Assembly: GCA_963814075.1 (NCBI GenBank)
Contig: CAWFBO010000017.1
Coordinates: 11,950-75,949, forward strand
DNA length: 64,000 nt
From: an uncultured Chitinophagaceae bacterium
Lineage (GTDB): Bacteria; Bacteroidota; Bacteroidia; Chitinophagales; Chitinophagaceae
Reading direction: 5' to 3'
Shown here: piece after piece, positions 1 through 64,000 of the stretch
Numbering within the stretch: position 1 is the stretch's first letter
Layout of the letters: every line of letters begins with the position of its first letter
Made by a program: the position numbers and the translations under genes
The notes under the pieces: model-generated
Told to the model about the DNA's origin: nothing
Databases searched by the model: none
The model's input: only the letters and a program-made list of their open reading frames with translations

Positions 1-348
1 TATCAACGTCCACGGTTTTGGCAACGGATGTGGCCTTCCCATATTATGAATACTCTCATAGGCGATGATTGTGGCCGAAGTGATCAGAAAACCCACAACC
101 AAAAAAGTAATCAAAGGTTCAATCCTTCCATGACCGTACGGATGGTTTTCATCAGCCGGCCTGCTTGCATATTTTAAACCGAACAAAACCAATAAGGAGG
201 AAACGATATCTGTGGTTGATTCAATGGCATCTGCAATCAAAGCATAAGAATGCCCGAAAAAACCGGCGAGGCCTTTTATAATTGCGAGGCATGCATTACC
301 TGCCATGCTGAAATAAGTAGTTTTTATAGCTGTTTGTTCATTCGTCAT
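1..348 (-). CDS. Cation diffusion facilitator (FieF-like) transporter, 5' part (runs off the window)
   Basis: Manual translation from the ATG at 348: MTNEQTAIKTTYFSMAGNACLAIIKGLAGFFGHSYALIADAIESTTD...RPADENHPYGHGRIEP. It carries the CDF motifs SxALxADA and HPYGHG. Confidence 0.9.
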   Translation of the reverse strand, partial: MTNEQTAIKTTYFSMAGNACLAIIKGLAGFFGHSYALIADAIESTTDIVSSLLVLFGLKYASRPADENHPYGHGRIEPLITFLVVGFLITSATIIAYESIHNMGRPHPLPKPWTLI

Positions 349-590
349 GATAACGTATCATATCCTAAGGCACGCAAATATACCCAACAAATTTCCTGGT
401 AAATTTTTCAGAGGCGGATGAGAAATTAATAATTGTGCAATCGCGGTCTTATTTAAAAATTTTATGAAAAGAAGCGACGTCCATTTTTGATTCGTCATTG
501 AATTTTTCTTTGACAAGTGAAGAAGGAAAAAACTTTTTGCATCGTTAAGACTTCTCAACAGTAAAGCAACATTTATTGCTTTTTTTTATT

Positions 591-1647
591 TTAAAAGTTT
601 AACAATGTTTTTAAAAAGTGATGAAGGCGCAGTGTAATATGAAAAGGTACTTCAAACTGTTCTTTTGAGTTTGACAATACGATTGAGGCAGCGCTGTTCT
701 CCCATTTTTTTAAAATCAGTGGAAATGGTTGTGATTCCGTTAAGAATAAATTTTTTCCACGGCGTTTCATTATAAGAAATAATACCAATGTTTTTTCCAA
801 CTTTTAATTCGGATGCCTGTATTTTTTCCAGCAGTATCACCAAATCATCTTCCATCAGGTTAATATATACTTCGCCTTCCTTTATCACTTCGTCACCAAT
901 TTTATGTACTTCTTTATAATCGAAAGCATACTTGCGGCAAAAAGATTGAAATCCTTTGAGAATTTCAACAGGAAAATAAGTGTACGACGGAAAAACTATT
1001 TTTAGTGTTTGATATTTTTCCAATTGAGGCAATGCTGTTTCTAACGCTTCAAAAATATCTTTTTCGAAATTTTCATAGACAGCGCTATATTCTCTCCTAA
1101 TGCCGGGTATAATTTTATCCAGTAAAATTAAATTACCCGTGGCTAATTCATTAATGATTTCTGCTGCATTTTCTCCGCCTTCCAAAAAATGCGGAATGAT
1201 CACATAATGCGTATAATCTTCCTTCCTGTTTTGCAACATCTTTTTAAATAAACTGAAATCATTATTGTAAATGTAAAAGTCTATAGCGGCGTGTTCCCCT
1301 AAAGTTTTTGCAAATGAATCATAAATAATTTTTTTGTGAGCGCTTAGTTTATTAAAGATCAGGAAAACTTTTATTGCCTGCTTAAAATCGGTTTGAGCAA
1401 TGAAATATCCTTTGCCGGGTACAGAACCAATTACTCCTAATTGTTTTAAATACCGGTAAGCTTTTTCTGCAGTGTCACGAGATATTTCAAGCTCATAACT
1501 TAAATCATTAATAGATGGGAGCATGTAGTCTTTTCCCAGTTTCTGTTGTTCTACAGCTCTCAATACTGAATTTGCAAGTTGGATATATTTAGGTGTAATA
1601 GATTGGTCATCTATCTTAATTATGCGGTATATATTTTCTGAAGTCAT
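591..1647 (-). CDS. GntR-family regulator with C-terminal sugar-binding domain (FucR/AraR-like); frameshift near C-terminus
   Basis: N-terminal wHTH (PKYIQL...LPSINDLS...ISRDTAEKAY...SVPGKGYF) followed by a periplasmic-binding-protein-like domain (GIISYNETPWK...ITTISTDF). The C-terminus continues in ORF 591..800. Divergent from the rhamnosidase. Confidence 0.88.
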
Positions 1648-1695
1648 GCTCAAGCAAAGCATAAATATAATTTCTTTTTTTTACCAAATCAAAGG

Positions 1696-1734
1696 CAGGA
1701 CAGTACAGGACAGTCGCCGAAAGAACAGGATGGT
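1696..1734. promoter_or_regulatory. Candidate operator: phased direct repeats CAGGAYRGT
   Basis: CAGGACAGT at 1696 and 1706 and CAGGATGGT at 1726, in the divergent regulator/GH106 spacer. A similar pair lies upstream of rhaT. Confidence 0.55.
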
Positions 1735-1947
1735 GAACTTGGAAATGCTTTATTAATTTGCAGTGAACAGTATGAACCTTCACATTAAAAACGGTTGCTT
1801 GTAAAGTAAGGTTGCAAACTGTTTCAGAGTTAATTACAAAATAACTGCAGAAACGTATTGATTACTGTAGCTTAGAAATTGGATTGCTTGATGATTTCTT
1901 TTTATTTATAGAACACTATTTCAAATTGAATTAATAAAAAAAGACAA

Positions 1948-4900
1948 ATGAAAAAATATTCAAAATTAGCCACATTGTTTTTTTTAATCTTTTTTTGTAG
2001 CGGCCTCTATGCACAAAAATCCGATGACCTGGTGAAAAGTTTTGTTACGCCTCCCAACTCCGCAAAACCGCGCGTATGGTGGCATTGGATGAATGGAAAC
2101 ATTACCAAAGAGGGGATTCGAAAAGATTTGGAATGGATGCATCGCGTGGGCATTGGAGGTTTTCAAAATTTTGATGCGAGCTTGCTAACGCCGCAGATTG
2201 TAAAAGAACGATTAACCTATATGACACCGGATTGGAAAGATGCATTTCAGTTTGCTACCAAACTTGCCGATTCGTTACATCTTGAAATGGCTATTGCCGG
2301 CTCACCCGGATGGAGCGAAAGCGGTGGTCCATGGGTAAAGCCTGAAGATGGAATGAAAAAAATTGTGTGGACTGAAACAAGGGTGCAAGGTGGTGCAACC
2401 AATATAAAAGTTGCAGAGCCCTCTGGTGTAACGGGGCCTTTTCAAAACATACCTTTGCAAGGTGGATTTGGAGAAACTGTTGATGCTTCAAAGATTCCGA
2501 AGTTTTATAAAGATATTGCCGTAGTAGCTTACAAATTACCAGCTGCAGATAAATCGTTGAAAGAACTGGGAGCAACCGTTACATCAAGCGGTGGTAATTT
2601 TACATTGGAACAACTAACTGACGGAGACCTGGGTACCAGTTTATTGTTGCCAAGAGATTCCGTCGCAGGTTATGCATGGATACAATTTGCTTTCCCTCAA
2701 CCCGAAACGATTAAGGCAATAACGATGGTCGGTGGCGGAAATCCCGGTAGTTTTGGGCGCGGTGCTACGTCGGATGACTCGCGTCAGCTTGAATCAAGCG
2801 ACGATGGTGTTCATTTTAAATTTATTTGCAACATTCCACCGGGAGCTATTTTAGAACAAACAATCCCGGTACCTGAAACAACCGCGAAATATTTTCGGGT
2901 AACCGTTAAAAATCCACCACCACAATTGAATCAGTTCGCCGCAATGGTTGGCCTAAAAGCAGCACCTGTTACACCACCCGGAACAGAAATCGCTGAAATT
3001 TGTTTGTTTACTACAGATGTTGTCAACCGCTTCGAGGAGAAAGACGCTTTTGCGCCTGTTGAGGACCTGGATTCAAAAATGACTGCACCCACCAATGACG
3101 CGGTAGCAACCAATGATATTATCGATCTTACGGACAAAATAAATGCCGACGGAACATTAGACTGGACGGCTCCTCCGGGCGAGTGGAAAGTTGTTCGATT
3201 TGGATACTCGTTGCTGGGAATTACCAATCATCCTGCATCGCCGGAGGCAACAGGCCCGGAAGTGGACAAACTGGATCCCGTTGCAGTAAAAAATTATTTT
3301 ACCAATTACCTTAATCAATATGAAAGTGCTACAGGCGGACTGATGGGCAAAAAAGGCGGCTTGCAATTCATGATCACTGACAGTTGGGAAGCAGGTGCAC
3401 AAAACTGGACGACAAATCTTCCTGGAGAATTTCAAAAACGCCGTGGCTACAGCATCATTCCATGGCTTCCCGTATCTAACCGGGCAAATCGTAAAAAGTT
3501 CCAAAGCCAGCGAACAATTTTTATATGACTTCAGGCATACGTTGAGTGAGATGGTGGCGGAATATCATTACGATGCATTAACCAAAATTCTTGCCCAATA
3601 TGGGATGAAACGATATTCAGAGTCACATGAAAGCGGCCGGGCTTTAATAGCCGATGGCATGGATGTAAAACGGAAAGCAGCCGTTCCGATGTCGGCTATG
3701 TGGACTAAAAATGAATTTATAAACGGTGGCGATCAGACAGGTTATGAGGCCGATATCCGAGAATCCGCTTCGGTTGCGCACATCTATGGGCAAAACCTTG
3801 TTGCCGCTGAATCGCTTACTGCGTTAGGTCTTCCAGAAAAGGCATGGTCGTATGCACCGGAAAATTTAAAACCAACGGCAGACCTTGAGCTGGCAAGCGG
3901 TTTAAACCGTTTTGTAATTCATTGTTCCGTTCATCAGCCGACCGATGATAAAATTCCGGGACTTGGCCTCGGACCTTTTGGACAATGGTTTACCCGTCAT
4001 GAAACCTGGGCCGAAGAAGCCAAACCATGGACATCTTATCTTGCGCGCAGCAGTTATTTATTGCAACAGGGAAAGTTTGTGGCTGATGTCGTTTACTATT
4101 ACGGAGAAGATAATAACATTACTTCTTTGTTTGGAAAAAAATTGCCGGATGTGCCTGAAGGCTATAACTACGATTTTATAAATCCCGATGCATTAATCAA
4201 TCTTTTATCAGTAAGAGATGGAAAGTTAGTTACGCCAAGCGGGATGAGTTATCGTCTACTCGTGCTCGATAGTAATGCAGTAAGAATGTCTTTGCCTGTT
4301 TTGAAGAAAATTGAAAAATTGGTGAAAGGCGGCGCGGCTATCAGCGGAATTGAACCACAAATGACGCCAAGCCTTTCCGATGATCCGATTGAATTTAAAA
4401 ACATTGTGAATGAAATCTGGCATTCCGGAAATCCAAACGTATTTACCGGCAAAACAATTAAAGAAGTTCTTGATCAATTGAACATCGAACCGGATTTTTC
4501 TTACAGCAAGCCTGCTGCTGATACAAAGCTGATGTATGTGCATCGTAAATTAACGGGTAGTGATATTTATTGGGTTGACAGCCGCAATGATGACGTTCAG
4601 GATCTTGAAGGAACATTTCGTGTTACCGGAAAAGTTCCGGAATTGTGGTTTGCAGAAAGTGGTAAGACTGAACCATTGTCGTACAGTATTTCAAATGGTG
4701 TTACAAAAGTGAAACTGCATATGGAACCAAACGATGCATTGTTTGTAGTATTTAAAGACAAGGCTACAAAATCTTCAGTAGAACTACCGGCAGTTAAAGT
4801 AAAGCAGTTGGCAACGATCAATGGTTCATGGAATGTTGTCTTTCCAAAAAGATCGTGGTGCACCGTCACAGGCAACTTTTGATAAACTGGAATCATACAC

Positions 4901-5297
4901 TGAAAATACAGATGCAGGCATAAAATATTTTTCGGGTACAGCTACTTATACCAAAACAATTACAGCAGACAAAGCATGGTTTACAAAAGAAGCAGAATTG
5001 TGGTTAAATCTTGGTGATGTAAAAAATCTTGCAGAAGTAATGGTGAATGGGAAATCGCTCGGAATTACCTGGAAAAAGCCTTTCCGGATTAATGTAACCA
5101 ATGCATTAAAACCAGGACAGAATAAGTTAGAAATTAAGGTAACCAATCTTTGGGTGAACCGTTTGATCGGCGACGTGCAGCCTGGTGTAACTAATAAAAT
5201 TACTTATACCACCATGCCTTTTTACCAGGCCAATTCGAAACTGTTGCCTTCAGGTTTGTTGGGCCCTGTACAGATAATGCAAGTCAACCGTAAATGA
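1948..5297 (+). CDS. GH106 alpha-L-rhamnosidase-like glycoside hydrolase (split by 2 frameshifts)
   Basis: Signal peptide; PRVWWHWMNGNIT, GWSESGGPW, TDSWEAG, AAESLT, GLNRFVIH and the C-terminal LGDVKNLAEV...VTNLWVNRLIGD...SGLLGPV. Spread over ORFs 1948..3528, 3395..4882 and 4821..5297. Confidence 0.88.
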
Positions 5298-5352
5298 TTT
5301 TAAGTACGAATTATATCTTAGATTTAGATATTTAAAACATAACTCATCTAAG

Positions 5353-5726
5353 ATGAAGACATTAAATTTAATTTTAGTAATCGTTTTTTTACTGGTAATT
5401 TCAATCGCTTCAAATGCACAGACCGCCGAACCTGATTATTTCGCCGGCAAATGGAATGTGTTGATAAAAAACCTGCCTCAGGGAGATACAAAAATGATCG
5501 TCAATCTTGAAAAGCAGGATACAGCGTGGGCTGGAAATATCCAGGATTCGTCTGGCAAGGAAATATCGAAATTTTCAAAAGTGGAGATGCAAGACACGAC
5601 CGTCACAGTTTATTTCACCGCCCAAGGCTATGACGTTTACCTGAGGCTGGATAAAAAGGAAATGACCATGTAACCGGATCAATGTTGGACATGTTTGATG
5701 CCGAAGGTGATCGTGTGAAGGAGTGA
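5353..5726 (+). CDS. Small secreted hypothetical protein (frameshift near 5655)
   Basis: Signal peptide then DYFAGKWNVL...; it continues in another frame as GNDHVTGSMLDMFDAEGDRVKE* to TGA 5726. Confidence 0.65.
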
Positions 5727-5864
5727 AGAAACGGTACAATGACAAACTTCGGGAGTAAAATAAAAAACTTACTTTTTGTTTCGTTTACTGCTCATAATGT
5801 TTAAAGTTTAATAAAAACCTTATCCATCGAATATAATATATCAACATCTTTAACTTTTACAGGT

Positions 5865-6986
<1,122 letters not shown>

Positions 6987-7116
6987 AAAATTTAATTAAA
7001 GATTCTACCGGTAAAATAGGGACGATTCACATTATTATGCGGGAAAACAGATAACCTCTTCTATCAATAGTAAGACGTTAGGGAATAACTATAATTCTAA
7101 AATAATTAACAAGTTT

Positions 7117-8157
7117 ATGTTTAAACAAATTTTAAGTGTTTTATTATTGGGAGTAGTTACATATGCGACCGCTTTCTGCCAAAAAAATTCGTCTCAAATT
7201 TTTCCGGACAGCCTGGTTCAACCAAGGATGAGGGTGATAATCGATAATGATTTTGGTGGCGATCCGGATGGTTTGTTTGAGTTGGTGCAACATTTATTAT
7301 CTCCCTCGGTTGAAATACGCGCCATCATTGGTTCGCATTTAAGGCCCGGAGATGGCTTTGACCCTTCCAATGAAACCGCAACTCATGCCAAAGAGAAAGT
7401 GGAAGAGGTGTTGAGCATAATGAATCTTACCAACGTTTATCCTGTTTACCAGGGTTCAAATTTTCCCTTGAAGAATGACAGTACCCCTCAACATTCTGAA
7501 GCTGCCGAAGCCATTATAAAAGAGGCAATGCGAACCGATACCAAACTGCCTTTGTATGTTGTGTGTGGCGCGGGACTTACGGACATTGCAAGCGCTTGGC
7601 TAATGAAGCCGGAGATTGCAAAACATTTAACTCTTATATGGATCGGAGGACCGGAATATCCTGAATTGGCAACACCACCTCCACATTATACAAGTCTCGA
7701 GTATAATCTTGGGATTGATCTGAAGGCTGGCCAGGTCGTTTTTAATAAATCAACTATTCCGATATGGCAGGTTCCACGCAATGCATACCGGCAGGTAATG
7801 CTTCCTTATTCTTCTTTGTTATTAAAAGTAAAAACACAAGGAAAAATCGGGCAATACCTTGCCGCCAATCTTGAACGTGTTATGAAGATGAGCATAAAAT
7901 ATAATTTTAATGTAGGTGAAGTGTATATCATTGGTGATAGCCCTTTGGTTTTGCTTACAGCCCTGCAATCTTCTTTCGAGCCTGATCCTTCATCGAGTAA
8001 ATATGTATTGCACCAGGCACCTTTTATAAACGACCAGGGTTTGTATGAAGTAAATCATTCTGGCAGAAACATAAGGGTATATACGCAACTGGATACACCG
8101 CTATTGTTGGAAGATCTTTTCTCCAAACTTGCTTTGTTCAATCAAAACAATGAATAA
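7117..8157 (+). CDS. Secreted inosine-uridine nucleoside hydrolase-like protein
   Basis: RVIIDNDFGGDPDG, GAGLTDIASA, LIWIGG and EYNL motifs; N-terminal signal peptide. Confidence 0.78.
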   Translation: MFKQILSVLLLGVVTYATAFCQKNSSQIFPDSLVQPRMRVIIDNDFGGDPDGLFELVQHLLSPSVEIRAIIGSHLRPGDGFDPSNETATHAKEKVEEVLSIMNLTNVYPVYQGSNFPLKNDSTPQHSEAAEAIIKEAMRTDTKLPLYVVCGAGLTDIASAWLMKPEIAKHLTLIWIGGPEYPELATPPPHYTSLEYNLGIDLKAGQVVFNKSTIPIWQVPRNAYRQVMLPYSSLLLKVKTQGKIGQYLAANLERVMKMSIKYNFNVGEVYIIGDSPLVLLTALQSSFEPDPSSSKYVLHQAPFINDQGLYEVNHSGRNIRVYTQLDTPLLLEDLFSKLALFNQNNE

Positions 8158-8215
8158 ACTTATTGACAGTTTTTTATAAACACTGAACAGTAATTTCTAA
8201 AATGATTTCAATCTT

Positions 8216-8234
8216 CATGACAGTCCATGATAGT
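8216..8234. promoter_or_regulatory. Candidate operator upstream of rhaT: CATGACAGT-C-CATGATAGT
   Basis: Direct repeat with 10-bp period matching the 1696-1714 repeat (consensus CAKGAYAGT). Confidence 0.55.
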
Positions 8235-8296
8235 TAATATAGGCGAAATGATATTTTTACAAAAGCTTGGTATTTCCCATTTAAAATTCTAAATCC

Positions 8297-9381
8297 ATGC
8301 AGATCATTCTTGGGATCTTTTTTCATTTTATCGGTGGCGCTGCCTCCGGGAGTTTTTATGTTCCTTATAACAAAGTAAAGGGCTGGCATTGGGAAAGCTT
8401 TTGGATTGTTGGTGGCCTTTTTTCGTGGCTCATTGTCCCGCCTATTGCGGCATGGCTCACTGTTCCTCATTTTTCCATGATCATTTCTCAAACATCGGCC
8501 TCAACTTTTTGGCTGGACTTATTTCTGGGGCGTTCTTTGGGGCATTGGCGGTTTAATGTATGGACTGGGAATGCGTTATCTTAGGAATGTCATTGGGTAA
8601 TTCGGTTTTACTGGGATTTACTTCTGCATTTGGGGCACTGGCGCCATCTATCTATTACAACTTTCATCCGCAGGAAGGCAAAACAACTTTCACTGATTTG
8701 CTTACTACCTCATGGGGGCAAATAGTACTTGTTGGCATCGTTCTTTGTTTACTGGGAATTTTTATTTGTGGAAGAGCAGGTGTTTTAAAAGAGAAAGAAC
8801 TGTCGGATGAAAAAAAGAAAGAAAGTGTAAAAGAATTTAACCTGGTAAAGGGATTGATCGTTTGCATTGTTTCCGGGATACTCAGTGCCTGTTTTAATTA
8901 TGGAATTGAAGCAGGTTCGGCAATGGCCGATGTGGCCAATAAAATGTGGAAATCGGCTCGAACCCACATGAAACAGGAAATTTTTTATACCGCAACAATG
9001 TGATTTATATAGTGTTATTGTGGGGTGGACTTACTACTAATTTTATCTGGACATATATTTTTAAATTTTCGTAACAAAACTTTTGGTGATTACACCAATA
9101 AGAAAACACCGCTTTACCGGAATTATATTTTTTGCGCGATGGCAGGTACACTTTGGTTCCTGCAGTTTTTCTTTTATGGAATGGGTGAAAGTAAATTAGG
9201 AAATGGCGCCAGTTCCTGGATACTTCACATGTCATTCATCATATTCGTTGCTAATATGTGGGGCTTTGCACTAAAAGAATGGAAAGGAGTGAGCAAAAAA
9301 ACAATAACGACAATCATTGCAGGTGTCATCATTATTATCGCTTCCGTTATCCTTGTGGGGTATGGTAATTCAATAAAATAA
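8297..9381 (+). CDS. rhaT: L-rhamnose/proton symporter (frameshifted)
   Basis: GIFFHFIGGAASGSFYVPY.KVKGWHWESFW, LGMSLGNS, SGILSACFNYG, LWFLQFFFYGMG and SSWILHM across ORFs 8297, 8560 and 9025. Confidence 0.9.
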
Positions 9382-9399
9382 ATTAATACAAAAAATAGT

Positions 9400-11524
<2,125 letters not shown>

Positions 11525-11592
11525 GATTAGTAATAAAATTTTAACTTACAGGAAGCTTGAGTCAGGAACTTTAATATTTACAACCTACCATC

Positions 11593-12867
11593 ATGCGTAT
11601 TGAAAAATATAAAATTGAAGAACATAATCATTCTCTGAAAAATGAGCACTCAAAAAGTTTTGATTTTATTGCATCAGGCATAAAAAATGTTGATGCTCTC
11701 ATTCAAAAATTGATCGATTTCCAGGTGGCTATTCCAAGCTGGGCATTAGGTACAGGCGGAACAAGATTTGCACGTTTTGCCGGCGGGGGCGAGCCTCGCA
11801 GTCTTGAAGAAAAAATAGAAGACATTGGTTTGCTGCATGCTTTGAACCGCTCAGGCGGCGCTATTTCACTACACATTCCATGGGACATTCCCGAAAATGC
11901 CGCTAATATAAAAGCGTTGGCTGCACAGAATGATTTGAGGTTTGATGCAATGAATTCCAACACTTTCCAGGATCAGGCGGACCAAGAATTGAGTTACAAA
12001 TTTGGTTCGATGCAGCATGTAGATAAAGAGGTGCGAAAGCAGGCTATCGAACATAACATTGAAGTGATAAAATATGGAAGAGAACTTGGTTCAAAATCCC
12101 TAACGGTTTGGCTGGCGGATGGCTCTTGTTTTCCGGGTCAACTGAATTTCAGGAAAGCCTTTCAGAATACATTGGAGAGCCTGGAGGAGGTGTATAGCAA
12201 TTTGCCAGGTGATTGGAAAATGTTCGTAGAGTACAAGGCGTATGAACCCAATTTTTATTCTACCACTGTTGGCGATTGGGGCCAATCATTTCTGTATGCC
12301 AATAAATTGGGCGAAAAAGCTTATACCTTAGTTGATCTTGGCCATCATTTACCAAATGCAAATATTGAACAAATTGTTGCTTTACTGTTGATGGAAGGCA
12401 AACTTGGCGGTTTTCATTTTAATGATTCAAAATACGGAGATGATGACCTTACTGTTGGCAGCATCAAACCTTACCAGCTGTTTTTAATTTTTAATGAACT
12501 GGTAGAAGGTATGGATGCAAAAAAGATGAATCATGCCACGGACCTTGCATGGATGATCGATGCATCACACAATGTGAAAGATCCGCTGGAAGATCTATTG
12601 CAGTCAGTTGAAGCAATCATGATTTCTTATGCACAGGCTTTATCGGTTGACAGGCAGAAACTGGTTGATGCACAAAATAGTAATGATGTAGTTTCCGCTC
12701 AGGAAATTTTGCAACAGGCTTACAGGACTGACGTGAGGCCACTTGTTGCCGAAGCGAGATTACGCTCGGGAGGCGCTTTGAATCCTTTGTCGCTTTACCG
12801 CGCTGAAAAAGTAAGAGAGAACCTGATTAAAGAAAGAGGAAGTAAAACTGTTGCTACAGGTTTGTAA
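11593..12867 (+). CDS. rhaI: L-rhamnose isomerase (RhaI/TIM-barrel type)
   Basis: PSWALGTGGTRFARF, SLHIPWD, WLADG, EYKAYEP, DLGHH and GGFHFNDSKYGDDDL motifs; rhamnose gene context. Confidence 0.88.
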   Translation: MRIEKYKIEEHNHSLKNEHSKSFDFIASGIKNVDALIQKLIDFQVAIPSWALGTGGTRFARFAGGGEPRSLEEKIEDIGLLHALNRSGGAISLHIPWDIPENAANIKALAAQNDLRFDAMNSNTFQDQADQELSYKFGSMQHVDKEVRKQAIEHNIEVIKYGRELGSKSLTVWLADGSCFPGQLNFRKAFQNTLESLEEVYSNLPGDWKMFVEYKAYEPNFYSTTVGDWGQSFLYANKLGEKAYTLVDLGHHLPNANIEQIVALLLMEGKLGGFHFNDSKYGDDDLTVGSIKPYQLFLIFNELVEGMDAKKMNHATDLAWMIDASHNVKDPLEDLLQSVEAIMISYAQALSVDRQKLVDAQNSNDVVSAQEILQQAYRTDVRPLVAEARLRSGGALNPLSLYRAEKVRENLIKERGSKTVATGL

Positions 12868-14249
12868 TGAATAAAATTCCGGCTATAGCGATTTTTGATA
12901 TTGGTAAAACCAACAAAAAATTACTATTATTTGACGAGCAGTATCAATTGCTCTATGAACAAAGTGATCAGTTGCCTGAGACAACAGATGAAGACGGAGA
13001 TGCCTGTGAAGATGTGAATGCATTAGCTTGTTGGGTGCGGGAATCTTTTACGAATATTTTGCAAGAAGAAAGATTTTTGATTAAGGCAATAAATGTATCC
13101 GCATATGGGGCGAGCTTTGTTCACCTGGACGAAAATGGAAATGTGATGCTGCCTTTGTATAATTATTTAAAACCATACCCGGAAAATCTACTGAACCAAT
13201 TTTATAAAGATCATGGCGAAGAAAAGATCATGGCAAAAGATACCGCTTCTCCTTCTTTGGGAAGCCTCAATTCAGGCCTTCAGCTTTACAGGATCAAATA
13301 TCAAACGCCTGGAATCTTTGATAAAATCAAATGGTCTTTGCATCTGCCGCAATATATCAGCTATGTACTTTCATCTCAAAAAAATTCTGAAATTACCAGT
13401 ATTGGTTGCCATACTTATTTATGGAACTTCCGTAAGAACGACTATCATTCATGGGTACACGAAGAGGGGATTGATGAAAAATTTCCTCCTATAAGAGAAA
13501 GTGATAAGGTTGCAGGTTATGCCAGGAATAAAATCCCGGTTGGGGTAGGCTTGCATGATAGTTCTGCTGCAATGATTCCTTATCTTATTTCTTTTCGCGA
13601 GCCTTTTGTGTTATTATCAACCGGTACATGGAATATAAGTTTGAATCCTTTTAATAATACTCCATTAACCGATTTTGAATTACAAAATGATTGCCTTCGC
13701 TACCTTTCTTATGACGCTAAACCTATAAAGGCTTCGCGCTTGTTTGCCGGGTACGAACATGAAAAAGAAGTGAAAAAACTGGCAGGCTATTTCGATAAAC
13801 CTATTGACTATTATACATCCATTTCTTATGATCCTGCATTGTTTTTTAGAAAAAAGATACCCCCCAAACATTTAAAAATTGAAAATAAAAATTTACCGGA
13901 AAAACCGGAATGGAACAGCGAATCACTTAACATTTTTGAAAGCTATGAAGAAGCGTATCATCACTTTATTTTACACCTTGTAAAGAGACAGGTGGCAAGT
14001 ACTGAAATTGTATTGGAAGGTACGAAGGTGAAAAGAATGTTTGTTGATGGAGGATTTAGCAAAAACCTGGTTTTTATGCAAATGTTGTCACAAGCTTTTC
14101 CCGGACTTGAAGTATATGCCGCTTCGGTCGCACAGGCATCTGCTCTTGGCGCTGCTCTTTGCTTTCATCACAATTGGAACCGCGAAAATTTGCCCGCTGA
14201 TCTTATTGAATTGAAACGTTTTCAAAATAAGAAACAATCGCCAATTTAA
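12867..14249 (+). CDS. FGGY-family carbohydrate kinase, probable rhamnulokinase
   Basis: FDIGKTNKK phosphate loop, GLHDSSAA, LSTGTW, VDGGF; start overlaps the isomerase stop. Confidence 0.85.
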   Translation: MNKIPAIAIFDIGKTNKKLLLFDEQYQLLYEQSDQLPETTDEDGDACEDVNALACWVRESFTNILQEERFLIKAINVSAYGASFVHLDENGNVMLPLYNYLKPYPENLLNQFYKDHGEEKIMAKDTASPSLGSLNSGLQLYRIKYQTPGIFDKIKWSLHLPQYISYVLSSQKNSEITSIGCHTYLWNFRKNDYHSWVHEEGIDEKFPPIRESDKVAGYARNKIPVGVGLHDSSAAMIPYLISFREPFVLLSTGTWNISLNPFNNTPLTDFELQNDCLRYLSYDAKPIKASRLFAGYEHEKEVKKLAGYFDKPIDYYTSISYDPALFFRKKIPPKHLKIENKNLPEKPEWNSESLNIFESYEEAYHHFILHLVKRQVASTEIVLEGTKVKRMFVDGGFSKNLVFMQMLSQAFPGLEVYAASVAQASALGAALCFHHNWNRENLPADLIELKRFQNKKQSPI

Positions 14250-14352
14250 AGAATAAACCAAAAGCCCCAATTACATCAGTAAACCAACAAATAATTCCGA
14301 TTTTTATTCTATCAATATTTACAAAATCATTAATTTTTTTTACCTTTTGAAT

Positions 14353-14949
14353 ATGGATGAAACTGTAATTATTATTCTGGCGGCCGGAAATTCATCACGA
14401 ATGCAAAAGCCCAAGCAGTTGTTGCCATATCATGACCGATCGTTGTTGGTTCACACCATTAAAGAAGCGCAAAAATCTTTAATGCCGGTTGTGGTGGTAT
14501 TGGGCGCAAATTCTAAAGAAATAATGGCGGATATAAACGATATGGAAGCAGACGTGGTGGTAAACAAAAATTGGGAGTCAGGTATGGCTTCTTCTATAAG
14601 GGCCGGTGTTGAAAGGGCAAGAGCGATCAATACAAAAATTGCGAATTGTATCCTTGCTGTTTGTGACCAACCATATATTTCTTCTCTTTTATTCCAGGAA
14701 TTGGTTGATCAGAAAACAGTGAGTGGCAAAAAAATAGTTGCTTCTTCCTATGCAGATACTTTGGGCACGCCTGCACTTTTTGATAAAAAATATTTTGATG
14801 ATCTTTTGAACCTGCAGGGAGATCACGGAGCTAAAAATCTTTTACAAAAATACCATTTGGCTGTGACATCAGTTTCCTTCGAAAAAGGCGATATCGATGT
14901 AGACACAAAAAGTGATTATGAGCAACTGATAAAGAATCAAAATTTATGA
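14353..14949 (+). CDS. MocA/MobA-like nucleotidyltransferase (probable Moco cytidylyltransferase)
   Basis: IILAAGNSSRM..PKQLL, WESGMASSI, CDQP, GDHGAK, DVDT. Confidence 0.82.
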   Translation: MDETVIIILAAGNSSRMQKPKQLLPYHDRSLLVHTIKEAQKSLMPVVVVLGANSKEIMADINDMEADVVVNKNWESGMASSIRAGVERARAINTKIANCILAVCDQPYISSLLFQELVDQKTVSGKKIVASSYADTLGTPALFDKKYFDDLLNLQGDHGAKNLLQKYHLAVTSVSFEKGDIDVDTKSDYEQLIKNQNL

Positions 14950-15710
14950 AAATTCGTTTGTTTGCTGTAGCGATTTCTTTTTTGTCATTTCATTCTGCAC
15001 CAACGAAAGCCCAGGAGAAAAAGATAACAGTTGCTGTGGCTGCCAACATGCAATATGCCTTTGCCGAATTAAAAAATGAATTTGAAAAAAACAACGATAT
15101 GAAGGTAAATGTTGTAGTTGGTGCATCAGGAAATTTGACAAGACAAATCGTGCAGGGAGCACCTTTTGATGTTTTTATCTCTGCCGACACGAAATATCCT
15201 GAAAATGTTTATTCGCAGGGGTTTGCAGCTGAGAAACCAAAAATATACGCGAGAGGTGCATTGGTTTTGTGGACAACAAAAGAAGGATTAAAGTTAAATC
15301 CTGAGCTACAGTTTTTATTGTTGCCTGGTATTAAAAGCATAGCCCTCGCCAATCCAAAGATCGCTCCTTACGGAACTGCGGCGGAATCACTGTTAAAAAA
15401 GTATTCGCTGTTTGAAAAACTGAAAAACAAATTGGTTTATGGAGAAAGTATTTCGCAAACAAGCCAGTTTATTGCAAGTGGAAACGCGGACGTGGGTTTT
15501 ACTGCCAAAGCGGTTGTACTTTCCGGTCAAATGAAAACCAGGGGCAGGTGGATCGAATTGGACAGCAAAGAATATCCCCCGATTTTGCAGGCGGCAGTTC
15601 TTTTAAAATATGGAACCAAAAATCATTCTGTTGCTTCCAAAAAATTTTATGAATTTTTATTTTCTGAAAAGGCGAAGGATATTTATAAAAAATATGGTTA
15701 CCTAAATTAA
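14946..15710 (+). CDS. modA: Molybdate ABC transporter substrate-binding protein
   Basis: VAVAANM, GASG.L..QI.QGAPFDVFISAD, ANPKIAPYG. Confidence 0.93.
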   Translation: MKIRLFAVAISFLSFHSAPTKAQEKKITVAVAANMQYAFAELKNEFEKNNDMKVNVVVGASGNLTRQIVQGAPFDVFISADTKYPENVYSQGFAAEKPKIYARGALVLWTTKEGLKLNPELQFLLLPGIKSIALANPKIAPYGTAAESLLKKYSLFEKLKNKLVYGESISQTSQFIASGNADVGFTAKAVVLSGQMKTRGRWIELDSKEYPPILQAAVLLKYGTKNHSVASKKFYEFLFSEKAKDIYKKYGYLN

Positions 15711-15716
15711 AAAAAG

Positions 15717-16391
15717 ATGATCGAAACTGCCCCGATACTTCTAACTTTAGAACTGGCTTTTCTTACTACCATCATCCTGTTTTTTATTGCCATTCCACTT
15801 GCGCAATGGCTCTCACACACAAAAAATATTTTTAAAACAATTGCAGAAGTAATTGTGAGTTTACCGTTGGTGTTGCCGCCTACCGTTATAGGGTTTTATT
15901 TGTTACTTGCTTTTAGTCCGGCAAATTCATTTGGAAGATTTTTAGAGAACTATTTTGATATCCGCCTTGCGTTTTCCTTTGGAGGTTTGTTGATTGGTTC
16001 TGTAATTTACAGTTTGCCTTTTATGGTGCACCCGGTTTTATCAGGGCTCACTTCTTTGCCTTCAAGCCTGGAAGAAGCTTCTTATTCGTCAGGCAAAACG
16101 AAAACACAAACTTTGTTTAAGGTCTTGTTGCCGAATATCAAGCCCTCTTTACTTACGGGAATTGTGCTCACTTTTGCGCATACGATCGGGGAATTTGGGG
16201 TGGTATTGATGATAGGGGGAAATATTCCGGGCAAGACCAATGTAGCGTCCATCGCGGTTTACGATGAAGTAGAGGCATTGAATTATCATAATGCAAATCT
16301 ATACGCAGCCGTGCTTGTCGGTATATCTGTAACTATTCTTTTTTTGCTTTATTTTTCAAATCGTAAGTTGCAGGAAGTTAAAATCTTATGA
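15717..16391 (+). CDS. modB: Molybdate ABC transporter permease
   Basis: LPLVLPPTVIGFYLL, SLPFMV, FAHTIGEFGVVLMIGGNIPG. Confidence 0.95.
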   Translation: MIETAPILLTLELAFLTTIILFFIAIPLAQWLSHTKNIFKTIAEVIVSLPLVLPPTVIGFYLLLAFSPANSFGRFLENYFDIRLAFSFGGLLIGSVIYSLPFMVHPVLSGLTSLPSSLEEASYSSGKTKTQTLFKVLLPNIKPSLLTGIVLTFAHTIGEFGVVLMIGGNIPGKTNVASIAVYDEVEALNYHNANLYAAVLVGISVTILFLLYFSNRKLQEVKIL

Positions 16392-17257
16392 CGCATTTTT
16401 CCCTACAAAAAAAATTACATTCTGCTGACGGCCCTCTTACACTTGATGTGAATTGTGAAATTGAAGACGGTGATTTCATCAGTTTATACGGGCCTTCCGG
16501 CGCAGGCAAAACTTCGTTGCTGAGAATGCTTGCCGGTTTTATGCAACCTGATGCCGGATTGATAAAAGTGAATAATGAGGTTTGGTTCGACAGTAAAAGC
16601 AAAATAAATACCGTTCCCCAAAAAAGGATGGCGGGCTTTGTTTTCCAGGATTATGCGCTTTTTCCCAATATGAATGTCCAGGAAAATATTTTGTATGCCC
16701 TGGGAAAGAATGATTCAAAAAAAATTATTGAAGAGTTACTCGAGATGACAGCGCTGACCGGGTTGCGCTATAAAAAAATCCAAATGTTATCCGGCGGCCA
16801 GCAACAGCGCGTTGCTCTCGCCAGGGCGCTTGCGCGAAAACCCAAATTGTTGTTACTGGATGAACCATTGTCGGCCATTGATAATGAAATGCGTGCCAAC
16901 CTCCAACAGACCTTGCTTTCCATTCATTCCTATTTTAAAGTGACCGCAATTATTGTGAGTCATGATATTAATGAGATCGTGAAGCTAACTTCCAAAACCA
17001 TTCATTTACTAAATGGCACGATTCAGCAATATTCGGCGCCCGGTGAAATTTTTCTGAATAAATCAGGTGAAAAAAATTCTTTACGGACTGTTTTCTTATC
17101 GGCTGAAAAAAAAGAAAATAGTTATGAAGTTTTAGTCCTTTCCGGTGAACAGGTTATAAGGATCAATTGTAGCGAACAGGATGCTAAGAATTTGCAAAAG
17201 GGCGATGAGATCATTGTTTCTTTTGACGGAGCTCAGGCATTTTTGCGTAAATTGTAA
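16388..17257 (+). CDS. modC: Molybdate ABC transporter ATP-binding protein
   Basis: Walker A GPSGAGKT, FQDYALFP, LSGGQQQR, LLLDEP. Confidence 0.9.
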   Translation: MTHFSLQKKLHSADGPLTLDVNCEIEDGDFISLYGPSGAGKTSLLRMLAGFMQPDAGLIKVNNEVWFDSKSKINTVPQKRMAGFVFQDYALFPNMNVQENILYALGKNDSKKIIEELLEMTALTGLRYKKIQMLSGGQQQRVALARALARKPKLLLLDEPLSAIDNEMRANLQQTLLSIHSYFKVTAIIVSHDINEIVKLTSKTIHLLNGTIQQYSAPGEIFLNKSGEKNSLRTVFLSAEKKENSYEVLVLSGEQVIRINCSEQDAKNLQKGDEIIVSFDGAQAFLRKL

Positions 17258-17275
17258 ACAAAGTAAAAGTAGAAA

Positions 17276-18256
17276 ATGATTATTGATCGATTCAATAGAG
17301 TGCATGATTATTTGAGAATATCGCTCACAGATATGTGTAACCTGCGCTGCTTTTATTGCATGCCCGAGGAAGAATATGATTTTACGCCTGCTTCAAGATT
17401 AATGCAGGAGAAGGAGATATTTGAAATCGCGAAAATATTTGTAGACAACGGCGTAAAAAAGATCAGGCTTACCGGCGGAGAACCGTTCGTAAGGAAAGAT
17501 GCGGGACACATTATTAAATCCCTCTCTTCACTTGGAATACATCTCGCTGTAACTACCAACGGTACACGGCTGCATCTGTTTGAAGATGTGTTGGAAGCGT
17601 CTCACATTCATTCAATCAATATCAGTCTTGATACATTGAAAGCTGAGAAATATAGGTTTATTACCAAACGCGATATGTTTGATCTTGTAAAGAAAAACAT
17701 TGACAGTTTTATCCATAAGAATTTTAAAGTAAAGGTCAATGTGGTGGTGATGAAAGATTTTAATGAAAACGAAATAACTGATTTTATCCACTGGACAAAA
17801 AATGTTCCTGTACATGTTCGTTTTATTGAGTTCATGCCCTTTGAAGGCAATCGCTGGACCAGCAACAAAGTGGTTTCAATGGATGAGATATTGCAAAGAA
17901 TCGGAACTAATTTTGAATTTTTCCCTGAGAAAGGAGAGAAAAATGACACTGAAAAAAAATACCGGGTTCCGGGACATGAAGGTAGTTTCGGGATTATCAG
18001 CACAATGACAAAACCTTTTTGTGATAGCTGTAACCGCATGCGATTGACGGCTGACGGCAAATTAAAAAATTGTCTTTTTTCAAATGGCGAAGCTGATCTG
18101 CTAACACCTTTCAGAAACGGAGAAGATATCTTACCATTGATCCTTCAAAATATTAAAAGCAAAGCGAAAGAACTGGGAGGCCAGTTTACAAGCAACCTGC
18201 AAAATGTAGAAGCAGGACATATTCACAACAGGAGTATGATTACTATTGGAGGTTAA
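17276..18256 (+). CDS. moaA: GTP 3',8-cyclase
   Basis: YLRISLTD.CNLRCFYCM radical-SAM motif, FCDSCNRMRLTADG.LKNCL, C-terminal IGG. Confidence 0.96.
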   Translation: MIIDRFNRVHDYLRISLTDMCNLRCFYCMPEEEYDFTPASRLMQEKEIFEIAKIFVDNGVKKIRLTGGEPFVRKDAGHIIKSLSSLGIHLAVTTNGTRLHLFEDVLEASHIHSINISLDTLKAEKYRFITKRDMFDLVKKNIDSFIHKNFKVKVNVVVMKDFNENEITDFIHWTKNVPVHVRFIEFMPFEGNRWTSNKVVSMDEILQRIGTNFEFFPEKGEKNDTEKKYRVPGHEGSFGIISTMTKPFCDSCNRMRLTADGKLKNCLFSNGEADLLTPFRNGEDILPLILQNIKSKAKELGGQFTSNLQNVEAGHIHNRSMITIGG

Positions 18257-18266
18257 TGAAAAAGCA

Positions 18267-19447
18267 ATGATTTCAGTCAGAGAAGCAAAACAAAAAATTG
18301 AAGAAAAAGTTGCTTTACTGCAACCAAAAGTTATGCCTTTGCAGGAAATATGCGGGTTTGACCCTTGCAGAGGACGTGTACGCAAAATATGATATTCCGT
18401 CATTTGCTCAATCTTCTATGGATGGATATGCCATAAGATTTGAGGATAAGAGATCTTCCTCTTTTTGTCCGGGAAAAGATTGCTGCCGGTGATTCTAAGT
18501 CTTACAGTCTCTCCGCAAAGCAGGCGGCGCGAATCTTTACAGGTGCACCGCTTCCTACAAATGCTGATACGGTTGTAATGCAGGAAAAAGTAGTTCTTAA
18601 AGATGGAACCGTTTTGATAAAAGATGACAACCTGCAAAAAGGCGATTATGTGCGAAATCAAGGCGCCGAAATCAAATCAGGAGAGATTGCTTTGAAGGCT
18701 AACACTTTCGTAACGCCCGCGGCTGTTGGTTTTTTGGCGGCTATTGGCATCGCTGAAATGGCTGTTTATCCTGCGCCTTCGGCAACGATCATTATTACCG
18801 GTAACGAGTTGCAACAAGCCGGCAAAGAACTTTTATTCGGGCAGGTTTATGAATCGAATTCGGCGTCTTTGTCAGCCGCTTTAAAATTAGCAGGAGTTGA
18901 AAAGATCGGGATTTTATATGCAGACGACAAACCTGAAGTTGTTGAATCTGCATTGAAAAAAGCTTTGGAAGAGAGTAACCTGATTTTGTTCACGGGGGGT
19001 GTAAGTGTTGGCGATTACGATTTTGTTTTGCAGGCCACAGAAAAGTGCGACGTGCAAAAACATTTTCATAAAATAAAACAAAAACCGGGAAAGCCACTGT
19101 ATTTCGGAACGAAAGAAAATAAGGTAATTTTTGGGTTGCCCGGAAATCCGGGTTCTGTGCTTACTTGTTTTTATGAATACGTTTTGATGGCGATAGAAAA
19201 AATGACGTCGAAGCCGAATCTTGTAAAAAAAATAAAAGCAACTTTGCAAAGCGATTATTCAAAGAAGACAGGAATGACGCACTTTCTGAAAGGCTCTTAT
19301 AAAAACGGAAAAGTTGAAGTGCTTGCTTCGCAGGCTTCTTTCCAATTACGTTCTTTTGCAAAAGCCAATTGTTTAATTGTTGTTGATGAAGAAGATGAGT
19401 TTGTGAAAAATGGCGATGAAGTGGAAGTTCACTTATTGCCGGTTTAA
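18267..19447 (+). CDS. moeA: Molybdopterin molybdenumtransferase (frameshifted near 5' end)
   Basis: MISVREA start, SSMDGYA, RIFTGAPLP, TGNEL, GGVSVGDYD, KPGKP and GLPGNP. Confidence 0.92.
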
Positions 19448-19457
19448 TTAATTGAAA

Positions 19458-19685
19458 ATGGACATTAAAATTTTTGGACAGTTAACAGATATATTCTCGC
19501 AGGAAAAAATTTCGGTAGAAAATGTTGCCGACGTGAACGAATTAAAAGATCATTTGTTGAAGTCATTTCCTGCTTTGGCTGAAAAAACTTTTGTGATTGC
19601 GGTAAACAGGAAAATAACTCACGAAAACATTTCTCTAAGCGGAGACGCGGAAATTGCTTTGTTACCACCATTTTCCGGAGGTTAA
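19458..19685 (+). CDS. moaD: Molybdopterin synthase sulfur carrier subunit
   Basis: Small ubiquitin-like protein ending ALLPPFSGG. Confidence 0.92.
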   Translation: MDIKIFGQLTDIFSQEKISVENVADVNELKDHLLKSFPALAEKTFVIAVNRKITHENISLSGDAEIALLPPFSGG

Positions 19686-19688
19686 ATT

Positions 19689-20777
19689 ATGAATGAAATG
19701 GAACGATATAGCCGCCAGGTTTTATTAAAAGAATTTGGTGAAAAAGGGCAGGCAAAGTTGTCCGCGTCAAAAATTTTGATTGCCGGGGTAGGAGGCTTGG
19801 GTTGTCCGGCATTATTGTATTTGGCAGCTGCAGGTGCAGGTTGTATCGGTATCGCTGACGACGATTATGTTTCATTGAACAATTTGCAACGGCAGGTTTT
19901 GTTTTCTACGAAAGATATTGGTAAATCCAAAGTGATGGTTGCCAAAGAAAAAATAAAAGAGATTAATCCCGAAGTTGAAATACTTGTTCATGAAGAAAGA
20001 TTAACGAATGCAAATGCGTTGGATGTAATTAAAGGATACGATCTCGTGATAGATGGCACTGATAACTTTCCTTCCAAATATTTGATCAATGACGCCTGTG
20101 TTTTATTAAACAAACCTTTGATCTACGGATCGGTTTCAAAGTTTGAAGGACAGGTGGCTGTTTTTAATGTGAGGGACAAAAAAAATGTAACATGCAATTA
20201 CCGCGATTTGTTTCCTCAACCACCGGCTGAAAAAATATTAAGTTGCGCTGAAGAGGGAGTGCTCGGATCTACAACCGGCATTATTGGAACGATGCAGGCG
20301 AACGAAGCGATCAAATTAATCTCGGGAATTGGCGAACCATTGCTCAATCAATTATTCATTTTTAATTCTTTGAACAATCAGTCTTACACCATTGAAATTA
20401 GTGCAAACAGCAAAGACTACCAGTTGCCTTCAAATGAAGATGAATTCAGGCAAACTAATTATGATTGGTTATGTGGAGCAGGTATCCAGATTGAAGAAAT
20501 TGATGGAGTAAAATTACGCGAAATGATCGAAGAAAAAGAAGCCGTTTTCATTGATGTGCGCGAGTTTGATGAAAAGCCGGAAGTGAATTTTGAACATCAA
20601 AGGATGCCGCTTTCTAAATTTAAAAGTCAAATTGAAAATATTACCGCCAGTAAAATTGTTTGTTTTTGCCAAACGGGAAAAAGAAGCGTAGATGCGGCCA
20701 GGATGCTGGTAGAACATTTTGGAGAAACAAAAAAAGTGTACAGCTTAAAAGATGGCGTTTTAAGTTTGCAGGATTAA
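19689..20777 (+). CDS. moeB: Molybdopterin-synthase adenylyltransferase with C-terminal rhodanese domain
   Basis: RYSRQ, GVGGLG, NNLQRQ, DGTDNF; rhodanese IDVRE...FCQTGKRS. Confidence 0.9.
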   Translation: MNEMERYSRQVLLKEFGEKGQAKLSASKILIAGVGGLGCPALLYLAAAGAGCIGIADDDYVSLNNLQRQVLFSTKDIGKSKVMVAKEKIKEINPEVEILVHEERLTNANALDVIKGYDLVIDGTDNFPSKYLINDACVLLNKPLIYGSVSKFEGQVAVFNVRDKKNVTCNYRDLFPQPPAEKILSCAEEGVLGSTTGIIGTMQANEAIKLISGIGEPLLNQLFIFNSLNNQSYTIEISANSKDYQLPSNEDEFRQTNYDWLCGAGIQIEEIDGVKLREMIEEKEAVFIDVREFDEKPEVNFEHQRMPLSKFKSQIENITASKIVCFCQTGKRSVDAARMLVEHFGETKKVYSLKDGVLSLQD

Positions 20778-20782
20778 AGAAC

Positions 20783-21226
20783 ATGGAAAAGAGGAAACCC
20801 AAAAATATTTTTCAGCAAGGGCCGGTAACGGCTTCGTTTATCGGTGAAAGCATTCAAAAACATGCATCAAAAAAAGATATTGGCGCGCACAGTATCTTTT
20901 TAGGACAGGTGCGCGCAGATAAAATAAATGGCGAAACGGTTGCTGCTATTGAGTATACGACCTATGAAGAAATGGCTTTGGAAAAAATGCATGAGATACG
21001 CGAAGCTATTTTTGCGAAATATGAACTCACGTGTTTACATGTGCATCACAGTTTGGGAAGAGTAAAAGCGGGCGAAATAAGCTTGTTTGTATTTGCCTCT
21101 TCGGCACACAGGAAAGCAGCAATTGAAGCGTGCAACGAAATTGTTGAAAGGATTAAAAAAGAATTGCCGGTTTGGGGAAAAGAAATTTTTGAAAGCGAAG
21201 GTTATCAATGGAAAGAAAATAGATAA
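20783..21226 (+). CDS. moaE: Molybdopterin synthase catalytic subunit
   Basis: GAHSIFLGQVR, HSLGRV, SAHRKAA, IKKELPVWGKE; probable ATG at 20783. Confidence 0.92.
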   Translation: MEKRKPKNIFQQGPVTASFIGESIQKHASKKDIGAHSIFLGQVRADKINGETVAAIEYTTYEEMALEKMHEIREAIFAKYELTCLHVHHSLGRVKAGEISLFVFASSAHRKAAIEACNEIVERIKKELPVWGKEIFESEGYQWKENR

Positions 21227-22146
21227 TGGTAAACATCACACACAAACAAAATTCATTACGGCAGGCAATTGCTTCCGCAGTCGTAAAGGTTTCAAAACAG
21301 GAAACCATAGACGCAATTAAGGAACGAAAGGTTCCGAAGGGTGATGTTTTTGAATTTGCGCGTGCTGCAGGTTTGCTCGGCATAAAAAAAACAAGCGATG
21401 TAATTCCGGATTGCCATCCTTTGCCCGTTGAATTCGCTTCAATCACTTATGAAATTGAAAATCTTTCTGTAAAAATTTCCGTTGAAGTTCACACGATTTA
21501 TAAAACGGGCGTAGAAGTGGAAGCTATGCATGGCGCTTCGGTAACGGCTTTGGTAATGTATGACATGTTGAAGCCTATTGATAAAAATGTGGAGATTTCT
21601 TCTATCAAATTAGAAAGTAAGAAAGGTGGCAAGACTGATTTTAGTAAAAATGACTACAATAAAATAAAATGCGCGGTTGTAGTTTGTTCCGACCGCGTTT
21701 CGAGAGGGGAGAAGGAAGACACTTCCGGGAAAGCTATCCTGGAAAAAATGCAAACTTTCGGAATTACTAAAACGGATTATAAAATTATTCCTGATGATTT
21801 CAATGAGATACAGAATATCGCAAAATATTTTGTGAATGAAAAATTCGATATCGTGATCTTTACCGGTGGCACGGGTTTATCTTCCCGTGATGTAACACCT
21901 GATGCAATTTCTCCATTAATCGAAAAAGAAATCGCAGGAATTATGGAGCAGGCGCGCCATTACGGGCAGCAACGAATGCCTTATGCCATGTTATCCAGGG
22001 GAGTTGCAGGCTTCATAAAAAAAACACTCGTTCTAACATTGCCCGGCTCGAAAAAAGGAGCTATAGAAACGATCGATGCGCTCTTTCCTTATGTTCTTCA
22101 TTTGTTTGATCTAAATGATTCTTCTGTGCACGAAAAATCAGAATAA
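21226..22146 (+). CDS. moaC: Bifunctional MoaC / MoaB(MogA) protein
   Basis: MVNITHK, IPDCHP, TGVEVEA, YDMLK, KKGGK (MoaC) fused to TGGTGLSSRDVTPDA, AMLSRG, LPGS (MoaB/MogA). Confidence 0.92.
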   Translation: MVNITHKQNSLRQAIASAVVKVSKQETIDAIKERKVPKGDVFEFARAAGLLGIKKTSDVIPDCHPLPVEFASITYEIENLSVKISVEVHTIYKTGVEVEAMHGASVTALVMYDMLKPIDKNVEISSIKLESKKGGKTDFSKNDYNKIKCAVVVCSDRVSRGEKEDTSGKAILEKMQTFGITKTDYKIIPDDFNEIQNIAKYFVNEKFDIVIFTGGTGLSSRDVTPDAISPLIEKEIAGIMEQARHYGQQRMPYAMLSRGVAGFIKKTLVLTLPGSKKGAIETIDALFPYVLHLFDLNDSSVHEKSE

Positions 22147-22423
22147 CTTTCCCCCTTTTTCATACAAATAAATTGCCGGAATAAAAATTCCCATTCTTTG
22201 TTTGTTTACTCGCCTTAAGAAATCTTTAAGGGATTTTGTGAATCTGTTTCCACAATAATTTTTGAAGTGTGTATAATCCCTTTCACAATAATCCTAAACC
22301 ATAAAAAATCTTTATCAGTAAGTCACTGACATCAAACCATTTAAAAAGTGGTTCTTTTTTTAGCATGCATCTTGAATAACTGGGAGGTGAAAAGATTTTT
22401 TGAAAAACTAAAAAAATACCCGT

Positions 22424-22957
22424 ATGAAAATGACATTAAAAACGCTCATGCTGGGCTTTATTGCCAGCACAATTTTTTTCTCGTGCAAGAAGAATAATAG
22501 TAAGACTATAGAAACTTTGAGTTCCCGGGATTCTGCGTTTATTATGGAAGCAGCTGTCCTGAACACAGCGGAAGTTCAGGTAGGCCAACTTGCTGATTCA
22601 ACTTCAGATACTTCCACTATACAAAATTTTGCTATGACGCTTATAAACGATCACCAGGCAGCGCAAAATGATTTGAAATCATTGGGTGCAGAGGTGAATA
22701 TAGCCATTGCAGATACCACAAATGGCTATAACATGATGCGCCTTGACAGCCTGCGCAATTTATCAGGCCGCGCTTTTGATTCTGCGTTTATTATGAACCA
22801 GATAACTGACCATACGAAGGCGATTTCTGACTATCAGGCTGAATCAACTTCAGGTAATCAAACATCTGTCGTGAATTATGCAAATAAATATTTGCCAACA
22901 CTGCAGAAACATTTGAATACAGCCGACAGTATAGCAACTGAGATGAATTTCAAATAA
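22424..22957 (+). CDS. DUF4142 (ferritin-like) lipoprotein
   Basis: Lipobox FFSC; D.AFIMEAA...EVQVGQLA...FA..LINDH, FDSAFI..QITDH, LPTLQKHL. Confidence 0.85.
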   Translation: MKMTLKTLMLGFIASTIFFSCKKNNSKTIETLSSRDSAFIMEAAVLNTAEVQVGQLADSTSDTSTIQNFAMTLINDHQAAQNDLKSLGAEVNIAIADTTNGYNMMRLDSLRNLSGRAFDSAFIMNQITDHTKAISDYQAESTSGNQTSVVNYANKYLPTLQKHLNTADSIATEMNFK

Positions 22958-23263
22958 CGTTTTTAGGTGAACGTTAACAGAAGCGGGAGGAAGGTGCTAC
23001 TTAGCTTGCCGTTTCTCTTGCAAACATAAAAGTGAATACTTGGAAAACGTTCGATTTTATTTTGATTTAACTGCCCGGCCATGACCGGGCAGTTTTACGT
23101 TTGTGCATTATCGTTATCGCGAAATAAAAAAGCTGTGTTTTTATTTGTTTACTGCTTTTTATTTCAATATATAAAAGGTCAATTGTGTTTAAACTCTGTG
23201 AAAACTCGTGACATTTTTGTAAAAAGTGAATGTATATTTGATGAACCGAAAACATTCACGTAT

Positions 23264-24748
23264 ATGCTTAAACGCAGGACATTTCTCAAAAAATCATTAA
23301 TTGCCGGACTAGGAACATCGGTGCTGAAACCGAATATATTTAAATCAAAAGCGGTTCTTGCCGAAAACAATACGAAGGGGACTTCAAAAAAGATCATCGT
23401 TGGCGGTGCAGGCATAAGCGGCCTCTGCTGCGCATATGAGTTGATGAAAAAAGGGCATGATGTTACAATCCTGGAAGCAAGTGGGCGACATGGCGGCCAT
23501 GTTTTTACCGGTCATGATGGTTTGTCGGATGGTTTGTACGCCGACTTTGGCGCCGATCACATTACGAGGCCCGGTTATGAACGTTTTTTTGAATACCTGG
23601 AAGAATTTGACCTGGAGGCGCTGGCTTACCCTAATGCCGAAGGATCTCCGAATCCGAAAGAAAGAAATTCTCTTACCATGATCGGTGGAAAATTTTACAC
23701 GGAAGATATGCTGGCTGATCCGCAAGTGCTAAAAAGCTTCGGTTTTAACCAGCGCGAAATACAATTTTTATCATCACATCCATGGTACGAACTCCGATCA
23801 TTATTTCTTAGTTCTTATCTTGATAAATTTAAAGATCCCTATCAACCTTTTGGCGTAGGTTATGATGAACTGGATAGCATACCTATTGCCGATATTTATA
23901 AAAAGGAAGGCGCTTCTGCCGGAGCTCTTAACTACCTTGGCGGGAGACATACTTCGGCGCTTTATGAATTATGGCGGATGGCTGTCATGAAATTCCGGGG
24001 AATTCCACTTTCAGAAGGAGAAACCTTTAGGGTTAAAGGTGGTAACCAGCAATTGCCAACGGCTTTTGCAAAACATTTGGGAGCTGGAGTAAAACTGGCC
24101 CACCCGATTACGTCCATTCAGCAGGATGCAAATGGTGTAACGGTGACCTATAAAGCATTTGGAAGAGATGAGGAAAATCAAATGAAAGCCGATTATTTTG
24201 TTAATTGTATTTCACTTCAAATCTTTAAAAATATTCCGGTAACACCATCTTTGTCTCCCGGAAAGCAGTTTGTAGTTGATAACCTGGGCTACACTTCGCA
24301 TCCTTTTTATGTGTTTGAGGCGAGTTCTAAATTTTGGCTCGATGATGGATTTAAAAGTATCAATATGTCGTTTGAACATCCGGATATTTCTTCGATCTGG
24401 CAGGAACCAAACGAAGTTGACACTACGCGTGTCATTTTGAAAGCCTATGGTCCCGGAGGACTTTCACCTCAAAGAGTTTTGGGTGCATTCAGGGAAGTAT
24501 ACCCCGGAAAACATGACACGATTGTGCAAGCGCTCACTCTTGACTGGACAAAAGATAAATTTGCCCCAACCTGTGAAATGTTGCCTTTTCCTATCGGGCA
24601 AATGCATAAGTTTTGGCCGGAGATCATGAAGGCCGATGGGAGAATTTATTTTGCGGGGACTTACGCGGATAACCTTAGCCGCGGTATGGAATCGTGTCTT
24701 CGTTCAGCACAAAGAGTTGCCAAAGAAATAGACGAAAAAGGATCTTAA
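23264..24748 (+). CDS. Tat-exported flavin-dependent amine oxidoreductase
   Basis: MLKRRTFLK Tat signal; GAGISGL and EASGRHGG FAD motifs; GGNQQLP; IYFAG. A TATATTTG promoter-like box at 23233 supports the 23264 start. Confidence 0.85.
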   Translation: MLKRRTFLKKSLIAGLGTSVLKPNIFKSKAVLAENNTKGTSKKIIVGGAGISGLCCAYELMKKGHDVTILEASGRHGGHVFTGHDGLSDGLYADFGADHITRPGYERFFEYLEEFDLEALAYPNAEGSPNPKERNSLTMIGGKFYTEDMLADPQVLKSFGFNQREIQFLSSHPWYELRSLFLSSYLDKFKDPYQPFGVGYDELDSIPIADIYKKEGASAGALNYLGGRHTSALYELWRMAVMKFRGIPLSEGETFRVKGGNQQLPTAFAKHLGAGVKLAHPITSIQQDANGVTVTYKAFGRDEENQMKADYFVNCISLQIFKNIPVTPSLSPGKQFVVDNLGYTSHPFYVFEASSKFWLDDGFKSINMSFEHPDISSIWQEPNEVDTTRVILKAYGPGGLSPQRVLGAFREVYPGKHDTIVQALTLDWTKDKFAPTCEMLPFPIGQMHKFWPEIMKADGRIYFAGTYADNLSRGMESCLRSAQRVAKEIDEKGS

Positions 24749-24777
24749 TTTTTAATTAGAAAAATCAAGGCAAAAGC

Positions 24778-25536
24778 ATGTTGAAAGGAACTGTTTTTTT
24801 AATTGCTACTTCATTGATCTTTTTTATAATTCTTCTTATAATTAACTTTCCTTTTTTGCCGCTTAGCGTTCATGCGGGCACCCGGCGAAGCCAGGATGAC
24901 AATCACCCACCCGTTGTGAAAATACTTTCTCCGAAAAACAACAGCAAGTTCGCGCCAAACTCACAGGTTCCTTATGAGATCAGTGTTTCGGACAAAGAAG
25001 ATGGTGAATCGAAATACCAGGAGATCAATCCAAAAGAAGTTTTTTTAGAAATAAAATACGCGAGCGATACTTCCAAAGCACTTGCATTGATTAAAAAAAA
25101 TGGCAGGGCAGATCCGCCGGGCCTTTCTGTCATTAAAACTTCAAACTGCATGAATTGCCACGCCTTCAAAAGCAAATTGATAGGACCTTCATTTTATGAC
25201 ATTACCCGGCGCTATAAACCTGTCGCGAAAACAGAAGATACTTTGGCGATCCACATCCTGAATGGATCTAAAGGAAGGTGGGGAAATGTGCAAATGCCTT
25301 CCAACAATAAATTAAATGCAGCGGAAGCGAAGGAAGTTATCAACTGGCTTTTTAAAAACAGTATTGATTCCGATGTGAATTATTTGGCCGGAACTGAAGG
25401 CTCTTTCAGGCTAAACCCATTCGCGGCCTCTTTTAAAAATGTTATACTTATTGCCAGCTATACAGATCATGGGTTAAAAGACAAGCCGCATCAAAATCTA
25501 AAGGGTGAGGATATGGTTATCCTGCAGGTAAAATAA
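24778..25536 (+). CDS. Mono-heme c-type cytochrome with extra beta-sandwich segments
   Basis: CMNCH heme motif, IGPSF..I..RY, GS.G.WG...MP axial Met (c551/c552-like); hydrophobic N-terminus; flanking SDKEDG and ASYTD segments. Confidence 0.85.
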   Translation: MLKGTVFLIATSLIFFIILLIINFPFLPLSVHAGTRRSQDDNHPPVVKILSPKNNSKFAPNSQVPYEISVSDKEDGESKYQEINPKEVFLEIKYASDTSKALALIKKNGRADPPGLSVIKTSNCMNCHAFKSKLIGPSFYDITRRYKPVAKTEDTLAIHILNGSKGRWGNVQMPSNNKLNAAEAKEVINWLFKNSIDSDVNYLAGTEGSFRLNPFAASFKNVILIASYTDHGLKDKPHQNLKGEDMVILQVK

Positions 25537-25590
25537 CGATCCTGAAGTTTATAATTAGCGTTTACCCTTTACCGTTATGTACGCTTTTGA

Positions 25591-25845
25591 TCAATATTGA
25601 TTATAATTATCGTGGCCGAGTTGTTTCACAAGTTTGTTATAAACTCCAAAAAGTAAAAGCGGAGCAGCCCATTGGCCAAAGAAGAGGCTCTTATGTTTTT
25701 GACCGGCAACGTGAAGCGACAACGAAACTGCCATTGACGCGACAGCCGCCCATAAGAAAACATCCGAAGGAAGTTTTGCGGTTTCACTTTCAATTTTTTT
25801 AGCAAGCCGGCCTTCGCGATGTTCAGGTTTGATTAATTGTTCCAT
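25591..25845 (-). CDS. Small hypothetical membrane protein
   Basis: MEQLIKPEHREG...LPSDVFLWAAVASM...FFGQWAAPLLLFGVYNKLVKQLGHD; two hydrophobic segments. Confidence 0.75.
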   Translation of the reverse strand: MEQLIKPEHREGRLAKKIESETAKLPSDVFLWAAVASMAVSLSLHVAGQKHKSLFFGQWAAPLLLFGVYNKLVKQLGHDNYNQY

Positions 25846-25874
25846 AAATGTTGTTTTAAATTTTGCAAACAAAT

Positions 25875-25889
25875 TCAAATTTCGTGCCC
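25875..25889 (-). promoter_or_regulatory. Candidate sigma54-type promoter
   Basis: The minus strand reads GGGCAC-GAAAT-TTGA, resembling TGGCAC-N5-TTGC, about 30 nt upstream of the 25845 start. Confidence 0.4.
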
Positions 25890-26220
25890 CGAAAAAAAGG
25901 TTTGATCTTTTTTTGTAAACAGGCAGGACTTTTGTGCGATATAATTCCTATGTTGTAGAAGTGATTCAGCGAAAAGGAGCAAGGAGCAATTTTTTTAAAA
26001 ACAATCAATAAGGGATACAAAAAAGTCTTTGATGATGAGTGATTGTTCTTGTACCTCAGCTAAAAGGAATTTGTTTATCACCGGGGGGAAATGGCGTCTT
26101 TCCCGCGGGGGAAATAAGAGTGGAAACGGAATGTTATTTGAGTTTGATTCGCAATAAAAACGTTACTTTCAATGACTGTAATCGAACAAAATCAATTTTT
26201 TTCTTTTAGCAAAATCAATT

Positions 26221-26305
26221 TACATTTGGCGATATAAAAGCTTGATTAAAGGGAAATTACATTTATTCACAATTGCAATTTTTATTATTAATTTCCTTGA
26301 TATTT
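26221..26305 (+). promoter_or_regulatory. Bacteroidota -7 box (TACATTTG) plus conserved leader, copy 1
   Basis: TAnnTTTG consensus; the sequence is shared with 28833-28915. Confidence 0.6.
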
Positions 26306-26352
26306 TTTATGAGCCTCTATGTGGCTATTCTTTATCATAAAAAACCAAAAAA

Positions 26353-27132
26353 ATGCCTAAAAAATTCAACCATGTTATCTCAGTCTTTGCAGTAATTATT
26401 TTATTTCTTCCTTTTCAAACCATAAATGCCCAGCAGGAAAATATTCTTACTGCCCAAGAAAAGGCTGATGGTTGGCAACTTCTGTTTAACGGAAAAGATT
26501 TAAGCGGCTGGCATTCTTATCTTGAAAATGCGCCGGGAAAAGCGTGGCAGGTTAAAGATGGAATGATCTTTCTCAACAAAAATTCTAAAAGCGTTGAAAA
26601 AGATTTTGCTGACCTGGTAACGGATAAAGAATACGAAAACTTCGACCTGAAACTCGAATGGAAAATGGAACCGTGCGCCAACAGCGGCGTTATGTTTTAT
26701 GTAAATGAATCACCGAAATATCAAAACACTTATGAGACCGGCCCCGAAATGCAAATCACTGATTTGTCATGCCTGTACACTTCCAACCATAGTGAGATTA
26801 GCGATAGCCGGATTAACATGCATCGCGCCGGAGCGCTTTATGACCTGGCGCCTGCAGATACAGAATGGGTAAAGCCTGCACCGGAATGGAACACCTACGA
26901 AATTATTGCCAACAACGGGCATGTACAATTTTTTCAAAACGGGCATAAGGTGGTTGATACCGAATTTTGGGATAGCAACTGGTGGAAGAAAATCTCACGC
27001 ACAAAATTTCATCAATGGCCGGATTTCGGAACTTTCAGGACAGGCCATATTTCTTTGCAGGGAACAGAAGATGGGCACTTATGGTTTCGCAATATCAAAA
27101 TAAAGACTTTTAGGTTTGGACCTTCCACCTAA
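26353..27132 (+). CDS. DUF1080 protein (3-keto-glycoside processing family), copy 1
   Basis: Signal peptide; GWQLLFNGKDLSGW, NF.LKLEWK...NSGV, GPEMQI, GHISLQ, WFRNIKIK. Confidence 0.9.
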   Translation: MPKKFNHVISVFAVIILFLPFQTINAQQENILTAQEKADGWQLLFNGKDLSGWHSYLENAPGKAWQVKDGMIFLNKNSKSVEKDFADLVTDKEYENFDLKLEWKMEPCANSGVMFYVNESPKYQNTYETGPEMQITDLSCLYTSNHSEISDSRINMHRAGALYDLAPADTEWVKPAPEWNTYEIIANNGHVQFFQNGHKVVDTEFWDSNWWKKISRTKFHQWPDFGTFRTGHISLQGTEDGHLWFRNIKIKTFRFGPST

Positions 27133-27208
27133 AAAAAGCTTTCCCGTTTTTTGCAATAACTTATCTAACCTCAAATATTGTGTTCCATAATTCTAAATTA
27201 AAATTGAC

Positions 27209-28754
27209 ATGAAAAAACCTATTGGCAGGCGGGAGTTTATTAAAGATTCGGCTTTAACGGCAGCTGCCTTCACTATTGTACCAAGCCATGTATTAGGCGG
27301 AAAGCGGCATGTGGCGCCAAGTGACAAATTGTATATTGCCTGTGTGGGATGTGGTGGTGAAGCGCAAAATGATATTGAGCACTTTGCTTATTCGCCGAAG
27401 AAAAATGCGGTCATCGCTTTTCTTTGTGATGTTGATGATGTAAGATCTGCTGAAACGCGTAAGAATTTTCCAAAAGCTCCGTACTATCACGACTGGAGGG
27501 AAATGTTCGACAAGGAACACAAAAATTTTGATGCAGTTACTGTGGCAATACCGGATCATAACCATGCAATAGTTGGGCTAAATGCGATGAAATTAAATAA
27601 GCATTTGTACCTCCAAAAACCTTTGACGCACGATATTTATGAAGCACGCATTCTTACTGAAGCGGCGAAAAAATATAAAGTAGTGACCCAAATGGGAAAC
27701 CAGGGCGCTTCGTTTGACGGAATGAGAACTTTAAAAGAATGGTTTGACGCAGATTTAATTGGGGAGATAGAAAAAGTGTACAACTGGACTAATCGCCCTG
27801 TTTGGCCGCAAGGAATTCCCTGGCCGGATAAGACTGCCACCGGTTCCTGACACTTTAAATTGGGATTTATGGCTGGGAACAGCGCCGCAAACGGATTATG
27901 TAGACAATCTCGTACCATTCAATTGGCGCGGATGGTGGCGATTTGGAACCGGCGCTTTGGGCGATATGGGTTGTCATATTATAGGACCGTCATTTAAGTT
28001 GTTAGGATTGGGCTATCCCACCGAGGTAACGTGCGAAGCCGTTATAACTTATACGGGAATGTTCAAAGAAGTGGATGATCCTATGAGCATTCCCCCCGCC
28101 AGCAGGCTTCGTTACACTTTTCAACGCCCGGATGGGGGAGAGTTGAAACTTTATTGGATGGATGGGGGACTGGTACCCGAACGGCCGGATGAATTAGATC
28201 CCGATGTTAATCTGAATGATGCATTGGCCGGTGTTCCTAAGTTAGGAGACTATGAAGGAGGAACCTTATTTGTTGGTAAAAGAGGGAAGATCTCCTGTGG
28301 TTGGGGAGGCCGTAGCCCGCGATTGTTGCCTCTTTCACTAAACAACCAGGTAGACGTTGCTAAAAAATATCCGCGCGTAGCGGGATCAGCAAACGGTCAC
28401 TGGTGGCAATGGGTGGATGCGGCTATTGCAGGTTATCACAACGATTATCCGGGAAATGCTGCACTTCCTATGCCGGGGAAGGAAAAAGCTTACGTAGATT
28501 CTCCCTTTGAAGATTACGCCGGGCCTGTTACAGAAACCGTGTTGATGGGTAATCTTTTATTGAGAAGTTTTGGTATTCGTGAAAAAACAAAAAGGCATGA
28601 CCCGGTGTATGGCGAGGTAGAAGACATTACAACTCCCGGCCGTTACATAGCTTACAAGTGGGATGGAGCCAATATGCGCATTACCAATTTTGAACCAGCC
28701 AACCAGTTTGTAAAGAGAGAATACCGGCAGGGTTGGGGAGAATTGAAGTTGTAG
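27209..28754 (+). CDS. Tat-signal Gfo/Idh/MocA oxidoreductase, copy 1 (frameshift near 27845)
   Basis: RREFIK, DAVTVAIPDHNH, YLQKPLTH, TQMGNQG, WDLWLG, NWRGWW.FGTGALGDMGCH, REYRQGW. Confidence 0.9.
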
Positions 28755-28832
28755 TTATTTGTTTGTTTAGCAGTCTAAGGAAATGAAACAGTTTAGTCTG
28801 AAATTCATTTTTCTTTTTTGTTAAATAGCATA

Positions 28833-28915
28833 TACATTTGAGCCTATAAAAGCTTGATTAGGGGGAAATTAGGTTGTATTGCTCACAAAGTTCCGCCACT
28901 AATTTCTTTGATATT
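28833..28915 (+). promoter_or_regulatory. Bacteroidota -7 box (TACATTTG) plus conserved leader, copy 2
   Basis: TACATTTG...TATAAAAGCTTGATTA..GGGAAATTA...TAATTTC.TTGATATTT, shared with copy 1. Confidence 0.6.
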
Positions 28916-28961
28916 TCTTGAAAGTATTTCTACTATTTTTTATAACAAACAAACCTTAACA

Positions 28962-29699
28962 ATGCTAACAAAAATCAAATCTATTTTCAAATCCCTTGTA
29001 GTATTTATTTTATTCTTCGGTTTTCAAAATGCAAATGCGCAACAAGAAAATACGCTCACTGCGAAAGAAAAGTCAGATGGCTGGCAACTTCTTTTTAATG
29101 GAAAAGATCTCACGGGATGGCATTCATACCTTGAGAAGGCTCCTGGAAAAGCCTGGCAGGTGAAAGATGGTGCAATCGAACTGAATAAGAACAGCAATAG
29201 TGTTGAGAAAGATTTTGCTGACCTGGTAACGAATGAAGAGTATGACAATTTTGATTTTAAAATGGAATGGAAAATGGAACCATGCTCAAACAGCGGCGTA
29301 ATGTTTTATGTGCATGAAGATCCGAAATACCAGAATACCTACGAGTCGGGGCCTGAAATGCAAATAGCTGATCTTGCCTGCAATGACGATGGAAGAATTT
29401 TAAAATGTCGCGCGGGCGACCTGTACGATCTTGTTCCTGCCGACACCGAGTGGGTTAACGTCGCGCCTCATTGGAATAAGTACGAAATTATTGCCGATCA
29501 CGGGCATGTCACATTTATTCAAAATGGCCATAAAATAGTTGAAACCACTATGTGGGATGATCACTGGCGCGATATGATCGAAAACAGTAAGTTTAAGGAG
29601 TGGCCCGGTTTTGGCACTTTTAAGAAAGGTCATATTTCCTTCCAGGGAACAGAGAACGGGAAGCTTTGGTACAGGAATATTAAGATAAAGAAATTGTAA
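28962..29699 (+). CDS. DUF1080 protein, copy 2
   Basis: Same motifs as copy 1 (GWQLLFNGKDLTGW, NSGVMF, GPEMQI, GHISFQ); probable ATG at 28962. Confidence 0.9.
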   Translation: MLTKIKSIFKSLVVFILFFGFQNANAQQENTLTAKEKSDGWQLLFNGKDLTGWHSYLEKAPGKAWQVKDGAIELNKNSNSVEKDFADLVTNEEYDNFDFKMEWKMEPCSNSGVMFYVHEDPKYQNTYESGPEMQIADLACNDDGRILKCRAGDLYDLVPADTEWVNVAPHWNKYEIIADHGHVTFIQNGHKIVETTMWDDHWRDMIENSKFKEWPGFGTFKKGHISFQGTENGKLWYRNIKIKKL

Positions 29700-29821
29700 C
29701 TTTTCTGTGAAGCGTCATAAGAAGCAAAGACAAAAGTGGTTTTCCTTTGAGGCTTTTCCCCATAGCTACTATGTATGAAATCAAAAAAGATATTTTAAAA
29801 TCATAAATCATACCTACTATC

Positions 29822-31338
29822 ATGGAAGACCCAAAAATTCCCGGCAAACCATTAAGCCGGAAAGATTTTATAAAAAACACGGCTTTTACGGCAGCGGCAT
29901 TCACCATTGTTCCGCGTCATGTTCTTGGCGGAAAAGGTTTTACGGCACCAAGTGATAAATTATACATTGCGGCTGTAGGTTGCGGTGGTGAAGCTGAAAA
30001 TGACATTCATCACTATGCAACCGCGCCAAAGAAAAATGCTGTGATTGCTTTTTTATGTGACGTTGACGACAGGATGGCGGCTCCGAGAATAAAGGAATTC
30101 CCTAAAGCAGGATTTTACCATGACTGGCGTGAAATGTTTGAAAAAGAGCACAAAAATTTTGACGCGGTTTCCGTCGCTATACCTGATCACAATCACGCGA
30201 TAGTGGGGCTGAGCGCTATGCAATTGAACAAACATTTGTATTTACAAAAGCCTTTAACACATGATATTTATGAAGCACGAATTCTTACAAAGGCTGCAGA
30301 AAAATATAAAGTAGTTACGCAAATGGGCGACCAGGGTGCTTCCTGCGATGGCATGCGTACTTTAAGAGAATGGTTCGATGCCGGGCTTATTGGAGATATC
30401 ACCAAAGTTTACAACTGGACCAACCGACCGGTTTGGCCACAGGGAATTCCATGGCCTAAAGACAAGTCCACCTGTTCCCAAAGAATTGAATTGGGATCTT
30501 TGGTTGGGAACTGCACCCGAAACGAATTACATAGATAATTTAGTTCCTTTTAACTGGCGCGGTTGGTGGAAATTTGGTACCGGCGCTTTGGGCGATATGG
30601 CTTGTCATATCATAGGGCCTTCCTTTAAATTACTGGATCTTGGATATCCTACAGAAATTACCGGGATGGCAAGTACCATTTACTCCGGCATTTTCAAAGA
30701 AGCCGATTACCCGGAGAGTATTCCTGTTTCCAGCAAGCTGCGTTATAATTTCAAATTAAAAGACGGGCGAGATCTGAAATTGTTTTGGATTGATGGCGGC
30801 TTCGTTCCTGATCGTCCTGATGAACTTGATCCTGACGTAAACGAAAATGAAGCGTTGGCAGATACACCTGAAGAAAATATTTTGAAGGTGGAAGTTTGTT
30901 CATCGGAACAAAAGGAAAAATCTCCTGTGGTTGGGGTGGAAGCCATCCAAGGTTGTTCCCGCTTTCTTTGAATAAAGATATCAATGTGCCGAAAAAATAT
31001 CCGCGTGTGGAAGGAGGAATGGACGGACATTGGTGGCAATGGGTTGACGCATGCATTGCAGGTTATGGAAATATGGAAGTAGATTCTCCTTTTGTGGGAT
31101 ATGCCGGTCCTCTTACAGAAACTGTGCTGATGGGCAATTTACTGCTAAGAAGTTTTAATTTAAGAGAAAAGTCCAAAAACACGATCCTGTATATGGAGAG
31201 CTCGAACAAATTTCTACACCGGGACGCTACATCACTTATAAATGGGACGGAGAAAATATGCGCATCACCAATTTTGAGGCTGCCAACCAGTTTGTAAAAA
31301 GAGAATACCGGCAGGGTTGGGGAGAATTAAAATTGTAA
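29822..31338 (+). CDS. Gfo/Idh/MocA oxidoreductase, copy 2 (frameshifted)
   Basis: SRKDFIK Tat-like motif; same motifs as copy 1 across ORFs 29822, 30378 and 30896; ends REYRQGWGELKL* at 31338. Confidence 0.88.
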
Positions 31339-31486
31339 TTATTTATTTATTTACTGGCAACTACCGGGCATCAATTGCAAAACCGGCGATGCTTTTTATT
31401 ATTATAGCATTTTACTTTATGCACTATTTCGCTCTGTAAATTTGCTTATTTTTATTTAACCGGACAGATAATCAGTTAAGACATTA

Positions 31487-34400
31487 ATGGCAAATTCAAA
31501 CATCGGCACAGCTTCGAAAAACCACCAATATTTTCTTTCAGGCGACGGCGAAATGGCCAATCTTATCCGCAATAAAGATTGGAACACTACTCCTTTAGGC
31601 AATCCTGAAACATGGCCTGCTTCCCTTCGCACGATGGTTTCGGTTATGCTTGATAATCCTTTGGGAATGTATATTGCCTGGGGCAAAGAATATACGCAGC
31701 TTTACAATGACGGATTTCGGCCGATACTTGGTTCTTCAAAACATCCGGAGGCTTTAGGACTAAGTTCCGCAATAACTTTTGCCGAAATATGGGATACCAT
31801 TAAGCCGGTGTTTGAAAAAGTGATGCAAGGAGAATTCTGTTCTTGAAACAGACTTCATGGTTCCTCTTAATCGTGATGGTTTTAACCAAAAATATTATTT
31901 TGATTTTGCATACAGTCCTATTAAAAATGAAGATGGAAATCCTTGTGGTATTTTGGTTACTGTAAACGAAACTACCAACAAGAAAAAGGTAGAGGACGAA
32001 CTGAAGGACGCTAAAGAGCGCATGGAATATGCTACCCATGCTGCCGATATTGCTACCTGGGTTTTTGATCCTCAAAATGAAACTTTTGTTTGTGACAAGT
32101 TATTAAAAGACTGGTTTGGTTTGCCCGAAGCGGAAGTGTTTCCACTTGAACTGGCAATGGAGAAACTTATACCAAAAGATAAGGAGCCTGTTCAAAATGC
32201 AATAGAACAATCACTACAATATTCCCATCGGGGTTATTGATCATGAATGTACAATCGTTCATCCTGAAACAAAGCAATCGAGGATAATAAGAGTAAAAGG
32301 CAAAGCGGTTTTTAATGAAGACAAAATTGCTTACAAATTATATGGGATTCTCCAGGATATTACCAGAGAAACGCTGACACAGAGGAAGATAAAAGAAAGC
32401 ACATGCCAATTTTATGAAGATGATCCTCCAGGCGCCTTTTTCAATTGCGGTTTTAAGGGTCCCGACTACGTGGTGGAAGTGGTGAACGACAAAGCTTTGG
32501 AATTGTGGCAAAGGAAAAGAGAGGAGGTAATGGCACTACCGGTTATGGACGCGATGCCGGAATTGGTTGACCAGGGAATTAAAGAATTACTCGATGAGGT
32601 TTACAAAACAGGTAAGACATTTTCAGCAACCGAAATGCCGGTGCAGATTCTTAAAAATAATGATTTAGAAGAAATATTTATCAATTTTAATTACCAGGCA
32701 TTAACGAATGCCGAAGGAGCATCTGAAGGAATTTTCGCAATCGGGATGAACGTAACTGCGCTTGTTAACGCCCGTCGCCAGGTGGAAGAAAGTGAAAAAA
32801 TGCTTCGAAGCATTGTTGAAAATTCTCCGTTCCCAATAGGCGTCTACATAGGAAAAGAAATGAAGATACAATTGGCGAACCAGACAATGCTTGATACATG
32901 GGGAAAGGGAAATGAAGTAATTGGTAAATTATATACTGAGATTTTACCTGAACTGGCCAATCAACATGTTTTTGAGCAGTTGGAAACTGTTTATTCTACC
33001 GGAAACCGTTTCATGCACGAAATCAGAAGATAGATCTTGTGGTCGATAACCGGATGCAGACTTTTTATTTCAATTACAGTTTTACGCCATTATTTAATTT
33101 GGAAGGACAGGTTTATGGGGTAATGAATACCGCTGCTGATGTCACCGATCTTGTCAATGCGATTCAAAAAACAGAAAAAAGTGAAGAACAACTTCGCATA
33201 GCGCTTGATGGTGGAGAATTAGGCACCTTTGATTATTATCCCCTGGAAAACAAATTGTTTTGGTCTGCTAAAACAAAGGAGCTTTTTGGCCTTTCTCCTG
33301 ACGCAGAAGTGAATTACGAAATTTATATGCGCGCCATATACCCGGAAGATTCAGGTAATTCTTTGGCAATTATGCAGGATAATTTTCCATTCAGGAAAGT
33401 GGGCTGTATGAACTTGTATACCGCACAATTGGGATAGAGGACGGAAAACGTAAGATGGTTAAGGTCAAAAGGTAAAGCCACCTATAATGAGAAAGGAATT
33501 CCGGTTCGTTTTACCGGTGTCGTACAGGAAATTACTCAACTTAAGGAAGCGGAAGCAGAAAGAATACGAATTGAAAAGGAACTAAAAGAAAGCGAAGCAC
33601 GTTTCAGGATGTTTGCTGATTCTATGCCTCAAATTGTTTGGGCTGCGGATAATAATGGAAAGCTGACTTACATCAACAAAGCGTTTTACAACTATACAGG
33701 CCTCTCGTCTTCTGACAATATTGAAGAGGAGTGGTTTGAAATAATTCATCCAGAGGATAAAGAAGAAACTATGCGTGAGTGGGATAACTGTGTTAGAAAC
33801 GGTACGGAATACAAATGTGAGCATCGTTTTCGCCGGTATGATGGCGAATACCGCTGGCAGCTAAGCCGGGCAGTCGCCCTTAAGAATGAACAGGGAAACA
33901 TTGAGACCTGGGTTGGTACCAGTACGGATATCCAGGAGATAAAAGAACTTGACCAGCAAAAAGATCATTTTATCAGTATTGCAAGTCATGAATTAAAAAC
34001 GCCCATTACATCTATTAAAGGATATGTACAAATACTCGAAAGCATCTACAAAGAATCAGAAGACGCTTTTCTGAAAAAATCTTTAGCTGCAGTAGACAAG
34101 CAAATAGTAAAACTTACCAATCTCATTTCTGATCTGTTGGATCTTTCCAAGCTTAAGGTAGGCAATTTACATTTTGTAAAGGAATCATTCAATATGAACG
34201 AACTTATTGAAGAAGTAGTGGAAGAAATGAAATTGGTAAAACAGGACTATTCTTTTGAAGTCGCTTTGCAGACAGACGCAGAAGTGTTGGCTGACCGGGA
34301 AAGGATTTCACAAGTACTCGTTAATTTCCTAACCAATGCCATCAAATATTCCCCGCGAAATAAATTGATACAGGTAGAGAGCTTTTTAAAAGATAATTAT

Positions 34401-34628
34401 TTCACGGTCGTGGTAAAAGATTTTGGTATCGGTATCAGTGAGAAAAGCCAGGAAAAAATATTTGAAAGATTTTACCGGGTAGAAGGAACAAATGAAAAAA
34501 CTTATCCCGGGTTTGGAATTGGATTATTTATTTCTTCCGAAATCATTCAATGGCATAATGGAAAGATTGGTGTGAAAAGTGTTCCCGGCGAGGGTTCGGA
34601 ATTCTTTTTCAGTCTGCCGGCTGATTGA
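31487..34628 (+). CDS. Multi-PAS sensor histidine kinase (multiple frameshifts)
   Basis: GEMA.LIR.KDW..TPLG.PE.WP N-terminal PAS and several PAS/PAC repeats; HisKA FISIASHELKTP; HATPase NFLTNAIKYS, DFGIGI, GFGIGL. Confidence 0.88.
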
Positions 34629-34787
34629 TCCGGTATACCAATTGCGTCCGTCAATTATAGTAAACAAACAAATACTTTAAATTTTTATTTCGGTATTACG
34701 GTTATGGGTAAACGCAGAAGCCGGGCAAGTAAAAATAACAAAAGAATCAACCTGTTACCTTTGTAATTCGCACAATAATATTTGTCA

Positions 34788-34795
34788 TACATTTG
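34788..34795 (+). promoter_or_regulatory. Candidate -7 promoter box upstream of susC
   Basis: TACATTTG matches TAnnTTTG; a second match, TACCTTTG, is at 34756. Confidence 0.45.
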
Positions 34796-34891
34796 TCTAA
34801 AATGGTAAATTTTAAACCTTTTTTAGAGTTTGTTTAGCAAAGTGTGTAAATTACACTTTAATTTATTTAACGTTTACTTAATTACTTGATT

Positions 34892-37800
34892 ATGGGAAAA
34901 AAATTTCTCTTCAGCGTATTATTTCTGTTTTGTTGTTTCTTTCAAACATTCGCCCAGCAAAGAACTATAACCGGTAAGGTCACATCAAATGACGGAACGC
35001 CATTGGTGGGAGCTACTGTATTGGTCGTTGGACAAAAAACAGGAGCAAGCACAGGTAGTGATGGTACATTCACCATTAATGTGCCTCAAAGTGCCAAACA
35101 ACTTGAAGTTAGTTTTATTGGTTATCAATCGCAAACTGTTGATATTACCGCATCTTCCAATGTAGAAGTAAAGCTTCAAACTGCTGCAACAGCGTTGACA
35201 GATATTGTGGTAACCGGGTACGGAACTACCCGTAAAAAAGATTTGACCGGCGCTATTTCACAAATTTCATCAAAGGATTTCACGACTGGTAATATATCCA
35301 GTCCCGCTCAACTTTTCCAGGGGAAAGTGCCCGGAGTTGTGGTGACTGCACCCGGGGGAGATCCAAATGCAAATATTTCGATTCGTTTAAGAGGCCAGAC
35401 TTCTTTGTCCGGGGGCCAATCCCCTCTCATTGTTGTAGATGGAGTTCCTTTGGATGATCCAAATCAGTTTGCAGATATTCCTTCAAGTGATATCGCTTCT
35501 ATTGACGTTTTGAAGGACGCATCTGCATCTGCCATCTATGGGTCACGTGGATCGAATGGTGTAATAGTGGTAAATACAAAGAAAGGGGCAGCGGGCAAAA
35601 CAACCGTAACGTATGATGGTTCGGTTAGTGTAGATAAAGTTGCTAAACTGTATGACCTGGCCGATGCACCACAATGGAAGCAAGGTTACACTCAATTGCT
35701 TACTTCACAGGGAGCCAGTAGCGGTGATATTCAGGATGCAATTGCAGGGTATGATCATGGAGGGAATACAGATTGGCAAAAAGCTTTAACCCAAACAGGT
35801 GTTTCAACTGCACATGACATATCTCTCACCGGGGGAGCGCACGGTTTTAGTTATCGTGCTTCAGCTAATTACCTGGAACAACAGGGAGTTGTAATTAATT
35901 CCGGCAGAAATCAGTTAGGCTTGCGTTTTACTGCACAACAAAAAGCTTTAAATGATAAACTTACATTGCAGGTTGGCGTTATAAATTCGACAACTAATAG
36001 AAAATTAACCGACTATAATATTTTCTACGAAGCATATAGTTCACCTTCGGTATATCCTGTTAAAAACCCTGACGGGTCTTATTTTGCTTATACCGATTTT
36101 GCTCTCCAAAATCCTGTTCAACAACAGGCTGAGGAAACTGATAAATCTATAGAGACCCTTACGATCATGAATGCGACAGTAGATTATGAATTGGTACATG
36201 GCCTGAAAATAGGAGTAAGAGGCTCGTCTTCAAGATTTAATGATCAATACGAATTTTTTGAACCTGTATTCCCATTGGTCGGAAACTCGAATGTGGGTGC
36301 GTTAGCAAGTTCGAATAGTAGTTCCAAAAAGGGAGATATCCACGTTAATTTCGATAAAGACTGGGGTAAAAGCAATTTGTCTGCGTTAGCTGTATATGAA
36401 TATAATGATTTTAATTATAATGCCCATGGCGCTGTTGCCTCTAATTTGCTTTTAGGTGACATCGGAGCATGGAGTTTACAATCTGCACCTCAAGCTTTTC
36501 AACATTCATATACTGATAGAAACGAATCCCAATTGATTTCGTATTTAGGTAGGGCAGCATATAATTGGGATCAAAAGTATTTTGCAACAGCAAGTTTCCG
36601 CGCTGATGGTTCTTCTAAGTTTGGACCGAAGAATGCATACGGGTACTTCCCTTCTTTCTCGGTAGCATGGAGGTTAAGCAACGAATCATTTATGCAGGGG
36701 CTTCAATGGCTTAACGAGTTTAAGATTAATGCAGGATGGGGTAAAACCGGTGACCAGGAGAATATTGGAGCTTATACTAAACTTCAACTGTATGGCCCTG
36801 TAGGTTCTTATTATGATGCTTCAAAAGGATTGTGGTTAACTGAATACGGTCCAAGTCAAAATTCAAACCCGAACCTTCAATGGGAAGAAAGAGTGGGAAG
36901 AAATATAGGATTTAATTTTGCTGTTTTAAATAACAGGTTAACAGGAGCCTTTAACTACTTCAGTGATAAAAGTACAAAGTTGTTGTACGATTATACAATC
37001 CCATTCCCAAGTCCTGGTGCGGTAGTAAATACGTTGTTGGCAAACGTGGGAACGATGACCAATAAAGGCGCTGAATTTAATGTCAACTTTGAAGCGGTAA
37101 AAAATCAAAATTTCTCATGGACAGTTGGTGGGCAAATCAGTTCAGTTAAGACGAGGATTACAAGCTTAAGCGGAAGCTTTAGTAATGGTGTTTCAACGTA
37201 TCAACTTTCAACAGACCAGGTATCAGAAGGAAGTGCCCAGGGAAGGGGTTTGAGTGGTGCACCGATTACTTATTTGAAGGTTGGATATACACCTTATGTT
37301 TTCTGGATGCCACATTATGTAGGCCTGGATAAAGACGGAAACGAATTATACCAGGTAGACGGAGGAAGCCCAACCACTGATGTATTGCAGGCTTCTAATT
37401 ATTATACTGATCCTGCACCTAAATTCCATTATGGATTCACATCTGATTTCGCTTATAAAGCATGGGATTTTAGTTTCTTCCTGAGGGGTGTTTCCGGGGG
37501 AAAGATATTTGACAATTCAAGAATGGTATTAGATAATATTAACCGCTTTGGCGGAAACAACGGAACGGTAGAAGCCTTGAGCAATGGTATTACCAACGCT
37601 CCGCAGGCCTCAGATCATTGGCTTGAAAATGCCTCTTACCTGAGAATGGATAACATGAATTTATCATATACCTTTAAACCTAAGGGCCTATTTCAGGCAA
37701 TCAGGGTTTATGCCGCAGCAAATAATGTTTTCATTATTACTAAATATCGTGGGTTAGATCCTGAAGTGTATGTTACTTCAGGACCGGGAAATGTAATGTT

Positions 37801-37945
37801 TGATGCTTTGGGAAGTGCCGGTGTTGGCAATAGCTTCTTACCGGGAGGATCAGTAGGTGCTTATATCGATGCATCCTATTCCGGATCAGGGTATTATCCA
37901 AAAACTCATTCCTACACCCTTGGAGTAAATGTGACTTTAAAATAA
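34892..37945 (+). CDS. susC: SusC/RagA TonB-dependent outer-membrane transporter
   Basis: CarboxypepD-like N-domain, VVTGYG, PLIVVDGVP, LKDASASAIYGSRGSNGVI, NPNLQWE, ENASYLR, YRGLDPE. Confidence 0.95.
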   Translation: MGKKFLFSVLFLFCCFFQTFAQQRTITGKVTSNDGTPLVGATVLVVGQKTGASTGSDGTFTINVPQSAKQLEVSFIGYQSQTVDITASSNVEVKLQTAATALTDIVVTGYGTTRKKDLTGAISQISSKDFTTGNISSPAQLFQGKVPGVVVTAPGGDPNANISIRLRGQTSLSGGQSPLIVVDGVPLDDPNQFADIPSSDIASIDVLKDASASAIYGSRGSNGVIVVNTKKGAAGKTTVTYDGSVSVDKVAKLYDLADAPQWKQGYTQLLTSQGASSGDIQDAIAGYDHGGNTDWQKALTQTGVSTAHDISLTGGAHGFSYRASANYLEQQGVVINSGRNQLGLRFTAQQKALNDKLTLQVGVINSTTNRKLTDYNIFYEAYSSPSVYPVKNPDGSYFAYTDFALQNPVQQQAEETDKSIETLTIMNATVDYELVHGLKIGVRGSSSRFNDQYEFFEPVFPLVGNSNVGALASSNSSSKKGDIHVNFDKDWGKSNLSALAVYEYNDFNYNAHGAVASNLLLGDIGAWSLQSAPQAFQHSYTDRNESQLISYLGRAAYNWDQKYFATASFRADGSSKFGPKNAYGYFPSFSVAWRLSNESFMQGLQWLNEFKINAGWGKTGDQENIGAYTKLQLYGPVGSYYDASKGLWLTEYGPSQNSNPNLQWEERVGRNIGFNFAVLNNRLTGAFNYFSDKSTKLLYDYTIPFPSPGAVVNTLLANVGTMTNKGAEFNVNFEAVKNQNFSWTVGGQISSVKTRITSLSGSFSNGVSTYQLSTDQVSEGSAQGRGLSGAPITYLKVGYTPYVFWMPHYVGLDKDGNELYQVDGGSPTTDVLQASNYYTDPAPKFHYGFTSDFAYKAWDFSFFLRGVSGGKIFDNSRMVLDNINRFGGNNGTVEALSNGITNAPQASDHWLENASYLRMDNMNLSYTFKPKGLFQAIRVYAAANNVFIITKYRGLDPEVYVTSGPGNVMFDALGSAGVGNSFLPGGSVGAYIDASYSGSGYYPKTHSYTLGVNVTLK

Positions 37946-37972
37946 TTTGATCAAAAATTTAATAATTGTATT

Positions 37973-39658
37973 ATGAAAATTAATAAAATAAACAAGTACT
38001 TCATTTGGGCTTTGCTTGGAATATTTACAATGGTTTCCTGTACTAAGCTGAAGACTAACGTTTACAGTGTTGTGCCCAGTACTTCATACTGGCAAACACC
38101 TGAACAGGTTGCAGCCGGGGTGGCGCCAGCTTATTCAACCTTGAACGGAGTTCAGGCAATAGGAGGAGATATTGCTAATATGGTAGAAGGAGTTACAGAT
38201 GAAATGGTTGTTCCAACCAGGGGAAATGACTGGGGTGACGCCGGGCACTGGAATGCCCTGTGGTACCATTCTTATGAACCATCAAATGATAACTGGAACA
38301 ACGGATGGAACGATGTGTTTAACGGTATAAGTAAATGTAACCTGATCATCACGTCTGTTAATGGCCTTGATCCGGCTCCTACGACTCTTCCTTCAATCAT
38401 CGCACAGGTGAAAACACTTAGAGCCTATTATTACTATCTTGCTATGAGCGTTTTTGGAAATGTTCCAATTGTTACTGATACAACAACCAGTAGCACCCCA
38501 CCCACTGCAAAAAGGGCTGACGTGTTTAACTTTATTGTGTCAGATCTTAAAGCCAGTATACCCAATTTAACTTCACAAGTTGATGCGAGTACTTATGGGC
38601 AGGTTACCAAATATTTTGCTTTCGCTCTATTGGCCAGGCTCTATTTAAATGCCCAGGTTTTCACCGGTGTTCCCGGCCCCAGTTATACAGCCGGACAGGC
38701 GGATTACCAGGACGCAATAAGTTATTGCGATTCGGTTATGGCAGGCCCTTATTCATTGATGGGGGATTATTTCGATAACTTTTCACCCAATAATGGCCCC
38801 TCAAGCACAGAGAACATCTTTGCTTATCCTTGTGATCATACGAATAACAAATCGAATAACTGGGAAAATGCTATTTTACATTATCAAAGTAACGAGGCTT
38901 TTGGCATGCCCACCGGGGGTAATCTGTGGAATGGTTTCTGTTCTGAGGCTGATTTCTATAGCACTTTTGATACAACATCTACCTATGTAAATAGTGGTTC
39001 AGAAGTTTTAAGAAACTATAACGATATGAGATCGGGACAATGGCTGGTAGGACAGCAATATATTGGTACTTACAATTATCCTCCTTCTCAAAATGTTGTG
39101 GTTTCAGCGCCGGCTGCAGACCGTGTTATTGATGCGGGCACTTCTGCTCCGTTGGCTTTTAACCCTAACTTTACAGCATTTTCTGATGCAAGCCCTGCAG
39201 GAAGATTGGCAGGTGTGAGAAATATCAAATATTTCCCGGCTCCTTCTTCAGGTCAAAATGCTTCTGATATGGATAATGACTTTGTGATCTTCCGTTTGGC
39301 TGAAATCTATTTTATCAAAGCCGAAGCTGAGCTTAGATTAGGCACCAACACAGCAGACGCACTGGACCTTATAAATAAGATCAGGGAAAGAGCTTACGGA
39401 AATGCTTCTCATGATATCACTGCAGGTCAGTTGACTCTTCCATTCCTTTTACAGGAAAAAGGAAGGGAAATGGCTTACGAAGGCGTTAGAAGAGATGACC
39501 TGATAAGGTACCAGGTGGCAGGTGACGGGCCGTATTTCACAAAAGCCCGCACAGTGGGTAACAAACCTGCAGACCCTGACGATCACCTGATGGTTTTCCC
39601 TATTCCTGCTAAACAGATAACCGCTAACGCGAATCTTACCCAAAACCCGGGCTATTAA
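37973..39658 (+). CDS. susD: SusD/RagB lipoprotein
   Basis: Lipobox MVSC; LRAYYY...FGNVPIV, FRLAEIY...AEA, EMAYEG.RRDDLIR, TQNPGY. Confidence 0.94.
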   Translation: MKINKINKYFIWALLGIFTMVSCTKLKTNVYSVVPSTSYWQTPEQVAAGVAPAYSTLNGVQAIGGDIANMVEGVTDEMVVPTRGNDWGDAGHWNALWYHSYEPSNDNWNNGWNDVFNGISKCNLIITSVNGLDPAPTTLPSIIAQVKTLRAYYYYLAMSVFGNVPIVTDTTTSSTPPTAKRADVFNFIVSDLKASIPNLTSQVDASTYGQVTKYFAFALLARLYLNAQVFTGVPGPSYTAGQADYQDAISYCDSVMAGPYSLMGDYFDNFSPNNGPSSTENIFAYPCDHTNNKSNNWENAILHYQSNEAFGMPTGGNLWNGFCSEADFYSTFDTTSTYVNSGSEVLRNYNDMRSGQWLVGQQYIGTYNYPPSQNVVVSAPAADRVIDAGTSAPLAFNPNFTAFSDASPAGRLAGVRNIKYFPAPSSGQNASDMDNDFVIFRLAEIYFIKAEAELRLGTNTADALDLINKIRERAYGNASHDITAGQLTLPFLLQEKGREMAYEGVRRDDLIRYQVAGDGPYFTKARTVGNKPADPDDHLMVFPIPAKQITANANLTQNPGY

Positions 39659-39692
39659 TTTTTTTGAAAAACAATTATAAGTTTTCTATTTT

Positions 39693-39730
39693 AAAGAAGT
39701 AGTGTATTTTACACTGCTTCTTTTTATTTT
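39693..39730 (+). terminator. Intrinsic terminator after susD
   Basis: AAAGAAGTAGTGTA-TTT-TACACTGCTTCTTT stem followed by a T-rich tail. Confidence 0.7.
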
Positions 39731-39745
39731 AGCTCACCAAAATAT

Positions 39746-42700
39746 ATGAACCGTATACGCTTACAGGCTTGCCTTTATCTTTTTTTAATAATTGCTTTAT
39801 CTGCTTGTCATCCCTCAGAAAATAACGATCAGCCTGAAAATTCATTGTTTCAGTTACTTCCTGCTTCCCAAACCGGTATCGATTTTATCAATAAAGTTGA
39901 AGACACGAAAGATTTTAATGTTTTTAAATACCGTAATTTTTACGACGGCGCAGGAGTTGCAATCGGTGATGTAAATAATGATGGTAAACCGGATATTTTC
40001 TTTACATCAAACCAACACGGTAACAGGCTTTATATAAACAAAGGTAATTGGAAGTTTGAAGATGTAACTGAAAAATCGGGTATTACAAGTAACCATAAGT
40101 GGCATACCGGTGTTACAATGGTGGACATAAACGGAGACGGGTGGCTTGATATTTATGTTTGTAACAGCGGTAGAATTAAAGGCGACGACCGTTCGAATGA
40201 ATTATACATCAACCAGAAAGACGGCACTTTTAAAGAAATGGCGCATCAGTATGGGCTTGACGACAAGGGACTTTCCACGCAAGCAGTTTTTTTCGACTAT
40301 GATCATGACGGCGATCTCGATTGCTTTATACTCAATAACAGCTACCGTCCTATTGAAAGCTTTGGGAATGATCGCAATCTTCGGAACGTCCGTAGTTACG
40401 AAGGAGGGCAACGCCTGTACCGGAATGATAACGGTCATTTTACAGATGTAAGCGCGCAGGCAAATATATACGGAAGCGAGATTGGTTTTGGGCTTGGAGT
40501 AACTGTAGGCGACCTTAATAACGATGGCTGGGACGATATATATGTTTCAAATGATTTTTTTGAAAAAGATTACTTGTATATCAATCAACGTAATGGCACA
40601 TTTAAAGAAGTAAGTGATGACGAATTGGGGCATATGAGTTATTCGTCTATGGGTTCGGATATGGTTGATTTCAACAACGATGGGAACCTGGATGTTTTTA
40701 CCACCGATATGCTTCCGGAAGGTGACAAAAGATTAAAGGTCACAACTAAGTTCGAAAATTTTAATATCGCAAATGCCAAATTGAAAAATGATTTCCACCA
40801 TCAATTTACAGCCAATTGCCTGCAACTTAATAACGGAGACGGGACTTTTAGTGAAATCGCTCCAATGGCTGGCGTAGAAGCCAGCGACTGGAGTTGGGGA
40901 GCATTGAGTTTTGATTTCAATAATGACGGGTGGAAGGATATTTTTGTAAGCAACGGTATTAGTAAGGATCTCACCGACCAGGACTTCCTGGATTATTTCA
41001 GCAGTGAGGAAGCTATAAAACTCGTCCAAACGGGGGGATTCCAATTCAAATCATTTTTAGATAAAATGGCTTCCACTCCAATTTCAAATTATGCTTTTGT
41101 TAACCAAAAGAATCTTTCTTTTAAAAATGAGTCAAAAAAATTGGGATTGGCCGAACCCGGTTTTAGTAATGGTGCAGCTTACGGCGACCTGGACGGTGAT
41201 GGCGACCTTGACCTGGTAGTGAATAATGAAAACATGGAAGCATTTGTATACAGGAATATGTCCTCCGAAAAATTACATACTTCTTATTTGAAAATTAAGT
41301 TCAGGGGTGAAGGAATGAATACTTTTGGCTTTGGTACCCGCGTAACAATCTATTCAAAAGGAAACAGACAGGTTTTGGAGCAAATGCCCAGCCGGGGCTT
41401 TGAGAGTTCGGTGGAACCTGTTCTTAATTTCGGATTGGGAAGTGCAAAAAAAATAGATAGCCTAATCGTTTTATGGCCTGATCTGAAGACGCAAAAGCTT
41501 GCAGGTTTAAAAACAGATACTACTATAACGCTCTCTGAAATCAACGCAACAGAAAAATTTTCCCCACCACATGCTTCACCCGCGCTATATGAGAATGTTA
41601 CCAATAATGTAATTTCAGGAGACATCAAACACAACGAGAACGGGTTTATAGATTTTGATGTTGAGCCATTGATTCCGAAAATGCTTTCTACCGAGGGGCC
41701 TAAATTAGCTATCGGAGATGTAAACGGTGACGGGCTTGAAGATTTTTTTATGGGAGGTGCTACCGGTGATACCGATAAATTATTTATACAGGAGCCGAAC
41801 GGTCATTTTGTTCAAAAGCCCGAGTATGCGTTTATGCAGGATAAGGATTTTGAGAGCATTGGAGCTGAATTTTTTGATTTCGACAATGATGGTGATTTGG
41901 ATTTATTAGTGGCCTCGGGAGGTAACCAGTTTCAACCGGGCTCTGTTTATTTATCACCGCGATTATATATTAATGATGGCAAGGGAAACTTCACCCGTTC
42001 GTTTAAAGGATTTCCATCTTTAAATATGAATGCTTCCTGTATCAGGGTGGGTGATTATGACGGTGACGGGCTTCCGGATATATTTATAGGCGGGAGGAGT
42101 GTGCCCGGTTCTTACGGTATTTCCCCGCAGAGTAAACTATTACGAAATATGGGTAATGGCAAATTTGTAGATGTTACAAATTCCGTTGCACCGCTTCTTT
42201 CAACTTTAGGAATGGTTACCGACGCACAATGGGTGGATGTGGATCACGACGGGAAAAAAGAATTGGTTGTTGTTGGCGACTGGATGCCTCTTACCATCCT
42301 TAAATATGATGGAAACAAACTTATAAAAATAAAAGAAATAGACGGATCTTCCGGCTGGTGGAATTGTTTGGCGGTTGCGGATATGAATAATGACGGGTAT
42401 CCTGATCTTATCGCGGGCAACCGGGGATTAAATTCCAAGATCAGGGCAGATAGTATCCACCCGGCAAGATTATTTATTTCTGATTTTGATAATAACGGGC
42501 GTACGGATTGTATAGCGGCTTATTATAAAACCGATGGCAAATCATATCCTTTTAATCTTCGTGGTGATTTAATTGAACAGTTGCCCTATATGAAAAAGAA
42601 ATTCCCTAAATACAGTGATTACGGCGGAAAAACAATTGACCAGGTTTTTACCAGGGAGGAATTGGAACACGCACAAAAGCTTAGCGTTCAACAACCGCAA

Positions 42701-43075
42701 AGTTGTATTTTTTACAACAACAGGAAAGGGGGTTTCGTAATGAAACCATTGCCTCAAATGGCACAGATCTCGCCGGTGTTCGGTATTGTAATTTCAGATT
42801 TAAATGGCGATGGCATAAAGGATATTTTTCTTGCCGGTAATTTTTATGGTTTGAAACCTGAAGTAGGCCGGTATGATGCCAGTTATGGAGTAACCTTGTT
42901 GGGCAGAAAAGATGGAACATTTCAATATATTCCCCCTGCAAAAAGCGGCCTGTTCATGAAAGGAGAAGTTCGAGATGCCAGGCAGATCAGGGATCAAAAA
43001 GGTGAATATATACTTGTAGCCAGGAATAATGATTCTCTTCAAATCTTTACAAAAAAAGATAGCAGACTTCAGTAA
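39746..43075 (+). CDS. FG-GAP/VCBS repeat lipoprotein with ASPIC/UnbV domain (CRTAC1-like), copy 1
   Basis: Lipobox LSAC; many DxNxDGxxD repeats; central GTRVTI...RGFESS...FGLG...WPD ASPIC/UnbV segment. Confidence 0.9.
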   Translation: MNRIRLQACLYLFLIIALSACHPSENNDQPENSLFQLLPASQTGIDFINKVEDTKDFNVFKYRNFYDGAGVAIGDVNNDGKPDIFFTSNQHGNRLYINKGNWKFEDVTEKSGITSNHKWHTGVTMVDINGDGWLDIYVCNSGRIKGDDRSNELYINQKDGTFKEMAHQYGLDDKGLSTQAVFFDYDHDGDLDCFILNNSYRPIESFGNDRNLRNVRSYEGGQRLYRNDNGHFTDVSAQANIYGSEIGFGLGVTVGDLNNDGWDDIYVSNDFFEKDYLYINQRNGTFKEVSDDELGHMSYSSMGSDMVDFNNDGNLDVFTTDMLPEGDKRLKVTTKFENFNIANAKLKNDFHHQFTANCLQLNNGDGTFSEIAPMAGVEASDWSWGALSFDFNNDGWKDIFVSNGISKDLTDQDFLDYFSSEEAIKLVQTGGFQFKSFLDKMASTPISNYAFVNQKNLSFKNESKKLGLAEPGFSNGAAYGDLDGDGDLDLVVNNENMEAFVYRNMSSEKLHTSYLKIKFRGEGMNTFGFGTRVTIYSKGNRQVLEQMPSRGFESSVEPVLNFGLGSAKKIDSLIVLWPDLKTQKLAGLKTDTTITLSEINATEKFSPPHASPALYENVTNNVISGDIKHNENGFIDFDVEPLIPKMLSTEGPKLAIGDVNGDGLEDFFMGGATGDTDKLFIQEPNGHFVQKPEYAFMQDKDFESIGAEFFDFDNDGDLDLLVASGGNQFQPGSVYLSPRLYINDGKGNFTRSFKGFPSLNMNASCIRVGDYDGDGLPDIFIGGRSVPGSYGISPQSKLLRNMGNGKFVDVTNSVAPLLSTLGMVTDAQWVDVDHDGKKELVVVGDWMPLTILKYDGNKLIKIKEIDGSSGWWNCLAVADMNNDGYPDLIAGNRGLNSKIRADSIHPARLFISDFDNNGRTDCIAAYYKTDGKSYPFNLRGDLIEQLPYMKKKFPKYSDYGGKTIDQVFTREELEHAQKLSVQQPQSCIFYNNRKGGFVMKPLPQMAQISPVFGIVISDLNGDGIKDIFLAGNFYGLKPEVGRYDASYGVTLLGRKDGTFQYIPPAKSGLFMKGEVRDARQIRDQKGEYILVARNNDSLQIFTKKDSRLQ

Positions 43076-43169
43076 ACAAAGAAATTCTGCGTAATTTTAT
43101 TTTACTGGATTTGATACGGTAATTCTCAGGACCAATAACCCGTTTTTCCCGGAACCTAAACCCGGAAAT

Positions 43170-43970
43170 ATGAATAGAATCAAAACCATCACGGGGGCAA
43201 TTTTGTGCGGCATCATTACTTTAATGTTATCATGCAAGAAAGAAGTGAACAATAATATGCCTTTGGCTTTTGTTGATTCTTCTCATATTTCTATTACAAA
43301 CGCGTCGCCATCTATAGCCAATTTGCAGTTCTTTTTAAACAACAACTTTGTACCCTTTCCTGATACACCCGTTTCTTTTGGCAAAACTGTTTTTCAGTCT
43401 TACATTTTTAATGCTACGACTTACCATCCGGATACATTACGCTTGCCTTATATCACTATCAATCCTGGTTTTAATGAACTTGGATTTAAGACTTATGGTA
43501 ACGGCGATGTCTTAAGCCGTATAGACGAAAATTTCGATCCCGGTTCCCATTATTCCTTGTTTTTGGTAGATACGCTCATTCATGGAAAAGTTAACTCTGT
43601 ATTTCTGAAAGATAATTTGCAAAAGAGTGATTCCACCAAAAGCCAGATTCGATTCTTAAATCTTTCGCCCGATGCGCCGCCCATGGATGTTTGGGCATAT
43701 CCGAACGGCGGCCCGGATGGCTATAAAATATTTTCCAACTGCGGTTATATTCCCGGCGATTTTGATTCCTTTATCCAGGCACAGAATTTTTCATTTATAA
43801 ACAGGGGGCCTTATTTTTTTATCGCAACCGAATCAGGCACCTCCAATGTTTTATTGGCCGGTCAAATGTTTATCTACGGCAAAACAGTAATTACTTTATA
43901 TACAAAGGGCTACGCGGGAGGAACAGGCGCCAATTCACTCGATGTAGGTGTTATCCAATATCAGCAATAG
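43170..43970 (+). CDS. DUF4397-like lipoprotein
   Basis: Lipobox MLSC; NASP and IRFLNLSPDAPPMDV repeats. Confidence 0.75.
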   Translation: MNRIKTITGAILCGIITLMLSCKKEVNNNMPLAFVDSSHISITNASPSIANLQFFLNNNFVPFPDTPVSFGKTVFQSYIFNATTYHPDTLRLPYITINPGFNELGFKTYGNGDVLSRIDENFDPGSHYSLFLVDTLIHGKVNSVFLKDNLQKSDSTKSQIRFLNLSPDAPPMDVWAYPNGGPDGYKIFSNCGYIPGDFDSFIQAQNFSFINRGPYFFIATESGTSNVLLAGQMFIYGKTVITLYTKGYAGGTGANSLDVGVIQYQQ

Positions 43971-43993
43971 GGAAATTTTTGTAAACCGGCGTT

Positions 43994-44935
43994 TTAATAC
44001 ACAGGATAGTTTAACTCGATTTTGATTTCAGAAGAATCCGAAGTTGGTATTGAATCGTTTAGATAACGTTCAAAGGATTCTGCGGGAATGGAAAGTGTGT
44101 GATCAGTAAGGTATTTGGTCATTGCCTGGTAAATCCTTTCACGCCTTGAAAATTTTCCGGTATACACTCCTACAAGAACTCTGCCTTTAACAGGTAACGA
44201 CAGGCACTTCACATTTTTGATGGAATCGGCAGATCCATTTACAGGGATGCCAACAGTCACCTGCATGGAATCTCCCATGAGCGGAATGTAGGAAATAGAA
44301 ATATGGCCGGTTTTGATCAGATTTTTCTGATCAATGTAATGGTTTAAAAGTGTATCAGCCTGCCGGATTTTAGTAAAAACCTCTTTTTTGGGAATTTTGA
44401 ACACAGTGCTTGCTATGGTTGGATCTCTTATCTCGGCCATTTTTATATCAAAGCCATATAATTCTTTTGGATCTTCAAGGTAATTTTTGAGACCATATAA
44501 TGTAGTCTCATTATTTTTCTTATTGAAAAGCGTAGCAATAAACGGTCTTTTCTGAGCTATGAACACGTTCATTTTGCGTGGCAAACTCGAAGGGTAAACA
44601 GAAAATGCAAAACTATTTACTTTACTTCCGGAAAGTTCCCTGATCTCATAAGACATAGGCGCAACAGTATGAATTACGATCTTTTTTCCGGGTATGAATA
44701 TGGTATCAGTTTTTTTTGAAGTGTCTTTGATCAACCGGTATTCAGAAGGATTATTTTGATAAGCTTTTTTAATTTCGGGATACCAGTTTTTCCAATTTTC
44801 TATATGAACAACCTGTACGACAGTATTTTCAAAAGATGCCGAAACGTTGATAGTGGAATTTTGTGTGACAGGATAAACGCAAATAACAACGATACAAATA
44901 ATAAGCAGTAAAGCAACAAAAAAACCTTTTTTCAT
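43994..44935 (-). CDS. Membrane-anchored SRPBCC-like + GyrI-like small-molecule-binding protein
   Basis: N-terminal TM; NWKNWYP; C-terminal YTGKF...IYQAM..Y...FERYLND...ELNYPV typical of GyrI-like domains. Confidence 0.7.
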   Translation of the reverse strand: MKKGFFVALLLIICIVVICVYPVTQNSTINVSASFENTVVQVVHIENWKNWYPEIKKAYQNNPSEYRLIKDTSKKTDTIFIPGKKIVIHTVAPMSYEIRELSGSKVNSFAFSVYPSSLPRKMNVFIAQKRPFIATLFNKKNNETTLYGLKNYLEDPKELYGFDIKMAEIRDPTIASTVFKIPKKEVFTKIRQADTLLNHYIDQKNLIKTGHISISYIPLMGDSMQVTVGIPVNGSADSIKNVKCLSLPVKGRVLVGVYTGKFSRRERIYQAMTKYLTDHTLSIPAESFERYLNDSIPTSDSSEIKIELNYPVY

Positions 44936-45107
44936 TTTAGGGCCGAAGAAGTAAACGATTGAAATAAATGATGAGTAAAGATAGAGCAAAATACAATTAC
45001 TTTTGTACCTTAACTTTCGTATTCAATGACAATTCAAAACGCTTAATGCTGTGGATTATTCCTGTTTTTCAAAAAGAAACTCTTCAAAAAAAATACGTAT
45101 AATTTAG

Positions 45108-48100
45108 TTGAAAGATGATACATTCTGCCAGGATTGCTTTTTTGTTTCTTTCAACAGTTTATGTTTTGCTTTTTTCATCGGCTGCCATAAAAAACAGAAT
45201 TTAACACCCATATTCCAGGTAAAAGATGCACAAAGCACCGGCATTAATTTTTCAAATAAATTAAACCCCACTCCCGAATTTAATGCCCTGCAATATTTGT
45301 ATTATTATAATGGTGCGGGAGTTGGCGCCGGAGATTTTAATAACGACGGGAAAACAGATCTTTTCTTTGCTTCAAACGAGGGAGAAAATAAATTATACCT
45401 AAACCGTGGAAACCTTAAGTTTAAAGATGTAACGAAAGAAGCAATGATTCCGCAAGATGGCGGCTGGTCAACCGGGGTTTCTGTTGTAGATATAAATAAT
45501 GATGGATTATTGGATATTTACATTTGCCGCGTGGGAAATTATAAAACGCTTAACGGCAAAAATCAACTACTCATTTGCCAGGGAATTGATAAGAATGGAG
45601 TTCCTTATTACAAAGATGAAGCGCATCAATATGGCCTCGATTTTTCTGGATTCAGCACACAAGCCGTTTTTTTTGATTATGATGGCGATGGCGATTTGGA
45701 TATGTATTTACTAAATCATTCCATTCATGAAAACGGAACGTTCGGAGACCGAAGCATGTTATTAAAAAAACAAGTTCCCGTTTCCGGAGACCGCCTTTAC
45801 CAAAATGACGGCAACAATCATTTTACAGATGTTACTGCATCGTCCGGCATCAACAGTTCTGTATTGGGCTACGGGCTGGGAGTTACCGTATCTGATATCA
45901 ACCTTGATGGATATCCTGATATCTATGTAGGAAACGATTTTCACGAAAATGATTACCTGTACATCAATCAACATAACGGCACCTTCAAAGATGAACTTAC
46001 TGACCATATCATGCACACCAGTAAATCCACAATGGGAGTTGATGTTGCGGATGCCAATAATGACGGCTACCCGGATATCATAAGTATGGATATGCTGGCT
46101 TCAGATCCTGTCGTTCTGAAAAGTTCGCTTGGTGATGATGAAGAAGACGAATTTTTATTAAAATCAAAACTGGGTTATAATCCGCAATATGCAAGAAACA
46201 ACCTTCAATTCAACAGGCGGAATGGCATGTTTAGCGAGGTTGGCGAATTTTCGGGTGTAGCTGCTACCGATTGGTCGTGGGCGCCGCTTTGGATGGATTT
46301 TGATAATGACGGATTGAAAGATTTATTCGTAACAAATGGCATCCCTACCCGGCTGAATAATATTGATTACCTCGATTTTGTGTCAGGTAATAAAATACAG
46401 CAAAAGTTGGAAACTCAAACGCTGGATAAAAGCGATTTGAATCAACTGAAAACATTCCCGGAAATAAAAATTGATAATAAATTTTTCCGCAACCGGGGCG
46501 ACATGCAATTTGAAGATATGAAAAACCAAATTGCGAATGACAGGCAAACCTTTTCAAACGGAGCTGTTTATGCAGACCTCGATAATGACGGCGATATGGA
46601 TGTTGTGGTGAATAATATTGACGACAATGCGCTATTGTACGAAAATAAAACTAATGAAAAGGGCAAGTAAAGAAAACAGGCCATTTGTTGAAATAAAATT
46701 AAAAGGGCCTGCAAAAAATATCAATGCCATCGGCTCCAAAATATTTTTGTATGGCAATGGCGGCATTCGCAGTTATGAAAAATTCCCGGTGAGAGGATTT
46801 ATGTCGAGCATGGAAACACCCATCCACATTGGCCTTTATCAAACCAAAATAGATTCTGCTTTCCTGGTTTGGCCGGATAATACGTTTCAACAGATTGAGC
46901 TGAACTCTTTGAATCATTTAATAACTTTTACCTACAAAACCGGGCTTTCAAAATTTAATTACAGCCTGGTAAAAGGGGGTAAGAAAAATGAAACGAAGCC
47001 GATGGAGGACATTACCGCGAAAGTGGATTTAAAATATAAGCATGAAGAAAATCCGATGCAGGAATTTAATGTGGAACCTTTGATGCCTCACCTGCTAACA
47101 ACCGAAGGGCCGGCATTAGCGGTTGCAGATATTAATCATGATGGGCTTGAAGATGTTTTTATCGGGTCGTCTAAAAATAAAAAGAATGCAATTTTTATTC
47201 AACAACCCAATGGAAAATTTATAAAATCACAGCAGCCTGGTTTAGAAAAAGACAGCATGAATGAGGATATCGGTGCTTGTTTTGCTGACGTGAATCATGA
47301 TGGAAATATTGATTTAATTATTGCAAGCGGTGGAGATGAACCGGGCAATAATTTATTTTTAGCTCCAAGGGTTTATTTGAACGATGGCAAGGGGCATTTT
47401 TTTAAATCCGAAAATGCATTTGACAGTCTTTTTGTGAATGCTTCATCCGTCGCAGCTGATGATTTTACCGGGGACGGAAACGTTGATTTATTTATAGGCG
47501 GAAGGTCAGTCCCGGGAAAGTATGGTGAAATACCACACTCTTATTTGTTGCAAAATGATGGTAAAGGACATTTTAAAGACGTAACCCAAAAGTATGCTGA
47601 AGGCTTGTCGAATATCGGTATGGTTACTTCTGCAATTTGGTTTGATATAGATCATGATGGGGATAAAGATCTGATTCTTACACTCGAGTGGGGAGGAGTT
47701 GTTGCCTTTATCAATGATCATGGGATTTTGCATAAAAAAATTCTTTGTGATAAAAAAGGCTGGTGGAATTTTGTGTTGCCCGTTGATGTAAATAATGATG
47801 GTAAAATTGACCTTATCGCCGGGAACCTTGGATTGAACAGCCCTTTAAAAGCCACTGCCAGCGAGCCTGTAAGAATGTATTATAATGATTTTGACAATAA
47901 TGGCACAAGCGAGCAGGTAATGACTTATTATGTTGGGGGAAAAGAAATTCCTTTTGCCACCATGAAAGATTTGGAAAAACAAATTCCCTCCATAAAGAAT
48001 CGTTTCCCAACTGCCATTGATTTTGCAAAAGCAACTCCTGAAGAATTATTTACCAAAGAAAAGCTGGCCTCGTCTGACAAGTTTACCGCTGATTATTTTG

Positions 48101-48456
48101 CAAACTCAATTTTAATTAATAAAGGCAATTTAAATTTTGATGTTGAGCCAATGCCCTGGCAGGCGCAGCTTTCATGTTATAAAACGGCGGCAATAATTGA
48201 TGCGAATGGCGATAGTTTGCCGGACATCTTGCTTGCAGGAAATTATTATGGGAACAGTGTACAACTGGGCAGGAATGATGCCGATTTTGGAACTATTTTA
48301 TTAAATAAAGGAAATGGAAAGTTTGAAGCCGGTTCTATAAATGGGTTGCAGATTAAAGGCCAGGTGCGGTATATTCAAAAGATAAACATTGGCAATAAAG
48401 AAGCTTTTATCCTGGCGAGGAACAATGACAGTACGATGGTAATTCAGTTTAAATAA
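45108..48456 (+). CDS. FG-GAP/VCBS repeat ASPIC/UnbV protein, copy 2 (frameshift near 46660; start uncertain)
   Basis: Paralogous to 39746..43075 (GAGVGAGDFNNDG, TDWSW, SNGAVYADLDNDGD, TEGPALAVAD, GWWN, ARNND). Confidence 0.88.
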
Positions 48457-48652
48457 TTATTACAAAAAACTATCGCAAAAAAAGGGCATTTGTTTTTTTC
48501 AAAAATTCAAAGAACAGTAAAGCAATAAATAATTCGAATTTTTATTTTGTTTTATTGCGGCACCGATTTTTTTTATTAAATAAACTCCTTTTCAAACAAA
48601 GCAAATACCTTTAATTTACACTACTGATTATTTTGAAATTAAATTGCCTGGT

Positions 48653-50688
48653 ATGAAAAAGTTATTTTCTTTATTTTTCTTTTTATTTTCTTTTTCCTTT
48701 TCTTTTTCGCAATCAAATGATTCCTGGAAAATTGCTGCTAACAAAATTGATCCATCCAATTACTACGGCGAAACAGTTGCCAATGGTATGATCGGTATTG
48801 TTTCTTCTGCAGAGCCATTAAAATGCAAAACGGTTGTTTTAAACGGCGCGTATGATCAATATGGCCGAGGAATGGTAAGCAATTTCCTGCAAAGCTTTAA
48901 CCTGGTTGATATGCAAATGGATATTGACGGTCATCGCATTGGAGATAAAGATGCCAGCAATATGAGGCAGGTGCTCGATATGAAGCACGCTAATTTAAGT
49001 ACTACGTTTGATTACGGCGACAAAGCCACCATTTCTTATACTTATTATGCGCTGAGAAATCTGCCTTACAATGTTTTGGTAGATGTTACTATCACTGCAA
49101 AAAAAGATATAGAAATAATTCCGGCAAGTGTACTGCAGGCACCGGATGAATTGCGAGATGTGCAGAATTATTACAACCAGGTTGATAAACCGGGCGAGTT
49201 AATCAGTTTGCTTGTTTCAACAGCAAAAAGCCCGACAGGAAAATTAACCTTTGCTTCGGCAACTACATTTCTTTTTGATGAACCACAGGAACACAACCGG
49301 AACTGATCCATGAAATGTGGGACAACAATATGCATCTTTTGAAATTTAAGAAGAAACTGAAAGCAGGAACTTCCTATCATTTTGCGATTGCCGGCGTATC
49401 CATCAGCACCGCACAGCATGAAGATCCGTTTAACGAAGCACAGCGGTATGCCATATACGCAAAATTGCAAGGCGTTAAAAAACTCATTCAATTTCATGAT
49501 GCAGCATGGGACAATCTTTGGAAGAGCGATGTTGAAATTCAGGGTGATGAAGCAAGCGAGCGCGATATTCATTCTGCCATGTACCATTTGTATTCTTTTG
49601 TCAGGGGCGGTACCGCGTATAGCCCGTCGCCGATGGGATTGAGCGGGCTTGGATATAACGGCCATGTTTTCTGGGATGCGGAATTATGGATGTATCCCGG
49701 CTCTTTTGGTGCTACATCCGGAGATGGCGAAAAGCATGGTGGAATACCGTTATCCGAACGGCTTGAAAGCGGCAGAACATAATGCTTTTGCACATGGATA
49801 TAAAGGCGCGATGTATCCATGGGAAAGTGCTGCAAGCGGTAATGGAAGAAACACCGGTATGGGCGCTTCAGCGGGCCTTTTGAACATCATATAACGGCCG
49901 ATGTAGCCATCGCGGCATGGAATTATTTTGCGGTAACGCAGGATACGCCATGGCTTCGCGAAAAAGGTTTCCCGATGATAAAGGAATGTGCCGATTTCTG
50001 GACGAGCCGTGTTGAGAGAAACGGTCCCGGGCATTATGATATTAATAATGTAGTGGCCGCGGATGAATGGGCAGAGAATGTAGACAATAACGCCTTTACC
50101 AATGCAGCGGCAAAAGCGAATTTACAATACGCAGTGTGGGCGGCAGAAATTTTACATGAGCCCGTTGATACCGATTGGATCAATGTAAGAAATAATATTC
50201 CGATCCTGAAAATGGCTAATGGCGTTACTTCAGAATATGCGGGATATAATGGAATAAAAATCAAACAGGCAGACGTGAATCTATTGGCTTATCCTCTAAA
50301 AGAGATTACGGATCCGGCACAAATAAAAAAAGACCTGGCTTACTATGAAAGCAGGGTGGGAGAAGGCTCTCCGGCGATGACGCACGCCATCTTTACCATT
50401 TTATATGCGCGGCTTAATGAACCCGAAAAAGCATGGAACGCATTTGAAGAGTCCTATATTCCAAATAAATTGCCGCCATTTGGTGTAATGGCAGAAACAG
50501 CCGGAGGTACCAATCCTTATTTTGCTACAGGTGCAGGAGGATATTTGCAAAGCGTGCTGTTTGGTTTTGGCGGACTTGATATAACGCGGGATGGAATTGT
50601 ACAATTAAAGACTTCGCTGCCAAAAAACTGGAAGTCACTAACCCTTACAGGAATTGGAAAAGATAAAAAGACCTTTGTTGTGAAGTGA
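48653..50688 (+). CDS. Secreted GH65 glycoside hydrolase (kojibiose hydrolase/PGGHG-like); frameshifted
   Basis: Signal peptide; ANGMIG, SPMGLSGLGYNGHVFWDAELW, YPWES, VVAADEWAE, KQADV.LL.YPL, YFATGAGG.LQ. Confidence 0.88.
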
Positions 50689-50874
50689 GTTTTTCGGGGG
50701 AGTGCAATTTAGTAAACCAACTTTTTTGAAAGATTCCTATTTCGCAAGTGAAGTGAACTTGCTATTGTCACAGATAAGTATTTTTTCCTGAATTAAAATA
50801 ATAAGTACAAAATTTTCTTAATTTTAGCGAAATCTATTTTTTAAGTAGTATTTATTTTATTGCTTAATTGCTTA

Positions 50875-51450
50875 ATGATTGCTTTGAAAAAGATAACTGC
50901 TATATTTTTTCTCGTTCTTTTCGCTTTCAACTGGTTTGGATACCGGCTGATGTATGATTATATGCAGAAGCAAGCCAACAAGCAGTTAGAAGCCAACCTG
51001 GATAATGATCAATACGATGAATCACAGTTGATTGAATTAAAGGTTCCTGTTAATCTTCCTTATCAAACCAGTTGGGCATCTTACCAACGTTACAATGGTG
51101 AAATTGAGTTAAACGGCGTAAGATATAAATATGTAAAGCGTAAACTTGCCAACGATACGCTTTATCTAAAATGCATTCCCAATACCAAAGAGATGATGCT
51201 GCAGACAGCGAAAGACGAATTCTATCAATTATCAAATAATCTTCTTCAAAATAGTAATCCGAAAAAAGCCGACAACACAGCTTCGGTTTTCAAGAATCTT
51301 CAAAACGTATTTAATGAGCCCTCTTTGGGATTTGACATTTCTTCCCCGTTTTTATCCGGACTGAGAAATTGGATTCCTTTGAAACCGGCACACCTGCTTT
51401 CCATCATTCATCTTTCTCCCGAACAGCCACCAGATGCTGTAATTGCCTGA
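50875..51450 (+). CDS. Hypothetical membrane-anchored protein ending in a Pro-Pro motif
   Basis: N-terminal TM (FNWFGY), GEIELNG..YKYVKR...DTLYLKC, C-terminal HLSPEQPPD. Confidence 0.75.
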   Translation: MIALKKITAIFFLVLFAFNWFGYRLMYDYMQKQANKQLEANLDNDQYDESQLIELKVPVNLPYQTSWASYQRYNGEIELNGVRYKYVKRKLANDTLYLKCIPNTKEMMLQTAKDEFYQLSNNLLQNSNPKKADNTASVFKNLQNVFNEPSLGFDISSPFLSGLRNWIPLKPAHLLSIIHLSPEQPPDAVIA

Positions 51451-52004
51451 TTTCCGGCTATTTTAAGCCCGAAAGAAATGCAGCTCCTTAAAATTTAATG
51501 GAATTGTTGCGGCCATCGTTTTTAGTTGTGAAAAAGAAAACCTGCGATCTTTTTTGATACCCGTTTTTAAAGACGCGGCGTATCTCAAAAGCAAAAGTGT
51601 TTCATTAGCAATTAAAAATAATAAGCGACAAGATAATTTTATTCCATAGTTTTTTCACCACGAAGGTTTATTCCGGTGATATCCTTCAGCGCTGCGTTTC
51701 AGGCATCCAAAAATATTCCCGATCAAACAGAATTGCGAATTGAACATGTGACAAGCCGACACTGTTCAACAAACAACGGCTTTACGAATTGTAAAATTTA
51801 ATGGCTGTTTTAGAAACAACAAGTGTGTTTAACAATACAAAAAAATTAGGAGACCCCGTTTTTTAAAATACTCTTTATGAAAATGAACCAGTCTTATTAT
51901 TTGTGTTTATTCCCGTTTTGCATCGCTATTGGCAAACCGGGTAATGGACAGACTTGCCTCTTAAAAACTCAACAAAATTCTTCTCAAATACTAAATTTTT
52001 TATT

Positions 52005-53093
52005 ATGAAACAGATCTCTTCCATCGCGCTAATTGCCATTTTTTTCACGTGCGTCGCGGGCACGGCTCATTCACAAGGTTGCGTGGCTATTCGCAGCACG
52101 GGTGGCGTATGCACCATGGACCAGGACCAACAGTTGGATACCCTTACAAAATGGGATATAAATGTTAACAACAGGTACTTTAAATCTTTCAGGCATTTCG
52201 TTGGAACACAGGAACAAAAACAACGTGTAGAACAAGGAACAGAAGTTATCAATCACTCTTACACGCTGGATATTACGCCTACCTACCATTTAAACAAATG
52301 GTGGTCTTTTTCTCTTGATGTTCCAATATTAGCCAACACACGTTCGTCACTTTACGAGCACGACCACGTGAGCAGGCATCAAACCCATTCTTTCGGCGTT
52401 GGTGACATAAGACTTACAGCCTACACATGGCTTTTTGATCCTGGAAAAATGCCACGGGGCAATGTACAGGTGGGCCTTGGAATTAAGTTGCCTACAGGCG
52501 ATTATAATTACCAGGATTTCTTTTACAAAAGTGATACGACCAGGGTGTTAGGCCCTGTTGATCAATCCATCCAACTGGGTGATGGCGGAACTGGTTTTAC
52601 GTTTGAAATGAACGCCTTCTATAGTTTTACCGAAAAGTTTTCAAGCTATGCAAATGTGTATTACCTCGCTAATCCGCGTGAACAAAACGGGACTTCCACC
52701 TCAAGAGGCGGAACACCCTCACAAAGCAGCATTTTATACCAAAGCAGTACCATGAGTGTGCCTGATCAATATATGTTGAGAGCAGGCGTGAATTATAACA
52801 TCAGTTCTCTACAACTTTCATTGGGTGTAAGGGATGAATGTTTGCCGGTTCACGATCTTATTGGGGGAAGCGGCGGTTTTCGCAGGCCGGGATATATCAT
52901 TTCTATTGAGCCGGGAGTAAATTATTCTTTCAAAAAATTCAATTTGTATGCTTTTGTACCGGTGGCTTTACAACGCAACAGGACACAAAGTGTACCGGAT
53001 AAAATTAAAACAGCAATGACGGGAACTTATTCGCAAGGCGACGCAGCTTTTGCAGATTATACAGTAAACATAGGGTTTACAAAGAGGTTCTAA
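52005..53093 (+). CDS. Outer-membrane beta-barrel protein with N-terminal Cys pair
   Basis: Signal peptide then QGCVAIR...C; amphipathic strands; GVGDIRL, GIKLPTG and QLGDGG (SphA/transporter-like); C-terminal Phe. Confidence 0.75.
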   Translation: MKQISSIALIAIFFTCVAGTAHSQGCVAIRSTGGVCTMDQDQQLDTLTKWDINVNNRYFKSFRHFVGTQEQKQRVEQGTEVINHSYTLDITPTYHLNKWWSFSLDVPILANTRSSLYEHDHVSRHQTHSFGVGDIRLTAYTWLFDPGKMPRGNVQVGLGIKLPTGDYNYQDFFYKSDTTRVLGPVDQSIQLGDGGTGFTFEMNAFYSFTEKFSSYANVYYLANPREQNGTSTSRGGTPSQSSILYQSSTMSVPDQYMLRAGVNYNISSLQLSLGVRDECLPVHDLIGGSGGFRRPGYIISIEPGVNYSFKKFNLYAFVPVALQRNRTQSVPDKIKTAMTGTYSQGDAAFADYTVNIGFTKRF

Positions 53094-53122
53094 CAGCTGA
53101 ATAAATATTAATCAAGTAATAC

Positions 53123-53156
53123 GGCCCTGTTATTCTTATCGGGGGCCTCTTTTTTT
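53123..53156 (+). terminator. Intrinsic terminator after the barrel gene
   Basis: GGCCCT...GGGGCC stem followed by a T7 run. Confidence 0.6.
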
Positions 53157-53225
53157 GAATAACTAAGATCGATGTTTTTTTGAATTCCAACAAAAAAATC
53201 ATTTTTAGTTGTCGGGTAAAAACTT

Positions 53226-53261
53226 TCAAAATAAAAAAAGTAAAAAATTGTCTGTTTACCG
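53226..53261 (+). repeat. 36-bp upstream motif, copy A (before AhpD-like 1)
   Basis: TCAAAATAAAAAAAGTAAAAAATTGTCTGTTTACCG; 28/36 identical, ungapped, to 55753-55788. Confidence 0.6.
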
Positions 53262-53288
53262 GACAAGTCAATTTCTAAAATTAACATC

Positions 53289-53867
53289 ATGCCATACATT
53301 CCATTAGAAGCACATTTGCCGGGCATTACAGGTTTACTTGAATACGATAAAATAGCGGCAAAGCCGATAAGAGAACTTACGCAAATTTTACTTCGCGGCC
53401 CTTCTTCATTAACTGAAGGTGAACGTGAATTAATTGCTACGGTGGTTTCAAATGGAAATCAATGCAGCTTTTGTACTGCGGCCCATACTGCCGCCGCTAA
53501 TATTTTACTCGGCGAAAATGAAACTTCTAAAAACGTAAAAGAAAATATTGTCACCGCACCTGTAAGTAATAAAATGAAGGGATTGTTAACTATCGCATCG
53601 ATGGTTCGGGAAAGTGGTAAGGCTGTTACAAAGGAAGCAATAGAAAAAGCAAAGGCAGAAGGAGCAACCGACATTGAGATTCATGACACGGTTTTGATTG
53701 CCGCCTTATTCTGTTTGTACAACCGTTATGTTGACGGGCTTGCTACTGTTACTCCTGCCAACCCGGATTTCTATAAAAATTTAGCCATTCGTCTGAAGGA
53801 TCATGGGTACAATCGTTTGAAGGAGGGATATGATCATTTGAAAAAAGATAAATCCTTAGCGTCATGA
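53289..53867 (+). CDS. AhpD/carboxymuconolactone decarboxylase-like protein 1
   Basis: LPGI, ERELIATVVS..NQCSFCTAAH, IHDTVLIAALFCLYNRYVDGL. Confidence 0.9.
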   Translation: MPYIPLEAHLPGITGLLEYDKIAAKPIRELTQILLRGPSSLTEGERELIATVVSNGNQCSFCTAAHTAAANILLGENETSKNVKENIVTAPVSNKMKGLLTIASMVRESGKAVTKEAIEKAKAEGATDIEIHDTVLIAALFCLYNRYVDGLATVTPANPDFYKNLAIRLKDHGYNRLKEGYDHLKKDKSLAS

Positions 53868-55138
53868 AGAAGTTTACAACTGAATATAGTCCTGTTCGCG
53901 AGAAGAAAAACCTGGCAATTGCATTTGCCATTTGTTATATCAGTATTATGTTCAGCGGCATTTCTTCGATGCTGATGTCTGTATATCTGCCGGTAGCCGT
54001 AAAAGATCTTTTGGGCAATGTGACGGATGAAAGAATGAATACCATCAGCGCCTACATCAATTCCATATTTATATTCGGAACTATGTTTGGCGGTTTTGCC
54101 TGGGGATTTATCTGCGATAAGATCGGCCGCTCGAGATCAGTGATTTTATCAACGGCCTTGTACGGCTTGTTCACTCTACTCACTTCATTTTCATCATCCT
54201 GGTTCCTGGCCGGCGTCTATCGTTTTGTTACAGGATTTGGCGTTGGCGGCGTAATGGTGACTACCAATATTTTGATAGCCGAAATATGGCCTGAAAAGAA
54301 AAGAGCCATAGCTCTTGGAATTGTATCAGCAGCAATGCCTGTAGGGTTTATTGTTGCCGGCCTTTTAAATAATTTGATACCCGAATGGCGAAGTGCTTTT
54401 CTTTCAGGAATTATTCCTTTGGCGACGACCCTCATTGCGGTATTTGTTTTAGCAGAACCGGAGGCCTGGAGAAATGTCTATGAAACTAAAAAAAATGAAG
54501 CAGGTTCACGGCTTTTTTCAAACGAGTACAGGAAAAATCTGATTCATGGTTCTATAGTTTTTGGCGCCATGCTTATTGGTTTGTGGGCCATTTTTTCATG
54601 GGCACCCACATGGGTACAAAGTGTTACGCCTGATCCCGTCAAAGCCAACGAACTACGCGGCACTACGATGATCGTTTTGTCTTTTTCAGGTTTGATAGGA
54701 AGCATTGTTTCCGGCTGGATTGTGAATCGTATGGGCATGCGCAACACGATGACTATGTGCTTCATTGTAAGCTTTATAATGACGGGTGTTGTGTTCAAAT
54801 TGAATCACTCGGTTACTGCTGCAACTTTCATAGAAATGAGTGCACTCACTTTCTTTTTTGGGATAAGCCAGGGCGCGTTATCTGTTTACATCCCCTCGCT
54901 ATTCCCCACAAGTGTGAGAGCTTCTGCAACAGGATTTTGTTTCAATATCGGGAGATTGTTTACAGCGACGGTAGTCTTCTTTATTGGTGCACTGGTTTTG
55001 TTTTTGGGAGGTTACGGCAATGCGATCTTCACATTCTCATTCATCTTTTTGATCGGATCCATTTTTACAATATTCTCAAGAAATACGATAAAACCAAAAT
55101 TGCCTGTTGCAGATTTTGAAACATCTGTCGCCGGATAA
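53864..55138 (+). CDS. MFS transporter
   Basis: About 12 hydrophobic segments; GFICDKIGR motif A, RFVTGFGVGG, EIWPEKKR, FPTSVRASATG; ATGA overlap with the upstream gene. Confidence 0.92.
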   Translation: MKKFTTEYSPVREKKNLAIAFAICYISIMFSGISSMLMSVYLPVAVKDLLGNVTDERMNTISAYINSIFIFGTMFGGFAWGFICDKIGRSRSVILSTALYGLFTLLTSFSSSWFLAGVYRFVTGFGVGGVMVTTNILIAEIWPEKKRAIALGIVSAAMPVGFIVAGLLNNLIPEWRSAFLSGIIPLATTLIAVFVLAEPEAWRNVYETKKNEAGSRLFSNEYRKNLIHGSIVFGAMLIGLWAIFSWAPTWVQSVTPDPVKANELRGTTMIVLSFSGLIGSIVSGWIVNRMGMRNTMTMCFIVSFIMTGVVFKLNHSVTAATFIEMSALTFFFGISQGALSVYIPSLFPTSVRASATGFCFNIGRLFTATVVFFIGALVLFLGGYGNAIFTFSFIFLIGSIFTIFSRNTIKPKLPVADFETSVAG

Positions 55139-55187
55139 AACATAAACAAAAGGTGTTTAAAATATTAACTAATAAACCATAAAAAAA

Positions 55188-55739
55188 ATGGCACACATAA
55201 AAGTTCCCGAAGGTGTTCCCGGAATCAGGAGCCTGGTAATGTTTAGACCGGAAACCGGCAAACCTTTATACGAATTAGCGCAGGTTTTATTAAGAGGCGA
55301 ATCCACTTTAAGCGAAGCGCAACGTGAGTTGATTGCGGCTTATGTTTCAAAGAGAAACGACACCATGTTTTGCATGATGAGCCATGCTGCTGCTTCCCGT
55401 GAGCTGTTTGGCGATGATAAACAAATCGTAGATGATGTATTGAAAGATATGAATAAGGCTGAAATCAGTAACAAGATGAAAGCGCTTTTAAACATCGCGG
55501 GCAAGGTGCAGGAACTTGGTAAGGAAGTAAAGGCTGAAGATATTGATGCAGCAAGAAAAGAGGGTGCTACAGATAAAGAGATACATGACACAGTGTTAAT
55601 CGCTGCTGCATTCAGCATGTTTAACCGCTATGTAGATGGCCTGGCAAGTTTTACGCCAACCGATGAAAAGGAATACGAAGCCATGGGAAAGCGAATGGCA
55701 GAGAAAGGCTACGTGCCCCCTGCAAATAAAGAGCACTAA
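55188..55739 (+). CDS. AhpD/CMD-like protein 2 (TxxC variant)
   Basis: VPGIRSL, QRELIAAYVS..NDTMFCMMSH, IHDTVLIAAAFSMFNRYVDGL. Confidence 0.9.
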   Translation: MAHIKVPEGVPGIRSLVMFRPETGKPLYELAQVLLRGESTLSEAQRELIAAYVSKRNDTMFCMMSHAAASRELFGDDKQIVDDVLKDMNKAEISNKMKALLNIAGKVQELGKEVKAEDIDAARKEGATDKEIHDTVLIAAAFSMFNRYVDGLASFTPTDEKEYEAMGKRMAEKGYVPPANKEH

Positions 55740-55752
55740 TAGCAGTACGAAC

Positions 55753-55788
55753 TCAAAATAAAAATCTCAACTAATTATTTGTTTACCG
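55753..55788 (+). repeat. 36-bp upstream motif, copy B (before AhpD-like 3)
   Basis: TCAAAATAAAAATCTCAACTAATTATTTGTTTACCG, then an A-run and ATGGCTTACAT. Confidence 0.8.
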
Positions 55789-55801
55789 AAAAAAATAAAA
55801 T

Positions 55802-56354
55802 ATGGCTTACATCGATTTACAAAATGATTTACCCGGAATTCGCGGCCCCATGCAATACAGTCCTGAAACCGGCAAAGCCTTAAATGAGCTGGCAGAAATT
55901 TTATTGCATGACGAGAACAATACACTCTCGCGTGGCGAACGTGAAATGATCGGCGCTTATGTGTCTTCTCAAAACGATTGTTTCTTTTGCCAGAATGTGC
56001 ACGGCGCAATGGCTCAACATTATTTCGAATGCGACATGCAATTTATTGATGACATTAAAAAGGATTATACATCCACTCCCATTTCAGACAAACTTAAAGC
56101 ACTCTTAAGTATCGCCGGCAGTGTTCAAAAGGGAGGGAAGTTTGTTACGCACGAACAAATTGAAACTGCCAAAAATCAAGGTGCTACTGATAAAGAAATT
56201 CATGATACCGTTTTGATCGCTGCCGCATTTCTGCATGTTCAACAGGTATGTTGACGGATTGAATACGTGGGCGCCAAAAGATAGAAACGTGTATGTAGAA
56301 CGCGCAAAAATGCGTGCTGATGATGGCTATGCCAATTTAGATCCCAACAAATAA
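55802..56354 (+). CDS. AhpD/CMD-like protein 3 (extra base near 56230)
   Basis: EREMIGAYVS..NDCFFCQNVH; removing one T restores FCMFNRYVDGLNTWAPKDRNVYVERAKMRADDGYANLDPNK* ending at 56354. Confidence 0.88.
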
Positions 56355-56368
56355 AACTGACAATAACC

Positions 56369-57873
56369 ATGTATAAAAAAAGCAGTCTTTTTCTTTTAAT
56401 TGTCATAAGCGCTTTACAGGTTTACAGCCAAAAGTTTAGCGTAAGTTTTACCCGGGCGGCATCAGGATGAAAAGCTTTTCAGGTAAAGTGTTGTTGTATT
56501 TATCAAAAGATGCCAGATCTCCAAAAGATGAAATGGTGGGCGTTCATCAATTCCCCTGCTTTTCAATCACTGTAAATAATGTAAAGCCGAATGACAAAGT
56601 TGTGTTTGATGATAAGGCAATTTCTTATCCTGTTGCACTATCCGATATAGAAAGAGGCCAATATTATGCGCAGGTTGTTTGGGATAAAAATTTGGGAGGC
56701 CGTTCAATTGGTGAAAGCCCTGGCAATATATATAGCGATGCCGTACGTATTAATATCACCAAAGACCGTGATAAAGTTTTTAATATAGCGTGTAATGAAG
56801 TAGAAAAAGAAAAAGCTTTTGTTGAGACGGAGTTTGTTAAAGAACTCAGGCAGCCTTCCACATTATTATCAGCATTTTACAAAAGGCCTGCCAGCATAAG
56901 TGCAGCGGTAATATTACCAAAAGAATATGATGTACAACCCGGAAGAAGGTTTCCTGTTCTTTATTGGGTGAGTGGATTTGGAGGAGATTATCACTTTTTT
57001 TCCGGCAGCGATATACCAAGCCAACCGATAGACACCACGGCCTGCATCAGGGTTTTTCTTGATGGTAATTGCCCGCTTGGGCATTGTGTTTATGCAAATA
57101 GTGACAACAATGGTCCATGGGGTGATGCGCTCACAAAAGAATTAATTCCTGCAATAGAAAAGAAATACCGGTGCAACAATGCCCGCTTGCTTATGGGTCA
57201 TAGTAGCGGTGGCTGGACCGTTCTGTGGCTGCAAACCCATTATCCTGAAATATTTACAGCATGCTGGTCGAGTTCGCCGGATCCGGTTGATTTCAGGAGC
57301 TTTCAACAGGTTAATCTTTATAAGGATAAAAATATCTTTTATGATAAAGACAGTTCTTTAAGAATGGCAGCCACCATAGCCGGGCGGTATCCGTGGATTT
57401 ATATGAAAACCATGTACGAAATGGAACACGTCATTTACCGGGGAGAACAATTGCATTCATTCGATGCAGTATTCAGTACAAAAAATCCTGATGGTTCACC
57501 ACGCAGGCTCGTTAATGAACATACCGGCGTGATTGATCAGGTAACATTTGAACACTGGAAGAAATATGATATTTCACTTTATGTAAGAACCCACTGGCCA
57601 CAACTTGAGCCCGATCTCAAAGGAAAAATAAGAGTGTCTGTTGGCAACCAGGATAATTTTTTACTGAATTATGCCGTGCATTTGTTTGATGACGAAATGA
57701 AAAAAGTAAATGCCGGGTTTGTTTTTGCCTATTACCCCGGCGATCATTTTACGGTAAGCACTGACGAATATAAAGCTGCCGGAATGAAATTCTTAGAACA
57801 GAAATACAATGAATTCACGGAGAAGGATAATGCAATAAGAATAAGAATAAATCAAAATAAAAATCTCAATTAA
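56369..57873 (+). CDS. Secreted alpha/beta-hydrolase (esterase family); frameshift near 56465
   Basis: Signal-like MYKKSSLFLLIVISALQVYSQ from ATG 56369; LP..Y...RRFPVLY, NNGPWGDALT.ELIP, nucleophile GHSSGG, SPDPVDF, GDH. Confidence 0.85.
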
Positions 57874-57887
57874 TTATTTGTTTACTG
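57852..57887 (+). repeat. 36-bp upstream motif, copy C (before AhpD-like 4)
   Basis: TCAAAATAAAAATCTCAATTAATTATTTGTTTACTG; 34/36 identical to copy B; also followed by an A-run and ATGGCTTACAT. Confidence 0.8.
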
Positions 57888-57904
57888 AAAAAAAAATAAA
57901 AATT

Positions 57905-58468
57905 ATGGCTTACATAAATGTTGATAAAAACCTGCCTGGCATAAGGTCGTTGATGGCTTTCAGTCCTGATACAGCAGAACCGATGGGCCAGCTTGCCAAC
58001 TTACTGTTACGCACCAACGAAGGTTTGAGCATGGCTGAAAGAGAAATGATTGCAGCTCATGTTTCTTATTTAAATGACTGCTTTTATTGTCACCAGTCGC
58101 ATGGCGCCATTGCCGCCTGTTATTTGGATGGAAATGCATCGCTCATTGATCAGGTAAAAAAAGATTACCTGCAGGCTGATATCTCAGATAAACTGAAAGC
58201 GTTGCTGAGCATCGCGGGGAGCGTGCAAAAAGGCGGTAAGCATGTAACAGAAGAACAAATCGAAAAAGCTAAAAGCCTGGGAGCGACAGACAAGGACATA
58301 CACGATACGGTATTAATTGCTGCGATGTTCTGCCTGTTCAATCGATATGTGGACGGGCTCGGAGCTTATACGCCGACTGATCTTTCTTCTTATCCGCTAA
58401 GAGCAAAGCAAATTGCGGAACATGGCTATGGTAATTATATTTTTTTAAAATCCCAGCCTGTGGAATAA
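57905..58468 (+). CDS. AhpD/CMD-like protein 4
   Basis: LPGIRSL, EREMIAAHVS..NDCFYCHQSH, IHDTVLIAAMFCLFNRYVDGL. Confidence 0.9.
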   Translation: MAYINVDKNLPGIRSLMAFSPDTAEPMGQLANLLLRTNEGLSMAEREMIAAHVSYLNDCFYCHQSHGAIAACYLDGNASLIDQVKKDYLQADISDKLKALLSIAGSVQKGGKHVTEEQIEKAKSLGATDKDIHDTVLIAAMFCLFNRYVDGLGAYTPTDLSSYPLRAKQIAEHGYGNYIFLKSQPVE

Positions 58469-58508
58469 AATGTCACCGATTTCCCTAAAACTCAAACTCA
58501 AAACAAGT

Positions 58509-61475
58509 ATGAAAAAATTGATAACAATCATTGGAGCAGCCTGGCTTTTAACGATACCACTTCTTTCCCGTGCCCAAAATAAAACACTGAATTTACAGGT
58601 GAAGGAAACAAACGGGCAACCAATCCCCGGTGCTACTATCATGGTAAACAGGCAACGGGCATTGGTAGCAGATGCTCGGGGAACAGTTACCATCTCTAAC
58701 GCACAAAACGCTGTTCTCACCATCAGTGCTGTTGGATTCAAAACGAAAAACATAAAGGCGGATACTTTAAAGCAGAATATTGTTTTTCTTCTTAAAGATG
58801 TAGCCAACCTTGATGAAGTAGTAGTTACGGGTCTTGCCACCACTGTTAAAAGAAGAAACCTCGCCAATGCGGTTACCACCATTTCTTCGAAAGAACTAAG
58901 TGAAACCGCGCCGCCGCAGACATTTGATGAGGCACTGGAAGGAAAAATTCCTGGTGCCTATATCAATTCGAATTCGGGTGCCCCGGGCGGTGGCGTTACC
59001 GTCAAATTACGAGGCATAACCTCTGTCTATGGCCAAACACAACCACTGTATGTGGTAGATGGCGTATTTCTCGACAACAGTTCAACTTCCGCAGGTCTTA
59101 ATGCAGTGACAAGTGCATCAAGTGGCGGGTCACCTATTTCTACACAGGATAACCCTTCAAGCAGAATTGCAGACCTGAACCCGGAAGATATTCAAAGTAT
59201 AGAAATATTGAAAGGCGCCTCGGCGGCGGCCATATATGGTTCGCGGGCGGCGTCTGGTGTTGTTATCATTACTACCAGGAGAGGCCGGGCCGGGAAAACA
59301 ACTATTAATTTTTCCCAGGATTTGGGCGTAATAACAGCAAGAAAATTATTGGGCGTGCGGCAGTTTACGGCAGAGCGGGCTGCAAGTTTATCTCGTGATA
59401 GTGCAACAAGTGTGGCTTTGCAGCAACAGTTTTTAGACGCACAAAGTTCCGGCAAGATATATGATTATGAAAAGGAAATTTATGGAAACACGGGTTTTGC
59501 CAGGAATTCAGAATTGAGTGTTACAGGAGGCAATGAGCAAACGTCTTTCTTTTTTTCTGCTTCCCAAAAAGATGAGGGCGGGATCGTAAAACGCACCGGC
59601 TATAAAAATACCGGGTTCAGGCTGAATGTAGATCATCGCATCAACGATAAAATAAAAATCGGTCTCAGCACCAATTATATCAACTCTTCTGCCGACAGGG
59701 GGTTGTTTGGTAATGATAACGTGGGCGTAACTACCGGCATCGCCTTATCATCAACACCCTCATTTGCTCAATTGCATCCGGATGCCAACGGGAATTATCC
59801 AAACAATCCATTCGCGTCTGCGAACCCTTTGCAAACCATTGCGCTTATGAAAAATAACGAATCGGTCAACCGCTTTATCGCCGGCTTGAATTTGGAAGCG
59901 ATCTTACAAGCCGACTTAAAAAGTACCACAAAACTGGTGGCACGTGGTGGTTTGGATTTTTATAACCTGCAGACTGCTGCGCTGTTTCCCGGTGTTTTAC
60001 AATGGCAAACAATTAATAAGGGAACCTCGATCCAGGGCTTCACCAAAAATCTCAACACGAACTACATCGCATCATTGGTAAACGCTTTTACGCCTTCTGA
60101 TAAAGTATCATTTACTACGTCAGCCGGACTAACACAGGAGACGGGTGACTATAATAATCTGCTAAATGTGGCCACACAAATTATTGCCGGCCAGAGCAAC
60201 GTAAACGAGGCAGGCGCTTTAAATGCCACACAGTTTCGCAATAAATATTTGAACACAGGAATTTTTGCGCAGGAAGAGGCGATCATAAATGACGCTCTCA
60301 CGTTGACTGCCGGTATTCGTTTTGACAGAAGCAGTAATAACGGAGACGTTTCAAAATTTTATACCTATCCCAAGGCCGGCGTGTCGTGGGATCTTACCAA
60401 ATCACGCATTGTGCCGGGTGGGTTTTTTAATAATGTAAAATTGCGGGCAGCTTATGGCGAAGCCAATAATGTGCCGGTGTATGGAAGCAAATTTACCGGC
60501 ATGGTGATCTCTAATATCAGTGGCAACCCGGGGGTGATCGTGAGCACCCAGCAAGGAGACCCGGATATAAAACCTGAACGCCAGAAAGAATTGGAAACAG
60601 GTATTGATTTCAGCGTGTTGAACAGCAGGCTCGGATTTGAACTGACTTATTATGATAAAAGAACCGACGATTTTCTAATGTTGCAGAGCCTTCCTTCCTC
60701 TTCCGGTTTTTCGAGTAAATGGGTAAATGCCGGTGATCTCCGTAATCGTGGTGTTGAATTAAGTGTAAATGCGCTACCGGTAGAAGGCAGGAATGTAACG
60801 TGGAATACGTCTGTGAATTTTTGGTTGAATCGTTCCAAAGTGACACGGCTTACGATACCTCCAATACCGCAAGGCTCCTTTGGTTACGTACTGGGTTCCT
60901 TCCAGATTGAACAGGGCAAATCAGCCACTCAAATCGTGGGTCTCAATGGGATGGGCGTTGGCGTGTTAGGTGATGCTGAGCCTAAATTCCAGATGAGCAC
61001 TTACAATGAAATAACCTTTTTCAGAAAATTAAGCCTTCGCTTTTTGGTGCACTGGAAATACGGTGGAGATAATATCAACCTTACTTCTCTTGAAAATGAT
61101 TTTGGCGGAACCAGCGTCGACTACGATAAGGTAACAAATAAGCTCGGTGTTCCTGACGCCGTTTATCGCATCATGCAAATAGGAACGACTGCCAAAATTT
61201 TTGTGCAGGATGCAAGTTATTTGCGATTGCGCGAGGTAGGCTTATATTATTCGTTCGATAAGATACCGGGAAATGTGGTAAAGAGTATTCGCGTAGGGTT
61301 TTCTCTCAACAATTACATCACCATTACCAAATACAAGTCGTATGATCCTGAGGTTTCCAATTTTGGTTTTGGTTCTACACAGCAAGGTTTGAGTTCCGGC
61401 CTTTCTTCGGGAGTTGATGTAGATCCTTACCCGGCAAGCAAACGCGCAGATTTACATATTTCAATCAGCTTTTAA
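58509..61475 (+). CDS. susC: SusC/RagA TonB-dependent transporter
   Basis: LDEVVVTGL, QPLYVVDGV, ILKGASAAAIYGSRAASGVVIITT, KPER..E.E.G, DASYLRLRE, YDPEVSNF; C-terminal Phe. Confidence 0.94.
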   Translation: MKKLITIIGAAWLLTIPLLSRAQNKTLNLQVKETNGQPIPGATIMVNRQRALVADARGTVTISNAQNAVLTISAVGFKTKNIKADTLKQNIVFLLKDVANLDEVVVTGLATTVKRRNLANAVTTISSKELSETAPPQTFDEALEGKIPGAYINSNSGAPGGGVTVKLRGITSVYGQTQPLYVVDGVFLDNSSTSAGLNAVTSASSGGSPISTQDNPSSRIADLNPEDIQSIEILKGASAAAIYGSRAASGVVIITTRRGRAGKTTINFSQDLGVITARKLLGVRQFTAERAASLSRDSATSVALQQQFLDAQSSGKIYDYEKEIYGNTGFARNSELSVTGGNEQTSFFFSASQKDEGGIVKRTGYKNTGFRLNVDHRINDKIKIGLSTNYINSSADRGLFGNDNVGVTTGIALSSTPSFAQLHPDANGNYPNNPFASANPLQTIALMKNNESVNRFIAGLNLEAILQADLKSTTKLVARGGLDFYNLQTAALFPGVLQWQTINKGTSIQGFTKNLNTNYIASLVNAFTPSDKVSFTTSAGLTQETGDYNNLLNVATQIIAGQSNVNEAGALNATQFRNKYLNTGIFAQEEAIINDALTLTAGIRFDRSSNNGDVSKFYTYPKAGVSWDLTKSRIVPGGFFNNVKLRAAYGEANNVPVYGSKFTGMVISNISGNPGVIVSTQQGDPDIKPERQKELETGIDFSVLNSRLGFELTYYDKRTDDFLMLQSLPSSSGFSSKWVNAGDLRNRGVELSVNALPVEGRNVTWNTSVNFWLNRSKVTRLTIPPIPQGSFGYVLGSFQIEQGKSATQIVGLNGMGVGVLGDAEPKFQMSTYNEITFFRKLSLRFLVHWKYGGDNINLTSLENDFGGTSVDYDKVTNKLGVPDAVYRIMQIGTTAKIFVQDASYLRLREVGLYYSFDKIPGNVVKSIRVGFSLNNYITITKYKSYDPEVSNFGFGSTQQGLSSGLSSGVDVDPYPASKRADLHISISF

Positions 61476-61493
61476 CCTACAATATTTATCATT

Positions 61494-62798
61494 ATGAAAA
61501 AGATTTTCAACATACAAAATACCTTCTTCCTGGCTGCCATATTGCTGTTTACGGCATGCAAAAAAGATTACGGCAATCTTAACGGGGCTACCGTCGAAGT
61601 GTATCAAAATAATGCCACTGTGGCCGAACTTAACAACCTGGTTAGTGGCACGGAATCGGGCATGCGTAATTCGATTGCTTTTTATTTGGATGATGTGGGA
61701 ACTATCGGGAGAGAAATCTATCACTTTTCCAATTCTGAACCAAGGTATGTTACCGATTTGTTAGGCGCAAGCAACGCGACATTGAGCGGCAGTAATTTTT
61801 ATATTACTACGCCCTGGGCTTCGCGCTACAGGGTGGTAAAGAATTGCAATGTTTTGATTGATGCAGCTACTAAATCCACCGTTATCACCGATGCACAGCG
61901 CAAAGGCTATATTGGTTTTGCAAAAACGATCAAAGCGTACCAGCTTTTGCTCAACTTAAATCTTACAGATTCAAATGGCATTCGCATTGATGTTAGCGAT
62001 CCGGATAACCCTGGCCCGATTGTAGATTACAATACGGGACTGACCGCCATTTCATCTTTGTTGGATGAAGGATCCAATGATTTATCGGGCGCCGAAGTTG
62101 CCTTCCCTCTTGCCGGATTTGGCCAATTCAGTGATGCTGCCGGGCTGGTGAAATTCAACAGGGCGCTTGCTGGCAGGGTAGATGTGTACAACAAAAAGTG
62201 GAGCGATGCTTTGACGGCATTAAACGGATCATTCCTGGATTTGAATGGCGATTTCAACACCGGCGTCTATGATGTTTTTGGTACAGGTTCGGGCGACCAG
62301 TTAAATCCCGCTTTCATTCCGCAAAATCAAACCGGTGAAGTGCGTGTAGCGCATCCTTCTTTTGCGGCGGACATTTTGCCTGGTGACGATCGTATCGCGA
62401 AGGCAACGCTACGCAATTCCACAGCATCCATTTCTGCCGGGTTGAGCAGCGACCGGGATGTATGGGTGTACACTTCAAGTACAGCGCCTGTTCCGATTAT
62501 ACGAAATGAAGAATTGATATTGATTTATGCGGAAGCCAATATCCAGTTGAATAATTTTATGGATGCCATTAATGCGTTGAATATTATTCGCAAAAAGCAT
62601 GGTCTTGCAGATTACAGTGGCCCGCAAACTCAAAATGCATTAATTGATGAAATGCTTTATGAACGCAGGTATTCATTATATTTTGAAGGACACAGGTGGA
62701 TAGATTTGCGCCGCTACAACAAGCTAAACGAATTGCCGTTAGACAGGCCTGATGATAACACCTGGTCTCAATTTCCGCTGCCGGTTACCGAGCAATAA
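61494..62798 (+). CDS. susD: SusD/RagB lipoprotein
   Basis: Lipobox FTAC; PIIRNEELILIYAEA, ERRYSLYFEGHRWIDLRR, FPLP..E. Confidence 0.92.
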   Translation: MKKIFNIQNTFFLAAILLFTACKKDYGNLNGATVEVYQNNATVAELNNLVSGTESGMRNSIAFYLDDVGTIGREIYHFSNSEPRYVTDLLGASNATLSGSNFYITTPWASRYRVVKNCNVLIDAATKSTVITDAQRKGYIGFAKTIKAYQLLLNLNLTDSNGIRIDVSDPDNPGPIVDYNTGLTAISSLLDEGSNDLSGAEVAFPLAGFGQFSDAAGLVKFNRALAGRVDVYNKKWSDALTALNGSFLDLNGDFNTGVYDVFGTGSGDQLNPAFIPQNQTGEVRVAHPSFAADILPGDDRIAKATLRNSTASISAGLSSDRDVWVYTSSTAPVPIIRNEELILIYAEANIQLNNFMDAINALNIIRKKHGLADYSGPQTQNALIDEMLYERRYSLYFEGHRWIDLRRYNKLNELPLDRPDDNTWSQFPLPVTEQ

Positions 62799-62870
62799 TT
62801 GCGGGCGCGGAAAAGGCAGCAAACAACAATAGACAGACATTCAATTTTTTAACCAACTCAATAAATAATC

Positions 62871-63413
62871 ATGGCACATATTCAATTAAACAACGACCTG
62901 CCGGGAATTGTAGGCTTATTACATTACAGCCCTGAGACGGCTAAACCTTTAAATGACCTTGCTGAAATTTTATTAGTACATGATAACTCATTAACCAGGG
63001 GTGAAAGAGAAATGATTGCCTCATCAGTATCTTACTGGAACGATTGTCATTTCTGCCATAGTACTCATGGTGCGGCGGCTGCCAACCTCCTGGAGAAGCC
63101 AGCTGCCTTTTTAACCGAAATAAAACAGGGCTTTGCCAACACGGAGGTTTCTACAAAAATGCGGGCCTTGCTCAATATTGCAAAGCATGTGCAGCAGGGC
63201 GGCAAGAATGTAACGGAAGAGGACATACGAAAAGCAAGAGAAGCAGGCGCCGTGGACAAAGAAATTCACGATACGGTGTTGATTGCCGCTGCCTTTTGCA
63301 TGTACAATCGCTATGTAGACGGGCTTGCCACCTGGGCGCCGAAAGAAGATGAAGCTTTTATGCCAATGGGCCAAATGCTGGCTGAACGCGGATACCGTGC
63401 CACTACTCCTTAA
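62871..63413 (+). CDS. AhpD/CMD-like protein 5
   Basis: LPGIVGL, EREMIASSVS..NDCHFCHSTH, IHDTVLIAAAFCMYNRYVDGL. Confidence 0.9.
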   Translation: MAHIQLNNDLPGIVGLLHYSPETAKPLNDLAEILLVHDNSLTRGEREMIASSVSYWNDCHFCHSTHGAAAANLLEKPAAFLTEIKQGFANTEVSTKMRALLNIAKHVQQGGKNVTEEDIRKAREAGAVDKEIHDTVLIAAAFCMYNRYVDGLATWAPKEDEAFMPMGQMLAERGYRATTP

Positions 63414-63453
63414 AAAGGTTCTCTTTCATAAAGGGATGGAATTTCCCTATGCC

Positions 63454-63492
63454 GGGCCGCCATGCAAAAAGGGGAGCAGGCGGCCCTTTTTT
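63454..63492 (+). terminator. Intrinsic terminator closing the AhpD-like/SusCD cluster
   Basis: GGGCCGCC...GGCGGCCC 8-bp GC stem followed by a T6 run. Confidence 0.75.
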
Positions 63493-63638
63493 ATAAAAGG
63501 AATGCTGTTTTTCGCCCTGAAAAGTAAACAGGAAAATAAGCAGGTTTTATATTTTCTTTTTTTAGAAATTTAGTTTCAAATCTTGCCGTCTTTTAGGAAC
63601 TTAGACAATCAACAGAACGTGTTTTTAAAAGAAATAAA

Positions 63639-63941
63639 ATGATCTACTTTACCCAGCTGATTTATCTCAGGGAAGGGCAGGAGGAGGCTTTTGATGAATT
63701 TGAAGCCATCGCTATTCCTGCAATTTTAAAATATAACGGACGGCTCCTGTTGCGAATAAGGCCCGCTGAAAATTCATTTATTGAATGTAACATCGATAAA
63801 CCTTATGAAATCCATTTTGGCGAATTTGAGAGCGAGCAGGATTTTGAGAACTTTTCACAAGACAAAGAACGAAAGAAATTTCTTCACCTGAAGGAACAAT
63901 CGGTAAAGACAACGATATTAATCCGGGGAAAGAAATTTTAA
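63639..63941 (+). CDS. DUF1330-like small protein
   Basis: FE..AIP.I.KYNGRLLLR, PYEIH..EFES..DF..F..D pattern. Confidence 0.7.
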   Translation: MIYFTQLIYLREGQEEAFDEFEAIAIPAILKYNGRLLLRIRPAENSFIECNIDKPYEIHFGEFESEQDFENFSQDKERKKFLHLKEQSVKTTILIRGKKF

Positions 63942-64000
63942 CGGAATGGTTCCACAAACCGACATGGGTCCTCGTCTCTGTCACATTCCTTAGATGCTAC

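Follow-up and report, generated by a model that had tools for sequence, protein, structure and literature searches.

A candidate non-glycan uptake operon of Bacteroidota combining AhpD-like paralogs with an MFS carrier and a SusC/SusD pair

In polysaccharide utilization loci (PULs) and other SusC/SusD (RagA/RagB-type) uptake loci of Bacteroidota, the SusC/SusD pair shares an operon with an inner-membrane MFS transporter and with genes for periplasmic and cytoplasmic processing, and the locus described here resembles them in each of these respects. It differs from them, however, in lacking both a CAZyme and a hybrid two-component or ECF/anti-sigma sensor, in having AhpD-type thiol oxidoreductases as its enzymes, and in that a plain TonB receptor replaces SusC/SusD in most genomes carrying the system. 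Adjacent SusC and SusD genes were the one hallmark of a glycan PUL to be found, while a glycan enzyme and a linked sensor or regulator were not. Small metallophores are imported by TonB receptors acting with MFS proteins, as in FptA/FptX, PdtK/PdtE, and FslE/FslD, and the pairing of an outer-membrane TonB-dependent receptor with an MFS-type inner-membrane importer is shared by the present locus, but here the MFS protein is of another subfamily, iron-related genes are missing, and AhpD-like proteins act as the cytoplasmic partners. Mycobacterium tuberculosis AhpC/AhpD has in common with this locus the PF02627 fold family and the Glu-x12-Cys-x2-Cys-x3-His arrangement; the CMD/AhpD fold with its Glu, Cys-x2-Cys, and His was found here, but an adjacent AhpC was not, and instead there are three to five diverged, transporter-linked TIGR01926 paralogs. 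The closest solved relatives are the structural-genomics entries 2prr, 3c1l, 2pfx, and 2oyo (TIGR01926) together with Deinococcus radiodurans 6k40 (E = 1e-18 to 9e-23), of which 2prr, 3c1l, and 6k40 comprise 12 chains each; these, in contrast, are single genes, and no transporter operon is known to include any of them. By published description, Pseudomonas aeruginosa RclX/RcsA is likewise an AhpD-like Cys-x2-Cys protein that acts on a small reactive compound and not on a peroxiredoxin (PMC7950407, PMC9751292), but RclX, regulated by RclR, is encoded by a lone gene without transporter linkage. No account of the present system was found in the literature, in agreement with the original prediction, in which its architecture was not recognized as a described system.

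The window, that is, the whole 64,000-nucleotide stretch of DNA analyzed, contains the following features.

50875-51450, + strand: up196, small membrane-anchored protein from a family confined to Bacteroidota; its gene comes first in the conserved system
52005-53093, + strand: up379, beta-barrel porin of the outer membrane that has a signal peptide and ends in Phe
53123-53147, + strand: terminator-like hairpin with U7, 3' of up379 (-13.2 kcal/mol, z = -2.0)
53226-53266, + strand: 41-nt motif (..AATTGTCTGTTTACCGGACAA), copy 1, 22 nt 5' of the Ahp1 start
53289-53867, + strand: Ahp1, PF02627, TIGR01926 at 85.9 bits, AhpD-type Cys-x2-Cys-x3-His, cytoplasmic (no signal peptide)
53864-55138, + strand: MFS carrier of organic-anion type (MFS_1, 133 bits)
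55188-55739, + strand: Ahp2, PF02627, first Cys replaced by Thr and third Cys by Ser
55753-55793, + strand: 41-nt motif, copy 2, 8 nt 5' of the Ahp3 start
55802-56354, + strand: Ahp3, PF02627, frame broken in the window, orthologs intact
56369-57873, + strand: secreted alpha/beta-hydrolase esterase, PF00756, GHSSGGW elbow
57852-57892, + strand: 41-nt motif, copy 3, 12 nt 5' of the Ahp4 ATG and overlapping the tail of the esterase ORF
57905-58468, + strand: Ahp4, PF02627, TIGR01926 at 100.7 bits, genetically coupled to SusC
58470-61475, + strand: SusC/RagA-type TonB-dependent transporter (TIGR04056 at 511.9 bits, SusC signature at 59.1 bits)
61494-62798, + strand: small SusD-like lipoprotein of 434 amino acids (PF07980 at 70.1 bits, lipobox Cys 22)
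62871-63413, + strand: Ahp5, PF02627, TIGR01926 at 87.5 bits, an accessory gene
63454-63486, + strand: terminator-like hairpin with U6 at the operon end (81-nt stretch, -30.1 kcal/mol)

In this soil member of the Bacteroidota, nine co-oriented genes lie at 53289-63413 on the + strand in the order Ahp1-MFS-Ahp2-Ahp3-esterase-Ahp4-SusC-SusD-Ahp5, and both the order and the families (five AhpD-like paralogs with an MFS carrier, a secreted esterase, and the SusC and SusD proteins) are those originally proposed. From Ahp1 to Ahp5 the intergenic gaps are -4, 49, 62, 14, 31, 1, 18, and 72 nt, the 14-nt gap between Ahp3 and the esterase being counted to an esterase ATG set at 56369. The terminator-like hairpins predicted at 53123 and 63454, one on either side of the operon, both fold and have a U-run directly 3'. 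The 41-nt motif was matched three times against 0.18 expected and is confined to the closest relatives. Annotation of the operon with Pfam and NCBIfam gave no CAZyme between the two terminators, upholding the claim that glycoside hydrolases and lyases are lacking, and no glycan-specific glycoside hydrolase, lyase, or carbohydrate esterase recurs in ~ 100 related loci. The GH65 gene upstream sits 5' of a terminator and its conservation is limited to Chitinophagaceae.

PF02627 was matched by all five paralogs, and four of them exceeded the TIGR01926 cut-off of 81.8 bits (85.9, 92.8, 100.7, and 87.5 bits), Ahp3 scoring only 70.5 bits because its frame is truncated in the window. The shared motifs and clear divergence described at the outset were both recovered, with pairwise identities of 44-48% and with PGI, RE.I, N....C...H, and IHDTVLIAA.F invariant across the five. 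A paralog phylogeny, suggested with the original prediction, resolved the five positions as five orthologous groups whose clades predate the divergence of the orders; the Ahp1 clade holds 87 sequences with 64-90% identity across orders, the Ahp4 clade has a support of 0.999, and the Ahp5 clade has 12 members. The Glu-x12-Cys-x2-Cys-x3-His motif is retained in all paralog clades except for a partial loss in Ahp2, where the first Cys is Thr in 14 of 58 orthologs and the third is Ser in 38 of 58, while the second Cys and the His are invariant. This retention indicates that each paralog is under separate selection and is probably redox-active. For both TIGR01926 and DUF3179, the latter an accessory family of these loci, versions with selenocysteine at their Cys motifs are described (PMC13188914), which marks the motifs as redox-active sites. 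Signal peptides are missing from the Ahp proteins and present in the esterase, SusC, SusD, and up379.

Two reading frames are broken in the window. Ahp3 carries one extra base at 56227/56228, so that its NRYVDGL part falls in the next frame, and in the esterase the signal peptide (ATG 56369) and the body of the protein lie in different frames, the break lying at ~ 56450-56470; esterase orthologs, at 68-80% identity, keep the signal peptide intact. A contig from a soil-metagenome run (X1; one contig at 3-4x depth) is without the extra base at 56227, and it shows single-base indel differences inside the neighboring broken GH65 gene as well as 1-nt deletions at 57833 and 57837. On these grounds the breaks in Ahp3 and GH65 look like assembly errors, although the evidence for each is a single contig of 3-4x depth.

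The ~ 100 related loci provided the comparison set, and presence was counted in the 47 that are well flanked. In many genomes, AhpD-like genes proved to be syntenic with this MFS carrier and with SusC/SusD of this clade, a synteny for which a search had been proposed with the original prediction. The conserved core consists of Ahp1, the MFS carrier (45/47), Ahp2, Ahp3, up196, and one outer-membrane route, this being a plain TonB receptor in 26 of the 47 loci and Ahp4-SusC-SusD in 13, with Ahp4 adjoining SusC in 12 of those 13; no outer-membrane gene was seen in 6/47. The view of a locus built around five paralogs and an esterase has accordingly to be revised to a core of Ahp1-3, since the esterase is present in 4/47 loci and Ahp5 in 7/47. 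Both belong to an accessory set that also has PAP2-like lipoproteins; its thiol and ester enzymes comprise DUF3179, which carries a CTVC motif, a Zn thiol-alkyl transferase resembling MetE, and esterases of the PF00756 and BD-FAE types. One member of the conserved core, up196, lies upstream of the extent first given, 53200-63492. The gene for up196 is present in 38 of the 47 loci, mostly directly 5' of Ahp1, and its product has an N-terminal transmembrane helix, a five-strand beta domain, a helix, and a disordered tail with a conserved PEQPPD end (model pLDDT 80.6); it gave no Pfam or NCBIfam match, and comparison of the model with known structures gave no fold match beyond its own family. In several Chitinophagaceae loci, some of them without a TonB receptor, up379 is placed between up196 and Ahp1 and may be an alternative outer-membrane entry route.

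The core is spread over Chitinophagales, Sphingobacteriales, Cytophagales, Flavobacterium, and Saprospiraceae (~ 100 loci), and other classes of the phylum have it in the form MFS-Ahp-Ahp-Ahp-TonB receptor. This recurrence argues for a genuine uptake system, and the exchange of the outer-membrane part while MFS and Ahp genes stay fits an import pathway with a fixed cytoplasmic part. Some minimal loci consist of Ahp and DUF3179 alone and, together with the six loci without an outer-membrane gene, suggest that the Ahp proteins can work without a dedicated importer. Orthologs of SusD with at least 72% identity sit only inside Ahp clusters (61 genomes searched). Domain annotation and inspection of the N terminus gave no signaling extension of SusC, and no family of linked regulator (HTCS, ECF/anti-sigma, SusR) recurs in the ~ 100 loci. 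CysD is present with or without the cluster, indicating that the operon does not replace sulfate assimilation.

The preferred reading, to which we give a probability of roughly 45%, is that the operon serves non-glycan uptake in Bacteroidota, bringing in a small organic anion on which thiol chemistry then acts in the cytoplasm. The claim of a non-glycan uptake-and-processing system finds support in a conserved locus that is without glycan enzymes and is not a chance neighborhood. The substrate flow that we infer from this gene set would begin with outer-membrane passage of a small organic compound, probably an anion, through SusC/SusD, a step at which a plain TonB receptor or small porin would serve in other genomes. 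In this lineage the secreted esterase would release the compound from an ester, and the MFS carrier would move it into the cytoplasm, a direction that we infer solely from linkage to importers. There the AhpD-type Glu/Cys-x2-Cys/His oxidoreductases would act on it by thiol chemistry, most likely reduction, the enzyme set being Ahp1-3 everywhere, with Ahp4 added alongside SusC/SusD and Ahp5 added here; the paralogs may act as a hetero-oligomer or relay, and the membrane-anchored up196 would be part of the system. Candidate cargoes are an oxidized organosulfur compound or a phenolic or aromatic acid bound as an ester. Consistent with uptake, the MFS carrier is nearest to aromatic-acid/H+ symporters and SLC22 proteins, and the locus holds no CAZyme, AhpC, sensor, or regulator. 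The loci without an outer-membrane gene count against it, and AhpD-fold proteins of known role act on oxidants or peroxiredoxins and not on imported nutrients (PMC7950407, PMC9751292).

That last point leads to an unlikely alternative, namely defense against oxidants or reactive halogens, in which the Ahp paralogs would destroy peroxides or hypohalous or hypothiocyanous acids and the transporters would move a protective or damaged molecule instead of a nutrient. The intact AhpD catalytic motif would suit such a role, as would the precedent of RclX/RcsA, an AhpD-like protein guarding against HOCl and HOSCN (PMC7950407, PMC9751292). In 10 loci PAP2/vanadium-haloperoxidase-like lipoproteins, which could be either haloperoxidases or phosphatases, lie inside the cluster, and one AhpD-like relative is fused to DUF899, itself a weak match to AhpC/TSA. 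However, no AhpC/TSA (peroxiredoxin) gene is present in the window operon or recurs in the ~ 100 loci, where no redox sensor was found either; close linkage to TonB-dependent importers and an MFS carrier is unexpected for a pure defense module, and one oxidant hardly explains three to five non-redundant paralogs.

Handling of a metal or metalloid (e.g., Cu, As, Se, or Hg) appears rather improbable. Here the TonB receptor would import a metal complex that the Cys-rich Ahp, DUF3179, and MetE-like proteins bind, reduce, or methylate, and Cys-x2-Cys proteins are indeed numerous at these loci. Selenoprotein forms of DUF3179 and TIGR01926 are listed among metal-related selenoproteins, weak NF041537 matches point to fusions of AhpD domains with arsenite methyltransferase, and the named Atlas clusters nearest to up196 are of DUF2946/CzcI type (score 0.83, a lead only). 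Yet metal-binding domains, P-type ATPases, Fur/Zur-type regulators, and riboswitches were all missing from the loci examined, and the MFS protein resembles organic-anion carriers. SelD, moreover, is found in 31 of the 36 genomes belonging to the genus regardless of cluster carriage, and it was not found in three carriers, G044 and G052 giving no match and G216 only one of 77 bits, below cut-off.

We regard as quite improbable a non-redox catabolism of aromatic or phenolic acids, in which CMD-fold proteins would decarboxylate (PcaC-like) or reductively dehalogenate (Bmp8-like) imported acids released from esters. The best NCBIfam matches of the MFS carrier are the aromatic acid/H+ symporter family (TIGR00895) and MhpT, but at 156 and 111 bits against cut-offs of 418.55 and 410 all are below family level, and on sequence it is a member at the MFS superfamily level only, SLC22 organic-anion transporters being its nearest solved chains. 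Ferulic acid esterases are among the solved chains nearest to the esterase, together with the 8z91 esterase, PS1, esterase D, and IroE-like proteins (its own structure model, at pLDDT 43.8, was too poor to use), and BD-FAE esterases flank two loci, but esterases are rare accessories. Further hints are a FadL-like gene adjoining a related SusC/SusD pair and the relation of up379 to OmpL-like/Phenol_MetA_deg porin clusters (Atlas score 1.00, with PF13557 in just 13-16% of cluster members). Against these, pca, ring-cleavage, and CoA-ligase genes were found in none of the ~ 100 loci, and the paralogs have the AhpD Cys-x2-Cys-x3-His site and no PcaC model among their NCBIfam matches, so that neither mark of PcaC, the model match or the pca neighbors, was found.

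Uptake of a catecholate-ester siderophore, imported by SusC/SusD, opened by a Fes/IroE-like esterase, taken in as fragments by the MFS carrier, and stripped of its iron by the Ahp proteins, is very hard to credit, for although some siderophore importers characteristically pair a TonB receptor with an MFS protein, Fes, IroD, and IroE are members of PF00756, and the esterase weakly matches the IroE-like hydrolase 3gff (E = 0.002), other esterase types match better, PF00756 was the only esterase family found, with no enterochelin-esterase N-terminal domain, most loci have no esterase, and an iron-related gene or regulator is absent.

It is possible, though doubtful, that the locus represents an as yet undescribed nutrient pathway shared across the phylum by soil and freshwater Bacteroidota, in which TonB-dependent import combined with three to five probably hetero-oligomeric AhpD-type thiol reductases, up196, and DUF3179 would unlock compounds not known to be scavenged in this way. 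The compound class of such a pathway would be, for example, oxidized organosulfur compounds or natural organohalogens.

The layout of the nine-gene SusC/SusD operon was examined by ORF listing and profile searches, which upheld the gene order on the + strand given in the original prediction:

53289-53867, + strand, Ahp1 (AhpD-like paralog)
53864-55138, + strand, MFS carrier
55188-55739, + strand, Ahp2 (AhpD-like paralog)
55802-56354, + strand, Ahp3 (AhpD-like paralog)
56369-57873, + strand, esterase
57905-58468, + strand, Ahp4 (AhpD-like paralog)
58470-61475, + strand, SusC
61494-62798, + strand, SusD
62871-63413, + strand, Ahp5 (AhpD-like paralog)

The intergenic gaps within this unit range from -4 to 72 nt, and the nine genes lie between two hairpins, at 53123-53147 and 63454-63486, each followed by a U-run, in agreement with the predicted boundaries. 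The predicted lack of a CAZyme inside the unit was likewise borne out by profile searches. Signal peptides were present in the esterase orthologs, SusC, SusD (with a lipobox), and the upstream porin, and were absent from the Ahp proteins. A search of positions 50000-64000 for riboswitches or known RNAs gave nothing credible, and inspection by eye for a shared operator upstream of up196, which encodes a membrane-anchored protein, revealed only AT-rich promoter-like words and no common palindrome. A 41-nt AT-rich motif ending AATTRTYTGTTTACYGRAMAA was found in three copies (53226-53266, 55753-55793, and 57852-57892; 0.18 expected), which lie 8-22 nt upstream of the Ahp1, Ahp3, and Ahp4 starts. 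The motif is real in the window; among other genomes, only the closest relatives have it, and it was therefore rejected as a trait of the system as a whole. It may serve as a leader particular to this lineage or as an internal promoter.

The reading frame is broken at several places in and beside the operon. Ahp3 contains one extra base at 56227/56228, with the remainder of the protein in the next frame; the esterase body is read in a different frame from its signal peptide (ATG 56369); and a GH65 phosphorylase next to the operon (48644-50688) is divided among three ORFs. A soil-metagenome run (X1), whose contigs contained 56% of the window's sampled words, provided corrections for Ahp3 and GH65, each from one contig at 3-4x depth: the base at 56227 was absent from one contig, and four single-base indels (49291, 49694, 49845, and 49866) were observed inside GH65. 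The GH65 differences suggest that the window assembly, from a 63% complete source genome of only 25 contigs, is rich in indel errors, and the breaks in Ahp3 and GH65, and probably that in the esterase, are read as assembly indels rather than pseudogenes. Further upstream, a distinct SusC/SusD locus (34886-48456) encodes large FG-GAP/ASPIC-UnbV proteins, one of which is again split (45108-48456); FG-GAP/UnbV genes of similar kind flank the Ahp cluster in seven other loci.

All five Ahp proteins matched PF02627, and four passed the cut-off for TIGR01926 ('peroxidase-related enzyme'). The motifs listed in the original prediction were indeed common to all of them, at pairwise identities of 44-48%. 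A phylogeny of 245 Ahp sequences gave five groups corresponding to the five operon positions (Ahp1, 87; Ahp2, 59; Ahp3, 60; Ahp4, 26, with support of 0.999; Ahp5, 12), indicating that the duplications are older than the divergence of orders and that each copy has been kept separately. The Glu-x12-Cys-x2-Cys-x3-His catalytic arrangement of AhpD is kept in every group. Ahp2 alone is variable, with its first Cys replaced by Thr in 14/58 sequences and its third Cys by Ser in 38/58. The paralog pattern fits a set of putative non-redundant subunits, which may form a hetero-oligomer, or steps. The nearest solved structures are uncharacterised TIGR01926 proteins and a D. radiodurans AhpD-like protein, with three entries containing 12 chains each. 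The TIGR01926 family comprises 1,829 representatives of 50%-identity clusters (E <= 1e-10), and no physiological function assigned to it was found.

Two kinds of apparent Ahp fusion were observed. In one related protein (P0179; L104:8001-9182), an AhpD-like domain is joined to DUF899, whose family matches AhpC/TSA weakly; the arrangement may hint at a redox partner. The other kind occurs in some genomes where no stop separates an Ahp gene from the next TonB receptor (L091:7585-9825; P0208 and P0239), and the products were called as fusions of 798-1009 aa. Such a fusion, from cytoplasm to outer membrane, is topologically senseless and may represent a lost-stop read-through or tight coupling.

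Within the genus, close Ahp homologs were present in nine of 36 genomes, five of these with six matches each; the within-genus Ahp, SelD, SusD-ortholog, and CysD tallies include one unpublished genome (G023), on which no individual claim depends. When one genome per species was scanned, 80 loci were obtained from Chitinophagaceae, Mucilaginibacter, Pedobacter, Cytophagales (Spirosoma, Dyadobacter, Chryseolinea, and Arcicella), Flavobacterium, and Saprospiraceae, with Ahp1 identities of 64-90%. In an even phylum-wide sample of 300 high-quality genomes, a close family member was found in 18 (~6%), covering 16 of 144 genera with the window's own genome counted. Cultured carriers belong to Pedobacter, Mucilaginibacter, Spirosoma, Dyadobacter, Flavobacterium, and Terrimonas.

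The window proteins were mapped onto the loci and all ORFs were clustered, and components were counted in the 47 loci with ample flanks. The MFS carrier was present in 45 of these, Ahp3 in 42, and Ahp2 and up196 in 38 each, followed by a plain TonB receptor (26), DUF3179 (17), SusC/SusD (13), a MetE-like protein (10), Ahp5 (7), and the esterase (4). Of the 13 loci with SusC/SusD, 12 have Ahp4 next to SusC. In other classes of Bacteroidota, a TonB receptor accompanies the MFS and three Ahp genes. The Ahp genes are thus syntenic with the other components across loci, as the original prediction of a single system had supposed, and the retention of this synteny across genomes indicates that the system is real. 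SusD orthologs of at least 72% identity occurred inside Ahp clusters only (61 genomes searched); those of the remoter homologs (43-56% identity) that were examined belong to stand-alone SusC/SusD pairs with uninformative neighbours.

The system usually begins with up196 (50875-51450), a gene that lies outside the predicted limits. Its product combines a TM helix with a small beta domain, a further helix, and a disordered tail that closes with a conserved PEQPPD. Searches by family or fold found no relatives outside Bacteroidota, and the PDB and atlas fold searches gave none beyond the up196 family itself. Second copies were observed in four loci: directly upstream of SusC in L021 and L069 (Ahp4-up196-SusC-SusD), after Ahp4 at a contig end in L015, and after DUF3179 in L065. 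In some Chitinophagaceae loci, the TonB receptor is missing and a porin of the up379 type (52005-53093 in the window) is found instead, together with PAP2/vanadium-haloperoxidase-like lipoproteins. The insertions between up196 and Ahp1 in these variants (L027, L029, L035, L055, and L065) comprise two such lipoprotein families (~450 and ~515 aa), a secreted 317-aa protein, and the porin. Between up196 and up379 in the window, a 554-nt spacer (51451-52004) occupies the site of the PAP2-like genes in related genomes; it contained no ORF, Rfam match, or PAP2-like remnant. DUF3179 is a membrane protein that contains a CTVC motif, and in some metagenomic contigs it and an Ahp gene make up a minimal pair. 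It is absent from the 63% complete assembly of the window genome, where no PAP2, DUF3179, or MetE-like remnants were found in the window or elsewhere.

Published mentions of the TIGR01926 and DUF3179 families chiefly concern their selenocysteine forms (PMC13188914). A selenium link was rejected: SelD was present in 31 of the 36 genus genomes irrespective of the cluster (G000:C3:312106-313032 in the window genome), while carriers G044 and G052 gave no match and G216 only a 77-bit match under the cut-off. The use of selenium thus appears to characterise the genus as a whole, with no relation to the operon. One review places an AhpD-like selenoprotein family in COG2128, whose E. coli namesake, YciW, is CysB-regulated and of unknown function. 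Replacement of sulfate assimilation was also rejected, as CysD occurs in the window genome and most others whether the cluster is present or absent.

An interchangeable outer-membrane component combined with a fixed inner-membrane and cytoplasmic set points to a small compound that is imported and then processed in the cytoplasm. The compound would enter through the exchangeable component and undergo thiol chemistry in the cytoplasm, with a periplasmic esterase step added in the window lineage. We give this reading a probability of roughly 0.45. Weak hints are compatible with two candidate cargoes, an oxidised organosulfur compound and an ester-bound phenolic acid. The esterase has a GHSSGGW elbow, and its closest matches are a generic esterase, mycoloyltransferase PS1, ferulic acid esterases, and esterase D; its structure model (pLDDT 43.8) was unusable. 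By similarity, the MFS comes closest to aromatic-acid/H+ symporters and SLC22 organic-anion carriers, at scores under the family cut-offs.

When 101 flanking ORFs on the same strand were scanned against Pfam, only a second MFS (seven members) and occasional esterases proved recurrent, and no recurrent regulator, AhpC, metal, sulfur, or aromatic-catabolic genes were found among the compared loci. Defence against oxidants or reactive halogens, by analogy with RclX/RcsA, an AhpD-like protein that protects P. aeruginosa against HOCl/HOSCN (PMC7950407, PMC9751292), would be an unlikely role for the locus. Metal or metalloid handling is somewhat less probable again. Decarboxylation or dehalogenation of aromatic acids is rated lower still. 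Uptake of a catecholate siderophore is very improbable.

The locus is classified as a non-glycan TonB-dependent utilisation locus. SusC/SusD loci are usually taken as glycan systems; the known non-glycan ones are few (peptides, B12, and siderophores), and each opened a field. Full-text searches found no paper on an AhpD-paralog SusC/SusD architecture. The conserved core consists of a transporter pair, three to five distinct AhpD-type redox proteins, and two families of unknown function. The operon is a defined, genetically tractable starting point for learning what the large TIGR01926 family does physiologically, and the locus may indicate a class of soil nutrient or toxin that is so far unmapped.
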